In this document: positions 1 to 53,839 of the stretch, piece after piece
How the letters are laid out: each line of letters begins with the position of its first letter
Numbering within the stretch: position 1 is the stretch's first letter
Source of the DNA: an uncultured Hyphomonadaceae bacterium
GTDB lineage: Bacteria; Pseudomonadota; Alphaproteobacteria; Caulobacterales; Hyphomonadaceae
Direction of reading: 5' to 3'
NCBI GenBank assembly: GCA_938011445.1
Contig: CALLUH010000045.1
Location: 1-53,839, forward strand
DNA length: 53,839 nt
Notes under the pieces: model-generated
The model's database searches: none
The model's input: the letters and a program-made list of their open reading frames with translations, nothing else
What the model was told of the DNA's origin: nothing
Position numbers and translations under genes: made by a program

Positions 1-1
1 C

Positions 2-304
2 GCGCGCAGTTTCTATGTTCAATTGCTCGGTCTCACCGAAGTCCCCAAGCCCGCCGATCTCGCTCTGCGCGGTGGCTGCTGGTTCGAACACGGCGCGGTC
101 AAAGTCCATCTTGGTGTTGAGGAGCCGTTCACCCCCGCCCGAAAAGCCCATCCGGCCTTCCTCGTCGCCAATCTTGATGAACTCGCTCTCATCCTCATCG
201 ACGCAGGCCACACCGTCACCGATGGCTCTCCGCTTGAAGGCTACCATCGCAAAAACACATACGACCCCTTCGGCAACCGCATCGAATTGATGGAAAAAAC
301 CTGA
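2..304 (+). CDS. VOC/glyoxalase-family protein, 5'-truncated by the window edge
   Basis: The frame is open from nt 2 (ARSFYVQLLGLTEV...), matching the FY..LLGL first strand of glyoxalase/bleomycin-resistance folds. It ends ...DPFGNRIELMEKT with a stop at 302-304. Confidence 0.7.
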   Translation, partial: ARSFYVQLLGLTEVPKPADLALRGGCWFEHGAVKVHLGVEEPFTPARKAHPAFLVANLDELALILIDAGHTVTDGSPLEGYHRKNTYDPFGNRIELMEKT

Positions 305-385
305 GCGATTTGGGGAAACAGCCCTGAGCTGGCGGAGCCACGTCCCATTGCACCTCTGGTGCAGGGGGCCAACAAAACATCTCCC

Positions 386-817
386 CTAATTCAACTCCTC
401 ATCAGGGAGCTTCGGCGTAAGTGCTGCGGGCAGCGGCGCAACGCCAATTCCTTCGTCTCTAAGGGTCTCGGCCTCGTCGGCCGTGGCCGTGCCCCAAACG
501 GGCCGTTCGTCTGCTTCGCCATAATGCATCGCGCGCACTTGCTCGGGAAATTGCGGCCCCACATAGTCATGTGTCTTGGAAATATGGGCGCGCGCTGCGG
601 CGATCAATTCTGCCGGTTTTGGTCCGCCGTCTGGCACAAGTGACCTCTTTGTGCCCGCCACAGCGGGCGCCATGATCTGTTTGGTGACACGATGACCCGA
701 ACAATGTGCACATTCGAGTTGCCCCGCTTCGCCGAGCACATCAAAAGCCGCCGAGTTGGCATACCATGCCTCGAACTCGCCCTCGCAATCGCCGCAGATC
801 AACGCATAACGGATCAT
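386..817 (-). CDS. DUF1178-family zinc-ribbon protein
   Basis: N-terminus MIRYALICGDCEGEFEAWY...CAHCSG (two Cys pairs). Conserved position next to grxC/comF, as in many Alphaproteobacteria. Confidence 0.75.
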   Translation of the reverse strand: MIRYALICGDCEGEFEAWYANSAAFDVLGEAGQLECAHCSGHRVTKQIMAPAVAGTKRSLVPDGGPKPAELIAAARAHISKTHDYVGPQFPEQVRAMHYGEADERPVWGTATADEAETLRDEGIGVAPLPAALTPKLPDEELN

Positions 818-826
818 TGCGCGCCG

Positions 827-1084
827 CTAGCCTGCCAGAAGTGCGTCAAGCTTACCCGCACGCTCAAGCGCCATCATCTCGTCGCAGCCGCCAATATGCT
901 TGTCGTCAATGAAAATCTGCGGAAATGTTCGCCCGCCATTGGAACGCTGGATCATTTCCTGTTTCTTCTTGATGTCCATGCCCGCCTTGATTTCGGTCAT
1001 ATCGGCCTGCTTCTGCCGCAAAACCTTCAGCGCCCGCGAGCAATAAGGGCAGAACTCACGCGTGTAAATCGTCACCTTGGGCAT
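827..1084 (-). CDS. grxC: glutaredoxin 3
   Basis: CPYC active site in VTIYTREFCPYCSRALKVL, followed by TFPQIFI..HIGGCDE. The start is at MPKV (1084) or 15 nt upstream (1099). Confidence 0.9.
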   Translation of the reverse strand: MPKVTIYTREFCPYCSRALKVLRQKQADMTEIKAGMDIKKKQEMIQRSNGGRTFPQIFIDDKHIGGCDEMMALERAGKLDALLAG

Positions 1085-1118
1085 AGTCTTCGCTTTCATA
1101 TTCGGTTGGATACGGAAG

Positions 1119-1883
1119 TTATATGGTGATTTCCTCCGGTTTTACAACGCGCGCCAGAACCACAATGTTCACCTCTTTCGCGCCTGCGTTCAACAAAGCG
1201 CGAGTGACCGCCTTCAGCGTCGCCCCCGTTGTCATCACATCATCGACCAGCACGATGGACGCCCCCGCCACACGCTTGGCCGCAGATTCTGATACGCCAA
1301 ATGCGCCTTGCACATTCCGGTGCCGTGCCCGCGCGTTCAGCCCTGCCTGCGAGGGTGTGGCCCGCACCCGCTTGACCAGACCATGCGCTACTTTCACGCC
1401 CGCCTGTGCGCCGACCGCGCTTGCGAGCCAACCGGACTGATTATAGCCCCTGCGTACCAGTCTGAAATAATGCAACGGCACCGGCACAATCAGATCCGCC
1501 CGCTCAAGGCTGTCGCGTGCCGCTGCCACCATCCAGTTTGCCATCACTTTCAACCCATCGCGCCGGCCGGCCCGTTTGAGCCCCAATATCGGCACCCGCG
1601 ACACATCATCATAAACGAGCGCGGCGTGCGCCCGCCTCCATAGGGGCGTGCGCGCCTGACACACCACGCAAATGGTCCCCGCCCCAAGATCAACTTCCTG
1701 TGGTCGTGCACAGCTCTGGCACAAGGCCCCGGTTAAAAATCTCAGTGCTGCGAAATCCTCCGCCGACAGCGCCCCGCGCGCAGGCTCCCCCGACACCAGA
1801 GACCGGCCGGGCCACAACACATCGGTTAGCGTCGAAACCGCGCGCTTGGCGGAGGTGGCAATTGCGTGCATATCGGCTGGCAT
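1119..1883 (-). CDS. ComF-family phosphoribosyltransferase-domain protein
   Basis: Cys-rich N-terminal region (CQSCARP...CVVCQ) and a C-terminal PRTase motif (IVLVDDVMTTGATL). The start is uncertain: M at 1883 or 1871. The ORF-track start at 1979 would run through the divergent gene. Confidence 0.8.
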   Translation of the reverse strand: MPADMHAIATSAKRAVSTLTDVLWPGRSLVSGEPARGALSAEDFAALRFLTGALCQSCARPQEVDLGAGTICVVCQARTPLWRRAHAALVYDDVSRVPILGLKRAGRRDGLKVMANWMVAAARDSLERADLIVPVPLHYFRLVRRGYNQSGWLASAVGAQAGVKVAHGLVKRVRATPSQAGLNARARHRNVQGAFGVSESAAKRVAGASIVLVDDVMTTGATLKAVTRALLNAGAKEVNIVVLARVVKPEEITI

Positions 1884-2820
1884 GGCGACCAAATCTCCCC
1901 CGCAAATCTTCGACCGCGCCCGTTTGCGCGCGCGCCGCAATCGCGCTGCGGCGCGGTTTTCAGAGTATGACTTCCTCAAGCGCTATATGTCCAATCAGAT
2001 TATCGAACGCCTTAGCGATACCGCCCACACATTTCGCAACGCCCTCGACCTTGGCTGCCACACCGGAACGCTCGCCCACTTGCTCAAAGCTCATGCACCC
2101 GACATGCATATCCGCGCCTGTGATCTCTCGGAAGCCATGATAAGACAAGCAAGCGCAGAGGGCATTGAGGCCGTCATCCTCGATGAAGAAGCTATTTTGA
2201 CAGGCCCAAACGCGCCGGGGCAGGGCGAGTTCGATCTCGTCACCAGCGCGCTCTCGCTCCATTGGGCAAATGACCTTCCCGGCGCCCTTGCCCAAATCCG
2301 CGCAAGCTTGCAACCGGATGGATTGTTTCTTGGCGCATTATTGGGAGCAGGCACCCTGCCTGAATTGCGCTATGCCCTGAGCGAAGCGGAGAGCGAGCTT
2401 GTGGGCGGCGCGGGCGCGCGTCTTTCTCCCTTGCCGCGTTTGCAAGATATTGCGAGCCTCATGCAGCGTGCAGGCTTCGCCTTGCCCGTTGTCGATCTCG
2501 ACAAGCTGACAGTGCATTATTCCAGCCCGTTCAAATTGCTCGACGATTTGGGCGGCATGGCCGAGCGCGCAAGCTTTGCCGCGCCTGCTTCGCGTGGGCT
2601 GTCGCGCCGTATTCTCGCGCGCATGGCCGAGATCTATTTTGAAGAATTTGCTGATGAGCGCGGCAAAGTGCCTGCCACGTTCAACATAATCCACATGTCA
2701 GGCTGGGCGCCTGCGCCCCATCAGCCCCAGCCCAAAAGGCGCGGCAGTGCTACCATCTCTCTGGCCGAGGGCATCGCAAAAACAAGAGACGCAGCGCCTT
2801 TGCCTGACGGATCAACCTGA
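1882..2820 (+). CDS. class I SAM-dependent methyltransferase, NDUFAF5-like
   Basis: Internal ATG at 1882 gives MATKSPPQIFDRARLRARRNRAA...; SAM motif I is ALDLGCHTGTL. The ORF-track N-terminal extension (from 1672) is antisense to comF and was discarded. Confidence 0.8.
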   Translation: MATKSPPQIFDRARLRARRNRAAARFSEYDFLKRYMSNQIIERLSDTAHTFRNALDLGCHTGTLAHLLKAHAPDMHIRACDLSEAMIRQASAEGIEAVILDEEAILTGPNAPGQGEFDLVTSALSLHWANDLPGALAQIRASLQPDGLFLGALLGAGTLPELRYALSEAESELVGGAGARLSPLPRLQDIASLMQRAGFALPVVDLDKLTVHYSSPFKLLDDLGGMAERASFAAPASRGLSRRILARMAEIYFEEFADERGKVPATFNIIHMSGWAPAPHQPQPKRRGSATISLAEGIAKTRDAAPLPDGST

Positions 2821-2848
2821 ACAAAGAGACCTGAAAGCCCGCTCAGAC

Positions 2849-3022
2849 TCAATTAAAAGCTTCAGCATCCGCAATGGACTGGTATCTGTCGTTTGCAGCT
2901 TCCCCAACAGACGTGACAGCCGCTACAATAGCAAGCGCCAGGAGGCCAGCAATCAAGCTGTATTCGATTGCGGTCGCGCCGCTGGTGTCGGCAAAATAAG
3001 CCTTAAGACGAGCCTTAAACAT
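2849..3022 (-). CDS. flp: Flp-family type IVb pilin (57 aa), absent from the ORF track because it is under 60 aa
   Basis: Hand translation gives MFKARLKAYFADTSGATAIEYSLIAGLLALAIVAAVTSVGEAANDRYQSIADAEAFN*. It has the canonical Flp prepilin motif G/ATAIEY followed by a hydrophobic helix. An AGGAG (3033-3037, inside the last mutT codons) lies 10 nt upstream of the ATG. Confidence 0.85.
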   Translation of the reverse strand: MFKARLKAYFADTSGATAIEYSLIAGLLALAIVAAVTSVGEAANDRYQSIADAEAFN

Positions 3023-3029
3023 ATCCACT

Positions 3030-3440
3030 TTACTCCTGTGCGCCGCGAGACGCTAAATAATCAAACAGCGGCACATCCGCTGGTGGTGCGTTATAACTGT
3101 GAAGATCGGCCACGCTCACCCATCTGAGTTGCTGCCTCTCGGCCGCACGAACCGTACCGTCCCACTTGTAACAAGCATATAATGGCATGAGTAAGTGAAA
3201 GCTCGGGTAAGAAAAACTGACAAATTTCATCGATTCCAGATTTTCTGCAGTTGTTACGATGCCCAGCTCCTCGAACAATTCCCGGATCAGGGCCTGTTCA
3301 GGCGTTTCGCCGGGCTCGATCTTACCGCCGGGAAACTCCCATAGACCGGCCATTTTCTTGCCCTCGGGCCGTTTTGCCAAAAGCACCCGGCCTTCGGCGT
3401 CAAACAATGCAGCGGCCACCACAAGCACAAGTTTTGTCAT
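3030..3440 (-). CDS. mutT: NUDIX hydrolase, MutT-like 8-oxo-dGTP diphosphatase
   Basis: Nudix box GLWEFPGGKIEPGETPEQALIRELFEELGI. The start overlaps the argJ stop by 4 nt. Confidence 0.85.
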   Translation of the reverse strand: MTKLVLVVAAALFDAEGRVLLAKRPEGKKMAGLWEFPGGKIEPGETPEQALIRELFEELGIVTTAENLESMKFVSFSYPSFHLLMPLYACYKWDGTVRAAERQQLRWVSVADLHSYNAPPADVPLFDYLASRGAQE

Positions 3441-4687
3441 GTTCGATAGGCTCCGTTAATCTCGACATAACCATGGGTCAGATCGCAGGTCCAAACCGTT
3501 GCGCTGGCCTTGCCAACGCCAATATCGGCACGAATGGTAACTTTGTCGGCCGCACAAATCATGCTTGCTATCGCTTCATCATATTCAGGCGCCAGACCGC
3601 CATTTTTGGCCACTTGATGCGTTCCGAACCAGATATTAAGCCGGTCACGCTCAAGCGGTTCGTCCGTTTTGCCAATCGCCATCACCACGCGGCCCCAATT
3701 GGCATCACCTGCGGCAAGGGCGGTTTTGACCAGCGGAGAATTGGCAATCGAGGCGGCAATCACTTTGGCCGATTGGGCAGATTCTGCCCCCTCAACCGTA
3801 ATTTCGATAAATTTGCTCGCCCCCTCGCCATCGCGAACAATCTGATGGGCGAGGTCTTCCAGCACGCCATGTAGCGCCGCCGAGAAAGCGGAAAAGCGTG
3901 GGTCATCCTTATTGATAATGGGCCGTTGCCCTGAAGCGCCGGTGGCAAACACCATCAATGTGTCCGAGGTCGACGTGTCGGAGTCCACCGTGATGGCATT
4001 AAATGTCGTCTCGACATGTTCGCGCACAAGCGTGTCGAGCAGGTCCGGCGCAATCGCAGCATCGGTAAACACATAGGCCAGCATGGTTGCCATATTCGGC
4101 GCGATCATCCCCGAGCCTTTGGCAATGCCCGCAAAGGCAACCTTCCCATCCCCAAAGTCTACCGCCGTGCCAGCACCTTTTGCGAATGTGTCCGTCGTCA
4201 TAAAAGCCCGCGCTGCCGCTTCCCAATCTGGCGCATCAAGCTTGCCATAAAGCTCCGGCACCATGCTGCCGACAAAATTCGGGTCCGCGAGCGGCTGGCC
4301 GATCACGCCGGTTGCCGCCAGAAAACATGTCTCGGCCTCAACGCCGAAAGTCTCGACCAGCGCCGCCAGGGTCGCGGCATTCTTTTCGCGCCCTTCAAGC
4401 CCTGTAAATGCGTTCGAATTACCCGCATTGGCGACCAGGGCCCGCGCCTTGCCGCCGCCCTTGGCCAAAGCCTCGCGGCACCAGTCAACGTCAACCGAGC
4501 GTGTGGAAGACCGTGTGAACACGCCCGCACAAACCGTCCCCTCGTCAAACGTAAACAAAAACACATCATCGCGCTTCGGCCCACGGCCTTCGTAAAATCC
4601 GCGCGATGCGGTCGCGCAGCGTACGCCTTTAACGGCGGGCAGGTCAGGAAACTGGTCCGGTGCGAGCGGAGAACGCGAAGGGGTCAT
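3437..4687 (-). CDS. argJ: bifunctional glutamate N-acetyltransferase / amino-acid acetyltransferase
   Basis: ArgJ signatures KDDVFLF..VCAGVFT and the autoprocessing region GMIAPNMATMLAYVFTDA; ends YVEINGAYRT. The start was chosen at MTPSRSPL (4687). Confidence 0.93.
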   Translation of the reverse strand: MTPSRSPLAPDQFPDLPAVKGVRCATASRGFYEGRGPKRDDVFLFTFDEGTVCAGVFTRSSTRSVDVDWCREALAKGGGKARALVANAGNSNAFTGLEGREKNAATLAALVETFGVEAETCFLAATGVIGQPLADPNFVGSMVPELYGKLDAPDWEAAARAFMTTDTFAKGAGTAVDFGDGKVAFAGIAKGSGMIAPNMATMLAYVFTDAAIAPDLLDTLVREHVETTFNAITVDSDTSTSDTLMVFATGASGQRPIINKDDPRFSAFSAALHGVLEDLAHQIVRDGEGASKFIEITVEGAESAQSAKVIAASIANSPLVKTALAAGDANWGRVVMAIGKTDEPLERDRLNIWFGTHQVAKNGGLAPEYDEAIASMICAADKVTIRADIGVGKASATVWTCDLTHGYVEINGAYRT

Positions 4688-4773
4688 GGAACAAACGGCC
4701 TTATTGGAACGATATCGCAAGAATGAATGATCTGGCGGGATTAACAGAGTCTCAGATCGCGAAATAGAGTGTT

Positions 4774-5730
4774 TTATGGAGTGTCCAGCTCTGCTTCTAT
4801 CCCCGGTTCTGGGTCAAGTTCCGAATGACCGGTTTGCACTTGTGCCTCCCCCGTATCAGGATCAGCTGTCTCGATGTCCGCGGTCTGTCGCATCCGGCCC
4901 AGAATATCATTGATTTGCGAATAGGTCAGAAAGGTCACGATCTCCGGCCGCATCTCCTCAAGTGTTTTCGGAGCCCGCTGGCGGCGGTCCTCCACTTTCA
5001 GAATATGCCAGCCTGCTTCGCTCTCAAACAGCGCTGATACGTCTCCCACGCCTGTATTTGCGATCGTGCTGGCAAATGGTTCGGGCTGTTCGGCCGGTCC
5101 GATATAGCCAAGATCTCCGCCATCAATCCGGCTCGATGCGTCAATCGAATATTTGAACGCCGTGGCTGAAAACTCGGCCCCCTCGCTCAATTCGGCAACC
5201 ACTTGCTCGCCTGCCACCTTGTCTGCCACTGTGATCAGGCTGATACGCACTTCATCATCAAGCTGCTGTAACCGCACCTGTTCGGTATACATTTTCTGGA
5301 TTGCCTCTTCGCTGACATTGCGCGCCACCAGGGCTTCGATCAACAAATTGCTCAAAATCCGCTCACGCGCAGCTTTCAGGCGGGGCGTGGCAATGGGTTC
5401 CTTGTCCAATCCCCGCCTCAGGGACTCTTGGGCGAGCAGCCGCTGGTCAATCAACTGGTTGAGCACTGTTTCATATTCCAGATGATCCCTCTCAAACGGC
5501 TCGCCAGGCAGGATATGTCCCTGTGTGGTCGCCTCAAGCTCCAGATCCGCAACATAGATTGGCTCGCTGTTCACAAACACCGCCACTTCGCCCTCGACTT
5601 GAACGGTCGCAGGCTCTGGCACAGGCAATGACCGGCTGCATGCGCCCGCCAGCAAACAGGATAAGACCCATGCACCGCAAAATCTCCAAAAAACTTGACC
5701 AAACATAGGCATTTCTCCATTCCAGAACAT
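4774..5730 (-). CDS. PpiC/parvulin-type peptidyl-prolyl isomerase with a SurA-like N-domain (exported)
   Basis: Parvulin domain GGDLGYIGP...EAGWHILKVEDRR. Hydrophobic N-terminus ...WVLSCLLAGAC. The start could be 5730, 5709 or 5703. Confidence 0.8.
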   Translation of the reverse strand: MFWNGEMPMFGQVFWRFCGAWVLSCLLAGACSRSLPVPEPATVQVEGEVAVFVNSEPIYVADLELEATTQGHILPGEPFERDHLEYETVLNQLIDQRLLAQESLRRGLDKEPIATPRLKAARERILSNLLIEALVARNVSEEAIQKMYTEQVRLQQLDDEVRISLITVADKVAGEQVVAELSEGAEFSATAFKYSIDASSRIDGGDLGYIGPAEQPEPFASTIANTGVGDVSALFESEAGWHILKVEDRRQRAPKTLEEMRPEIVTFLTYSQINDILGRMRQTADIETADPDTGEAQVQTGHSELDPEPGIEAELDTP

Positions 5731-5901
5731 GCTCCGGATTGACTTCGCATTGGGGCATTCTTAAGTCTCCCCAGTCGGCTGGTCGAGAACAAACAGCCTC
5801 ACCGGCCTGGTCGTCCCATTATATAAGCGGCCTGTCTTAAATGGAATGTCTTGGCTATTGTACCAGAATGGGCAATGTCGCTCGCAAAAATTGGGTAATA
5901 T

Positions 5902-8643
5902 ATGCTTTCCGTCGCGCGTAAAATATTCGGGTCTTCCAATGATCGTAAGCTGAAACCACTTCGCGATCAGATCAGAAGAATTAACGACCTTGAGCCCGAA
6001 ATGCAGGCGCTCTCCGACGAGGCACTCCGCGCAAAAACCCAAGACTTTCGCGCACGGTTCGACACGGGCGAAACACTCGACAAGCTCCTTTACGAAGCCT
6101 TTGCCGTCGTCCGCGAAGCCGGCGTCCGTGCCCTTGGTATGCGTCATTTCGATGTTCAACTTATGGGCGGCATCGTGCTCCACCAGGGCGGCATCGCCGA
6201 AATGCGCACAGGCGAAGGCAAAACCCTTGTCGCAACGCTCGCCGTCTATCTCAACGCGTTAGCGGGCAAAGGGGTCCACGTTATCACGGTGAACGATTAT
6301 CTCGCCGAACGCGATGCTGAGTGGATGGGCCGCCTCTACAGCTTTCTTGGCATGACGACGGGCACCATCATACACGGCGTAGATGATGCGGGCCGCAAAG
6401 CCGCCTATGCCTGCGACATCACCTATGGAACGAACAATGAGTTCGGCTTCGATTATCTTCGCGACAATATGAAATATGATCTTGATGAAATGGTCCAGCG
6501 TGGCCATTCCTATGCCATTGTCGATGAAGTTGACTCCATTCTGATCGACGAGGCGCGTACCCCGCTGATCATTTCAGGCCAGATCGATGACCGTTCCGAG
6601 CTTTATAAAACGGTCGATGCGCTGATCCCCCAGCTTACCGATGAAGACTTCGAGATCGACGAGAAGCAGCGTTCATGCATTTACACAGAAGAGGGCACCG
6701 AAAAACTTGAACAGCTCCTGACCAATGCAGGCATCCTTGAAGGATCGCTCTGGGAGCCGTCCAATATTTCAATTGTCCACCACACCAATCAGGCGCTACG
6801 TGCCCACAAAATGTTCACCCGCGACAAGGATTATATTGTCCGCGACGGGCAGGTCATGCTGATCGACGAATTCACAGGCCGGATGATGGATGGCCGCCGC
6901 CTCTCCGAAGGTCTCCACCAGGCCATTGAGGCCAAGGAAAAAGTTGACATCAAGCCGGAAAACCAGACCCTCGCCTCGATCACCTACCAAAACTATTTCC
7001 GCCTTTATGAAAAGCTTGCAGGCATGACCGGCACCGCGCTCACCGAGGCCGACGAGTTCGACGACATCTACAAGCTGGACGTGATCGACCTGCCGACCAA
7101 CAAGCCAATCCAGCGGATTGACGATGAAGATGTTGTCTACCGCACCGCAAAGGAAAAATACAAAGCCATCATCGCCGAAGTCAAAGACTGTAAATCCCGC
7201 AACCAGCCTGTGCTTCTGGGGACAGCATCCATTGAGAAGTCCGAGCTGATTTCGACCCTGCTTGGCGCTGCGGGGATCAAGCATCAGGTGCTCAATGCAC
7301 GCCATCATGAACAGGAGGCCAGCATCATTGCGCTGGCTGGATTGCCCGGCGCAGTGACGGTTGCCACCAATATGGCCGGTCGCGGCACCGACATCCAGCT
7401 CGGCGGCAATTACGAAATGCTGCTCGAAGAAAAGGTCGAAGCGCTCGCCGAAAAAGAAGGCCGTGCGCCGACCGACAGCGAACTTGACGTCATCAAGGCC
7501 AATCTCAGGGCCGAGATTGAAATTCGCAAAAAGGAAGCCCTCGATGCGGGTGGCCTTTACGTGCTTGGCACCGAACGCCATGAAAGCCGCCGGATTGACA
7601 ATCAGCTACGCGGCCGCACAGGTCGCCAAGGCGATCCGGGCAAATCCAAGTTCTACATTTCCGCCGAAGACGATTTGATGCGGATTTTTGCCGCTGACCG
7701 TATGGAAAACGTGATGCGTAGATTGGGCATCAAGGAAGACGAGGGCATCACCCATCCGTGGATGACCAAAGCCATGCAAACCTCGCAAGGCAAAATCGAG
7801 CAGCGCAATTTCGAAATGCGCAAAAACGTCCTCAAATATGATGATGTCATCAACAATCAGCGCAAAGAAATTTTCGAGCAACGCCGTGATTTCATGCTGG
7901 CTGACAATGTGTCTGAAATTATTGCCGATATGCGCCATGATGTGATTGAGGATCTTGTCGCCCAGCACATGCCCGAAAAGGCCTATGCCGAGCAATGGGA
8001 TGTCGATGGTCTGGCCACAGCACTGCAAGCCCAGTTTTCGACCCAATTGCCGATCAAGGATTGGACCTCCGAGGAGGGCGTTGCCAATCTTGAAATCCGC
8101 GACAAGATACAAGCCGCCATTGAGGCTGAATATGCTGCCAAAAGCGGCGAGATCAATGCCCTGTCCTTGAGCGATGGTGCCGCCTCTCAGCCGGGCGTTC
8201 CAACGCGAATGCAAAATCTCGAACGCCGCGTTTTGCTCGAAATGATTGATCGTAGCTGGCGCGAACATTTGCAACATATTGACCAGCTGCGCTCTGTTAT
8301 CGGGCTGCGTGGCTATGGTCAGCGCGATCCGCTCAACGAGTTCAAATCCGAGGCTTTCACGCTGTTTGATGACATGCTCAACAAGCTGCGCACGGATGTC
8401 ACGCGCGTCCTGATGAATTTACAGGTTGCCGCTCCCGTTGCGCCGCCCCCGCCGCCACGACGCGTCGTTGAGACACATATTGATCCCGCAACTGGCGAAA
8501 ATCTGGCTGCACCCCAACAGCCTGCGAGCGCCCAAATGGCCGATCAAGGCAAGTTGGGCGTACCTGCACGTGCGCCTTCAAGAAACGCACCATGCCCGTG
8601 CGGATCGGGTCGCAAATACAAGCGTTGCCACGGCGCATTCTAA
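5902..8643 (+). CDS. secA: preprotein translocase ATPase SecA
   Basis: [18 protein letters not shown]..., Walker [28 protein letters not shown], and the C-terminal zinc motif [14 protein letters not shown]. Confidence 0.98.
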
Positions 8644-8670
8644 TCGGGTCAGCGGCAAATGGGTGGCGAC

Positions 8671-10017
8671 CTAAATCGCCGCGCGTACCGCCTCTGCGAC
8701 CTCTTCGGCCGCCGCCAGCATCTCGGCTTGATCTTCCGCTTCCGCCATCACGCGGACAAGCGGCTCGGTTCCTGATTTGCGGATCACAAGCCGGCCCGTT
8801 TTGCCAAGCCGCTTGGTCACATCCGCAATAACCGTTTTCACTTTCGCCGCTTGCAGCGGATCCTTGCCCTCATAGCGTATATTGATCAGTTTTTGCGGCG
8901 CGGGCGCAAACACATTCCCAAGCTCTGACATTGGCCGCCCCGTTTCCACCATGGCGCTAAGCACTTGCAAACTGGCCAGAAGCCCGTCCCCCGTCGTTGC
9001 AAAATCAGACATCACAATGTGCCCCGATTGCTCGCCGCCAAGATTATACCCCTCTGCCCGCATCTTCTCGACGACATAGCGGTCGCCAACCTGTGTGCGC
9101 TCCAGGGCGAGGCCAAGACCTTCCAAATGCCGCTCCAGCCCCAGATTGGACATCACCGTCGTCACTATACCGGACTTTGACAGTTTTCCCGCCGCGAGCC
9201 ATTGCCCCGCAATCAGCCCGATCAACTGGTCGCCATCAATCTCTCTGGCGTTCTCGTCAACAAGGATGCAGCGGTCCGCATCGCCATCAAGCGCAATACC
9301 AATATCAGCCCCATGCTTGATCACTTCCTGTTTGAGCGCGCGCGTGTCCGTCGAGCCAATTTCGAGATTAATGTTAAACCCGTTGGGCGCATCCCCAATG
9401 CAGATAACGTCCGCGCCAAGCTCGTAAAGCGCACGCGGCGCAACCTTATAAGCGGCCCCGTTCGCACAATCTATGACAATGCGTAACCCCGAAAGCCGCA
9501 TACCGCGCGGGAAAGTCGCCTTGGCAATCTCGATATAGCGGGAGGTTGCTTCATCAATCCGGATCGCCCGGCCAAGATCTTTTGAGCCAGCCAGCTTATG
9601 ATCGAGCGGCTTGTCCATCAGCGCTTCAATCTCAAGCTCGATCTCGTCTGACAATTTATACCCGTCCGGCCCGAACAGTTTCAGTCCATTGTCCTGAAAG
9701 CTATTATGCGAGGCTGAAATCATCACCCCGAGATCGGCTCGCAAAGACCGCGTCATCATCGCCACGGCAGGCGTCGGGATCGGGCCAAACAGCGTGACGT
9801 CCATGCCCACGGCGGTAAATCCGGCCACCAAAGCAGGCTCGATCATATAGCCCGATAGCCGCGTATCCTTGCCAATCACGACCGAATGTCTGCGCGGATC
9901 GGTCGAGCGGAAATATTTACCCGCAGCCATGCCCAGCCGCATCGCCACTTCCGGCGTCATCTTGCCCGTATTCGCCGTCCCCCGAATGCCATCTGTACCG
10001 AAATATTTGCGTGCCAT
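8671..10017 (-). CDS. glmM: phosphoglucosamine mutase
   Basis: The internal start gives [13 protein letters not shown]. Active-site loop [13 protein letters not shown]; GEQSGH near the C-terminus. The ORF-track N-terminal extension to 10176 was discarded. Confidence 0.95.
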
Positions 10018-10216
10018 CAACCTGTCCCGAAATGATCCCGTTCTGCCCAGTGTGATTAGCTCGTTTGCCCGAAAAAGGGAAACTATGCGCAAAATCTTAC
10101 GCACCAGGCTGCATTTTGGCCTCAGGATAAGCAATATATACGCCGAAGCTTGCTTGAACCGCGCATTGTGGCACATAAGGCCGGACCAGACAGACAGCGG
10201 CTAAAAGGGACACCAA

Positions 10217-11263
10217 ATGAATGCAGACAAAGGACGCGTTCTCGTAACGGGCGGGGCGGGCTTTATCGGGTCACACACCTGTCTGGCGCTCGTCGGCGCT
10301 GGCTGGACGCCGATTATCCTCGACAATTTCTGCAATTCAAGCCCCACAGCGATCAAACGCGTCAGCGAGCTTGTCCAGCGCGAGCTTGTTCTGGTCGAAG
10401 GTGACATTCGCGACACTGATCTGTGCGAAAAAACACTCAAAGATCATAGCTGCGAGGCGGTCATCCATTTCGCTGGCCTCAAAGCGGTTGGCGAGTCCCA
10501 TGAAAAACCGCTCGACTATTATGACGCCAATGTCCTTGGCAGCCACAGCTTGCTCCGCGCCATGTCGGCTGCATCCGTAAACCGCTTTATCTTCTCCTCC
10601 AGCGCCACGGTTTATGGCGTCCCCCAAAGCTTGCCGCTCACCGAAGACCACCCGCTTGCGCCAACAAACCCCTATGGCCAGACCAAGCTCGCCGTCGAAA
10701 ACCTCTTACGCGATGTCGCCCAAAGCGGGCAGGGATTGCAATGCGCCATTTTGCGTTATTTCAATCCGGTCGGCGCAGATGTCAGCACGCGCATCGGCGA
10801 AGACCCGCGCGGTATCCCGAACAATCTCATGCCCTATATCGCCCAGGTCGCCGTTGGCCGCCGCCCCCATCTTAATGTCATGGGCAATGATTATGACACC
10901 CCCGACGGCACCGGGGTCCGCGACTATATCCATGTCGTTGATTTGGCCGAAGCCCATGTCAAAGCGCTCGAACGCCTTGTCAGCCATGACGGCTCGTTCA
11001 CGGTCAATCTGGGTACTGGCACGGGCTATTCTGTCCTCGATATGGTCAGGGGTTTTGAGAAGGCTTGCGGCAAAACCATCCCCTATGAAATCGCAAAGCG
11101 TCGCGCCGGAGATGTCGCGTCTATGTATGCCGATCCGGCATTGGCAGAAACCTTGCTTGGCTGGCGAGCCTCGCGCGGCATAGACGAAATGTGCCGCGAT
11201 CATTGGAACTGGCAGTCCGCCAATCCGAACGGCTATGACACGCCAGTTGAAACACCAGCCTGA
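10217..11263 (+). CDS. galE: UDP-glucose 4-epimerase
   Basis: [13 protein letters not shown] Rossmann motif, catalytic YGQTK, GVRDYIHVVDLA. Confidence 0.93.
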   Translation: MNADKGRVLVTGGAGFIGSHTCLALVGAGWTPIILDNFCNSSPTAIKRVSELVQRELVLVEGDIRDTDLCEKTLKDHSCEAVIHFAGLKAVGESHEKPLDYYDANVLGSHSLLRAMSAASVNRFIFSSSATVYGVPQSLPLTEDHPLAPTNPYGQTKLAVENLLRDVAQSGQGLQCAILRYFNPVGADVSTRIGEDPRGIPNNLMPYIAQVAVGRRPHLNVMGNDYDTPDGTGVRDYIHVVDLAEAHVKALERLVSHDGSFTVNLGTGTGYSVLDMVRGFEKACGKTIPYEIAKRRAGDVASMYADPALAETLLGWRASRGIDEMCRDHWNWQSANPNGYDTPVETPA

Positions 11264-11275
11264 TCGGAGCGCCCC

Positions 11276-13102
11276 ATGTGCGGAATTATTGGAATACTCG
11301 GCAAGAGCGCCGTTGCTCCAAGGCTGGTCGAAGCGTTGGCGCGCCTTGAATATCGCGGCTATGACAGCGCCGGCATTGCCACCCTCGAAGACGGCAAACC
11401 CTCCCGCCGCCGCGCCGCTGGAAAGCTTGGCAATCTGCGCGAGGTGCTCGCCGCCGCGCCGCTGAACGGTCTGACCGGCATCGGCCACACCCGCTGGGCC
11501 ACCCATGGCGAACCGACAACCAATAATGCCCACCCGCATATGGCTGGCCCCGTCATGGTCGTCCATAATGGCATCATCGAAAACTTCCGCGCCTTGCGCG
11601 AAGAGCTGTCCGGACGCGGTTTTGCCTGCACCACCGAAACCGACACCGAAACCATCGCCCAATTGATCGCCGCCAATATGGCCGACGGCGCAAGCCCGCA
11701 AGAGGCTGTCCACGAGGCGCTTGCAAAGCTTGAAGGCGCGTTCGCTATCGCCGTGATGTTCGAAGGTGAGGACGATCTCCTGATCGGCGCACGCAAAGGC
11801 TCTCCGTTGGTGATCGGCGTCGGCGAAGGCGAGATGTTCCTCGGCTCGGACGCGCTCGCCGTCGGCCCGTTCACAAACCGCGTCGTCTATCTCGAAGAGG
11901 GCGACCGGTGCGTTCTAAAGCGCAGCGATTTTCAAGTGTTCAATGCTGCCGGAACCCCCATAGTACGCGCCGAAACATTTGTCCCCACCGGCGCAGGCAT
12001 GGTCGATAAGGGCAATTACCGCCACTTCATGCAGAAAGAGATTTTCGAACAGCCCGAAGCCACCGCCCGCACCCTCGGCCACTATATCAACGCCATCGAC
12101 CAGACCATTGATCTGGGCGACACGGGCACAGTCGATCTCGCCGAGGTCAAAGGCATCCAGATGGTCGCCTGCGGCACGTCTTATTATGCCTGCATGGTGG
12201 CTGAATACTGGTTCGAGCAAATTGCAGGCGTGCCCGTAAAAATAGATATTGCCTCCGAGTTCCGCTATCGCGAGCCGAAATTGCTCCCCGGCGGCCTTGC
12301 CATTTTCGTCTCCCAATCAGGCGAAACCGCCGATACGCTCGCCGCCTTGCGCTATTGTAAAGCCGCCGGGCTACACACCGCAGGCGTTGTCAATGTCACC
12401 ACATCCACCATTGCCCGCGAGGTTGATTTCGTTCTGCCTATCCTCGCAGGCCCCGAAATCGGCGTCGCCTCGACCAAGGCTTTCACCGCCATGCTCTGTG
12501 CCCTCGCCAGTGCCGTACTGGCCATCGGCAAAGCCAAAGCCACGCTCTCGCGCGAAGACGAAACCAAACTAATCGCAGCGCTCGAAACCGTCCCCCGCCT
12601 GACAGCCGAGGCGCTTAAACTGGACGACACATTCGCCCTTTTGGCGCGCGATCTCGTAAAGGCACGCGACGTGCTCTATCTTGGTCGCGGCGTCCATTAC
12701 CCCATCGCCATGGAAGGGGCGCTCAAGCTCAAAGAGATCAGCTATATCCACGCCGAAGGCTATGCCGCCGGCGAGCTCAAACACGGTCCCATCGCCCTAA
12801 TCGACGAAGAAACCCCGATTGTCTTTGTCGCGCCTTTTGACCGGCTATTTGAAAAGTCGCTCTCAAACCTTGAAGAAGTGGTCGCCCGCCGTGGCCGTGT
12901 TGTCTTACTTTCGGACGCCAAGGGCATCACCGAAGCAGGCGAGGCTCCGTCCTATAGCGTAACAGTGCCAGACTGTGCCGACTTCGTTGCGCCGCTGATC
13001 TATTCCATCCCCGTCCAATTGCTCGCCTATCATATCGCCGTCGAGAAGGGCACCGATGTCGATCAGCCGCGCAATCTGGCAAAATCCGTTACGGTCGAAT
13101 GA
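11276..13102 (+). CDS. glmS: glutamine--fructose-6-phosphate aminotransferase
   Basis: MCGIIGILG (N-terminal Cys nucleophile), two SIS domains, C-terminal DQPRNLAKSVTVE. Confidence 0.97.
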   Translation: MCGIIGILGKSAVAPRLVEALARLEYRGYDSAGIATLEDGKPSRRRAAGKLGNLREVLAAAPLNGLTGIGHTRWATHGEPTTNNAHPHMAGPVMVVHNGIIENFRALREELSGRGFACTTETDTETIAQLIAANMADGASPQEAVHEALAKLEGAFAIAVMFEGEDDLLIGARKGSPLVIGVGEGEMFLGSDALAVGPFTNRVVYLEEGDRCVLKRSDFQVFNAAGTPIVRAETFVPTGAGMVDKGNYRHFMQKEIFEQPEATARTLGHYINAIDQTIDLGDTGTVDLAEVKGIQMVACGTSYYACMVAEYWFEQIAGVPVKIDIASEFRYREPKLLPGGLAIFVSQSGETADTLAALRYCKAAGLHTAGVVNVTTSTIAREVDFVLPILAGPEIGVASTKAFTAMLCALASAVLAIGKAKATLSREDETKLIAALETVPRLTAEALKLDDTFALLARDLVKARDVLYLGRGVHYPIAMEGALKLKEISYIHAEGYAAGELKHGPIALIDEETPIVFVAPFDRLFEKSLSNLEEVVARRGRVVLLSDAKGITEAGEAPSYSVTVPDCADFVAPLIYSIPVQLLAYHIAVEKGTDVDQPRNLAKSVTVE

Positions 13103-13268
13103 GATAACGGCATTTTATTATCTTGCGAATTGACAGCACGCTGGAGACGTACTGGCCGCTCGGCCATCAGCGATTTGCAACCGAATGGCCCGAGCATATA
13201 CCGGATGCATTAACCAGTTGTCTGAAGCGTGTTTTTGCGTCAATACTACTGGAAATGGGGAGAGCAAG

Positions 13269-16200
13269 ATGACTGATGCTGTTTATTCTGCGCTACGGGG
13301 CCTAGATCATACTGAAGCTGTGACTTTGGCGGCAGACTTGGACGCGTCTCTGGAGGCCAATCGCACAAGCAATTCCGATGTGATCGTATTCGACACTGCG
13401 GACTTTGGCTCTCAGGCGATACTCGGCCAGCCGGGGAATTTGGGTTCGATTGCGCTCGATCCTGCCGGGACGATGGCAACCGGGTTCAACTTTACGATCA
13501 ATGTATCGGACGGAACCGGCACCGTGACGCAAGAGACGCTTGACCTGTTTACCAGCGTGGTTGAAGCGGTGCTCGAACGCTTCGGTGACTTTATCAACGG
13601 TGCAGCAGGGGCATCGCTCGACATTGATCTTGTTATTGAACCGTCAGCAGATCCCGATACGGTCGCCTCTGCGGGACCGGGCACGTTTACTTTTGCGAAC
13701 GACTTCATTGATGCGAACGAAAACGGCACGATTGATGCCGGTGAAACCTTGATCTTCGAGGCCGGACCGATCGCCGAACTCAGAACAGGTAACGATCCCA
13801 ATGGCAGCGAGGCCGATATTTTTGTATCCGTCAACTCCGCTTTGCTTGAGGATGGTGATTTCTTTATTGATGATGATGTTGTCATCGGTGAAGATGTTCC
13901 AGACGGCCAAATTGATCTGTTCTCGGTGATTTTACACGAGGTTGCCCATGGTCTCGGATTCTTGGGTCTTCGATCTTCTATTGATGAGCCATTGCCCACC
14001 GTCACGTCAGCCGATGGAAGTGTAAATCCTGTTGCAACCCTGTTTGATATATTCACCGAAGAAGCGGCCGGGGGCGAGATTGTGTTCACCGGGGAGACGA
14101 CGGTTGGCATCTATGGCGAGGCTGTGCAGCTTGAATCCTTTACCGGTGACGCCGGTAGCGACCTGTCGCATTTCGTCGCAACGACATTTGGCGACGATAC
14201 ATCGACAGCGCTGCTGAACCCCTTTGTGATCCGCGGTGATCGGGTTGACATTGGTCTACTCGAGCTTGCTGTCTTTCAGGACATCGGGTTCGATGTGATT
14301 TTGCCCGAAGATCTTTCTCTTGTGAATGAGCTTCAGTCCGTTGCAGGCGAGCAACCGTCCGTTTTCTCGATTGGTGCCAGTTCGGCCAGCTTGAATGGAA
14401 CAACCTTCTCAATTGACGTAATCGCTGACATATCGGCGCTGTTTACAAGCATTTCGTCCTCGGTTGCCGTCGAACTCATCGGTGCGACGGGGTCTGTGTC
14501 TCAACGTGCCTCTATTCTCGGGGCTTTTGATTTGGAAGATACCGCGTCGATCTCCGTTTTCGATCTCTTGCCAGTTGACGCGGGCGCCTTCATCGGTGTG
14601 CAGGAATTGCTTTTGGATGCACGATTGTTCAATCCAGCCAATGCGGCGGCTCTGCCGAACGGCACCAATGAGCAGATATTCGAAGACATACCTACCGGTG
14701 TCTTTTTTACAGGCGACGGGGCAGGTGGCAGCGATATTGTCGCTGCAAATGATGCAAACATTATCTTCGCCCGAGGGGGTGACGATACTGTAACTGGCGG
14801 CGCGGGCAGCGATATCGTGGATGGCGGTGCAGGTGACGATGAGGTGAATGGCGGCGACGGTGATGACACTCTGATAGGGGGTATCGGCAATGATTCACTG
14901 TTTGGTGATGCTGGCGAAGACACCCTCCAAGGCGGGGATGGCAATGACCTCCTTGTGGGTGGGCTTGGCGATGACACTTTGACCGGTGGTGATGGCGCTG
15001 ATGTTCTTGCGGGCGCTGAAAACAATGACTCCATTGCCGGCGAGGGCGGCGATGACACGATCGGCGCTGGCAGTGGTAATGATTTTGCTGATGGTGGCGA
15101 AGGCGACGATCTGATTTTCGGCGAAGACGGTGATGATGTTCTCGTCGGCGGTCTAGGCAATGATAATCTCATTGGCGGCGCGGGCGCAGACATTCTGGCA
15201 GGTGCCGAAGGCAATGATAGGATTTCAGGCGAGGGTGATAATGACACGATCGGCGCTGGCAGCGGCAATGATTTTGCCGACGGTGGCGATGGTGATGATC
15301 TGATTTTCGGCGAAGACGGTGACGATGTTCTTGTTGGCGGTCTTGGCAATGATAGCCTCATTGGCGGCGCGGGCGCTGACATTCTGGCTGGCGTCGAGGG
15401 CAATGATAGGATTTCAGGCGAGGGCGACAATGACACAATCGGTGCTGGCAGCGGCAATGATTTTGCTGACGGTGGCGAAGGTGACGATCTGATTTTCGGC
15501 GAAGACGGTGACGATGTTCTTGTCGGCGGTCTTGGCAATGATAGCCTCATTGGCGGTGCAGGCGCAGACATTCTGGCTGGCGTCGAGGGCAATGATATGC
15601 TTTCGGGCGAGGCCGGCAATGACACCATCGGCGCTGGTAGCGGCAATGATTTTGCCGATGGCGGTGCGGGCGACGATCTGATTTTCGGCGAGGATGGTGA
15701 CGATGTTCTTGTCGGCGGTCTTGGCAATGATAGCCTCATTGGCGGTGCAGGCGCAGATATTCTGGCTGGTGTCGAGGGCAATGATATGCTTTCGGGCGAG
15801 GCCGGCAATGACACCATCGGCGCTGGCAGTGGCAATGATTTTGCCGACGGTGGCGCGGGCGACGATCTGATTTTCGGCGAAGACGGCGACGATGTTCTTG
15901 TCGGCGGTCTTGGCAATGATAACCTCAATGGGGGTGCGGGCGCTGATATTCTGGCGGGTGCCGAGGGTGACGATACGCTGTCGGGCGGGGCCGACAATGA
16001 CACAATCGGTGCTGGCAGCGGCGACGATACCGTGATCGGCGGCCTTGGTGATGACCAATTGTTTGGTGAAGCAGGGGTTGACTCGATTGATGGCGGCGCT
16101 GGCAATGATACGATCTCCGGCGGCGCTGGAAATGACTTCTTTGTTTTCAACGCAGGCTTCGGGAATGACACGGTCACTGATTTTTCCGACAATGACTTCA

Positions 16201-16571
16201 TCTTCGTTGTCGGGCTCAACGTAACGGGGATAGACCAGGTCTCCATCTTCGATACCGCTGATGGCGCGCTGCTGACATTCAATGGCGATACAACCGAATC
16301 AGTTCTATTAAGCGGCGTGGCGGCAAGCACGATCGAAGAAGATGACTTTATCTTTACACCCGCGAATGCAGCCCTCTCGATTGCAAGTGGAGAGGCGACA
16401 GAACAGGCCGATACGAGAACTCAGAATGATGATTTCGACATTGCCTTCACGGCATCCGTCGTGAATGTGGCAGCACCGGATCCGGTCCAGGATATTTTCG
16501 GGACGCGCGATACGTTTTCAGAAGATGCGATCTCGTTTCAGTCAACTTTCGATGACGGCGCGTTTGTCTAA
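13269..16571 (+). CDS. large RTX (GGxGxD nonapeptide) calcium-binding protein with an N-terminal HEXXH metalloprotease-like domain; probable T1SS substrate
   Basis: The start was chosen at MTDAVYS (GGGGAG upstream). There is no signal peptide. The motif is VILHEVAHGLGFLG (HEXXHXXG). More than 40 nonapeptide repeats span about 14.8-16.1 kb. The acidic C-terminus ends DDGAFV, similar to serralysin-type secretion signals. Confidence 0.85.
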   Translation: MTDAVYSALRGLDHTEAVTLAADLDASLEANRTSNSDVIVFDTADFGSQAILGQPGNLGSIALDPAGTMATGFNFTINVSDGTGTVTQETLDLFTSVVEAVLERFGDFINGAAGASLDIDLVIEPSADPDTVASAGPGTFTFANDFIDANENGTIDAGETLIFEAGPIAELRTGNDPNGSEADIFVSVNSALLEDGDFFIDDDVVIGEDVPDGQIDLFSVILHEVAHGLGFLGLRSSIDEPLPTVTSADGSVNPVATLFDIFTEEAAGGEIVFTGETTVGIYGEAVQLESFTGDAGSDLSHFVATTFGDDTSTALLNPFVIRGDRVDIGLLELAVFQDIGFDVILPEDLSLVNELQSVAGEQPSVFSIGASSASLNGTTFSIDVIADISALFTSISSSVAVELIGATGSVSQRASILGAFDLEDTASISVFDLLPVDAGAFIGVQELLLDARLFNPANAAALPNGTNEQIFEDIPTGVFFTGDGAGGSDIVAANDANIIFARGGDDTVTGGAGSDIVDGGAGDDEVNGGDGDDTLIGGIGNDSLFGDAGEDTLQGGDGNDLLVGGLGDDTLTGGDGADVLAGAENNDSIAGEGGDDTIGAGSGNDFADGGEGDDLIFGEDGDDVLVGGLGNDNLIGGAGADILAGAEGNDRISGEGDNDTIGAGSGNDFADGGDGDDLIFGEDGDDVLVGGLGNDSLIGGAGADILAGVEGNDRISGEGDNDTIGAGSGNDFADGGEGDDLIFGEDGDDVLVGGLGNDSLIGGAGADILAGVEGNDMLSGEAGNDTIGAGSGNDFADGGAGDDLIFGEDGDDVLVGGLGNDSLIGGAGADILAGVEGNDMLSGEAGNDTIGAGSGNDFADGGAGDDLIFGEDGDDVLVGGLGNDNLNGGAGADILAGAEGDDTLSGGADNDTIGAGSGDDTVIGGLGDDQLFGEAGVDSIDGGAGNDTISGGAGNDFFVFNAGFGNDTVTDFSDNDFIFVVGLNVTGIDQVSIFDTADGALLTFNGDTTESVLLSGVAASTIEEDDFIFTPANAALSIASGEATEQADTRTQNDDFDIAFTASVVNVAAPDPVQDIFGTRDTFSEDAISFQSTFDDGAFV
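14994..16127 (+). repeat. six tandem 189-bp (63-aa, 7 x nonapeptide) units inside the RTX gene
   Basis: Unit starts (GAD[IV]LAG...) are at 14994, 15183, 15372, 15561, 15750 and 15939. Units 2-5 are almost identical at the protein level, and most differences I saw between units 4 and 5 are synonymous third-position changes. Confidence 0.9.
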
Positions 16572-16606
16572 AGGGCATCTGCAACAAGGCTTAAATTGAA
16601 GAGAGG

Positions 16607-17707
16607 TCAGGCCTCATCAGGCTTGGCTTTTTCTATTGCCTCAGGTGCAACTGGCCGGACGTCAGGCTTACGATTGCGCACAAGGCTCCACTTCCACGAC
16701 ATGGCCTTGAGGAGTGTCAAAGATGAGACCGTTCGCCGTTTCTGGGTCTTTATGCGATCTCCCCAAACAGCGCGGATGCCCAGAATGCCTGCTTTTAAGC
16801 CGCGCCATGTCGGGCCGCCACGCCCCACCATGCAGCCGCGTGCAAGCAAAGCGAGGCTAATCGCAATGTGACCGGGTAGAAGTAAGATCAAGGCCAGAGG
16901 CGGCATGTCTTTGAGAAACATCCAGAGCCTGTTGCGGGTTCCATGGAAGACCGCAAACTCACTGGCAACCCCTGTGATCCCGCTACCATAATGGGCGGCC
17001 TGACAGGCCGGCCAGAAAATGCATCTATGCCCTTCCAGCCTGAGGCGAAAGCCAATTTCAACATCTTCGCCATAGCAAAAATAGCGTTCGTCAAATCCGC
17101 CAATGTCGAGAAACGTCTCCCGGTCAAATAGGGCGGACGCGCCACACGGGCTAAAGCATTCGCCAATTCCGGGCAATTCCGCTCGCGCCCGGGAATATCC
17201 GCCCCGCCATGGAATCCCGAGAAAGAAATAACAATCTCCCGCGCCATCAAGCTTGCTCGGGTCTGTCATATCAATGGTCGCGCCGCCAAACATCATAGTG
17301 TTCGGGAAAGCTTCCGTCGCCAGTTTGAATTGGTGTAACCAGTCAGGTGCCGCTATGGCATCAGGGTTCAGGAGGGCGATCCACTTCCCGCGAGCGGCCT
17401 TTGCGGCAATATTATTCCCGCGGGCAAAACCGGCATTCTCTTTGAGATCCATCAGCCTGAAGTTTTCGATATGGTCTGTGCGTAGATTATCGAGGGAACC
17501 GTCCGATGAGCCATTATCTACGAGGATAAGCTCGAATGGAATATTGGTCTGGGCTGCAACACTATCAATCGTCGCCTGCAAAAATCTCTTGGCATTATAA
17601 TTGACGATGATGATAGACGCCCAGATGTCCAGAGGTGGACAGATTGCAGGGTCAGAGGTCAAAGCGTGTTCCATCCAAGAATTGCCAGCTTGCTGAAAAT
17701 GGGACAA
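16607..17707 (-). CDS. family 2 glycosyltransferase (rhamnosyltransferase-like)
   Basis: IIIVNYNAKRFLQATIDSVAAQT...ELILVDNGSSDGS; the later part of the GT-A fold includes GASALFDRETF. The start is M1 or M12. Confidence 0.85.
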   Translation of the reverse strand: MSHFQQAGNSWMEHALTSDPAICPPLDIWASIIIVNYNAKRFLQATIDSVAAQTNIPFELILVDNGSSDGSLDNLRTDHIENFRLMDLKENAGFARGNNIAAKAARGKWIALLNPDAIAAPDWLHQFKLATEAFPNTMMFGGATIDMTDPSKLDGAGDCYFFLGIPWRGGYSRARAELPGIGECFSPCGASALFDRETFLDIGGFDERYFCYGEDVEIGFRLRLEGHRCIFWPACQAAHYGSGITGVASEFAVFHGTRNRLWMFLKDMPPLALILLLPGHIAISLALLARGCMVGRGGPTWRGLKAGILGIRAVWGDRIKTQKRRTVSSLTLLKAMSWKWSLVRNRKPDVRPVAPEAIEKAKPDEA

Positions 17708-17836
17708 CCCCGCTCAAGCGCCGATATGGATCAGATTGTAAGCGTGGGGGGGAGTGCCTGCAAGGATGGTGTTTATCTAGTGTCCAGATAGCTATATCTT
17801 GCTTGTCGATGCACAAGCAGGGTAGGGCGAAGCGAT

Positions 17837-19150
17837 ATGAGAACAGTCTATTTTACGATTTGCGCCCGCAACTATCTTGCCTATGCGATGACGCTGAGAG
17901 CTTCGCTGCTTGCCGCCGACCCTGAGGCGGAGTTCCTGGTCTTCCTTGCTGACGCTCCCCTAGAAGGCACAAACCCTTTTGATGGGATCGTGACACTTGA
18001 CGCGCTTGACCTGCCGAATTTGCCCGACATGACGTTTCGCTATGCCCTCATGGAGTTCAGTACAGCGATCAAGCCATTCTGCTTTCAACATATTTTTGAT
18101 GTTCTTGGCGCGCAGGCTGCGGTCTATCTTGACCCCGACATACAAGTCTTCAGCCCGCTGGCAGAGGTAACAGAGGCGCTGGCGCAGGGCGCAGATAGCG
18201 TGCTCACCCCCCATATCCTCACCCCCCTTGCTGATGACGATTATCGGCCAAATGTGCACGATCTGCATCGATCGGGAACGTTTAATCTCGGTTTTGCTGC
18301 CTTTGCCAACACGGCAGGGGCAAGGAATTTTTTATCATGGTGGGCTGGGCGGTGCCGGACCGAGTGCACCAACGACCTTCAGGGCGGGTATTTCGTTGAT
18401 CAGAAATTTGCAGAACTGGCACCGTCATTTTTGGACAAGCTACATGTTCTGCGGCATCCGGGCTATAATGTGGCGTATTGGAATCTGGCAAACAGACCTG
18501 TCAAAAGAATTGGCACAGACCAATGGCACGTCCGCGGCAAACCGCTTCGCTTTTTTCATTTTTCAGGCATTGTGCCGGAAGATCCATCCGTTTTCTCCAA
18601 GCATCAGAACAGGTTTGATATATCATCAATCGGCGCGGTGGGTGATTTGCTGCAAGCTTATCATGCCGCGCTAAAAGCGCATGACCATCTCACATATGCA
18701 GGGGTCGCATATGCTTACGACCATTTTGGCGATGGGGTTAGAATTCCGCTCGCCGCGCGCAGGATCTATGCACGCCAGATCGCCAATGGAACTTGCCTGG
18801 AACCGTTCGTGCCGAAATATAACCATTTGAATATGCCGAGTCCGAGAGTAGATCAGATGAGCGCAGCACCCATAACGGTTCTGATGGAAGAGATATGGAA
18901 AATGCGCCCTGACCTTCAGGCGGCGTTTCCGCTTGGCTTAAGATCGGGGCGTCGCCGCTTCCACCGCTGGTTCGTTGAACAGGCACCGGTGGAGCTGGGG
19001 CTCGACCCAGTATTTGTCATGCCAGCCCGTGCAGGTCTTGGCGGGGCGGTGATTGATCTTGGGCGAACCGTCTACCGGCAACTGCCGGCAAAGGCTCAAA
19101 ATGACCTGAAACAAAAATGGACCGGCGACCGCGGAAAGAAGACTGAGTGA
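17837..19150 (+). CDS. hypothetical protein, possible GT-A-fold nucleotide-sugar transferase
   Basis: MRTVYFTICARNYLAYA..., DxD-like YLDPDIQVF, then GTFNLGF...FLSWW...YFVDQKF..L.P....VLRHPGYNVAYWNL. I recognise this pattern from uncharacterised transferases in polysaccharide loci. No database confirmation was possible. Confidence 0.45.
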   Translation: MRTVYFTICARNYLAYAMTLRASLLAADPEAEFLVFLADAPLEGTNPFDGIVTLDALDLPNLPDMTFRYALMEFSTAIKPFCFQHIFDVLGAQAAVYLDPDIQVFSPLAEVTEALAQGADSVLTPHILTPLADDDYRPNVHDLHRSGTFNLGFAAFANTAGARNFLSWWAGRCRTECTNDLQGGYFVDQKFAELAPSFLDKLHVLRHPGYNVAYWNLANRPVKRIGTDQWHVRGKPLRFFHFSGIVPEDPSVFSKHQNRFDISSIGAVGDLLQAYHAALKAHDHLTYAGVAYAYDHFGDGVRIPLAARRIYARQIANGTCLEPFVPKYNHLNMPSPRVDQMSAAPITVLMEEIWKMRPDLQAAFPLGLRSGRRRFHRWFVEQAPVELGLDPVFVMPARAGLGGAVIDLGRTVYRQLPAKAQNDLKQKWTGDRGKKTE

Positions 19151-20229
19151 TGTCTGACATTGACCGGGACAAGGAGAAAAGCGTTCAAATGATCGCGCCA
19201 CATGATGACGCAATACACGAAGACCTGCGCCAGATGGTGACAAATTTGCAGCAATGCCTGCAACAGCGCTCAGCCGAAGAATACGCGCTGCGCAATGCGC
19301 TTGCAGAAGCCTATGCCGAAGTCGAGGAGTATCGCAATAGCGCATCCTGGCGTCTCACCGCGCCTTTGCGCAAGCTTTCCAGTCTTGTAGGAAAATCCAC
19401 CGCTCAGCTAGGATCCACGGCGGACCCGCTTCCCCGTTCGATTGGCCATGGGCCAATGCCTCCTGCCAATACGCGTCCGTTCAGACCTAAGCTGGCGGTT
19501 ATTATCCATAGCTATCACGAAGAACTGCTTGGGGATATTCTGGCAAAGCTTGATCTCGAACAATGTGCCCACCAAATTTATATTACAACGTCTACGGACA
19601 AAATTACGCATGTAGAAGAAACGGTCAACATGGTCGGCATGACAGCGCGGATTTTGCCGGTCGAAAATTATGGCCGTGACATTGCCCCATTTTTGAAAGC
19701 GGTTCGATTGGCGCGGACCGATAGGTGCGGCACCGTGTTGAAACTGCATACCAAAAAGAGCGCGCATCTGGGAAACGGCACCCAGTGGCGCGAGGAACTT
19801 TTAGGCAGCCTCCTTGCGACAGGGCAAACATTGCGCGCGATCAATGCCTTTGACGCTGATCCGACGCTGGGTCTGATCGGTCCGGCAGGGCATTTTTTGG
19901 CTTTGAGTGATTTTCCGGGTCTCAACACTGGTGGAGTTTTGGCGCTCGCGGACGAGTTAGGCATTCCAAATATCCAAACCGATGAAACGGGCTTTGTCGC
20001 TGGCTCCATGTTCTACGCACGCATCGAGATCTGGGATAAGCTTGTCGGCCTGTCAGGTTTGGAAAACCGTTTTGAAGCTGAGGCGGGTCAGACCGGCGGG
20101 ACGTTCGCCCACATCATTGAGCGTTTTTCAGGCTTGCTGACAATCTCCGAAGGCTTCCGCGTCGCCAGTCAGGACCAATTGGACAAGGCTCCGGACTTGC
20201 GGCGGCGTGGTGAGTACCGTTTTATCTGA
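19150..20229 (+). CDS. rhamnan synthesis protein F (RgpF)-like glycosyltransferase with a short N-terminal coiled coil
   Basis: LAVIIHSYHEELL...ENYGRDIAPFL...VLKLHTKKS...WREELLGSLL matches my memory of RgpF-family hallmarks. The ATG at 19150 overlaps the upstream TGA (TGATG), so the genes are translationally coupled. A GTG at 19147 is an alternative start. Confidence 0.75.
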   Translation: MSDIDRDKEKSVQMIAPHDDAIHEDLRQMVTNLQQCLQQRSAEEYALRNALAEAYAEVEEYRNSASWRLTAPLRKLSSLVGKSTAQLGSTADPLPRSIGHGPMPPANTRPFRPKLAVIIHSYHEELLGDILAKLDLEQCAHQIYITTSTDKITHVEETVNMVGMTARILPVENYGRDIAPFLKAVRLARTDRCGTVLKLHTKKSAHLGNGTQWREELLGSLLATGQTLRAINAFDADPTLGLIGPAGHFLALSDFPGLNTGGVLALADELGIPNIQTDETGFVAGSMFYARIEIWDKLVGLSGLENRFEAEAGQTGGTFAHIIERFSGLLTISEGFRVASQDQLDKAPDLRRRGEYRFI

Positions 20230-20241
20230 TACGTGAAAGCT

Positions 20242-22773
20242 CTAATAGTCCGGTTCGTATTCATGAAACGGCATGCTGGGCTGGACCAGTCGCCGTGTCA
20301 CAATAATAGCGATCCCAAAACAGAAAACGCCCAAGAGCAGCCCAACCAGCATACGCATCTGTATCCTCGATTTATCGTAGAACACCTTGACGACACTGCC
20401 CGCTTGAACCGGTACTGTTGACGGGAAGCCGCTATCTACAAGCCCTGAGGCACCGGTGCTGAGGTCTTCCCAATGCCAGTTTTCGTCCAGCCGCATGGCC
20501 ATGACAAGCAGCCCTTCTTCAGACCCCTTATATGAAAACACGAAATCACAACAGCTTGCATCCTGCAATTCAACGAGATCATAATTGAATTCCCGATTGT
20601 CCTTGGACGTGTCCATAAAATAGGCGGATCCCGTAACACGCTCATTTTCAGCGATGATAATGCCGGGCTCTTTCTGGCTGACGCTGAAAGTTTCAGGATA
20701 AATCCGTTGTGCTAAAAGACTGTACTTTGGAACGCGACCATTCTCGCTATTCCCGAAGATCGAAAATGATCCATCATTTGTCTCCTGATAGGACCATGCT
20801 GATAATTTTCCTTCTGCACTCGGATTAGATAACCGCAGAGAATATCGGTGTTCTCCAGGCAGGATCTCCAAAGGCTCGTCGAACATAAATGATACGCGCT
20901 GATTGTCCTTGATGTCCGAGGCCGACACCAGGACCGAATGCTCGCCCGCACCGGCAGATTGGAATGAGAAGATGACATCTGACGGAGCGGCAGGCGCGTG
21001 ATAGGTGGCGAGGGTAAATTGGACGCCTTCGAGCATCAACCTATCCTGTACGACGATATTCCCCGACAAGGCTCTCTCATCAAGAGACGGGCTGGGCACA
21101 TGGCCTGTTCCCGAATTTTCCTGTGTCAAATCGTGCCTGCAACTCTCCGAATATATGAAATACTTTACCCCGAGCCGCGTCGCGCTGTTGTCATCAAATA
21201 TCATATCTCTACAGTTCATGCTCGTGGCCGTTGATGTGCTGGCAAATTTGCGCGACAGCGTGGCAAAGGCAGCTTTCTGCTCTTGCTGCCGAAAGCCGTG
21301 TGCGAACGGTTCCACGATGCCGTAATTTCCAAGAGTTCCCGAAACCAGAAAGCTTGAATCAGCAACAATATTCTGGCCAGGTTCGAGACTGTCTACGAGA
21401 TGATCAATGGTTGGCGTAGACGGAAAATATGAAGCAATGGCCGGTTTCGCATTCATGGTTGCAAAATTTCCTGCGAGCACCACGGCTTGATAGGCAGTGA
21501 TGACGACCAGGCCGAACTGCGCAAATCTGTAAGCGCCGCGTCGCTCGCAGGATTTCAACACGACTGTCAGAACATATGCGGAAATAATAGCCAGACTTAC
21601 GCCAAATAGGAGGCCCGACCGCCACCATGGATTAATGTCATAGCCAGGCAACATTCTGATCCATGTCGGCGGCACAAGCTGATAGGTAACTGTGGCGGTA
21701 AAAGCAAACAGCATAGTGGCAAATATGCCCGCAAAATGCCGCTTGAAAAACAAGAGCGGCAGGCCAATGATGAGGAAGATCATAGGCAACAGTCCGGCCG
21801 AAAATGTAAATTCGATCCGGCCACCATTATCACTGGTTGCCATGTCACTGCCGAAGAGTTTCACCATATCGTCAACCCGAAGGACCGTCCCGCCCCGGCG
21901 ATGGCTAATGTCCGTTTTGTCGAGAATGCTCAGCGCTTCGGAGAGAAAAGGTGCCGCGATCAGCAAAGCAGCAAACGCAGTAAGACCCAAACCCGCTGCA
22001 CTGAAGACAATCGCCGACGGCTTTCTCCTTCCCGCCAGAACGTCTCGGCCAAACAGGACGGTCCCCATAATCGCAACGGAGAAAGCGCACAGGACCACAA
22101 TAAAGGGAAATCCTCCGAGAAATAGCAGCGTTAAGACCGTGGCCAATCCGGCAAGATACCGTATCCGGGGCGTTTGCCAGAACATGAAGGTAAAGCATAA
22201 GACCCACGGAATATATGCGCCCGTTGTGACATGTGGCCAATGTGCCCAAGCCACATTGAAGCCGCAAAAGGCGAACGTAATAGCCGCAAAGACGGAGGCG
22301 AGATTGTTCCCAAAGAGCGCCCGGCTCAAAAAGAACATGCCATAAGCGGCGATCAGGACATTGACCATCATGGCCAGCGTATATCCAACAGCAGCGTCGG
22401 GTATGAGCGCAAAGACCCAGAACGGGATGGTTAGTCCGCTATAAATGGGCGCTTGCAAGCCCACAGAGCCTGACTGGTGCTGGGGGTTCCAGAAAGGGAA
22501 CTCTCCCGAGCGCAGCGACTCGCGATAGAAAGTCCAGTTTGCCAGCCTGTGATCAATGGCATCGGATCTTTCCCGATTGACGATTTCAGGGTCAAGCTGC
22601 ACCGCGTCCCAGCCAGGATAGCTCAAGAGCAGATCCATCGGGGCCAGCGTCTGGGTAAATGGATTGGTCCACAATATCAGCAAAACCAGAGGCGCCAGCC
22701 CGATTGCCACCCGGTTCCGACCTATGTAGACGCGCAGGCGATGCAGCCCAATCGAGGCCCTGGATGCAATCAT
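20242..22773 (-). CDS. YfhO-like polytopic membrane protein (GT-C-type periplasmic glycosyltransferase candidate)
   Basis: 843 aa. The N-terminal half has many TM helices and a loop RSDAIDH...LRSGEFPFWNPQHQSGSVG. A large soluble domain follows, then a final TM (MLVGLLLGVFCFGIAIIV). This architecture is typical of YfhO. Confidence 0.7.
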   Translation of the reverse strand: MIASRASIGLHRLRVYIGRNRVAIGLAPLVLLILWTNPFTQTLAPMDLLLSYPGWDAVQLDPEIVNRERSDAIDHRLANWTFYRESLRSGEFPFWNPQHQSGSVGLQAPIYSGLTIPFWVFALIPDAAVGYTLAMMVNVLIAAYGMFFLSRALFGNNLASVFAAITFAFCGFNVAWAHWPHVTTGAYIPWVLCFTFMFWQTPRIRYLAGLATVLTLLFLGGFPFIVVLCAFSVAIMGTVLFGRDVLAGRRKPSAIVFSAAGLGLTAFAALLIAAPFLSEALSILDKTDISHRRGGTVLRVDDMVKLFGSDMATSDNGGRIEFTFSAGLLPMIFLIIGLPLLFFKRHFAGIFATMLFAFTATVTYQLVPPTWIRMLPGYDINPWWRSGLLFGVSLAIISAYVLTVVLKSCERRGAYRFAQFGLVVITAYQAVVLAGNFATMNAKPAIASYFPSTPTIDHLVDSLEPGQNIVADSSFLVSGTLGNYGIVEPFAHGFRQQEQKAAFATLSRKFASTSTATSMNCRDMIFDDNSATRLGVKYFIYSESCRHDLTQENSGTGHVPSPSLDERALSGNIVVQDRLMLEGVQFTLATYHAPAAPSDVIFSFQSAGAGEHSVLVSASDIKDNQRVSFMFDEPLEILPGEHRYSLRLSNPSAEGKLSAWSYQETNDGSFSIFGNSENGRVPKYSLLAQRIYPETFSVSQKEPGIIIAENERVTGSAYFMDTSKDNREFNYDLVELQDASCCDFVFSYKGSEEGLLVMAMRLDENWHWEDLSTGASGLVDSGFPSTVPVQAGSVVKVFYDKSRIQMRMLVGLLLGVFCFGIAIIVTRRLVQPSMPFHEYEPDY

Positions 22774-22979
22774 ATCACGCTGTGCCCCTCATATGATCGA
22801 AAGCCCCGATACTTGATCAAGGCAGAATATACATTGGCCTGCTTATAGTTAGACGGCTTTGTTTCTGCAACCATTGGGCCGGGCTTGTCAGGTTTTGAGC
22901 GGTGCCTGCGATGGGGCCATGCCGTTTGACCAAACGGGTTAGACTGTATAAATTTCGGAAAAATTGTAAGGGTGTTTCC

Positions 22980-23627
22980 ATGGCGATCAAAATCTCGGGC
23001 GGTATTGAAGAAGAGGGTATCGTTGTTGGCAACAATTACGATAAATATGGCTCGTCGAACCCGATCGTAAAGAAAATCATGCAAGGGTTCGAGGACAGTT
23101 TGAGCGCGCTGGTCGCGCAGGCAAACCCAAAATCAATTCATGAGATCGGCTGCGGAGAAGGCTATTGGTCGCTTGATCTTGCAGGCGGAAATTATGACGT
23201 GCGCGCCTCGGACTTTTCCGAGGAGGTCATCAAGATTGCACGACAAAACGCGTCAGACCGCGGGGTAGATCCAGAGATTTTTTCTCAAAAGAGCATTTAT
23301 GATCTTAAGCCCGGTATTGATAATGCGGACCTGATTGTGTGTTGCGAAGTAATGGAACACATAGAAGACCCCGAAGCCGGGCTGGCAGCTTTGCATTCGA
23401 TCACCGACAAGCATCTGATCCTGAGTGTGCCGCGCGAGCCGATCTGGCGGGCTCTGAATATGGCGCGAGGCCAGTATCTGACCGATTTGGGCAATACGCC
23501 CGGCCATATTCAGCATTGGTCAACGTCCGGTTTCAAGAAGTTCGTTTCCAGCCGGTTTCACATCAAGGAAATCAGGACACCGCTCCCCTGGACAATGCTC
23601 CTTTGCGAACCCAAGCCAACGACCTGA
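22980..23627 (+). CDS. class I SAM-dependent methyltransferase
   Basis: The internal ATG gives MAIKISGG...; SAM motif I is IHEIGCGEGYW; post-I acidic residue in VRASD; LIVCCEVMEHIEDP. Confidence 0.8.
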   Translation: MAIKISGGIEEEGIVVGNNYDKYGSSNPIVKKIMQGFEDSLSALVAQANPKSIHEIGCGEGYWSLDLAGGNYDVRASDFSEEVIKIARQNASDRGVDPEIFSQKSIYDLKPGIDNADLIVCCEVMEHIEDPEAGLAALHSITDKHLILSVPREPIWRALNMARGQYLTDLGNTPGHIQHWSTSGFKKFVSSRFHIKEIRTPLPWTMLLCEPKPTT

Positions 23628-23629
23628 CA

Positions 23630-24514
23630 ATGAAAATATCTGTCCGCCGCCTATCGGGTATTGCCGGCGGCGTCTTGGCACTGCTCGGGATCGTATTCGT
23701 TGGGCAAAAATTGCTTGGCTTCTGGGATGAGATCGAACTCGAAACGCTGCGCACTTCGGTACTGATCCTGTGTGTTGCCCTGTCTGTCGTCTATGCGCTG
23801 TCTAACCTGCTTCTCGCTCATTCGTATCGGTCTTTATTGCTGACATTCGGTCAACCCGTCGGGCAATTGGCAGCCATCAAACTGTTTGGTATTTCTCAAC
23901 TGGCCAAATATGTTCCGGGTAACATTTTTCACTTGGCAAGCCGTCAGGCTATCGGAGCCGGTAACGGTCTGTCCAATGGCGCATTGGCCAAGGCGTCGTT
24001 CTGGGAGCTTGCACTGCTAACTCTAAGCTCGGCATGCTTTGTGCCGCTCTTTATCCCGACGATCTGGCCCAGCATTCCAGTGCTGTTGGCGGCCATCCTG
24101 GCGGTCATCTCGCTCGTCGCCTTCCTGGGTACACTAAACCTCATTCTAGGGATCAAAGGTGTGGTCGCCAGCTTGGGCTATATCGCCTTTTTCATGACCT
24201 CCGGACTGTTATTTGCCATACTCCTGACCGCCTTCTCCCTGAGTGATATAGGCCCCTTGGCCTTTGTCGGAATATGTGCTGCCTTCATTGTGGCCTTTCT
24301 CGCCGGATTTATCATGCCAGGGGCACCGGCTGGTGTCGGTGTGCGAGAACTGGTCCTGGTCTTCCTTCTGGGGACCAGTGTTCCTGAACTCGACCTTTTG
24401 GTGGCCGTAATTTTGATGCGTTTTATTACGGTAAGCGGTGATCTTCTGGCTTATTTGGGAGCCATCGCAATTCCGGTCAAAATCCTGCCCTTGGAAACGA
24501 TCCAAACGCAATGA
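23630..24514 (+). CDS. LPG_synthase_TM / flippase-like multi-pass membrane protein
   Basis: The ATG at 23630 is 2 nt after the methyltransferase stop. The protein is 294 aa and almost entirely TM helices. The motif KYVPGNIFHLASRQ is typical of the MprF-type flippase-like TM family as I recall it. Confidence 0.6.
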   Translation: MKISVRRLSGIAGGVLALLGIVFVGQKLLGFWDEIELETLRTSVLILCVALSVVYALSNLLLAHSYRSLLLTFGQPVGQLAAIKLFGISQLAKYVPGNIFHLASRQAIGAGNGLSNGALAKASFWELALLTLSSACFVPLFIPTIWPSIPVLLAAILAVISLVAFLGTLNLILGIKGVVASLGYIAFFMTSGLLFAILLTAFSLSDIGPLAFVGICAAFIVAFLAGFIMPGAPAGVGVRELVLVFLLGTSVPELDLLVAVILMRFITVSGDLLAYLGAIAIPVKILPLETIQTQ

Positions 24515-24517
24515 TAA

Positions 24518-25480
24518 TCAGTCCGGAGAGGTTTGATCAATCTTCTCGATCTCCATCCGCAAAATGCGCGTGCGAAGCTCTTCCATGAGGGTCCGGTTTA
24601 CTGCGAGTAGGCGCGATATGATGGCCAGAGCAAAGCTTGTAAAGCCACCGGAAAACAAGATCGCCGAAAGAATGAGCGACTGTATGTGGTCGCCAGCGTT
24701 CTCCTGGGTAATCAGAATAAGATAGCGAATGCCCAAAGCGAAAGCCGGAATGACCAATAGGGCACTTAGAAACATAAAAACCTGAAACGGCCTGTAGATC
24801 AGGTAAATTCTGAAAATCGTTCCCATTGACCTGCGAACATAAGACGAGATGCTTTTGACCAGTCTTGACTCACGCAGATCACCATTGACCTCGATTGGTG
24901 CCGATGTAATTTTCATGCCGCTACGGCCAGCCTGAATAATCGTCTCAAGCGTGTAAGTGTAAGGGTTGTGCACCATCAGACGCATTGCCGCGTCTCTGTG
25001 TATGGCGCGAAATCCTGAGGGTGCGTCGGGGATCTGGGTTCGCGAAGCGGTTCGCACAACCGTGCTGCCAAGCTTTTGGAGCATCTTCTTGACCGGGTGA
25101 AAGTGTGGGATGTCGGTAATCGGCCTTGCGCCAATGACGATATCGGATTCGCCCGCAACAATCGGTCTTGTCAGTGTCGGGATGCCGCTCGCCCGATACT
25201 GATTGTCCGCATCCGTGTTGACGATCACATCAGCGCCAAGTCGCAGGCAAGCCTCCAAGCCCGCCATAAATGCACGCGCCAATCCCGAATTGTGCCGCAT
25301 CGAAACAACATGATCCACGCCGTGAGCCTTACCGACAGCTACCGTATTATCAGTGCTGCCATCATCAATAATCAGCCATTCGACAGTATCAAATCCGGGG
25401 ACTTCGCGCGGCAAATCTGCAAGCGTAATGGGGAGTGTCTCTTCCTCGTTCAGACAAGGTATCTGTATGATGAGTTTCAT
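24518..25480 (-). CDS. GtrB/CsbB-like GT2 polyprenyl-phosphate glycosyltransferase
   Basis: MKLIIQIPCLNEEETL...LIIDDGSTDNT...TDADNQY, plus two C-terminal TM helices (FMFLSALLVIPAFALGI and LILSAILFSGGFTSFALAII). This is the architecture of GtrB/CsbB/GacI-type enzymes. Confidence 0.8.
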   Translation of the reverse strand: MKLIIQIPCLNEEETLPITLADLPREVPGFDTVEWLIIDDGSTDNTVAVGKAHGVDHVVSMRHNSGLARAFMAGLEACLRLGADVIVNTDADNQYRASGIPTLTRPIVAGESDIVIGARPITDIPHFHPVKKMLQKLGSTVVRTASRTQIPDAPSGFRAIHRDAAMRLMVHNPYTYTLETIIQAGRSGMKITSAPIEVNGDLRESRLVKSISSYVRRSMGTIFRIYLIYRPFQVFMFLSALLVIPAFALGIRYLILITQENAGDHIQSLILSAILFSGGFTSFALAIISRLLAVNRTLMEELRTRILRMEIEKIDQTSPD

Positions 25481-25553
25481 GAGGCTCTTTCTTGATGCAA
25501 TGGCCTGCTGATCTATGATCTATCTGGTCTCCGTTTCATTATGGCGCTCTGCC

Positions 25554-28208
25554 TTATTCCGCAATGCCAATCCTGAAATCTTCAACGGTCCGCGAAAGAT
25601 GGGGGGAGTAGAAGGGGTCTATGAAGTTGAGGCTGTCCCAGGTTCTGACCATATATTCGATCTCTCCTTGAAAGCGTTGTTGTTTGGCAGCGGTGATTTC
25701 ATGCCCGCGGCTTATCGATTCATGGTGATAGAGTTCAGCCCTTGGCGTCCAGACATTCCTGTATCCTGCTGCCCTGACCCGCAGGCAAAGATCAACATCA
25801 TTGAAGGCAACAGCCAGCTCGCTTTCATTCAGCCCGTCCACCTCTTGATAGACTTCCCGCCTCATAAGCAGACATGCGGCGGTGACGGCGCTCAGATCCT
25901 GGGCCATCATCAGACGGGAAAAATAACCCTGATGCTCCCGAGGCGCGTATTTATGAGAATGCCCGGCCACCCCGCCAATTCCTAGAATAACGCCGGCATG
26001 CTGGATCGTATCATCAGGATAATAAAGCTTCGCGCCCACACACCCGATGTCCGGCTGGAGCGCCAGAGAGACCATCTCATCCAGCCAGTGCGGCGAGATC
26101 ACTTCAATGTCATTATTAACAAGCCCGATAATGTCCCCTCTGGCATGGGGGACAGCAAAATTATTGATCGCAGAATAATTGAACGGCTTGTCATAGCGCA
26201 GGACGCGAATGCGTGGATCTTTTGCTAGTTTGGCAAAAAGGTCGAGCGCGTCCGGATCGGTTGACTGATTGTCGATAATCAGAATTTCATAGTTTTCGTA
26301 AGTGGTTTTCTCCTGAATGGAGGTCACACACATCTTCACCAGATCAGCATAGTCGCGGGTCGGAACAATCAATGAAACAAGGGGTTGTTTCTCAGGAATG
26401 GGCCACTCCACTCGATAAATGGCAAGTTCACCAGCCTGTTTTGCCACAGCGCCAGGGTGACGCTTGTCGAGATGGTTTTGCAAGGCTTTCAGACCAGCAT
26501 CGAAGGCATAGCTTTTTTCTGAGGTAGCAAGCGCCGTTGACCCTTCCGTCGCGCGCCAATGATAAAGGATCTTCGGAATGTGGATGACGCTTTCAGGCGG
26601 GATGCGTTCGAGAATGCGCAAATTAAGGTCATAATCCTGTGACCCTTCATAACCCAGCCGCCACCCGCCGGCGGCACGAACTTGTTCAGCCCTGTGAACC
26701 GTCAAATGGTTGAAATAATTCTGACCAAGAAACATAAGGGGTGAATAGTCCGGTTTGAAATAGGGCTCGTACCGGTTGCCCTCATCGTCGATCTTATCTT
26801 CATCGGAGTAAATTAGATTAGCGTCTGGATGTTCGGCAATTGCCAGTGCAATTTCCGCGAGCGCATGAGGCCGTAAAACATCATCATGGTCCAGCATGGC
26901 AAGCCAGTCGCCAGTGGCAATCTCGAAGGCGCTGTTGGTTGCCGCAGAGATATTGCCATTGGTCTTCCGATGAACGACCTTGATCCGGCTGTCCTTTCCG
27001 GCCCAATAGTCCAGACGCGCCGCCACGTTGCCCTCCGTCGAGGCATCGTCGGCAAGGCATAGCTCCCAATTCTCATAAATTTGTTCTTGTACGGATTTGA
27101 TCATTTCATCGAGAAGACGGATGGGCGTGTTATAAACCGGCGTCAGGATCGAAATAACCGGCTTGTGTTCGAGTACGTCGAGCTTTTGGCAATAGGCCGG
27201 TTTATCGCGTGCCAGTCTGAAGTCACTTTGTTCAATCCATTTACTGAACCGGGCCGCCGGATCATAAGAGACCTCATGCGAGCGCTGCGGCTGGGTCGGC
27301 AGGCTCCATGCCCCTTCATGATTGCCGCGCCCCCGCGTGCGTGCCAGCATGATGCGCCAGTTTATCCCTGAGAAAAGGTTCTGCCAGACAACGGGTTTCA
27401 ACAGCAAACTAGACCTTGGTAGACGTCCGAGCGGATGAATATCGAGTGAATCGAGCGTCCCGTCCTCATGCCGGTTCGTGGGATCAAATCGAACCGTGCT
27501 GACGTCTTCGGCGAGGTGAAACAAGCCCGTATAGAGGTTCTCCTTTTGGGCGACCAAGCTACAAGCTTGCGCGTCCAGATAGCCCCGCTGGGTCCAAAAA
27601 TACATCTTTGGCACGGAGTTTTGCCCAATTTTTAGACGCGCCTCGATGCGATACCATCCGGCACGGAGCGGCGTGTGGAGCATGAACGAAACCGATGGAT
27701 CATTAGAAGTGGACCGAAAACTGCCGTTTGGGTCGAGGTCAATATTGCCCGTGCCAATTCTCTGGGCATGATGAGGCTGTGTCGCAGCATCTGTAAAACG
27801 CGCGGCGAAAATTCTCTTTGTCGATTTTCGCGGCTTGACGCCGGTTTGAGCCGGTTCGATTGCAAGTAACATCTGCCGGGCAAAGAACGCTCCTGAATGC
27901 GGGCGAAGCCGCAATTTTAAGGTCCCCTTCGGTAGTGTCACCGGTGTAATGGATGAGGGGGTCGGCATTTCGAGCTGGATGCCCAGATGATCCTTGAACC
28001 CGAAACCGACATCATATTGCAGGCGCGGATGCAGATCTTGATCCGGAGCAAATAGGGACATGCTGACCATGACATCGACATCGTTCTGCCGCAGGGCCGA
28101 GAGCAGGTGAGGGCTGAGCGGAATGTCGGCGTATGACAGATGGCTCTCAGACTCAACCCAGCCAGGACGCCAGCAAAAGTTGGGGCTTTGCAAGGAACGG
28201 TGCATCAT
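25554..28208 (-). CDS. three-part glycosyltransferase: ~330-aa N-terminal domain of unknown function plus two GT2 domains
   Basis: GT2 domain 1 is ISILTPVYNTPIRLLDEMIKSVQEQIYENWELCLADDAST. GT2 domain 2 is VSLIVPTRDYADLVKMCVTSIQEKTTYENYEILIIDNQSTD. This layout is typical of polymerising enzymes of ABC-dependent O-polysaccharides. Confidence 0.85.
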   Translation of the reverse strand: MMHRSLQSPNFCWRPGWVESESHLSYADIPLSPHLLSALRQNDVDVMVSMSLFAPDQDLHPRLQYDVGFGFKDHLGIQLEMPTPSSITPVTLPKGTLKLRLRPHSGAFFARQMLLAIEPAQTGVKPRKSTKRIFAARFTDAATQPHHAQRIGTGNIDLDPNGSFRSTSNDPSVSFMLHTPLRAGWYRIEARLKIGQNSVPKMYFWTQRGYLDAQACSLVAQKENLYTGLFHLAEDVSTVRFDPTNRHEDGTLDSLDIHPLGRLPRSSLLLKPVVWQNLFSGINWRIMLARTRGRGNHEGAWSLPTQPQRSHEVSYDPAARFSKWIEQSDFRLARDKPAYCQKLDVLEHKPVISILTPVYNTPIRLLDEMIKSVQEQIYENWELCLADDASTEGNVAARLDYWAGKDSRIKVVHRKTNGNISAATNSAFEIATGDWLAMLDHDDVLRPHALAEIALAIAEHPDANLIYSDEDKIDDEGNRYEPYFKPDYSPLMFLGQNYFNHLTVHRAEQVRAAGGWRLGYEGSQDYDLNLRILERIPPESVIHIPKILYHWRATEGSTALATSEKSYAFDAGLKALQNHLDKRHPGAVAKQAGELAIYRVEWPIPEKQPLVSLIVPTRDYADLVKMCVTSIQEKTTYENYEILIIDNQSTDPDALDLFAKLAKDPRIRVLRYDKPFNYSAINNFAVPHARGDIIGLVNNDIEVISPHWLDEMVSLALQPDIGCVGAKLYYPDDTIQHAGVILGIGGVAGHSHKYAPREHQGYFSRLMMAQDLSAVTAACLLMRREVYQEVDGLNESELAVAFNDVDLCLRVRAAGYRNVWTPRAELYHHESISRGHEITAAKQQRFQGEIEYMVRTWDSLNFIDPFYSPHLSRTVEDFRIGIAE

Positions 28209-28302
28209 CAGTCAGCATCTTTCGCAGGGCGCTCTGTCGAAGGCTCCATCATGCAATTTATAACTGGCAGCTTATCTTCTCTGCTCAAACCTGCCAACGG
28301 CC

Positions 28303-29190
28303 TCATGTTAAACCACTAAAGACGGAAACCGGATCATCCAGATAGGTTGTAAGATTATGTGTTGGCCGTCCTTCATGAGCGCCAATTGTAACAAAGTGTT
28401 CGAAGGCGGTAAGGGAGGTTTCAGCAATATCAGGATTGGTCGCCTGATAGAAAACCGCATCGAAAAGGGGGTGCGGTTGGCGATTTTCTGCATTACCGTA
28501 AAGAACGAAATGGGCAAGCGGGTTGCGACGTGACCTTACCACATCCGGATTATGCGCCAGATACCAACTTGTGCTGAAGAAAGGATTGGGGTTTCGGCCT
28601 TCATCTGCGCCAAATATCAAAAAATGCTCCAATGCCCCCCCTGCAAAAGTCTTTGCGTCCGGATAGGCCTCGCAATACCAATCCCCTGCAAAAAGCGGCG
28701 AATTGACCAGCGCTGCGCGGTCTTCCATCAGTCGTGATTGGGAGCCATAAAAAGTGCTATAAGCAGCACGTGGCCGAAATGTGAGGAAGCGGAAAGCTGC
28801 CGCGAAAATGGAGGCCAGACGGCGACCTTTGCGCCCGGTCCGCCGTTCGATCCGGTAAAGAAAACTACACAAGCGCCAGCTTACCGAACCTTCGACATGT
28901 TGCCGATCCATTTGAATGCCCGAATTATGATCGGCGAGGGTTAATATCTGTAACAATGCAGCGCTTGCAACATTATCGATCTGATCCGCTTCCAGCTTAG
29001 GTGCTGAACGGGGACGGGCGGGGTCGACCTCGCCGGATTTGTCGGGATTTGCTTCATGCTCGTCATCGGTGTTCATAAAACGCCGGATGAACTCTTTCCT
29101 TACCGCCGCCAGATCAGCCTCCGCACTCGTCGAAAGGCGCGGTTCAGATCGGTCCTGATCCCGTCCATTTCTGAGTATATCATCTGCCAT
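28303..29190 (-). CDS. hypothetical protein: acidic/disordered N-terminus, SWRL motif, and three C-terminal copies of the ~37-aa locus repeat
   Basis: The 295-aa ORF fills the gap between the dual-GT2 gene and the divergent wzm promoter. Its C-terminus has FAGDWY...HFLIFGADEGRNPNP / FSTSWY...HFVLYGNAENRQPHP / FDAVFY...HFVTIGAHEGRPTH. Confidence 0.6.
   Translation of the reverse strand: MADDILRNGRDQDRSEPRLSTSAEADLAAVRKEFIRRFMNTDDEHEANPDKSGEVDPARPRSAPKLEADQIDNVASAALLQILTLADHNSGIQMDRQHVEGSVSWRLCSFLYRIERRTGRKGRRLASIFAAAFRFLTFRPRAAYSTFYGSQSRLMEDRAALVNSPLFAGDWYCEAYPDAKTFAGGALEHFLIFGADEGRNPNPFFSTSWYLAHNPDVVRSRRNPLAHFVLYGNAENRQPHPLFDAVFYQATNPDIAETSLTAFEHFVTIGAHEGRPTHNLTTYLDDPVSVFSGLT
28351..28701 (-). 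repeat. 3 x ~38-aa protein repeat (same family as 44162..45979)
   Basis: The aromatic F-x-x-x-[WF]-Y positions fall at residues 167, 205 and 243 of the 295-aa protein. Confidence 0.75.
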
Positions 29191-29426
29191 CTAACAAGCC
29201 TCGAAAATACATACACTGTTTCCAAACAAGTATTCCTTTAACATATAAATGCTCGCCGCCAAACGATATCTCCATTGGTCCAGCGACACTTGTAAGGCTG
29301 CATTTTTTGAATAGGGTCGACGTTTTTTAGTTCCATTTTGACCATGTTTACGATAGGGCTCTGACACTTCCGATCAGGTGGACATCAAATTTGGAGTCGG
29401 CAAAAAGTTGGCTTGTGGAGCTGTGT

Positions 29427-30206
29427 ATGACTGTAGTGCTGAACGATTTCTCGGCCATATTTTCGCGCTGGCGCATCTGGTGGATTATGGGGTTCCGCGA
29501 CATCCAGATGCGCTATCGCAGATCGTTTCTGGGACCGTTCTGGATTAGTCTGACCATGGCCGCCATGGTGTTTGGTATCGGCTTCTTGTTCAGCCAAATC
29601 TTCGACATCGAATTCAAGGCATTCCTTGCCTATATTGCAACTAGCTTTCTGATTTGGGGCATCCTCCAAAGCAATCTGAATGAGAGCTGCAACATAATGA
29701 TCGACTCCGAAGCACATTTGCGGGCAATGCGGCTCCCGGCATCCATATTGGCTGCCCAAATGGTTTGGCGGAATACACTGATATTCCTGCACAATTTGAT
29801 AGCGATTGGCGCAGTTCTACTTTACGCAAATGTGGATATGTCGGCGTCCTTGATCCTGCTGCTGCCCGCACTCGCCATCTTGTCTCTCATCGGTTTCTTC
29901 TCGGCCATCGTGCTTGGCCCATATGCCCTGAGATACCGTGATCTTGGTCAAGTTGTTATGAATGTAATGCAGATCGCATTCTTTATAACGCCAATTATCT
30001 GGATGCCCTCACAGGGGCGCTTGTCCTCGGTCTGGCTCGACTATAATCCGTTTTTCCATCTGGTTGAGATTGCGCGTGGTCCGCTACTTGGTTATTGGCC
30101 GTCTGCCACAAATTGGGCGGTATCTATCGGCATTTTGATTATCGCCGCTATCATGGCCTATGTTGCCACGGCTGTAAGCCGCGAAAAAGTGTATTTGTGG
30201 CTCTAG
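29427..30206 (+). CDS. wzm: ABC-2 type polysaccharide export permease
   Basis: The internal ATG (GGAG 6 nt upstream) gives MTVVLNDFSAIFSRWRIWWIMGFRDIQMRYRRSFLGPFW, a classic Wzm/KpsM N-terminus, with 6 predicted TM segments. Confidence 0.85.
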   Translation: MTVVLNDFSAIFSRWRIWWIMGFRDIQMRYRRSFLGPFWISLTMAAMVFGIGFLFSQIFDIEFKAFLAYIATSFLIWGILQSNLNESCNIMIDSEAHLRAMRLPASILAAQMVWRNTLIFLHNLIAIGAVLLYANVDMSASLILLLPALAILSLIGFFSAIVLGPYALRYRDLGQVVMNVMQIAFFITPIIWMPSQGRLSSVWLDYNPFFHLVEIARGPLLGYWPSATNWAVSIGILIIAAIMAYVATAVSREKVYLWL

Positions 30207-30254
30207 GGTGAAGCTGACCATCCTGCAAACCCCTGCTTTCCAATCGAGGATTTC

Positions 30255-31031
30255 ATGACGCGTATCGAGTTGAAGAATGTAAATTTCGAATACCCGCTCT
30301 ATGAAGTAGCGCAACGCTCGTTAAAGGTCAGCCTTATCGACCTTTTGCGCGGCTCCAGAGATGGGCCGAGCAGCGTCCATGCGATTAAAGATTTATCTAT
30401 AACGATTGACGATGGCGAGCGTGTTGGCCTGGTCGGGCGCAATGGTGCGGGTAAGTCGAGCCTTTTACGTCTGTTAAGTGGTATCGCATTTCCTACATCC
30501 GGCACAATCAAGACCTATGGCCGAATTGTCCCGGTCAATCAGACAGGCCTTGGGATCAATCCGGAGTTCTCCGCCGCCGACAATATTGAACTTCCATTGC
30601 GCTTTATTGGTGCGACAACGGAAGAGATTGAAGTTGCGCGCGCGGGCGTGCGTGAATTTGCCGATCTTGGTGAGTTCTTCGATCTGCCTGTGCGCCGTTA
30701 TTCGGACGGTATGAAAGCCCGTTTGACCTTTGCCCTCTCGACATCTATTCCAGCAGATGTGCTGGTTCTGGACGAGTGGCTGAGTGCAGGCGATGCCGAG
30801 TTTGTTGCTCGTGCCGAGCGCAGAATTAACGAATATATACACCGCATCAAAATCGTAATTCTGGCCAGCCACTCTATGGAGCTTCTGCGCACTGTTTGTA
30901 CCCGCGTGCTCTGGATGGAGAAAGGTGAACTGATCGCCGATGGCGAGCCGAATGAAGTGATAGACGCCTATCTGGCAAAGATACTGGATCAACCATTGCC
31001 AGATCAGGACAAGAAGATAATCAATATCTAG
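30255..31031 (+). CDS. wzt: polysaccharide export ABC transporter ATP-binding protein, short form without a C-terminal carbohydrate-binding domain
   Basis: Walker A GRNGAGKSS, signature YSDGMKARL, Walker B VLVLDEW, H-loop ASHS. The protein is only 258 aa. Confidence 0.9.
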   Translation: MTRIELKNVNFEYPLYEVAQRSLKVSLIDLLRGSRDGPSSVHAIKDLSITIDDGERVGLVGRNGAGKSSLLRLLSGIAFPTSGTIKTYGRIVPVNQTGLGINPEFSAADNIELPLRFIGATTEEIEVARAGVREFADLGEFFDLPVRRYSDGMKARLTFALSTSIPADVLVLDEWLSAGDAEFVARAERRINEYIHRIKIVILASHSMELLRTVCTRVLWMEKGELIADGEPNEVIDAYLAKILDQPLPDQDKKIINI

Positions 31032-31915
31032 GAACCGCTTGTCCCGACAAGGCGCTCGACGCATGACCGCACACTTGATGTCCAGTCCGGTAGGCGAACC
31101 CCGAAACCATCTTCGAGCTTTTGGCAATCAAGTCGCGAATTGGCAGGCCGGGGAGCGGGGGTCGGATAGTCGGCGGTGGAGATCCGGTTGACCTTGGCCG
31201 AAGGCCCGCTATGGCGCGCGCTTGCTTCAAACACCGCCTCTGCAAGATCAGCCCAGACCGCGTCTCCCTGACCGCTCATATGAAATAGACCGGTTGGCGC
31301 GCTTTTGTCATTGTGAAGCTGTTTTGCGATCTTGATGAGGTTGATGGCAATGTCCGTAGCACTGGTCGGATTTCCCTTCTGGTCGCTGACCACATTGACC
31401 TCATCACGATCCGCTGCAAGCCGCAGCATTGTTTTAACGAAATTGTTTCCGAACGGACTATATACCCAGGAGGTGCGCAGAACGACGTGTCGTGCATTAC
31501 CGTCTGCGACCTGCTGCTCTCCTTCGAGCTTTGTCTGACCATAAATCCCGAGGGGCGATACTGGATCTATCTCTTGATAGGGCGTCTTCTTTGTCCCGTC
31601 GAAGACATAATCTGTCGAAAGGTGGAGGATCGGCAAGCCCAGCCCTGCGGCGCGTCTTGCCAAAGTGCCAGCACCGGTGGCGTTGACTTGTCGGGCTTTA
31701 TCAATTTCGGATTCCGCTTTATCAACCGCCGTATAGGCTGCGGCATTTATAACGATGTCCGCGTTAAAGCGCTCAAGAGCCCGCTCGACCGAGCCGGCAT
31801 CACCGAGGTCGAAGTCTGGACGTCCGAGTGCGAGCGCTTCCAGCCCGGCCATAGTGCATTGCTCGGTTAGCGCACGGGCAACTTGGCCCGATGAGCCTGC
31901 AATGAATACGCGCAT
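31028..31915 (-). CDS. rmlD: dTDP-4-dehydrorhamnose reductase
   Basis: The internal start gives MRVFIAGSSGQVARAL; STDYVFDG, YGQTKLEGE. The ORF-track extension to 32002 was discarded. Confidence 0.9.
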   Translation of the reverse strand: MRVFIAGSSGQVARALTEQCTMAGLEALALGRPDFDLGDAGSVERALERFNADIVINAAAYTAVDKAESEIDKARQVNATGAGTLARRAAGLGLPILHLSTDYVFDGTKKTPYQEIDPVSPLGIYGQTKLEGEQQVADGNARHVVLRTSWVYSPFGNNFVKTMLRLAADRDEVNVVSDQKGNPTSATDIAINLIKIAKQLHNDKSAPTGLFHMSGQGDAVWADLAEAVFEASARHSGPSAKVNRISTADYPTPAPRPANSRLDCQKLEDGFGVRLPDWTSSVRSCVERLVGTSGS

Positions 31916-32182
31916 GGTGATAAGCCCTCGGTCTGGCGAAAAGCGTCCAATATCATTACGGATAGCATTTCGCAAACGGCTGACGACAGCGACGGCGGTC
32001 ATGCTGCGCGCGCTTTACAGCCGGGGGAATTCCCTTGACAGGCCCAATTGGATGCGGTCACTAAATCGTCAGACAAGGCGCTGCATACGGGCGGCCTGGA
32101 TGAACAAATTTATACAGTCATTACGAGCAGCGGCCAGAATCTTTGCATTCTTTGAGATGCATTAGTTTGCGGGAAGATCATC

Positions 32183-33235
32183 ATGAAAATACTGGTTACC
32201 GGCGGGGCCGGCTTCATCGGCTCGGCCGTCATCCGTATGGCGCTGGCTCGCGGTATCGACGTGGTCAATTTCGACAAGCTGACCTATGCGGCCAATCTCG
32301 ATAATCTGAAATCTTGTTGCGATATTGACGGCTACGAATTTGTGCAGGGTGATATCTGCGATGCCGAAATGGTCGCCAGCACGCTCGAAAAATACGCCCC
32401 GGACGCCATCATGCATCTGGCCGCGGAGAGCCATGTAGATCGTTCCATCGATGGTCCGGGCGCCTTCATAGAAACCAATCTGATCGGCACGTTCACAATG
32501 CTCGCCCAAGCGCGCAAATATTATGATGGCCTCCCCGGGGGCCGTAAGCAGAAGTTCAGGTTCCACCATGTCTCGACGGATGAGGTCTATGGGGCCCTCG
32601 GCGCCACCGGCCTGTTTACCGAAGAAACGCCTTACCGGCCCAATTCTCCATATTCGGCATCCAAAGCCGGGTCCGACTTTCTGGTCCGTGCGTGGGGCGA
32701 AACCTTCCAGCTACCCGTGGTGACCAGCAATTGCTCCAACAATTACGGCCCATTCCAGTTTCCGGAAAAACTGATCCCCGTGGTCATTCTGGCGGCGCTC
32801 GAAGGCAGACCGATCCCGGTTTATGGCAAGGGTGAAAATGTCCGCGACTGGCTCTATGTTGATGACCATGCGGACGCGCTCTTGCTGGTGCTTGAAAAGG
32901 GCTCGCTGGGCGAGACATATAATGTTGGCGGAAACAATGAACGCCGGAATATTGATCTGGTTCATTCCATTTGTGGCCTTATGGATGAGCGCAATCCGTC
33001 CGCTCGTCCGCATCAGGATTTGATCGAATATGTAACCGATCGCCCTGGGCATGATCTACGTTATGCGATTGACGCCTCGAAGATAGAGCGTGAACTTGGC
33101 TGGAGGCCTGTCACCAGCGTCGAGGAGGGCTTGGCCAAGACCGTCGACTGGTATCTGCAAAACGCCTGGTGGTGGGAGGCGATACGCAGCCGTGGTTTCG
33201 AGGACGCTCGGATAGGCCTGACAAAACCGGCCTGA
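32183..33235 (+). CDS. rmlB: dTDP-glucose 4,6-dehydratase
   Basis: [15 protein letters not shown]..., [39 protein letters not shown]. Confidence 0.96.
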
Positions 33236-33274
33236 TCTGGTAAGCGCTATAGCATTCAAAATAAAGGATACCCA

Positions 33275-34150
33275 ATGAAGGGGATTATACTCGCGGGTGG
33301 ATCGGGAACACGCCTCTATCCGATTACCAAGGCGGCCTGCAAACAGCTATTGCCGATATATGACAAGCCGATGATCTATTATCCACTGTCTACGCTGATG
33401 CTGGCTGGCATTCGCGACATTCTGATCATCACAACTCCGGAAGATGCCGGAATATTCAGAAAACTTCTGGGTGACGGCTCCGCCTGGGGCATTGAGCTAA
33501 ATTATGCAGTCCAAGCGAAACCCGAAGGGCTTGCGCAGGCTTTCCTGATCGGGGAAAATTTTATCAATGGCGACCGGTGCGCCCTTGTTCTGGGGGATAA
33601 TATCTTTCACGGTCACGGCCTGGCCGACCTGCTTCTGGAAGCGGCAAGCCAGCAAGAGGGCGCGGTCGTCTTTGGCAGTCACGTCAAAGACCCCGAACGC
33701 TATGGCGTCGTGGCATTTGACGATCATGGCCGTGCGATCAGTATTGAAGAAAAACCTGAAAATCCGAAGTCAAACTATGCGGTCACCGGCCTTTACTTCT
33801 ATGACAGGACCGTTTGCGATCGTGCAAAACAGGTCAAACCCTCCGCGCGCGGGGAGCTTGAGATTACCACGCTGAATGACATGTACCTTCAGGATCAGCT
33901 TTTGAACGTCCAGATCCTCGGGCGCGGTTATGCCTGGCTCGATACAGGCACATACACCTCTCTGCTTCAAGCGTCGGCCTTCGTCCAAACCGTTGAAGAG
34001 CGTCAGGGCCTGAAAGTCGGATGCGTAGAGGAAGTGGCCTTCCGGATGGGCTGGATCAATGCCGATCAATTGCAAGCACTTGCAGAACCGCTGATAAAGA
34101 GCGGCTATGGTCTCTACCTGAACCAGATTGCAGAAGAAACAATTTTCTAA
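33275..34150 (+). CDS. rmlA: glucose-1-phosphate thymidylyltransferase
   Basis: [18 protein letters not shown]...[35 protein letters not shown]. Confidence 0.96.
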
Positions 34151-34165
34151 TTATTGAGGCAGTGT

Positions 34166-34717
34166 ATGGACGTTACTGAAACCCGTCTCCCTGATGTGAA
34201 GGTTTTCAGACCGCGCATCTTTGAAGACTCGCGCGGTTACTTCACCGAAACCTATACGCAATCAAAATTCGATACCCACGTCTCTGGCCTGACTTTCGTA
34301 CAGGACAATGAATCCTATTCGCGAAAAATCTACACGGTTCGTGGACTGCACTATCAGGCACCACCATTTGCACAGGATAAGCTCGTTCGCGTGCTGCGCG
34401 GCAGTGTGTTCGATGTTGCTGTTGATGTGCGGTCAGGCTCGTCCACTTTTGGGCAATGGGTTGGTGAAGAACTCTCACACACAAACGGATGCCAACTTCT
34501 CGTCCCGAAGGGCTTTCTTCATGGCTTCATGACACTGGAACCCGATACAATTGTCGCCTATAAAGTGACAGCCCACTATGATGGAGCCTCCGATGGTGCA
34601 GTTCATTGGGCATCTGAAACGCTTGGGATTGATTGGCCTGCCGGTCCAGATCAGGCTGTTCTGTCCGACAAGGACGCAGCCGCACCTCCCTTTGATACGT
34701 TTAACTCTCCCTTCTAA
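34166..34717 (+). CDS. rmlC: dTDP-4-dehydrorhamnose 3,5-epimerase
   Basis: The ATG at 34166 (GAGG upstream) gives MDVTETRLPDVKVFRPRIFEDSRGYFTE...; RGLHYQ, KLVRVLRGSVFDVAVD, GFLHGF. Confidence 0.93.
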   Translation: MDVTETRLPDVKVFRPRIFEDSRGYFTETYTQSKFDTHVSGLTFVQDNESYSRKIYTVRGLHYQAPPFAQDKLVRVLRGSVFDVAVDVRSGSSTFGQWVGEELSHTNGCQLLVPKGFLHGFMTLEPDTIVAYKVTAHYDGASDGAVHWASETLGIDWPAGPDQAVLSDKDAAAPPFDTFNSPF

Positions 34718-34771
34718 ACTCGCAAGCGCGGCTCCTGCGCAGCAGTTTCCAAGCTGGCACCAGCACCCGAG

Positions 34772-35962
34772 ATGAACCTTGTCCGCACCTTCGCGCTCAA
34801 GCTCTTTCGTAGCTTGTTCATAATGTTTGTTCGCGCCAGCAAGCCAGTCTTCGGCACGAAACCATCGGAAGGTCCGGTGATCGTCTCCCTGTTCGAGGGC
34901 GAACCTTTTGGTCTGGGCGTTGCCGGTGGGCTGACTGTCTCGGCTTTGAAGGCGGCGGGCGTGGAGGTTAGGACACACAACTTACGCAAAGTGCTCGATC
35001 ATACGGCTTGGGGGAAAGGCACGCTTCCCGTGGCTGGTGGTGGCGTCTGGCTGATCCATTGCAATGCCCCCGAAGCCCTGACCGTGTTGATGAAGACCCA
35101 TCCAAAATTCTGGTTGCGCAAGCACCGGATCGGATACTGGGCGTATGAATTGCCCAGAGCGCCGAGGGACTGGGTTGCAATCTCCAATCTTTTCCACGAG
35201 ATCTGGGTGCCGAGCAAATTTGTTGCGATCGCGCTTGGGGATGTGCCAATTCCCGTCCGTATCATGGGTCATCCGGTTGATATGTCACCAGCCCCGGCGC
35301 CCGACAAAGCGCGCTTTGAAGTGTCATCAGACCGATTGGTGCTTTGTGCTGGTGATCTGCGGTCCTCGCTTGAGCGGAAGAATATCGCGGGAGCGATCAG
35401 CATCTATTGCCACGCCTTTCCCGAGCCGACAGGCCGTGTCTCTCTGATCATCAAGCTGATGGCCGCCGATCTTGAAGCACTTGACGACCAGCCCTGGGCA
35501 TCAATCTTGTCCGAGCGTTCCGATATTCATCTTCGGACAGATGTATTGAGCCCAGCGGATATGCGTTGCCTGATCGCTTCGAGCGATGTCTTCTTGTCCC
35601 CTCATCGTTCTGAAGGGTTCGGCCTATTGCTCGCTGAAATAATAGCGTGTGGAGGATTACCGCTTGCAACCAAGGGGTCGGGCAATATGGACTTCATGCG
35701 GGATCTACCCGCCTTGCTCATCCCCTCAAAACAGGTTCCTGTGCCAATCGGCGAGACGGTTTATGGCAATCGGGCAGACAGCCATTGGGCCGAACCCGAT
35801 CAGCAAATTGCAGCAGAAAAGCTCGCGCGCCTTATTGAACTTACGCCTACCGAGGTCGCTGTGCTCAATGGGCAAGCGATCAGACAACTTGAAGCAATAT
35901 GGCAAAGCTGGTCGAAGACTGCGCTGGGCGATATTTTTCCACACTTAAAGCCCGTCAATTAG
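34772..35962 (+). CDS. GT4-family (GT-B fold) glycosyltransferase
   Basis: C-terminal E-x7-E motif in SPHRSEGFGLLLAEIIACGGLPLAT. The start is uncertain (34772 or 34823). Confidence 0.75.
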   Translation: MNLVRTFALKLFRSLFIMFVRASKPVFGTKPSEGPVIVSLFEGEPFGLGVAGGLTVSALKAAGVEVRTHNLRKVLDHTAWGKGTLPVAGGGVWLIHCNAPEALTVLMKTHPKFWLRKHRIGYWAYELPRAPRDWVAISNLFHEIWVPSKFVAIALGDVPIPVRIMGHPVDMSPAPAPDKARFEVSSDRLVLCAGDLRSSLERKNIAGAISIYCHAFPEPTGRVSLIIKLMAADLEALDDQPWASILSERSDIHLRTDVLSPADMRCLIASSDVFLSPHRSEGFGLLLAEIIACGGLPLATKGSGNMDFMRDLPALLIPSKQVPVPIGETVYGNRADSHWAEPDQQIAAEKLARLIELTPTEVAVLNGQAIRQLEAIWQSWSKTALGDIFPHLKPVN

Positions 35963-37283
35963 CCCCCAAAGCTTCAAGCGCCTTGAGCCTGAGGTTCAGC
36001 GTCTCGATCAATACAGCTTGAATTTCGCAAGTTTCCACAAGCCGCTGGATCCAAGCGCCCGCCGGTAATCCCTTCTCGACATCGAACCCCACCTCGTTCG
36101 GCATCGAACACAAATGGCGCTTTTGCTGCCAATGGCGTGCATAACCGTCAAGCGTCAGCGGATCAAACTCTGAGCCGATGCGGCTGCGGAATTTCCGCAT
36201 ATAGACATGCTGCGGGCGCTCGCTCTTATTGGCAGGCACCTTCTCATCCCATTTGGATGCATTGATCTTACCATCAATTGCCTGATCAAACACATAGCAG
36301 GACAATAATGCATTATCGTCATAAATGGATTGCGCGTTAAGGCTACCGGGGCCTTTGTCACCGCCAGCTGGAAACCCGATGACAACCCCTCCAACTGGGC
36401 CAATTTGCATGCGTTGATTTTGATGCTGGAAAAACGCAATCGGTCCGGCCGTCGCATCATTGCGCATAACGAAAATACCGGATTGATCATGATAAAGAAT
36501 AGCACGCGTATCGACATTGGCGTTGGCAAGATCGATGCGAGCCCAATTGGCGGCATCATCATTACTCCGTGCGATCAGGGCAGGGTGGTATGGAGATTTC
36601 GAGACAAGCCGGGTACTGCCGGTATCCTTGTTGATTGTCATGGCATCATGCCAGATTGTGCCATCTGTCGAGACGCGAACGCCAAAATGATCCTGCCCGG
36701 ACAAGCCGATTTCGGCACGCCCGGAAAACCCTGTTTGAAAGACCGCGCTGGCCGTGCCAGCAATTGTAGCTTTGTTCAGAGCACAGCGTATATCCCCTGA
36801 TCCGGGTGTGACATCATCATGTGACAACAACACAGCATCAGATTTCACTGCAAGCCTGTTCGTGCTGTCGGCATCTGTGTTGACCCCCAGAAAAGCCGGA
36901 CTTTGAGCGGTGCGAGTGCTCTGCTCAGCGCTTGCGCCCATCTCAAGCGCGCGCCAGTCTGTGTCATTGAACACGGTTAGCTGGCGGTTATCGGCCACCC
37001 ACGCCCGCCACCCCGCCTTCGGTACGATCTCAACCCAGGCACCGTCCCGAAAGACGGCAATGGATCTCGATTGCATCCCCGACCAGGCCGCGCCCGTCTT
37101 GTTCTCGGGCAGGATATAGGCATCACCTGCCGCTGGCGCGCCAGGTTCGCTATCTATCGTGGCAGACTTTACTGAAAGTTGCACCACCGCGTCGAGCCGC
37201 CCGAGCGCTTCGTTCATGGTGACGTGTTTCTGTGCCTGCTGAGGCATAAGAAAAGGCAGGCCAAGGCTTGGGGAAACATCCAT
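35955..37283 (-). CDS. DUF2793-domain, phage/GTA tail-fibre-like protein
   Basis: N-terminus LGLPFLMPQQAQKHVTMNEALGRLDAVVQ and GDAYILPEN..GAWSG...IAVFRDGAWVEIVPKAGWRAWV match my memory of DUF2793. The C-terminal region ends in a helical stretch, IQAVLIETLNLRLKALEALGAN. GGAG lies 8 nt upstream of the ATG. Confidence 0.75.
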   Translation of the reverse strand: MDVSPSLGLPFLMPQQAQKHVTMNEALGRLDAVVQLSVKSATIDSEPGAPAAGDAYILPENKTGAAWSGMQSRSIAVFRDGAWVEIVPKAGWRAWVADNRQLTVFNDTDWRALEMGASAEQSTRTAQSPAFLGVNTDADSTNRLAVKSDAVLLSHDDVTPGSGDIRCALNKATIAGTASAVFQTGFSGRAEIGLSGQDHFGVRVSTDGTIWHDAMTINKDTGSTRLVSKSPYHPALIARSNDDAANWARIDLANANVDTRAILYHDQSGIFVMRNDATAGPIAFFQHQNQRMQIGPVGGVVIGFPAGGDKGPGSLNAQSIYDDNALLSCYVFDQAIDGKINASKWDEKVPANKSERPQHVYMRKFRSRIGSEFDPLTLDGYARHWQQKRHLCSMPNEVGFDVEKGLPAGAWIQRLVETCEIQAVLIETLNLRLKALEALGAN

Positions 37284-37470
37284 ATCTCTTACTCCGATCC
37301 GATTAAGACCGAAGCATAGACGCGCCGCCGACGGGGTTGGATAAGTCCTGCTGGCCTGAAGCCATCAATCCGAGCGCATTCGTGAAAACTGGAAACCGGC
37401 TTGTAGCTAAAATGCGCCGAAAAACAAAAAGCTAAAGCCCGCCTTTGACGCCCGAATTTAACAATGTGCT

Positions 37471-38187
37471 CTAGTGGTCTTCAGGAATGTGTTTCTCATA
37501 GTCCGGCACAGGCCGCCAATGCTCCCAGGCGAATTCCTTTGTCTGCCATGGGCGCAAGTCAGCGAGACCATAAACCGCCGTTGAGACGAAGACGACATCA
37601 ACTTGTGATAGAACGCCATGATAGTAGCAGCTATCAATAATATCGATAAGCTGGAAGCCGAGGGCCGTTACAGCGATAAGTCGCTCTTGCAGAGTTTCGA
37701 TCGTGGCTTCGACGATAATGCACGAAATATCATCCCGCGCGCCTGCCGCACTCTCGATGATTGGCACCTCGTATCCGTCAACGTCAATCTTGAGCAGGTA
37801 AGGGGTAGGATCAGAGCGGGCGGCAAGGAAATCATCGAGCCGAACGGTCTGGACATCGGAAACGGAGTCCGAGCCATCGTCAGTGCTTGTCAGGCTGCTA
37901 TGGGTCACACCACCGCCATCGACTGAATAAGTTTGCAGCTGCCCTGACCCGGAATGGCTTGAGACGGCATGAGGGAAGATTTCAAAGGTCATCCCTTCAT
38001 AATTCTCCCGGATCTTCGGGTGAAACTCTTTGACCGGTTCAAACAGAAGGTGAGGCAAGTCCGGAAACATCATACGCAGTTCATAGGTTTGCTCGTGCGC
38101 GCCGACATCAATGATGCACTGGATTGGAACGCCAAAACTCTTGAGTCTTTGCAGCGCGTTCAATTTTGATGGGAAGGGGTTCATCAC
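37471..38187 (-). CDS. FkbM-family methyltransferase
   Basis: IIDVGAHEQTYELRMMFPD (the FkbM-type VDVGAN-like SAM motif) and ...LLKIDVDGYEVPII (the LKIDVEG.E hallmark). Confidence 0.8.
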   Translation of the reverse strand: MMNPFPSKLNALQRLKSFGVPIQCIIDVGAHEQTYELRMMFPDLPHLLFEPVKEFHPKIRENYEGMTFEIFPHAVSSHSGSGQLQTYSVDGGGVTHSSLTSTDDGSDSVSDVQTVRLDDFLAARSDPTPYLLKIDVDGYEVPIIESAAGARDDISCIIVEATIETLQERLIAVTALGFQLIDIIDSCYYHGVLSQVDVVFVSTAVYGLADLRPWQTKEFAWEHWRPVPDYEKHIPEDH

Positions 38188-39155
38188 ATACCTCTTTCGG
38201 GAGTTCGTTGTTTCCAGCCAGCCATGAAATCCTTATAGGCGAGCCGGAGGCCGTCCGCTAACAACATTTTCGGTTGCCAGCCGAGTGCGGCCAATTTTGT
38301 GTTGTCCACGAGCTTGCGTGGTGTGCCGTCTGGATAGGAGGGGTCAAATCGGAGCGTACCCTGATAATCTGTAATCTTGGCAATCGTCTCTGCCAGTTTG
38401 GTAATTGTAATGTCGTGCCCAACGCCGACATTGATGATTTCTGCCGCATCATAGGATCTCAGAACCGTGATGCAGGCATTGGCCATATCATCAACATATA
38501 GAAATTCACGTCGCGGCGTTCCTGTGCCCCAGATGATAACCTCATCGGATCCGTTCTGCTTGGCCTCGTGAAATTTGCGCAAAAGCGCTGCAACGACATG
38601 ACTGTGTTCGGGGTGGTAATTGTCGCCCGGTCCGTAAAGATTAGATGGCATAACCGAAACATAGTGACGGCCATATTGCTGGCGCAGAGCCTGACAGAGT
38701 TTAATCCCGGCAATTTTTGCGATTGCGTACCATTCATTCGTTGTTTCAAGCGGGCCCGTCAGAAGTGCCTCTTCGCGCAGCGGCTGCTCGGCGTCGCGCG
38801 GATAGATGCATGTTGATCCCAAAAAGACCAGACGATCAACATCGCTATTGTGTGCGGCCATTAGGACATTGTTCTGCAGCTCGAGGTTCTGTAGCAGAAA
38901 ATCGACGGGGTAATCAGTGTTCGCTTTGATGCCGCCGACCATAGCCGCACACATCAGAACGGCATCTGGCGCGTGTTGCTTGCAGAAGTCCGCTGTTGCA
39001 GCCTTGTCAAGCAAATCCACCTCTGCACGTGTCGCCGTAATAATTTCGCAGTCTTCCGTCTGAAGTCGGCGAACCATCGCACTGCCGACCATGCCCCGAT
39101 GCCCCGCAACCCATATCTTCTTGCCCGATAGGGGCCAGTCAAAACGTGTTGTCAT
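38184..39155 (-). CDS. fcl: GDP-L-fucose synthase (GDP-4-keto-6-deoxymannose 3,5-epimerase/4-reductase)
   Basis: [53 protein letters not shown]. Confidence 0.93.
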
Positions 39156-40204
39156 ATCGTATTGTCGTTCAGCGCGGCAAGGTCACTCTGCACCATTTCC
39201 GTACAAAGATCCTGCCATGAGACCTTATGCGACCACCCCAGCTTGTTTCGAGCTTTGGACGGGTCGCCAATCAATAGTGCCACTTCCGTCGGACGGAAGT
39301 AGGCCGGGTCAACTTCGACAATTGACTTGCCCGTTTTGGTATCCAGTCCGCGCTCCTGGACGCCTTCACCTTCCCAGCGCAAGGTGATCCCGGCCGTTTT
39401 GAAGGCATGGTCGGCAAAAGCCCGCACTGATGTGGTTTCACCCGTGGCCAGAACATAGTCATCAGACCGCTCCTGCTGAACCATCATCCACATACCGTGA
39501 ACATAATCCTTTGCGTGCCCCCAATCACGCTGTGCCGCAAGATTGCCCAGGTAGAGTTTGTCCTGTTGCCCTTTGGAAATTGCTGCAACCGCACGGGTAA
39601 TCTTGCGCGTTACAAAGGTTTCGCCGCGTATCGGGCTTTCATGATTAAACAGAATGCCATTGGACGCATGAATGCCATAGGCTTCGCGATAATTTACCGT
39701 AATCCAATAGGCATAAAGCTTGGCGGCGGCATATGGACTGCGAGGATAGAAGGGGGTCGTCTCGGACTGAGGGGTTTCCTGGACTTTGCCATAGAGTTCG
39801 GATGTAGAGGCTTGATAGAACCGTGTCTTTTTCTCAAGCCCCAGAATTCTGATCGCTTCAAGCAGTCTCAGTGCCCCGATTGCATCAGAATTGGCCGTAT
39901 ATTCCGGCGTTTCGAAACTGACCTGAACGTGCGATTGTGCGGCGAGGTTGTAGATCTCGTCTGGTTGAACGCTTTGTACAATACGGATCAGGTTTGTTGA
40001 ATCCGTCACGTCTCCATAATGTAGAATAAAACTGGGATGTTCGACATGCGGATCTTCGTAAATGTGTTCTATCCGCAAAGTATTGAACGAAGACGACCGA
40101 CGTTTCACGCCATGGACTTCATACCCCTTTTCCAAAAGGAGATCGGCTAGATATGCGCCGTCCTGCCCTGTAATACCGGTAATCAATGCAACCTTCTTAC
40201 CCAT
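39152..40204 (-). CDS. gmd: GDP-mannose 4,6-dehydratase
   Basis: [69 protein letters not shown]. Confidence 0.96.
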
Positions 40205-42581
40205 CTTCTCTGAGCGTCCTGTCTTTCTCGAACTTTAGTCTCGATATGGCCTCCACAAATCGGCGCTCACCCGCATCTGATCCATTACCAACATAGTCAA
40301 TGCAGCCTTGTATCAGCGCTTCGCGCGTCACCTCCAGATATTGGTGCCCATGCGCCTCATCTGGTTCGAGATAGGCACCCTCGGCCCATTTATTCCATGC
40401 ATTTATGAAAAGAAATGGATGCTGACGATCCTTTCGCAAGAGCGTTTCATGCGTCAGAAATCTCAACCACGAGCCATAGGCCTTCGGCGATTCATTTATC
40501 AGAATATGCCCGGCCTCTTTGCGACGGGCGGAATTGTCCCATCTTGGAAAAAGCCCGCGATAGAGTGTGTAGTCCGATGGCGGCCGATTAATGCTGTTAC
40601 GGGCAACACCGATATAGTCTTCCAGATACCCCGTAAAATCTGGCGATAACGTGGTCACGTTTGCAGGATCAATCAGGTGCCGATTGACATGCGGCGGTGA
40701 AAACTCGATTGCAGCATCTGCCCCGTACGGTCTCGGGTCGCCAATACCAAAAGATTGGATGGCCACAATATGCAGTCCGTCAAGGCCATGCTCCCTGGCC
40801 AATTGCCGCCAGACTTTACAAGCGGCAACTGCATCCGGAATGTCGGATATCTTGTAAATTGCCAGAAGCGGTTTGCCATCGACCTTTATATACCGGTCAT
40901 CCTGCAAGATTGGCAGCACATCCATGAAAAACTTCCGGGCATAATCATCCGAATACGGTTGTTCCATTAGAACTTCCGTTGACGACCCATCCCAACGTCG
41001 GCTCCACGGCTCGTTCGCCCAGCAAATACAAAAGTCGAAGTCGGGTCCGGATTCAAGCCATTGATCGAGCGGTGTTTCAAGTAGCCGTCGCCCATCAAAC
41101 CAGTAATAGTAAAAGCAGAATCCCGACACGCCATTTTTACGGGCGAGGGCAGCCTGCTTATGCATGATGTCCGTATTGCGCAGATCGTAAAAACCCAGAT
41201 CAGTCGGCAGTCGTGGCTGGTCTTGACCCTTTAGATTCTGTGGCGCTCTGACGACATTGGCCCATTCCGTAAACCCTTGTCCCCACCATTTGTCATTTTC
41301 AGGAATGGTATGGAATTGCGGCAGATAGAATGCAATCACGTCAACCGGCGGTTTGCCTGCCGGTATTGTATCTGCGCACGCTTTGACAGGCTTATATGTC
41401 GGGGTGATCGGGGTTATGACTGATGCGTAGAATCTTTCAAGTTTCTTTGCTGCGATCTTCCAGGACAGGTTCTTTTGGGCGAATGCCTTGCCAGCCGCCC
41501 CAATCGCCGCTCCCCTATCGGGGGAGCCAAGTAACCGCAGAATAGAATTGGCAATATCGAACGCGTCGCCTTCGCGCAATTTTATCGCATTCTTGCCGTC
41601 CTCCAGGACGCGGCCAATATTTGAATTGGGGAGAATAACGGGTCGCCCGGAAATGAGAAACTCTGTGAGCTTGGAAGGAAACCGGTAATTATTAAACGGA
41701 TTGGCCGCGCCCGGCTGAACAAGTATATCTGCCGAATTAACCAGAACCGGAATCTCCGAGCGTTCCAGAAAGCCCAGATTGACAACGCCTGCTTCTTCAA
41801 GGTCCGTCTCGGAGAAACCCAGATCGGCATAATCCCAGCCCGTTCGCAGAAGCCGCACAGGAACACCCCGCCGGCGCAGAATAGCCGCTGCGATATAAAG
41901 TTCGCGGATCTCGTCAACAATTGAACCGTGCACATTGCCGCAATACAGAAGCATAATCTCATCTGCGACAACGCCATATCTCTCTCGAACAGCAGCGGCA
42001 TCAACGTCCGCCTCGAATGCGGGGTCATAGCCTGGCCAGAACATCATTTTAGGTTGCGAAGGAGCAGCATATTCAAGCAATTTATCGATCAATGCGGTTA
42101 AACCGTCTGCCTGCTGGATAAAATTTTGAGAGATATGCGGGAGTGAGCGAATATCGGCACTGGTCCCGAGCATTCTGGCGACATATTCTGCTGGCATAGA
42201 TCGCAACTCATCATAGTCAAATTTGTTTGCGAGTTCGTCGAGGACAATCTGCTCCTCATTGTCTTCCATGTGCACGATAAGCTTGGCCTTATGCTTCTCG
42301 CGCAGGGCTGTGGCAATTCTGACAATATGTGTGCGAGGCGTCCATGCGTGTATAATATCGGCAACCGCGCCCTTGCTGAACAGGTTCTCCTGTTGCAAAC
42401 TTTCCGCATACTGAAAAATAGCGAATGGAGGTGTTGTCGAATGGAATAGAATACTGTCCGGTGTATCAGGAACAAGAACCACACATTCATGTCCCAGCTC
42501 GCAAAGTTCGCGGGCCACACTGAACACATGCATTGCGCTATTGCCCAGGAAGTTACAATGAGAGATCAGGATAATGTTCAT
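40197..42581 (-). CDS. fusion protein: N-terminal GT4-like glycosyltransferase plus C-terminal WbsX-family domain
   Basis: Residues 1-395 have GT-B-like features ([19 protein letters not shown]...; ...[16 protein letters not shown]). From about residue 412 the sequence [31 protein letters not shown] is the WbsX-family hallmark. The start overlaps the upstream stop (TAATG). Confidence 0.8.
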
Positions 42582-45500
42582 TACGTTTCCACCGATTCGC
42601 AGCCGAACGATGGGTCACCGTCGAAATTTTGATTGAAGAATGGGTCATGAACAACCCCATGGACCGCTGCATTCCTGTCCAGAAGAAATCGATCAACTGA
42701 GCTGGCCTTGAATGATGCAAGCCCGCTCTGGTCCACAACAACCCGCTTTCCTGAAACAGCGACGTTCTGGAAGCCCTTGGCAAAAGCTCTCAAAGAGAGA
42801 TCGCAAAGAGCAAACACAGGATCGCGATAATCAGTGTCGAGACTTCCCAGTGAGATAAAAGTCTCGCGATTAAAGCCGACCGCATGACCATAGACCCCGA
42901 CAACTTCACGATCACACAAAAGCGACCCCGCATGGCCATCGCTCGCCGCGTCGAGCCCTGCCATCGCCGGATAGAGATTCTTACCACCAAGGACCGTGCC
43001 CGCGGCGATGATAGCTTCGCTTGTGGATTGCGCGTTTAATCCGACAAGGCCAATATTCTCTTCTGCCAGATACATATTGAGATAGTCTGCCCAATCGCGT
43101 CCGCTGACCGTAGCCCCTTCGCTCAGATAAATGATCGTCTCCGCTGAGCAGTTTTTCACAGCCCAGTTGAGCGTCTCAACCATTGAAGGGGATGTCCCTC
43201 CCCTGGTGTCTTCTACCAGCTGGACATCATCCTTCCCGCAGGCCTTGGAAACGGTTTCCGCCATTTTTTCGCTGGTTACGAGGATTGTTGTGGGCGGTCG
43301 TTCGATCTTCTGGAAATTTGGCGAGATCTTGACGCGGTGGGCACACGTGGGGTGGGGATGCGCACTCCGTGGTCGGTTCAAGCGTTCGAAATGGGCATTA
43401 ACGGCTTTCGCCTGCAAGGTGCTAATATCACCCTTCGCCGACGCATTCCCCGCAATACTGCCTGGGACTTGCCGCCAGTGATAGGTAATGTCGGCAACAT
43501 GTTCGATAAGCCGGGTTCTTTCTCCGATCCGCAGCATGAACTCGAAGTCTTGCAGCCGGTCAAACTGGCTATCAAACCCGCCCACCTCTTCTGCGAGAGC
43601 TTTGCGTACCGCCAGCAAGTGGCCGACATACATAATGCCCGCCATGAATTTTGGTGACCATGCCGGCTTGAAAAAGGTGCGTACCATTTCACCTTCTGCC
43701 GAGACATAAGCCTGATCCGTGTATACGACATCAGCATCGGTCGCCCCAAAGCGCTCGGCCAATAAAGACAGTGTCGTTGGGGCGAGCACATCATCATGGT
43801 CAAGCATGACCACATATTTCCCCGTCGCCTTTCCAAGCGCATAGTTCGTCGCATTTGAGATGCCGCTATTCTTCGACAATGCATAGGCATTGATGCGCGG
43901 CTCTTTTTTAGCAAATTCCCAGGCGCACATGCGGGGCGCCCTTATGGACGAGCCATCATCTACGATAACAAGTTCCCAATTTTCATAATCCTGTGCGATG
44001 ACGCTTTCGATCATGCGTGAAAAATGACCCTGATCGGAATTATAAGTCGGCACCAAGATCGAAAACTTCGTATCCATGTTCAGGCCCGTGCTTGCCACCG
44101 GCCGGGGCGTGAAAGCACGCATTGGCCTTGGCGCGCCATTTGATTGCGGGTTTGGTGCATCCAATCGGGTATTGGATCGGAATTTGACATATTCGATTAG
44201 AGCATCACAACCCTCTTCAAGAGGGAATGTTTGCGCCACAGCAAAAGCGTCAAACAAGGGATGTGGATGTCTGCGGTCACTGATCGGCAGGCGAAGATAG
44301 CCGGGAAGCCCAGATTCCCGGAGCGCGTCATCCTGAAGAATCATAGCCATATAATCTATGTTTAGAACGGGGTGGGGATTATATTGTTTCTTGATGCCTT
44401 CGCACAGATAATGCGTCAGCGGGCCGTTTCGGTGCTGTAAAGACCCCGGATATAGGCTCTTGTAAAAGCGCACATCGAATAGCGGGTGACACGAATAGCC
44501 AAGCCCGTCTCCAATCGCTACGAAATGGACCCATAACGGAATTTCGGTTTCCCGGTTAAGCAATCCGAACCCGTACCATTCCCCGTCGAAGATAATATGC
44601 GGGGATAGCCCTTCCATATGTCCCTTGTCCAGAAAATGGGTCAGCGGGTTAAGATCAGCTAGGGGCATGTCAAGTTGATCAGAATAATAATCCGGATCGA
44701 AGACCGGATGGGGGCTAAAGCCTTTCCTCCATCCGGTTGAAATATAATCCGAAACCAGATCAAATTCATCACTACTCTGAGCCTTGGACTGGGAAGCATA
44801 CCATAGCGCATCAAAGCAGGGCGAGAACGAACGTTTCTCTTTCCAGCCATATTGGACATAGTGCCGGACGCCCTCGCCGACGGCCTTTGGCACATCCGGT
44901 TGTTGTGCAAGATAGTGCTCTTCGCGGAATATCGGATGCGCAGCGCGGCCTTCCTTCCAGCCATTGGCCAGGAAGTGTTCGATCACATCAACTTCGTGCA
45001 GATCATCGGCTGTCTGGGCGTAATAGTCCGGATCAAACACGGGCGACAAAACGCCTTGTCGGCCGGATCGGAGCCAGTGTCCAACCGGCTCGTATTGGGC
45101 TTGGCGGGGCTGGTTTCTGAGCAGCCATTCGGTGCTGATAACTGGATGTGGCGACAAGCTGGCCTGCCATCCACGCCATAAATAATGTTGCAACGGCGTC
45201 GAGCCATTCAAGCTTTCATCGCCCAGCGATTCTACATAGAAGATCGCGTCGAAATAGTGGCTTGGCGACACTTCAGCCAGATCCGGGTCGGATTGGTAAA
45301 GTGCGAGACCATTGGCAGTTTCCGGTGCCTCGGTTTCTGCGAAAAACAGTTGGGTCGAAAAGAGAGGGTGCGGGTCTGGAGCATCGGCACCGGTATACAT
45401 CAAATAGAACAGAAAGGGCGGCAGCGTGTCCCCTGCGGGCATTTGGCTGCGCACATAATCGGTATCAAATAGCGGGTGGGGGTCAAACCCAAGTATCAGG

Positions 45501-46081
45501 CCTTTGGTTACAAAGTGCACAAAGGGTGCGGTGTCCTCTATGTCACTGGCATAAGCCTCTGCGTAAAAGGGCGCATCAAAGCATGGATGGGGCGACAGGC
45601 CTTCATACTGCCCATAGGCCAGATAGTCGCTCAAGGCATCTGCCTCGATCAATGAACGCTCTAGCTGCGCCAGATACCAGGGTTCGTCGAACAATAGCCC
45701 GATAAGCGGGTCGTTTATATCAAGGCGCTCGGCCTGTTTATTCTGCAAAGAGGATGGAGACCCCTCATTGTGCCCTTTGCCGAACAGAACCCAATGGACA
45801 AGCGGATTGACGCCCCGTTCACGTAAACTCGGATTGAGGTCAAGATACCCAATGGTGCTGAAGTCGGAATTTGGGTCACGCCCTTCTTTCCAGCCCACCT
45901 CCATAAAATGCACGAGCGCGTCGTCAATGCCCCGCATTTCTGGCTTGTCGCGCGTGTAGAATGTTTCATCAAAGTATGGCCTGACGATTTTCAGTATAGA
46001 AGCGTCTAACGTCTCGCCACTCATCGTTTTCGTCACGATTATACTCTCCGCTAAGATCAATTTTAGGAACATAGTTAGCAC
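42581..46081 (-). CDS. 1166-aa protein: 16 x ~37-aa repeats, a GT2 domain and a second GT-A-like C-terminal domain
   Basis: GT2 motif FSILVPTYNSDQGHFSRMIESVIAQDYENWELVIVDDGSS...MLDHDD. The start is ambiguous: GTG 46081, ATG 46072 or ATG 46024. Confidence 0.8.
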   Translation of the reverse strand: MLTMFLKLILAESIIVTKTMSGETLDASILKIVRPYFDETFYTRDKPEMRGIDDALVHFMEVGWKEGRDPNSDFSTIGYLDLNPSLRERGVNPLVHWVLFGKGHNEGSPSSLQNKQAERLDINDPLIGLLFDEPWYLAQLERSLIEADALSDYLAYGQYEGLSPHPCFDAPFYAEAYASDIEDTAPFVHFVTKGLILGFDPHPLFDTDYVRSQMPAGDTLPPFLFYLMYTGADAPDPHPLFSTQLFFAETEAPETANGLALYQSDPDLAEVSPSHYFDAIFYVESLGDESLNGSTPLQHYLWRGWQASLSPHPVISTEWLLRNQPRQAQYEPVGHWLRSGRQGVLSPVFDPDYYAQTADDLHEVDVIEHFLANGWKEGRAAHPIFREEHYLAQQPDVPKAVGEGVRHYVQYGWKEKRSFSPCFDALWYASQSKAQSSDEFDLVSDYISTGWRKGFSPHPVFDPDYYSDQLDMPLADLNPLTHFLDKGHMEGLSPHIIFDGEWYGFGLLNRETEIPLWVHFVAIGDGLGYSCHPLFDVRFYKSLYPGSLQHRNGPLTHYLCEGIKKQYNPHPVLNIDYMAMILQDDALRESGLPGYLRLPISDRRHPHPLFDAFAVAQTFPLEEGCDALIEYVKFRSNTRLDAPNPQSNGAPRPMRAFTPRPVASTGLNMDTKFSILVPTYNSDQGHFSRMIESVIAQDYENWELVIVDDGSSIRAPRMCAWEFAKKEPRINAYALSKNSGISNATNYALGKATGKYVVMLDHDDVLAPTTLSLLAERFGATDADVVYTDQAYVSAEGEMVRTFFKPAWSPKFMAGIMYVGHLLAVRKALAEEVGGFDSQFDRLQDFEFMLRIGERTRLIEHVADITYHWRQVPGSIAGNASAKGDISTLQAKAVNAHFERLNRPRSAHPHPTCAHRVKISPNFQKIERPPTTILVTSEKMAETVSKACGKDDVQLVEDTRGGTSPSMVETLNWAVKNCSAETIIYLSEGATVSGRDWADYLNMYLAEENIGLVGLNAQSTSEAIIAAGTVLGGKNLYPAMAGLDAASDGHAGSLLCDREVVGVYGHAVGFNRETFISLGSLDTDYRDPVFALCDLSLRAFAKGFQNVAVSGKRVVVDQSGLASFKASSVDRFLLDRNAAVHGVVHDPFFNQNFDGDPSFGCESVET
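44162..45979 (-). repeat. protein-level tandem array, 16 units of 34-38 aa (F-[DS]-x-x-aromatic-Y ... P-x-x-H-aromatic-x-x-x-G-x-x-E-G-x-x-P-H-P)
   Basis: The unit-initial aromatic residue falls at residues 37, 74, 131, 168, 205, 241, 277, 315, 349, 385, 423, 461, 498, 535, 573 and 610 of the ORF-track translation. Confidence 0.85.
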
Positions 46082-46221
46082 AGAGAGTCAAACGATATGC
46101 AGGCCCGATAGACCGCCTTTGGTTTGTGATCTCCATACCGTCGGTTTCCCAAATAACCCTGCGCATGAGCCCCTCGGGCGCCTATGCCAAGGGTGAGCGC
46201 AAACGGCTAAACCCGCTAAGG

Positions 46222-47298
46222 TTACAATCGGTCGAATTGACCGTTTGACTTGAGCGCCGCCACCACACCTTTGATATCCTGAACACGATCTCTCGGTATT
46301 ACCAGAACCGAGCCTTCATGGGCCACGACAATCAGATCCTCCAGCCCGACACCGGCCACAAAGACCGACCCGTCCGAGCGCAGATAGCAATTTGTTGATC
46401 CAATATCCAGAACATCCGTATGGGCGGCCCCATCCGCCATTTCTGCTAATGTTGCCCAACTGCCGACATCATTCCACCCGCAGTCTAATGGACCAAAAAC
46501 GGCCGCTTTATCCGTGTGTTCCATGACCGCAAAGTCGATCGAAATCTCGGGCGTTCGTTCGAATGCGTGCTTATCAAGGGATCGGGCGATGCCATTCTCG
46601 CGTCCTAGCCGGAACGCTTCAAGGCTTGCCTCATGAACGCCCACAGCGTGGGTTTTCAGCTCCGACAGCATAAGATCAGGAGAAAACAGGAAGAGGCCCG
46701 CATTCCATGTGTGCCGTCCGGCTGCAAGCCAGCGTTTGGCTGTGTCCAGATCCGGCTTTTCAGTAAAGGCAGTAATGCGCCGCGCGCCAGTATCGAGTGG
46801 GGCTCCGGCTTCAATATAGCCAAATCCGGTATCCGGGCGGGTCGGCCGTATACCGAAGGTTACAATCCATCCCGCCTTTGCTGTCTCGACTGATTGGTTG
46901 ATCGCATGCTGAAACGCTTCTGCGTCGGATATGTGGTGGTCCGATGGGGTCATCAGGACGAGTCCCTCCGGATCCTGCTCCAGAACGCTCGCTGCTGCAA
47001 TCGCAGCAACGGCAGCAGTATTGCGCGCAGACGGCTCCAGAACGATGCGGCCCGGTGTGACATTGATCTCGGCGAGTTGCGCTTCGATAAGCTCCCGATA
47101 CCGTTCCGCGCCGATGATAACGGGATTTGCGAAACGGAAGGCCTCAAACTGACCGGTCAGGCGTAAAACGGTTTGTTGAAACAATGTCAGCTCATTGCCA
47201 ACAAGTTTTTGAAACTGTTTTGGACGATCAAGACGGGACACCGGCCACAGGCGTGTTCCGCTTCCGCCAACCATAAGAACAGGATATATCTTAGTCAT
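46222..47298 (-). CDS. manC: mannose-1-phosphate guanylyltransferase (short form, no C-terminal isomerase/cupin domain)
   Basis: The internal start gives MTKIYPVLMVGGSGTRLWPVSR..PKQF; 358 aa. The ORF-track extension to 47379 was discarded. Confidence 0.88.
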   Translation of the reverse strand: MTKIYPVLMVGGSGTRLWPVSRLDRPKQFQKLVGNELTLFQQTVLRLTGQFEAFRFANPVIIGAERYRELIEAQLAEINVTPGRIVLEPSARNTAAVAAIAAASVLEQDPEGLVLMTPSDHHISDAEAFQHAINQSVETAKAGWIVTFGIRPTRPDTGFGYIEAGAPLDTGARRITAFTEKPDLDTAKRWLAAGRHTWNAGLFLFSPDLMLSELKTHAVGVHEASLEAFRLGRENGIARSLDKHAFERTPEISIDFAVMEHTDKAAVFGPLDCGWNDVGSWATLAEMADGAAHTDVLDIGSTNCYLRSDGSVFVAGVGLEDLIVVAHEGSVLVIPRDRVQDIKGVVAALKSNGQFDRL

Positions 47299-47552
47299 AA
47301 ACGGGCTCCGGCCGGAAAATCGTCGATCTAATTGATTTGGCTCATAAGTTGGTATCATGAACTCGACAAGTTGAACCATTCCCCCTATGCAAAATCTGTA
47401 CTCAGCTTCGATGCTTCACACGATCATCGAAACGAGCGGGTTCCGGCAGATGGGTCGCATGGCATTTCACCGATCGGGTGATCTCCTCAAAGGGCATGTC
47501 AAAACCGGGTCTGGAAGACGTGGAATGAGAGATCAGTAAAAGGAAATCCCGT

Positions 47553-48344
47553 ATGAATTTGTCAGGAGAAGGTCTGGCGTCCATTGCGCTGCGGGCAGGC
47601 GCTTTGATTATGGACGTGTACAAGACCGATTTCGATGTGGTCTCCAAGGATGATGCGTCCCCCGTGACAGAAGCCGATCAAAAGGCGGAGCTCTTGATCC
47701 TGGAAGCGCTTGGTCAGATGGCACCAGATATACCGGTCCTCGCAGAAGAAGCCGTTGCAGCTGGGCATATTCCCGAGATTGCGGACCGCTTCTTTCTCGT
47801 TGACCCGCTTGATGGAACAAAGGAGTTTATCAATAAACGCGGCGAGTTTACCGTCAATATTGCGCTGATCGAGCATGGTCGGCCCGTCATGGGGGTTGTC
47901 TATGCGCCAGCGCTTGATCGGCTTTTTGTCGCAGACAGCATATCTTCGGCATGGCAAGCGATCGCGCGGCCCGGCGCGCAGGTGCCCCCTGATTCAGAGC
48001 GGCGGCCAATGAAGATCAGACATGCATCGGGCGGTGTAACGGCGATTGCCTCAAAATCCCACCGAACGCCGGAGACTGACGCATTTCTGGAGAATTTCGA
48101 TATTGCAGAGTTTATCTCGGCTGGGTCTTCGCTCAAATTTTGTCTGATCGCCGCCGGAGAGGCAGACCTATATCCGCGTATGGGACGAACAATGGAATGG
48201 GATACCGGTGCAGGTCAGGCCGTTGTCGAGGCAGCCGGCGGCCGTGTTTTGCAAGAAGATGGCCAACCACTGCTTTATGGCAAGACCGAGCGTGGCTATG
48301 ACAACCCGCATTTCATCGTCTATGGCGATGTTACACCGCTCTGA
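47553..48344 (+). CDS. cysQ: 3'(2'),5'-bisphosphate nucleotidase
   Basis: Inositol-monophosphatase-fold motifs SPVTEAD, FLVDPLDGTKEF, WDTGAGQAVVEAAGG. Confidence 0.88.
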   Translation: MNLSGEGLASIALRAGALIMDVYKTDFDVVSKDDASPVTEADQKAELLILEALGQMAPDIPVLAEEAVAAGHIPEIADRFFLVDPLDGTKEFINKRGEFTVNIALIEHGRPVMGVVYAPALDRLFVADSISSAWQAIARPGAQVPPDSERRPMKIRHASGGVTAIASKSHRTPETDAFLENFDIAEFISAGSSLKFCLIAAGEADLYPRMGRTMEWDTGAGQAVVEAAGGRVLQEDGQPLLYGKTERGYDNPHFIVYGDVTPL

Positions 48345-48682
48345 CCAGTCGCCCCCTTTTCGTTCCATCAGGCCGCAAGCGTATCGGTCTTATGCACAGG
48401 GTTGCCTAAATCCGAGGGGAATTTTTCGCTTGGAACAGGAATAGGCAAGGCATAGCTTTCGCCCGTCACGTGAGTTCGGTCCAATGAGGCGAGAATTGCG
48501 TCCGGCATGTCTTCATCAATTACAATTTATAGCAGCAAGTACAACCAGACGCTGCCCTGAATGTGCAAAGCCGAAGCATCTGCCAGGCCGCCTATTTTCG
48601 CTCCGGTTTCTCAGGATTAAACCGAATGACGAAGATATTGGAGCCCATATTCCTGAAGCCATAACAAATCTGGCAATCGGGA

Positions 48683-51121
48683 TTAAAACTGGCGGATCAG
48701 CCGAGCCCGAACCGCTGTTTGACCTTGCCCTAGCCCGGAGACGCTTCGGCCCGCATTCAGTTGCAGAACCAGATTTCGGAAGCCATTAAACGTATAGCCC
48801 GCCTCCACGTCTAGTGGCCGTCCCCCGGCTGCGAACGCGCTTGTGACATTGGTAAACTGCGCCTGTTCGGCTTGCTGATCGAAGCTCGTTGGCAAGGAAA
48901 GGGTGACATCTCCACTGCGGATTTGTAGCGGCTGGGAGAGAGAAAGGTTCAAGCTGTCATATTTGTTAAATAGTCCGGCTTGTTCCAGCCCGACCGAGAA
49001 CTGGGTGCTACGAAGTGCGCTCGAACCAACGAAAAAACTATCCCCCGCTCCGCCGCGGATATTGGTAAACCCGGTGGAGAAACGACCCGTGAGCGACAAC
49101 GTGTCAGTGAGCGATAGATAGCCTGATATCGCACTATAAACGGTTCGTGACCCCCCGTTTCCAAACAGGTTGGACGATAGCGAAGTGCCCAGAAAACTTT
49201 CCTGCTCCGTTTGGACACCGGTTTCAAGGCGAAGCGCGCCACCTGGAATATCGTGCGTAAGGCCCACCCGAACGGTCGTCGTGCTCGGGGCGTCGCTTTG
49301 TTCCACTTGCTCAAAAGCAATATTGCTTTGGCTCAGCCCTCGGTCAGCCCTTGCATGGTTTACGAACACATCGAGCTTGGTCCCCGCAGGGCCAGGCAAA
49401 TCGAGGCCGGCGGTAACAGCGTCGGTGGTGTCAGACAAATAGGCATCGGTAAACGCCGAACGGCTAAGCGCCGATTGTGTAAACTGGTGCCGTTCTGCCT
49501 GATCTACTTCGCGGCCAGAAAACCCGGTCGCCAGTGTCAGATTCCTGTCAAAAGCGATGGACTGCCTGAACGATAGAGCGAGCTTTCTCTGCCCTGCTTC
49601 AAAGGCGTCTTCACTCCGGAAGTCTCCCAGCAAGTGCGCAAATTGCAGATCCGTGCCTGCCGATCTCTCCAGCAGCCGCAAGGTAAGCGATGAACCCGGC
49701 ACCGGGGCCCTTGTTCTGGAAGTTTGAACGCGCCGCAAAGGATCAAAACCGTTTTGCAGACTAAAGCTATCGGTTGGGGCTGCGTCCACCAGCGAGTTGA
49801 GATCAATGCTGAAATTGCGCCCAAACCGGTCAAGACTGACAATCGGGCCAATATTGGCAAACCCGCTACCGGCCGCGCTCGGCAAGCTGGAAACAAGCGC
49901 AGATACTGGCGTTGACGCGCCCGACGCGCTGGCGACCGTCAGTTGCCCGCTAGGCTCAAGGGCGGCTTCCACATTCAGCAATCCCCGGCCAAACACAGCA
50001 TCAGTGCCAGGTGCGCCGAGATCAGTTGCCGAATCGAGAATAATCTCAACCGTCTCTGAAGCGGACAATTGTGGCCACAATGCACGAATTAATCCCACCG
50101 CGCCGGCAACATGGGGTGTTGAGGCACTGGTTCCGCTAAAGGGGCGGGTGCTACCTGTGATGGCGGGGGTTGAAATGCGAACGCCCGGGGCCACAATGAA
50201 AAACTCTGCCGCGTTCCCGGCTGTGTTCGTGAAGCTTGCAATATTATTGTTAAAGTCAACGCTGCCCACAACGATCGCGGTTCCTGCAACGCCAGAATCG
50301 GTTACAGCCTGTCCGGACTGTTGGGGATTAACGTCCCCCTCATTGCCGGCAGCCAACACGGTAACAACATTGTTATTGCCTGCGAAGGTGACCAAATTGG
50401 CAAAATCTGCCCGCGCGCTGTCCTCATCCGACCCGAGCGATAGATTGATAACATCAGCTTGCGCGGCGACGGACCGGCGAAACCCTTCGGCAATTGATCC
50501 TCCCAGAATGGTGAGCGCCTCATCATCCTCATCTGTATCCGGATCGTCATCGAGGTTTCCCCGAAAGGCGAGGATCGTCGCTTCTGGGGCAACGCCCGCA
50601 ATACCGGCACCATTTGCTGCTGCCGCTGCAATACCCGCAACAGATGTACCATGACCTTGGCTATCTTGCAGATCGGCCACCGTCCGAGCATTCGGATCAT
50701 TTGTGAACGGAGCGACACCAATATCTGCGCTGGCTGGGTCGATACGCCCCGCAAATTCCGGATTGTTAACATCAATGCCGGTGTCGATGATCGCGATCAG
50801 GGCACCATTGCCGAGTATATCTGCATCAAATGCAGCGGTCGCATTGATTTGCGACAATCCCGGTTGAGAATTGATCTCCCCAGCGCTGACCGCAGGCGCA
50901 TCTGGAGGCGGCGGCGGCGGGGGCGGAGGAGGTGGCGGCGGCGGAGGAGGTGGGGGCGGTGATTGCACGGGCGTCGGTGCCGGAGCAGTTGGATTGCTAG
51001 CACCACCACCACAAGCTGCTATGCTCGATAGGCACAGCAAGCTAACCGTACCTATAATGACGGATTTCGACCTTATCGGAAATAAAACTTTCACAGTAGC
51101 CCTCTGCCTTTCTTGGTACAT
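48683..51121 (-). CDS. lipoprotein subtilisin (S8) autotransporter, NalP/SphB1-like
   Basis: Lipobox LSSIAAC (Cys37) followed by 19 Pro. The catalytic triad contexts are IAIIDTGID, HGTSVAGIAAAA and GTSASTPHVAG. About 300 C-terminal residues have a beta-barrel-like pattern and a terminal Phe (...ARLIRQF). Confidence 0.8.
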   Translation of the reverse strand: MYQERQRATVKVLFPIRSKSVIIGTVSLLCLSSIAACGGGASNPTAPAPTPVQSPPPPPPPPPPPPPPPPPPPDAPAVSAGEINSQPGLSQINATAAFDADILGNGALIAIIDTGIDVNNPEFAGRIDPASADIGVAPFTNDPNARTVADLQDSQGHGTSVAGIAAAAANGAGIAGVAPEATILAFRGNLDDDPDTDEDDEALTILGGSIAEGFRRSVAAQADVINLSLGSDEDSARADFANLVTFAGNNNVVTVLAAGNEGDVNPQQSGQAVTDSGVAGTAIVVGSVDFNNNIASFTNTAGNAAEFFIVAPGVRISTPAITGSTRPFSGTSASTPHVAGAVGLIRALWPQLSASETVEIILDSATDLGAPGTDAVFGRGLLNVEAALEPSGQLTVASASGASTPVSALVSSLPSAAGSGFANIGPIVSLDRFGRNFSIDLNSLVDAAPTDSFSLQNGFDPLRRVQTSRTRAPVPGSSLTLRLLERSAGTDLQFAHLLGDFRSEDAFEAGQRKLALSFRQSIAFDRNLTLATGFSGREVDQAERHQFTQSALSRSAFTDAYLSDTTDAVTAGLDLPGPAGTKLDVFVNHARADRGLSQSNIAFEQVEQSDAPSTTTVRVGLTHDIPGGALRLETGVQTEQESFLGTSLSSNLFGNGGSRTVYSAISGYLSLTDTLSLTGRFSTGFTNIRGGAGDSFFVGSSALRSTQFSVGLEQAGLFNKYDSLNLSLSQPLQIRSGDVTLSLPTSFDQQAEQAQFTNVTSAFAAGGRPLDVEAGYTFNGFRNLVLQLNAGRSVSGLGQGQTAVRARLIRQF
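50903..50959 (-). repeat. 19 consecutive proline codons (CCN) encoding a poly-Pro linker
   Basis: I parsed the DNA codon by codon between the Ser54 codon (50960-50962) and the Asp74 codon (50900-50902). The antisense frame gives a spurious poly-Gly ORF. Confidence 0.9.
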
Positions 51122-51265
51122 TTACCCTTCTCAGGCACGAGAAATAACGGTCTCCGCGCCGCGCTGAGTGTAAGTCCAAGCTTGCTACTGGCAAGTTAAT
51201 ATTACAGGTGAAATCTTCCGCTATCAGACGATTATTGCTATTTATCGCTATATATTACTGCATAT

Positions 51266-52684
51266 TTACTTCACGCCTACGAGTTGCATCTCGAAAATGA
51301 GATCATCGCCGGGCTTGATCAGCCCGCCCGGACGGGGGCTGTTCCCATAAGCTTGGTCTGCGGGGATATAAACGAGCCAACGGTCCCCTGGTCGCATTTT
51401 TTGCAGCGTTGCTGTCCATCCGGGGATAACGCCGGTAACACCAAACTCGATCGACTGGCCACGCGCATAGGCGCTGTCAAATGTCTCGCCCGTCGTCAAC
51501 CGACCCTCATAATAGACTTCTACAGTGTCGCTGGTCGTTGGCATGGCGCCGGATGCATCTCCTGTTTCCAGAACAATATATTCCACCCCGTTCTCGGACT
51601 TGACCACATCAGCGCTCTCGGGGTCCCATGGCGTGTGGGCTTCCCATGCGGCAGCATCGGAAACTTCCGGTATAATCACAGTCATCAGTTCAACCCGCAT
51701 GACCACATTATCCGGAGGCACCCGGCCTGCTGCAGCCGCCTCTTCCCCGAACGCAATTGCCGGGGTCATCTGGAACACGAAATCATCCCCTGGGCGCATC
51801 AATTGTATGGCTTCCTGCCAACCGGGGAACAATTGCGTTACCGGCAGCCGCGCAGGGGCCGGATCGACATAGCTCGATTCAATCCGCCGTCCATCCTCGA
51901 CAAGCCGGATTTCAAACTCCATATCTACAATGTCAGTAGGCGTAACAAGCGCGCCACTCTCATCGCCGCGCGTACGAACAATATATTCGAGCCCGCTCTC
52001 GGTTTTTTCGACTTCGTCCGCATCGCTATTCCAAGGAATATATTCATCCCAAATCTCGCGGCCGGGGGTATCGTCAGCGATGACCTCTTCAAGCGTAACG
52101 CGGAAAACAAGATCAGCGTTCGGCCCGATCGGCCCGCCCGGTGTCCCTTGTTCACCATAAGCCAGCGCCGATGGAATGAAGACAAGCCAATCATCGCCCG
52201 GCCGCATCAATTGCAATGTTTCCGTCCAGCCCGGAATAACCTGGATCACTCCAAATTGTGCAGCCTCGCCACGATCATAGGAGCTGTCAAATTTGGAGCC
52301 ATTTTCGGCCAGTCGGCCATCATAATTCACCGACACACGGTCATTAATGTCCGGACGCGTGCCGTCCTTGTCGCCCGCCTCCAAAACATGGATCTGTAGT
52401 CCGCTCTCGGTGGTTACAAGCCCTTCGCGACTGTTGTCCCAGGGAATCATTCCCGCAAATACATCTGACAAATCTTGTTCCTCTATGGGTTGGTTGGGTG
52501 TGCCGGTGGCGGTTGGAGTCTGGGCCGCGGCGTCGCCCCGCTCTGCGCTTGCGCCGCTTGGCTGATCTTTGAAAGCGGCGTCAATTTCGGCGCGAACAGG
52601 ATCTTCCGGTGGCGATGACGCGTCTGGTGAACAGGCCACCAAAGCGGAGGCCAGAGCAAAGAAAAGTAGGGGATTGCGGATCAT
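51266..52684 (-). CDS. lipoprotein with three tandem FKBP-type peptidyl-prolyl isomerase modules
   Basis: The internal start gives MIRNPLLFFALASALVAC (lipobox LVAC). The three modules are FDSSYDRGEAAQFGVIQVIPGWTE..., IESSYVDPAPARLPVTQLFPGWQE... (degenerate) and FDSAYARGQSIEFGVTGVIPGWTA.... Each is preceded by a ...PW[DN]...SGL[EQ]Y/I... segment. Confidence 0.85.
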   Translation of the reverse strand: MIRNPLLFFALASALVACSPDASSPPEDPVRAEIDAAFKDQPSGASAERGDAAAQTPTATGTPNQPIEEQDLSDVFAGMIPWDNSREGLVTTESGLQIHVLEAGDKDGTRPDINDRVSVNYDGRLAENGSKFDSSYDRGEAAQFGVIQVIPGWTETLQLMRPGDDWLVFIPSALAYGEQGTPGGPIGPNADLVFRVTLEEVIADDTPGREIWDEYIPWNSDADEVEKTESGLEYIVRTRGDESGALVTPTDIVDMEFEIRLVEDGRRIESSYVDPAPARLPVTQLFPGWQEAIQLMRPGDDFVFQMTPAIAFGEEAAAAGRVPPDNVVMRVELMTVIIPEVSDAAAWEAHTPWDPESADVVKSENGVEYIVLETGDASGAMPTTSDTVEVYYEGRLTTGETFDSAYARGQSIEFGVTGVIPGWTATLQKMRPGDRWLVYIPADQAYGNSPRPGGLIKPGDDLIFEMQLVGVK

Positions 52685-52761
52685 CTCATTGGCTCCATTT
52701 GGTGCTTTGGCCAACGCTTTAAGCGCTTTTGGCCGAGATGTCACTTTACAAACTGTGCAAT

Positions 52762-53839
52762 TTACCGATCAAGCGGGCGGGGCGGATAACCAGCCTGTCC
52801 GAGCACATCAATGACCTCTTGAGTATGCTGGGCATCGCGTGTTTCGATCAAAATGTCGAATTCAGCGCCCTTGGCAGGCACATCAAGCGCGATCCGGTTA
52901 TGGGCGACTTCCAGTATATTCGCGCCACTATCGCCGATAATTTTGGACACAAGCCCCAAAAGACCCGGACGATCATCGCCAATAATGCGGATATTCGTCA
53001 TCCGCTTTTCGCGCACCAATGCGCGGGTCAGCACCGACGCCAGAAGCCTTGTGTCGATATTACCGCCACACAGAACAAGCCCGACACGTTTGCCTGAAAA
53101 CTTGGCCGGATGCGCCAGCAGGGCGGCCAGCCCGGCTGCGCCTGCGCCCTCGGCAATGGTTTTCTCGACATCGGCGTAGAGCGTGATCGCCCGCTCCATA
53201 TGATCTTCTTCGACCAGCAATATCTCGTCTACCGTTTCGGCAATAATTTCGCGCGTCAAAGTACCGGCCTTTTTGACAGCAATCCCCTCTGCAATCGTCG
53301 CGCCGCCTTGTGTCGGTTCCGGTGCGCCGTTAATGGCCGCATGCATGCTCGGATACATCGATGCCTGCACACCGATAATGCCAATATCCTTGTTCAGCCC
53401 TCTTGCTGCCGTCGCCATGCCTGAAATCAGCCCGCCCCCGCCAATCGGCACGATTAGCGTATCAAGGTCGGGCATATCTGCCAGCATTTCGAGCGCGATT
53501 GTCCCTTGCCCCGAAATAATGTCAGCATCATCAAACGGATGGATAAACGTCAGCCCGTCCCGCGCGCGCACGGTTGCCGCATGCACTGACGCATCATCAA
53601 ATGTATCACCTTCCAGCAAAACCCGCGCGCCATGGTCGCGCGTATGCTGGACCTTGTTAAACGGTGTTGTCACCGGCATCACAATGGTCGCCGGAATACC
53701 AAGCCGCCTGGCGTGATAGGCCACCCCTTGAGCATGATTGCCCGCCGAGACAGCAATCACCCCCATCTGCTTTTCTTTTTCGGTAAGCTTGGAGAGCTTG
53801 TTTAACGCGCCGCGCTCCTTGAACGCTGCGGTGAACTGC
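52762..53839 (-). CDS. ilvA: threonine ammonia-lyase (threonine dehydratase), 5'-truncated by the window edge
   Basis: The frame stays open upstream of the track's Met to nt 53838 (QFTAAFKERGALNKLSKLTEKEKQ-MGVIAVSAGNHAQG). FKERGA is the PLP-lysine motif. The protein has a GGGGL loop and a C-terminal ACT-like regulatory domain. Confidence 0.9.
   Translation of the reverse strand, partial: QFTAAFKERGALNKLSKLTEKEKQMGVIAVSAGNHAQGVAYHARRLGIPATIVMPVTTPFNKVQHTRDHGARVLLEGDTFDDASVHAATVRARDGLTFIHPFDDADIISGQGTIALEMLADMPDLDTLIVPIGGGGLISGMATAARGLNKDIGIIGVQASMYPSMHAAINGAPEPTQGGATIAEGIAVKKAGTLTREIIAETVDEILLVEEDHMERAITLYADVEKTIAEGAGAAGLAALLAHPAKFSGKRVGLVLCGGNIDTRLLASVLTRALVREKRMTNIRIIGDDRPGLLGLVSKIIGDSGANILEVAHNRIALDVPAKGAEFDILIETRDAQHTQEVIDVLGQAGYPPRPLDR

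Follow-up and report, generated by a model that had tools for sequence, protein, structure and literature searches.

An unnamed 38-residue repeat forms a 16-unit array, probably a rigid arm, on a two-domain glycosyltransferase of an ABC-transporter-dependent polysaccharide locus

The window analysed here is a stretch of 53,839 nucleotides from an uncultured Hyphomonadaceae bacterium. One glycosyltransferase encoded in it carries a long tandem repeat array ahead of its catalytic half, which raises the question of what such an array does in a polysaccharide locus. The original prediction offered a glycan binder, a scaffold, or a ruler, and the evidence described below narrows these options modestly.

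The open reading frame 42581..46081(-) was confirmed and encodes 1166 residues, the length originally given, when counted from GTG 46081. The real start is likely GTG 46036 (aa 16, with GGAGAG 7 nt upstream) or ATG 46024 (aa 20), the latter being used in public gene calls; the array is untouched either way. The parts of the protein are as follows.

45761..45988, minus strand: repeat units 1-2 (aa 32-107; 34 and 31 bits with the external HMM described below; pLDDT ~90 in the full-length model).
45707..45760, minus strand: insert separating unit 2 from unit 3 (aa 108-125, low confidence over about aa 107-130; pLDDT 32-43; no HMM unit).
44153..45706, minus strand: repeat units 3-16 (aa 126-643), units 5, 6, 13, 15, and 16 being degenerate in sequence.
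44078..44152, minus strand: Pro-rich low-confidence linker from the array to the catalytic module (aa 644-668, ~25 residues; pLDDT <50 for aa 637-663).
43367..44077, minus strand: first GT-A domain (GT2; aa ~669-905; PF00535 E=2.8e-26; pLDDT >90).
42602..43309, minus strand: second GT-A-like domain (aa ~925-1160; weak PF13712 match).

Sixteen tandem units of ~37-38 aa occupy aa 32-643, and the nucleotides 44162..45979, to which the array had been assigned, correspond to aa 35-640. One periodic unit fits all 16 motif positions listed originally, while the strict expression F[DS]xx[FYW][FYLVI] is matched by 10 of the 16 and is absent from the rest of the 1166-aa protein. The unit spacing is 34-38 aa, as had been noted, apart from one 57-aa step, which arises because the insert sits between units 2 and 3. 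Each of the 16 units is found at 29-49 bits by an HMM trained on those same 16 units. With an external HMM of 958 units, taken solely from proteins other than the window protein, the score of the window protein is 288 bits, whereas none of 200 shuffled versions of aa 30-650 exceeds 7.8 bits, which confirms the 16-unit array described earlier. In the same scan, units 1-4, 7-12, and 14 (11 of the 16) are solid at 14-37 bits. The five degenerate units score 12.5 bits or less, with unit 15 below zero, and match the consensus over their first 8-17 positions only.

In the DNA of the array, TRF detects no tandem repeat, and sequence comparison gives short motif-level matches only. The pairwise identity among the 16 units is 22% on average and 41% at most. 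The absence of a DNA tandem repeat together with the low mean identity shows that the original description as an old, diverged protein repeat was correct. The array is acidic (pI 4.8, net charge about −42). No hydrophobic, amphipathic, or membrane segment is predicted in it, and no enzyme family in Pfam-A and the other collections scanned matches it.

The units belong to a family with the consensus [DN]P[HSN]PLFDxxYYLxxNPDVxxxGxNPLxHYxxxGxxEGR. When the 16 units of the window protein are used as a profile, 18,602 protein clusters match at E<=1e-3, 9,880 at <=1e-10, and 2,121 at <=1e-30. Units in the family are most often spaced 38 aa apart (1227 of the counted spacings). Conservation extends to about 20 of the 38 positions, and F6, Y11, P25, H28, and G33 are each kept at >89%. 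F, Y, and W together make up 13.7% of the residues, D, N, E, R, and H positions are conserved, and 274 family arrays show a median pI of 5.6 with about −1.4 charge per unit.

The 38-aa repeat has no match in Pfam-A, NCBIfam, or PDB sequences, and no paper describing it was found by full-text literature searches. Among named repeat profiles in Pfam, none matches the whole window protein at E<=1, and none matches either the family-consensus construct or aa 271-650 at E<=10. DUF4214 (PF13946) is another domain common to glycosyltransferases and RTX/M10 proteins. This identity was rejected, as no PF13946 match appeared in any Pfam scan; the sole link is a weak Foldseek match (E 0.5) to a viral protein named DUF4214. 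The repeat is a large, widespread family. It is without a name, a solved structure, or an assigned function, just as the original prediction held, and the search of family databases proposed there as a check matched no characterised domain. The original remark that the motif occurs in one or a few copies in polysaccharide-locus proteins underestimated its commonness, judging from the number of clusters and from arrays of up to 34 units. The 16 units of the window protein are thus long but not exceptional.

The repeat fold anticipated for the array was obtained by structure prediction. In the AlphaFold2 model of aa 271-650 (units 7-16; pLDDT 86.1, pTM 0.83), the chain forms one continuous repeat structure, and a common helix pattern runs through all ten units; the degenerate units 13, 15, and 16 keep it with pLDDT >80. 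Each predicted unit consists of a beta-bridge and two or three short helices. The beta-bridge lies in the P-x-P-x-F-D loop and is followed by a 7-residue helix (xxYYLxx), by NPDV, which is sometimes a short turn or helix, and by a 9-12-residue helix (PLxHYLxxGxxEG); helices of 4-13 residues are predicted over the array. A Foldseek search of this model against the PDB gave 0 matches at E<=10. The units are predicted to stack as a continuous, acidic, aromatic-rich, non-catalytic solenoid, and the array is probably a rigid non-catalytic arm aiding the organisation of polysaccharide assembly.

The C-terminal half consists of two tandem GT-A-fold domains, modelled with confidence and predicted to be cytoplasmic. 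The canonical GT2 domain described earlier is intact (PF00535 over aa 674-795, 92.9 bits against the Pfam gathering cutoff of 23.3), and its DHDD (aa 761-764) does not vary among 72 homologues, whereas the second domain had been missed. The latter has S-E-G at aa 987-989 in place of the N/D-N/D-D that most homologues show, so that the DxD motif is retained by the first domain only. In Foldseek searches, K4CP, TarS, RmlT, and others match the GT-A module at E 1e-12 to 1e-16.

The surroundings of the gene include the following features.

28303..29190, minus strand: second repeat ORF, otherwise unrelated, 295 aa (HMM of the 16 array units, E=1.5e-23), adjoining the ABC exporter genes.
28366..28701, minus strand: three repeat units of the 295-aa ORF (aa 164-275).
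29391..31031, plus strand: ABC-2-type exporter, permease and ATPase.
29391-30206, plus strand: exporter permease, with multiple hydrophobic segments.
30255-31031, plus strand: exporter ATPase, 258 aa.
37471..42581, minus strand: four genes downstream of the array gene, encoding GT4+WbsX (794 aa), GDP-mannose 4,6-dehydratase, reductase/epimerase, and FkbM methyltransferase.

The array gene belongs to an ABC-transporter-dependent polysaccharide locus, and the exporter confirms the earlier assignment. The locus also contains rml genes and GDP-6-deoxyhexose genes (6-deoxyhexoses, e.g. rhamnose). With its 258 aa, the exporter ATPase has no room for a carbohydrate-binding extension at the C-terminus. 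The 295-aa ORF had been overlooked; it matches no Pfam family, and its N-terminal 165 aa have no homologue. The order of the four downstream genes is kept in Reyranella, and in Enterovirga the same families flank the orthologue in a different order.

The partners of the repeat elsewhere should be noted, since they bear on its role. They are mostly polysaccharide enzymes: GT2, GT4, GT61, RgpF, WbsX, WsaF, and methyl-, sulfo-, and pyruvyl-transferases. Rhamnose or 6-deoxyhexose loci often accompany the repeat, and giant-virus glycosylation enzymes are also among its contexts. It is found, in addition, at the C-terminus of apparently secreted RTX proteins (M10/serralysin-type peptidase, haem peroxidase, and CAP-domain protein). 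Among the 141 best-scoring representative proteins, the array precedes the enzymes in 79 and is central in 54. All ten central-array proteins scanned have glycosyltransferases at the C-flank; at the N-flank, four have a methyltransferase (P0243, P0247, P0248, and P0252), one has a pyruvyltransferase (P0241), and five have no enzyme-family match. Upstream of its array, P0247 additionally has a match of coiled-coil type.

The copy number, whose comparison among relatives had been proposed as a check, varies from 0 to 34 units. Homologues of the same 516-aa catalytic module have 0-8 units, many of them none. In each of the positional orthologues, P0121 of Reyranella and P0123 of Enterovirga, the array counts 6 units versus 16 in the window protein, and a GT4 protein of Azospirillum has 34. 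Judging from the score distribution, roughly half of the family members would have only about 2-4 units. Two array proteins occur in the window and two in the Reyranella locus, and in E. coli KE47 the units are split over adjacent methyltransferase and GT2 genes.

We infer the function of the array from these observations overall, with a spacing and docking arm of adjustable length as the best guess and glycan binding as the main rival. The former is a tentative assignment, to which we would give somewhat less than an even chance. The array would hold the GT module at a set distance from, or in contact with, other cytoplasmic assembly parts, the candidates being enzymes for modification or termination, further array proteins like the 295-aa ORF, and the nascent chain. 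The ~25-residue low-confidence, probably flexible segment would tether it to the cytoplasmic two-GT-A module, and the unit number would be a tunable parameter. In coiled-coil rulers of ABC-transporter-dependent O-antigen assembly, namely WbdD (E. coli O9a / K. pneumoniae O3) and WbbB (K. pneumoniae O12), terminator, ruler, and polymerase follow a common logic (PMC11231755); the array may take the role that the extended coiled coil has in these proteins. The layout of modifier, array, and glycosyltransferases in relatives, together with the 6 versus 16 units in positional orthologues, gives the spacing and docking role comparative support. However, members with 2-4 units are too short for a spacer and resemble a small binding or docking domain, and a cytoplasmic assembly role is inapplicable to the RTX, M10, peroxidase, and CAP proteins, which are apparently secreted. 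The low-confidence, probably flexible linker between array and GT module also agrees poorly with a precise ruler, and the window protein, whose array starts within ~30 residues of the N-terminus, carries no terminating domain at that distal end.

The main rival, a glycan-binding solenoid, is a reading that we regard as possible but doubtful on balance. The array would be a multivalent CBM-like module that holds the nascent or finished polysaccharide, making cytoplasmic enzymes processive and anchoring secreted RTX/M10 proteins to surface polymer. Glycan is the sole single ligand covering all contexts, i.e. cytoplasmic glycosyl-, methyl-, and sulfo-transferases, secreted-type RTX/M10/peroxidase proteins, and giant-virus glycosylation enzymes. 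The probably flexible tether and the location of arrays at either protein end, both also seen in CBMs, the variable copy number with 2-4-unit arrays being common, the very high F+Y+W content alongside conserved D, N, E, R, and H residues, and the frequent association with rhamnose/6-deoxyhexose loci and with RgpF, WsaF, and WbsX enzymes are all consistent with binding. The glucan-binding repeats of glucansucrases are a precedent for a polymerase with a product-binding repeat array. Anchoring of proteins to wall polymer by tandem motifs is likewise established elsewhere, e.g. for CWB2 and PSII (PMC4973711). On the other hand, conservation of ~20 of 38 positions over enzymes making chemically different polymers looks structural rather than ligand-specific, most of the motif is lost in 5 of the 16 window units, and no CBM, lectin, or cell-wall-binding repeat is matched by Pfam, PDB sequences, or Foldseek.

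A stronger form of the spacing and docking proposal, which we consider unlikely, is that a new solenoid fold replaces the coiled coil as a programmable ruler or track, that the unit number (6 in Reyranella and Enterovirga, 16 in the window, 34 in Azospirillum) sets the chain length before modification or export, and that arrays of the same locus dock by end-to-end stacking.

It is quite improbable that the long array is mostly decaying ballast, kept in frame merely to fold without poisoning the enzyme, with function in a few consensus-like units or in none. Its units share on average only 22% identity among themselves yet 30-45% with consensus-like units from other proteins, five are degenerate, 6 suffice in the positional orthologues, and the array is missing from many homologues of the catalytic module. 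Contrarily, ~1.8 kb is still open in frame with the period kept, the degenerate units 13, 15, and 16 are confidently predicted to retain the unit fold, and thousands of clusters have long arrays. A membrane or lipid-carrier anchor, by which the array would attach to the surface of the inner membrane or to undecaprenyl-pyrophosphate and bring soluble enzymes to lipid-linked substrate, would account for the motif across many enzyme types through a common ligand and for the conserved interfacial residues W, Y, R, K, and H, but is very improbable given the strongly acidic arrays both here and in the family, the lack of an amphipathic or hydrophobic segment, and the presence of the repeat in secreted proteins.

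To our knowledge, coiled-coil systems from a few enterobacterial serotypes are the only ones in which the control of chain length and enzyme order in ABC-transporter-dependent synthesis is understood. The present domain, found in >18,000 clusters, has fusion partners in almost all classes of bacterial polysaccharide enzymes, and its position in some relatives is that of the ruler. A definition of the family would allow thousands of long segments now called 'hypothetical' to be annotated in loci for O-antigen, capsule, and EPS, including loci of rhizobia, Azospirillum, Ralstonia, and E. coli plasmids, and would add a new repeat fold. Through the unit number, it would also provide a directly testable handle on the length of the polymer, on which serum resistance, symbiosis, and phage sensitivity depend.

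With respect to known systems, the C-terminal half resembles K4CP chondroitin polymerase (2z86) and PmHS2 heparosan synthase (8vh8), which also have two tandem GT-A domains (Foldseek E about 1e-16 to 1e-15 over ~560 columns; phmmer against K4CP 1e-16). However, the identity is 13-22%, the two domains are oriented differently relative to each other (rmsd 15-22 Å across the pair), S-E-G replaces DxD in the second domain of the window protein, and neither known enzyme contains the repeat array.

The array shares with TPR, SEL1, HEAT/ARM, and PPR repeats the 34-40-residue tandem units, the short helices, the stacked solenoid (predicted here), and the variable copy number. Such named helical repeats are often scaffolds, including those of polysaccharide secretion machines (AlgK, PgaA, and BcsC). 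Identity with any of them was rejected, since no Pfam repeat model and, by Foldseek, no PDB chain matches at E<=10; the unit has two or three short helices with a beta-bridge instead of a simple helix-turn-helix pair, and its consensus is dissimilar.

Choline-binding/CW_binding_1 repeats and the glucan-binding repeats of glucansucrases are variable-number, aromatic-rich tandem modules on glycan enzymes. CWB2 motifs likewise occur as such modules at either end of cell-surface glycan enzymes (PMC4973711), and the array resembles them in this respect. These three are extracellular and beta-rich or alpha/beta, whereas the 38-aa repeat is predicted to be helical, has mostly cytoplasmic hosts, and matches none of them in sequence or fold.

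The closest parallel to the proposed spacing and docking arm is with WbdD and WbbB. The array is predicted to form 7-12-residue helices in 38-residue units instead of a coiled coil, and no coiled-coil family is named in any scanned protein of the locus, as judged by Pfam scans. The probably flexible linker to the GT module and the occurrence of the repeat in secreted proteins are further differences. Like WbdD and WbbB, the window protein belongs to a cytoplasmic, ABC-exported pathway and joins a long non-catalytic, predicted helical element to polymerising GT modules. The terminating domain that it lacks is present in some relatives, e.g. P0241, P0243, P0248, and P0252, and in several relatives the order of methyltransferase or pyruvyltransferase, array, and glycosyltransferases is that of terminator, spacer, and polymerase in WbbB.

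The sixteen tandem repeats in the N-terminal part of the glycosyltransferase ORF at 42581..46081 on the minus strand are confirmed as a true array. The ORF has 1166 open codons counted from GTG. Its start codon (46024-46081) is ambiguous among three candidates, and the repeat region is unaffected by any choice among them. The start candidates and the layout of the protein are as follows.

46081, minus strand: GTG that opens the longest ORF
46036, minus strand: GTG at codon 16, preceded at 7 nt by GGAGAG, the best of the Shine-Dalgarno sequences
46024, minus strand: ATG at codon 20, used in public gene calls (1147 aa); the retrieved protein P0244 is 100% identical from M20
aa 32-107: repeat units 1-2
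Directly after units 1-2: short insert, predicted with low confidence
To aa 643: repeat units 3-16
aa ~637-663: Pro-rich segment, predicted with low confidence
42602-43309, minus strand: second GT-A-like domain, aa ~925-1160

The 16 anchor positions named in the original prediction are all in register, and an HMM made from these units detects every one. Ten of the 16 conform to F[DS]xx[FYW][FYLVI], a strict pattern absent from the rest of the protein. With an independent HMM of 958 units, drawn only from proteins other than the target, the target scores 288 bits, while the top score among 200 shuffles of aa 30-650 is 7.8 bits. Judging from this external HMM, units 1-4, 7-12, and 14 are solid, and units 5, 6, 13, 15, and 16 retain the motif in their first part only. 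The array is anciently diverged, as had been proposed, with no tandem repeat at the DNA level and a mean unit identity of 22%. Comparison of the units with each other gives no higher-order periodicity, and super-repeats or recent internal duplication are rejected.

The motif was also claimed to be uncharacterized and unnamed, and this holds across Pfam-A, NCBIfam, PDB sequences, and the full-text literature. No match is found within aa 1-670 of the target in Pfam-A (models to 2025) or NCBIfam (2026), nor in Pfam for P0081, a relative consisting almost wholly of the repeat, or for a family-consensus construct at E ≤ 10. Searches of PDB sequences by phmmer with the array and with four copies of the family consensus give no meaningful match, and no description of the repeat is found in the full-text literature with motif strings and repeat, solenoid, ruler, or glycosyltransferase terms. 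The family is nonetheless very large. A profile of the target's own 16 units alone matches 18,602 clusters at E ≤ 1e-3, 9,880 at E ≤ 1e-10, and 2,121 at E ≤ 1e-30 in a 50%-identity cluster library. Since a single unit contributes roughly 25-35 bits, we infer that 2-4 units are all that about half of the matched proteins carry, with five or more in about a tenth. The consensus of the family reads [DN]P[HSN]PLFDtaYYLaqNPDVaaaGvNPLvHYlxxGwkEGR, and the period has its mode at 38 residues. The repeat is not rare, and an array of 16 units is long but no record: library proteins reach up to 24 units, and the longest array seen has 34. Two relatives should be located here.

L012 (Azospirillum sp. B510 plasmid pAB510f, NC_013860.1), 14627-19723: 1698-aa GT4-annotated protein with the 34-unit array
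L013 (E. coli KE47 chromosome, NZ_CP141089.1), 9732-14884: 910-aa class I methyltransferase ending in 2 units, and adjacent 804-aa GT2 starting with 1 unit

The gene of the 34-unit protein adjoins rfbABCD and type I secretion genes, and the KE47 pair sits in a kps-like capsule locus. Gene pairs like the latter are also carried by E. coli and Enterobacter plasmids. The commonest partners of the repeat are polysaccharide enzymes (GT2, GT4, GT61, RgpF, WbsX/GH99-like, WsaF, methyltransferases, and sulfotransferases, with pyruvyltransferase and one PIG-L deacetylase in addition). A minority are of the secreted type (M10/serralysin-type peptidase, haem peroxidase, and CAP-domain protein), all with RTX repeats, and in these hosts the array is C-terminal. 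Recurrent metagenomic proteins of ~742-750 aa (P0029, P0033, P0037, P0040, P0042, and others) carry 6-9 C-terminal units at aa ~375-740; their N-terminal ~375 aa are conserved in length and have no Pfam family. Named hosts are chiefly Alphaproteobacteria (Azospirillum, Bradyrhizobium, Methylobacterium, the roseobacter group, Rhizobium, and Ensifer); others include Ralstonia, Acidobacteria, Verrucomicrobia, and, on plasmids or chromosomes, E. coli and Enterobacter. The repeat seems to be present in viral glycosylation genes as well: ten IMG/VR contigs (L020-L029) encode proteins with 1-2 units, and glycosyltransferase, FkbM, and sugar-reductase models of giant viruses (Klosneuvirinae, ChoanoV1) in BFVD are weak Foldseek matches at 22-33% identity.

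Exact-sequence look-ups of both start variants give no match, and a genome-contig scan for close orthologues suited to strain-level copy number finds only distant GT2 relatives, so that copy number is compared with that of positional orthologues sharing 34-39% identity. Reyranella sp. CPCC 100927 (L015) keeps the gene order target, GT4+WbsX, gmd, reductase, and FkbM, with identities of 34-39%, 40%, 71%, 63%, and 49%, respectively. An Enterovirga sp. contig (L017) has the same families around its orthologue in a different order; an RTX protein adjoins the conserved block there. Both orthologues have 6 units, versus 16 in the target, and the neighboring RgpF+WbsX protein of Reyranella bears 4. 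Among 120 proteins homologous to the 516-aa catalytic module, 24 bear the repeat (1-8 units) and 96 lack it. Array length is evolutionarily plastic. Collinear orthology of whole arrays was suspected, as the alignment of the retrieved proteins P0001 and P0002 covers 96% of the array, but the unit-by-unit identity matrices show no diagonal. The units are therefore interchangeable copies drifting around a consensus rather than position-specific orthologues.

In the full-length AlphaFold model, which was built on a mixed alignment, aa 107-455 are of low confidence because alignment coverage there is patchy. A second model, of units 7-16 (aa 271-650) and built on an alignment with 22 array-only sub-sequences, reaches a pLDDT of 86.1 and a pTM of 0.83, so a repeat fold is predicted; this confident model leaves out units 3-6. 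Most of the modeled units share two helices, of 7 and then 9-12 residues, after a β-bridge in the P-x-P-x-F-D loop, with an extra short helix between the two in some units, and the degenerate units 13, 15, and 16 obey the same helix pattern. The high pTM implies that units 7-16 would form a single continuous stack instead of separate beads. When this model is compared with 350,542 PDB chains by Foldseek, no match is returned at E ≤ 10, and the fold apparently has no solved analogue, as far as the tools used can see.

The catalytic half is predicted with pLDDT >90 in the full-length model. Where a single canonical GT2 domain had been expected, the model and Foldseek indicate two GT-A folds in tandem. 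The top Foldseek matches are PmHS2 (8vh8) and K4CP (2z86), both two-GT-A polymerases, followed by TarS and RmlT; the likeness to two-GT-A polymerases is seen at the sequence level as well. The DHDD motif in the first GT-A domain is invariant among homologues. At aa 987-989, the second carries S-E-G in place of the N/D-N/D-D of most homologues, and it may be inactive or metal-independent. The C-terminal half is an ordinary GT2 member with the two-GT-A layout of K4CP and PmHS2.

The window is a polysaccharide locus, with the following features around the target.

13185-16571, plus strand: 1128-aa protein with 17 stretches matching RTX nonapeptide repeats (HemolysinCabind)
20242-25480: 843-aa polytopic membrane protein and 391-aa membrane protein, without Pfam families, beside a 320-aa GT2
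25554-28208, minus strand: 884-aa protein with two GT2 domains, its N-terminal ~340 aa unassigned, directly downstream of the 295-aa repeat ORF
28303-29190, minus strand: 295-aa ORF with three consensus-like units at aa 164-275 (HMM of the 16 units, E=1.5e-23)
29391-31031, plus strand: exporter genes, ABC-2-type permease and 258-aa ATPase
30255-31031, plus strand: the ABC ATPase, 258 aa
35955-37283, minus strand: 442-aa DUF2793 protein amid sugar-nucleotide and glycosyltransferase genes

Sugar-nucleotide genes (rmlABCD, manC, gmd, and a GDP-sugar reductase) and genes for FkbM methyltransferase, GT4, GT4+WbsX, 2xGT2, and RgpF proteins are also present. The ATPase has only 258 aa and therefore lacks the C-terminal carbohydrate-binding extension of Wzt proteins that recognize capped chains. 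An ABC-2-type exporter is found in the window, in locus L016, and in E. coli L013; a universal link of the repeat to Wzm/Wzt exporters is unsupported, with none seen within 10 kb in L014, L017, L018, and L019. No coiled-coil family is named among the scanned locus proteins by Pfam search. The 295-aa ORF adjoins the exporter genes, upstream of the 2xGT2 gene. For its N-terminal 165 aa, Pfam gives no match and a search of 5.8 billion proteins gives no homologue, which rules this region out as a conserved partner domain; the ORF may serve as a small docking partner, or it may have a miscalled start. The 1128-aa RTX protein at the locus edge is probably type I secreted. The layout of the 843-aa, 391-aa, and 320-aa proteins may be likened, by analogy, to three-component periplasmic glycan decoration systems.

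The position of the array should be noted. Among the 141 best-scoring proteins, it is N-terminal in 79 and central in 54, and arrays are nearly always upstream of glycosyltransferase modules. In ten central-array proteins scanned, the downstream flank is invariably a glycosyltransferase, and the upstream flank is a methyltransferase (four), a pyruvyltransferase (one), or a region with no enzyme-family match (five). These relatives share the order of terminator, ruler, and polymerase whose logic is established for WbdD and WbbB (PMC11231755). The array of the target is strongly acidic, with a pI of 4.8 and a net charge of about −42; F, Y, and W make up 13.7% of its residues, and no hydrophobic segment is found in the protein. 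The array is non-catalytic, cytoplasmic in the target, and predicted to be a continuous solenoid, tied to the polymerase-type module by a low-confidence linker that is probably flexible. Our tentative reading, to which the upstream placement, the flanking enzymes in relatives, and the occurrence of several arrays in one locus point, is that the array would work as a spacing arm or a docking arm for that module. A single locus can encode several array-bearing proteins, and the E. coli KE47 pair, which could be one array split over two proteins, suggests that arrays of separate polypeptides might stack. Counting against a precise ruler are the low-confidence, probably flexible linker, the lack of a distal domain in the target, the mostly short arrays in the family, and the secreted hosts.

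Those secreted hosts are the main reason why glycan binding, though rather doubtful as the function of the array, is kept as a strong rival to the spacing or docking arm. No single ligand other than a glycan is shared by cytoplasmic enzymes, secreted RTX/M10 proteins, and viral glycosylation enzymes, and tethering, varying copy number, and richness in aromatics are CBM-like traits. That the ten extra, degenerate units are a relic is improbable, given the intact frame and the confidently modeled fold. Membrane binding is very improbable because arrays are acidic across the whole family.

In general shape, TPR and SEL1-type solenoids are nearest to the array, but it matches them neither by profile nor by fold and does not belong with them. 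By architecture, the coiled-coil ruler is the nearest working analogy, but the target lacks both the coiled coil and the terminator domain and falls outside that class. The repeat is most aptly classed as a new family, with an apparently new fold as judged from the model, among helical tandem-repeat accessory domains; its interest lies in how large the family is, in the absence of any analogue of known structure, and in the ruler-like position that it takes in relatives.
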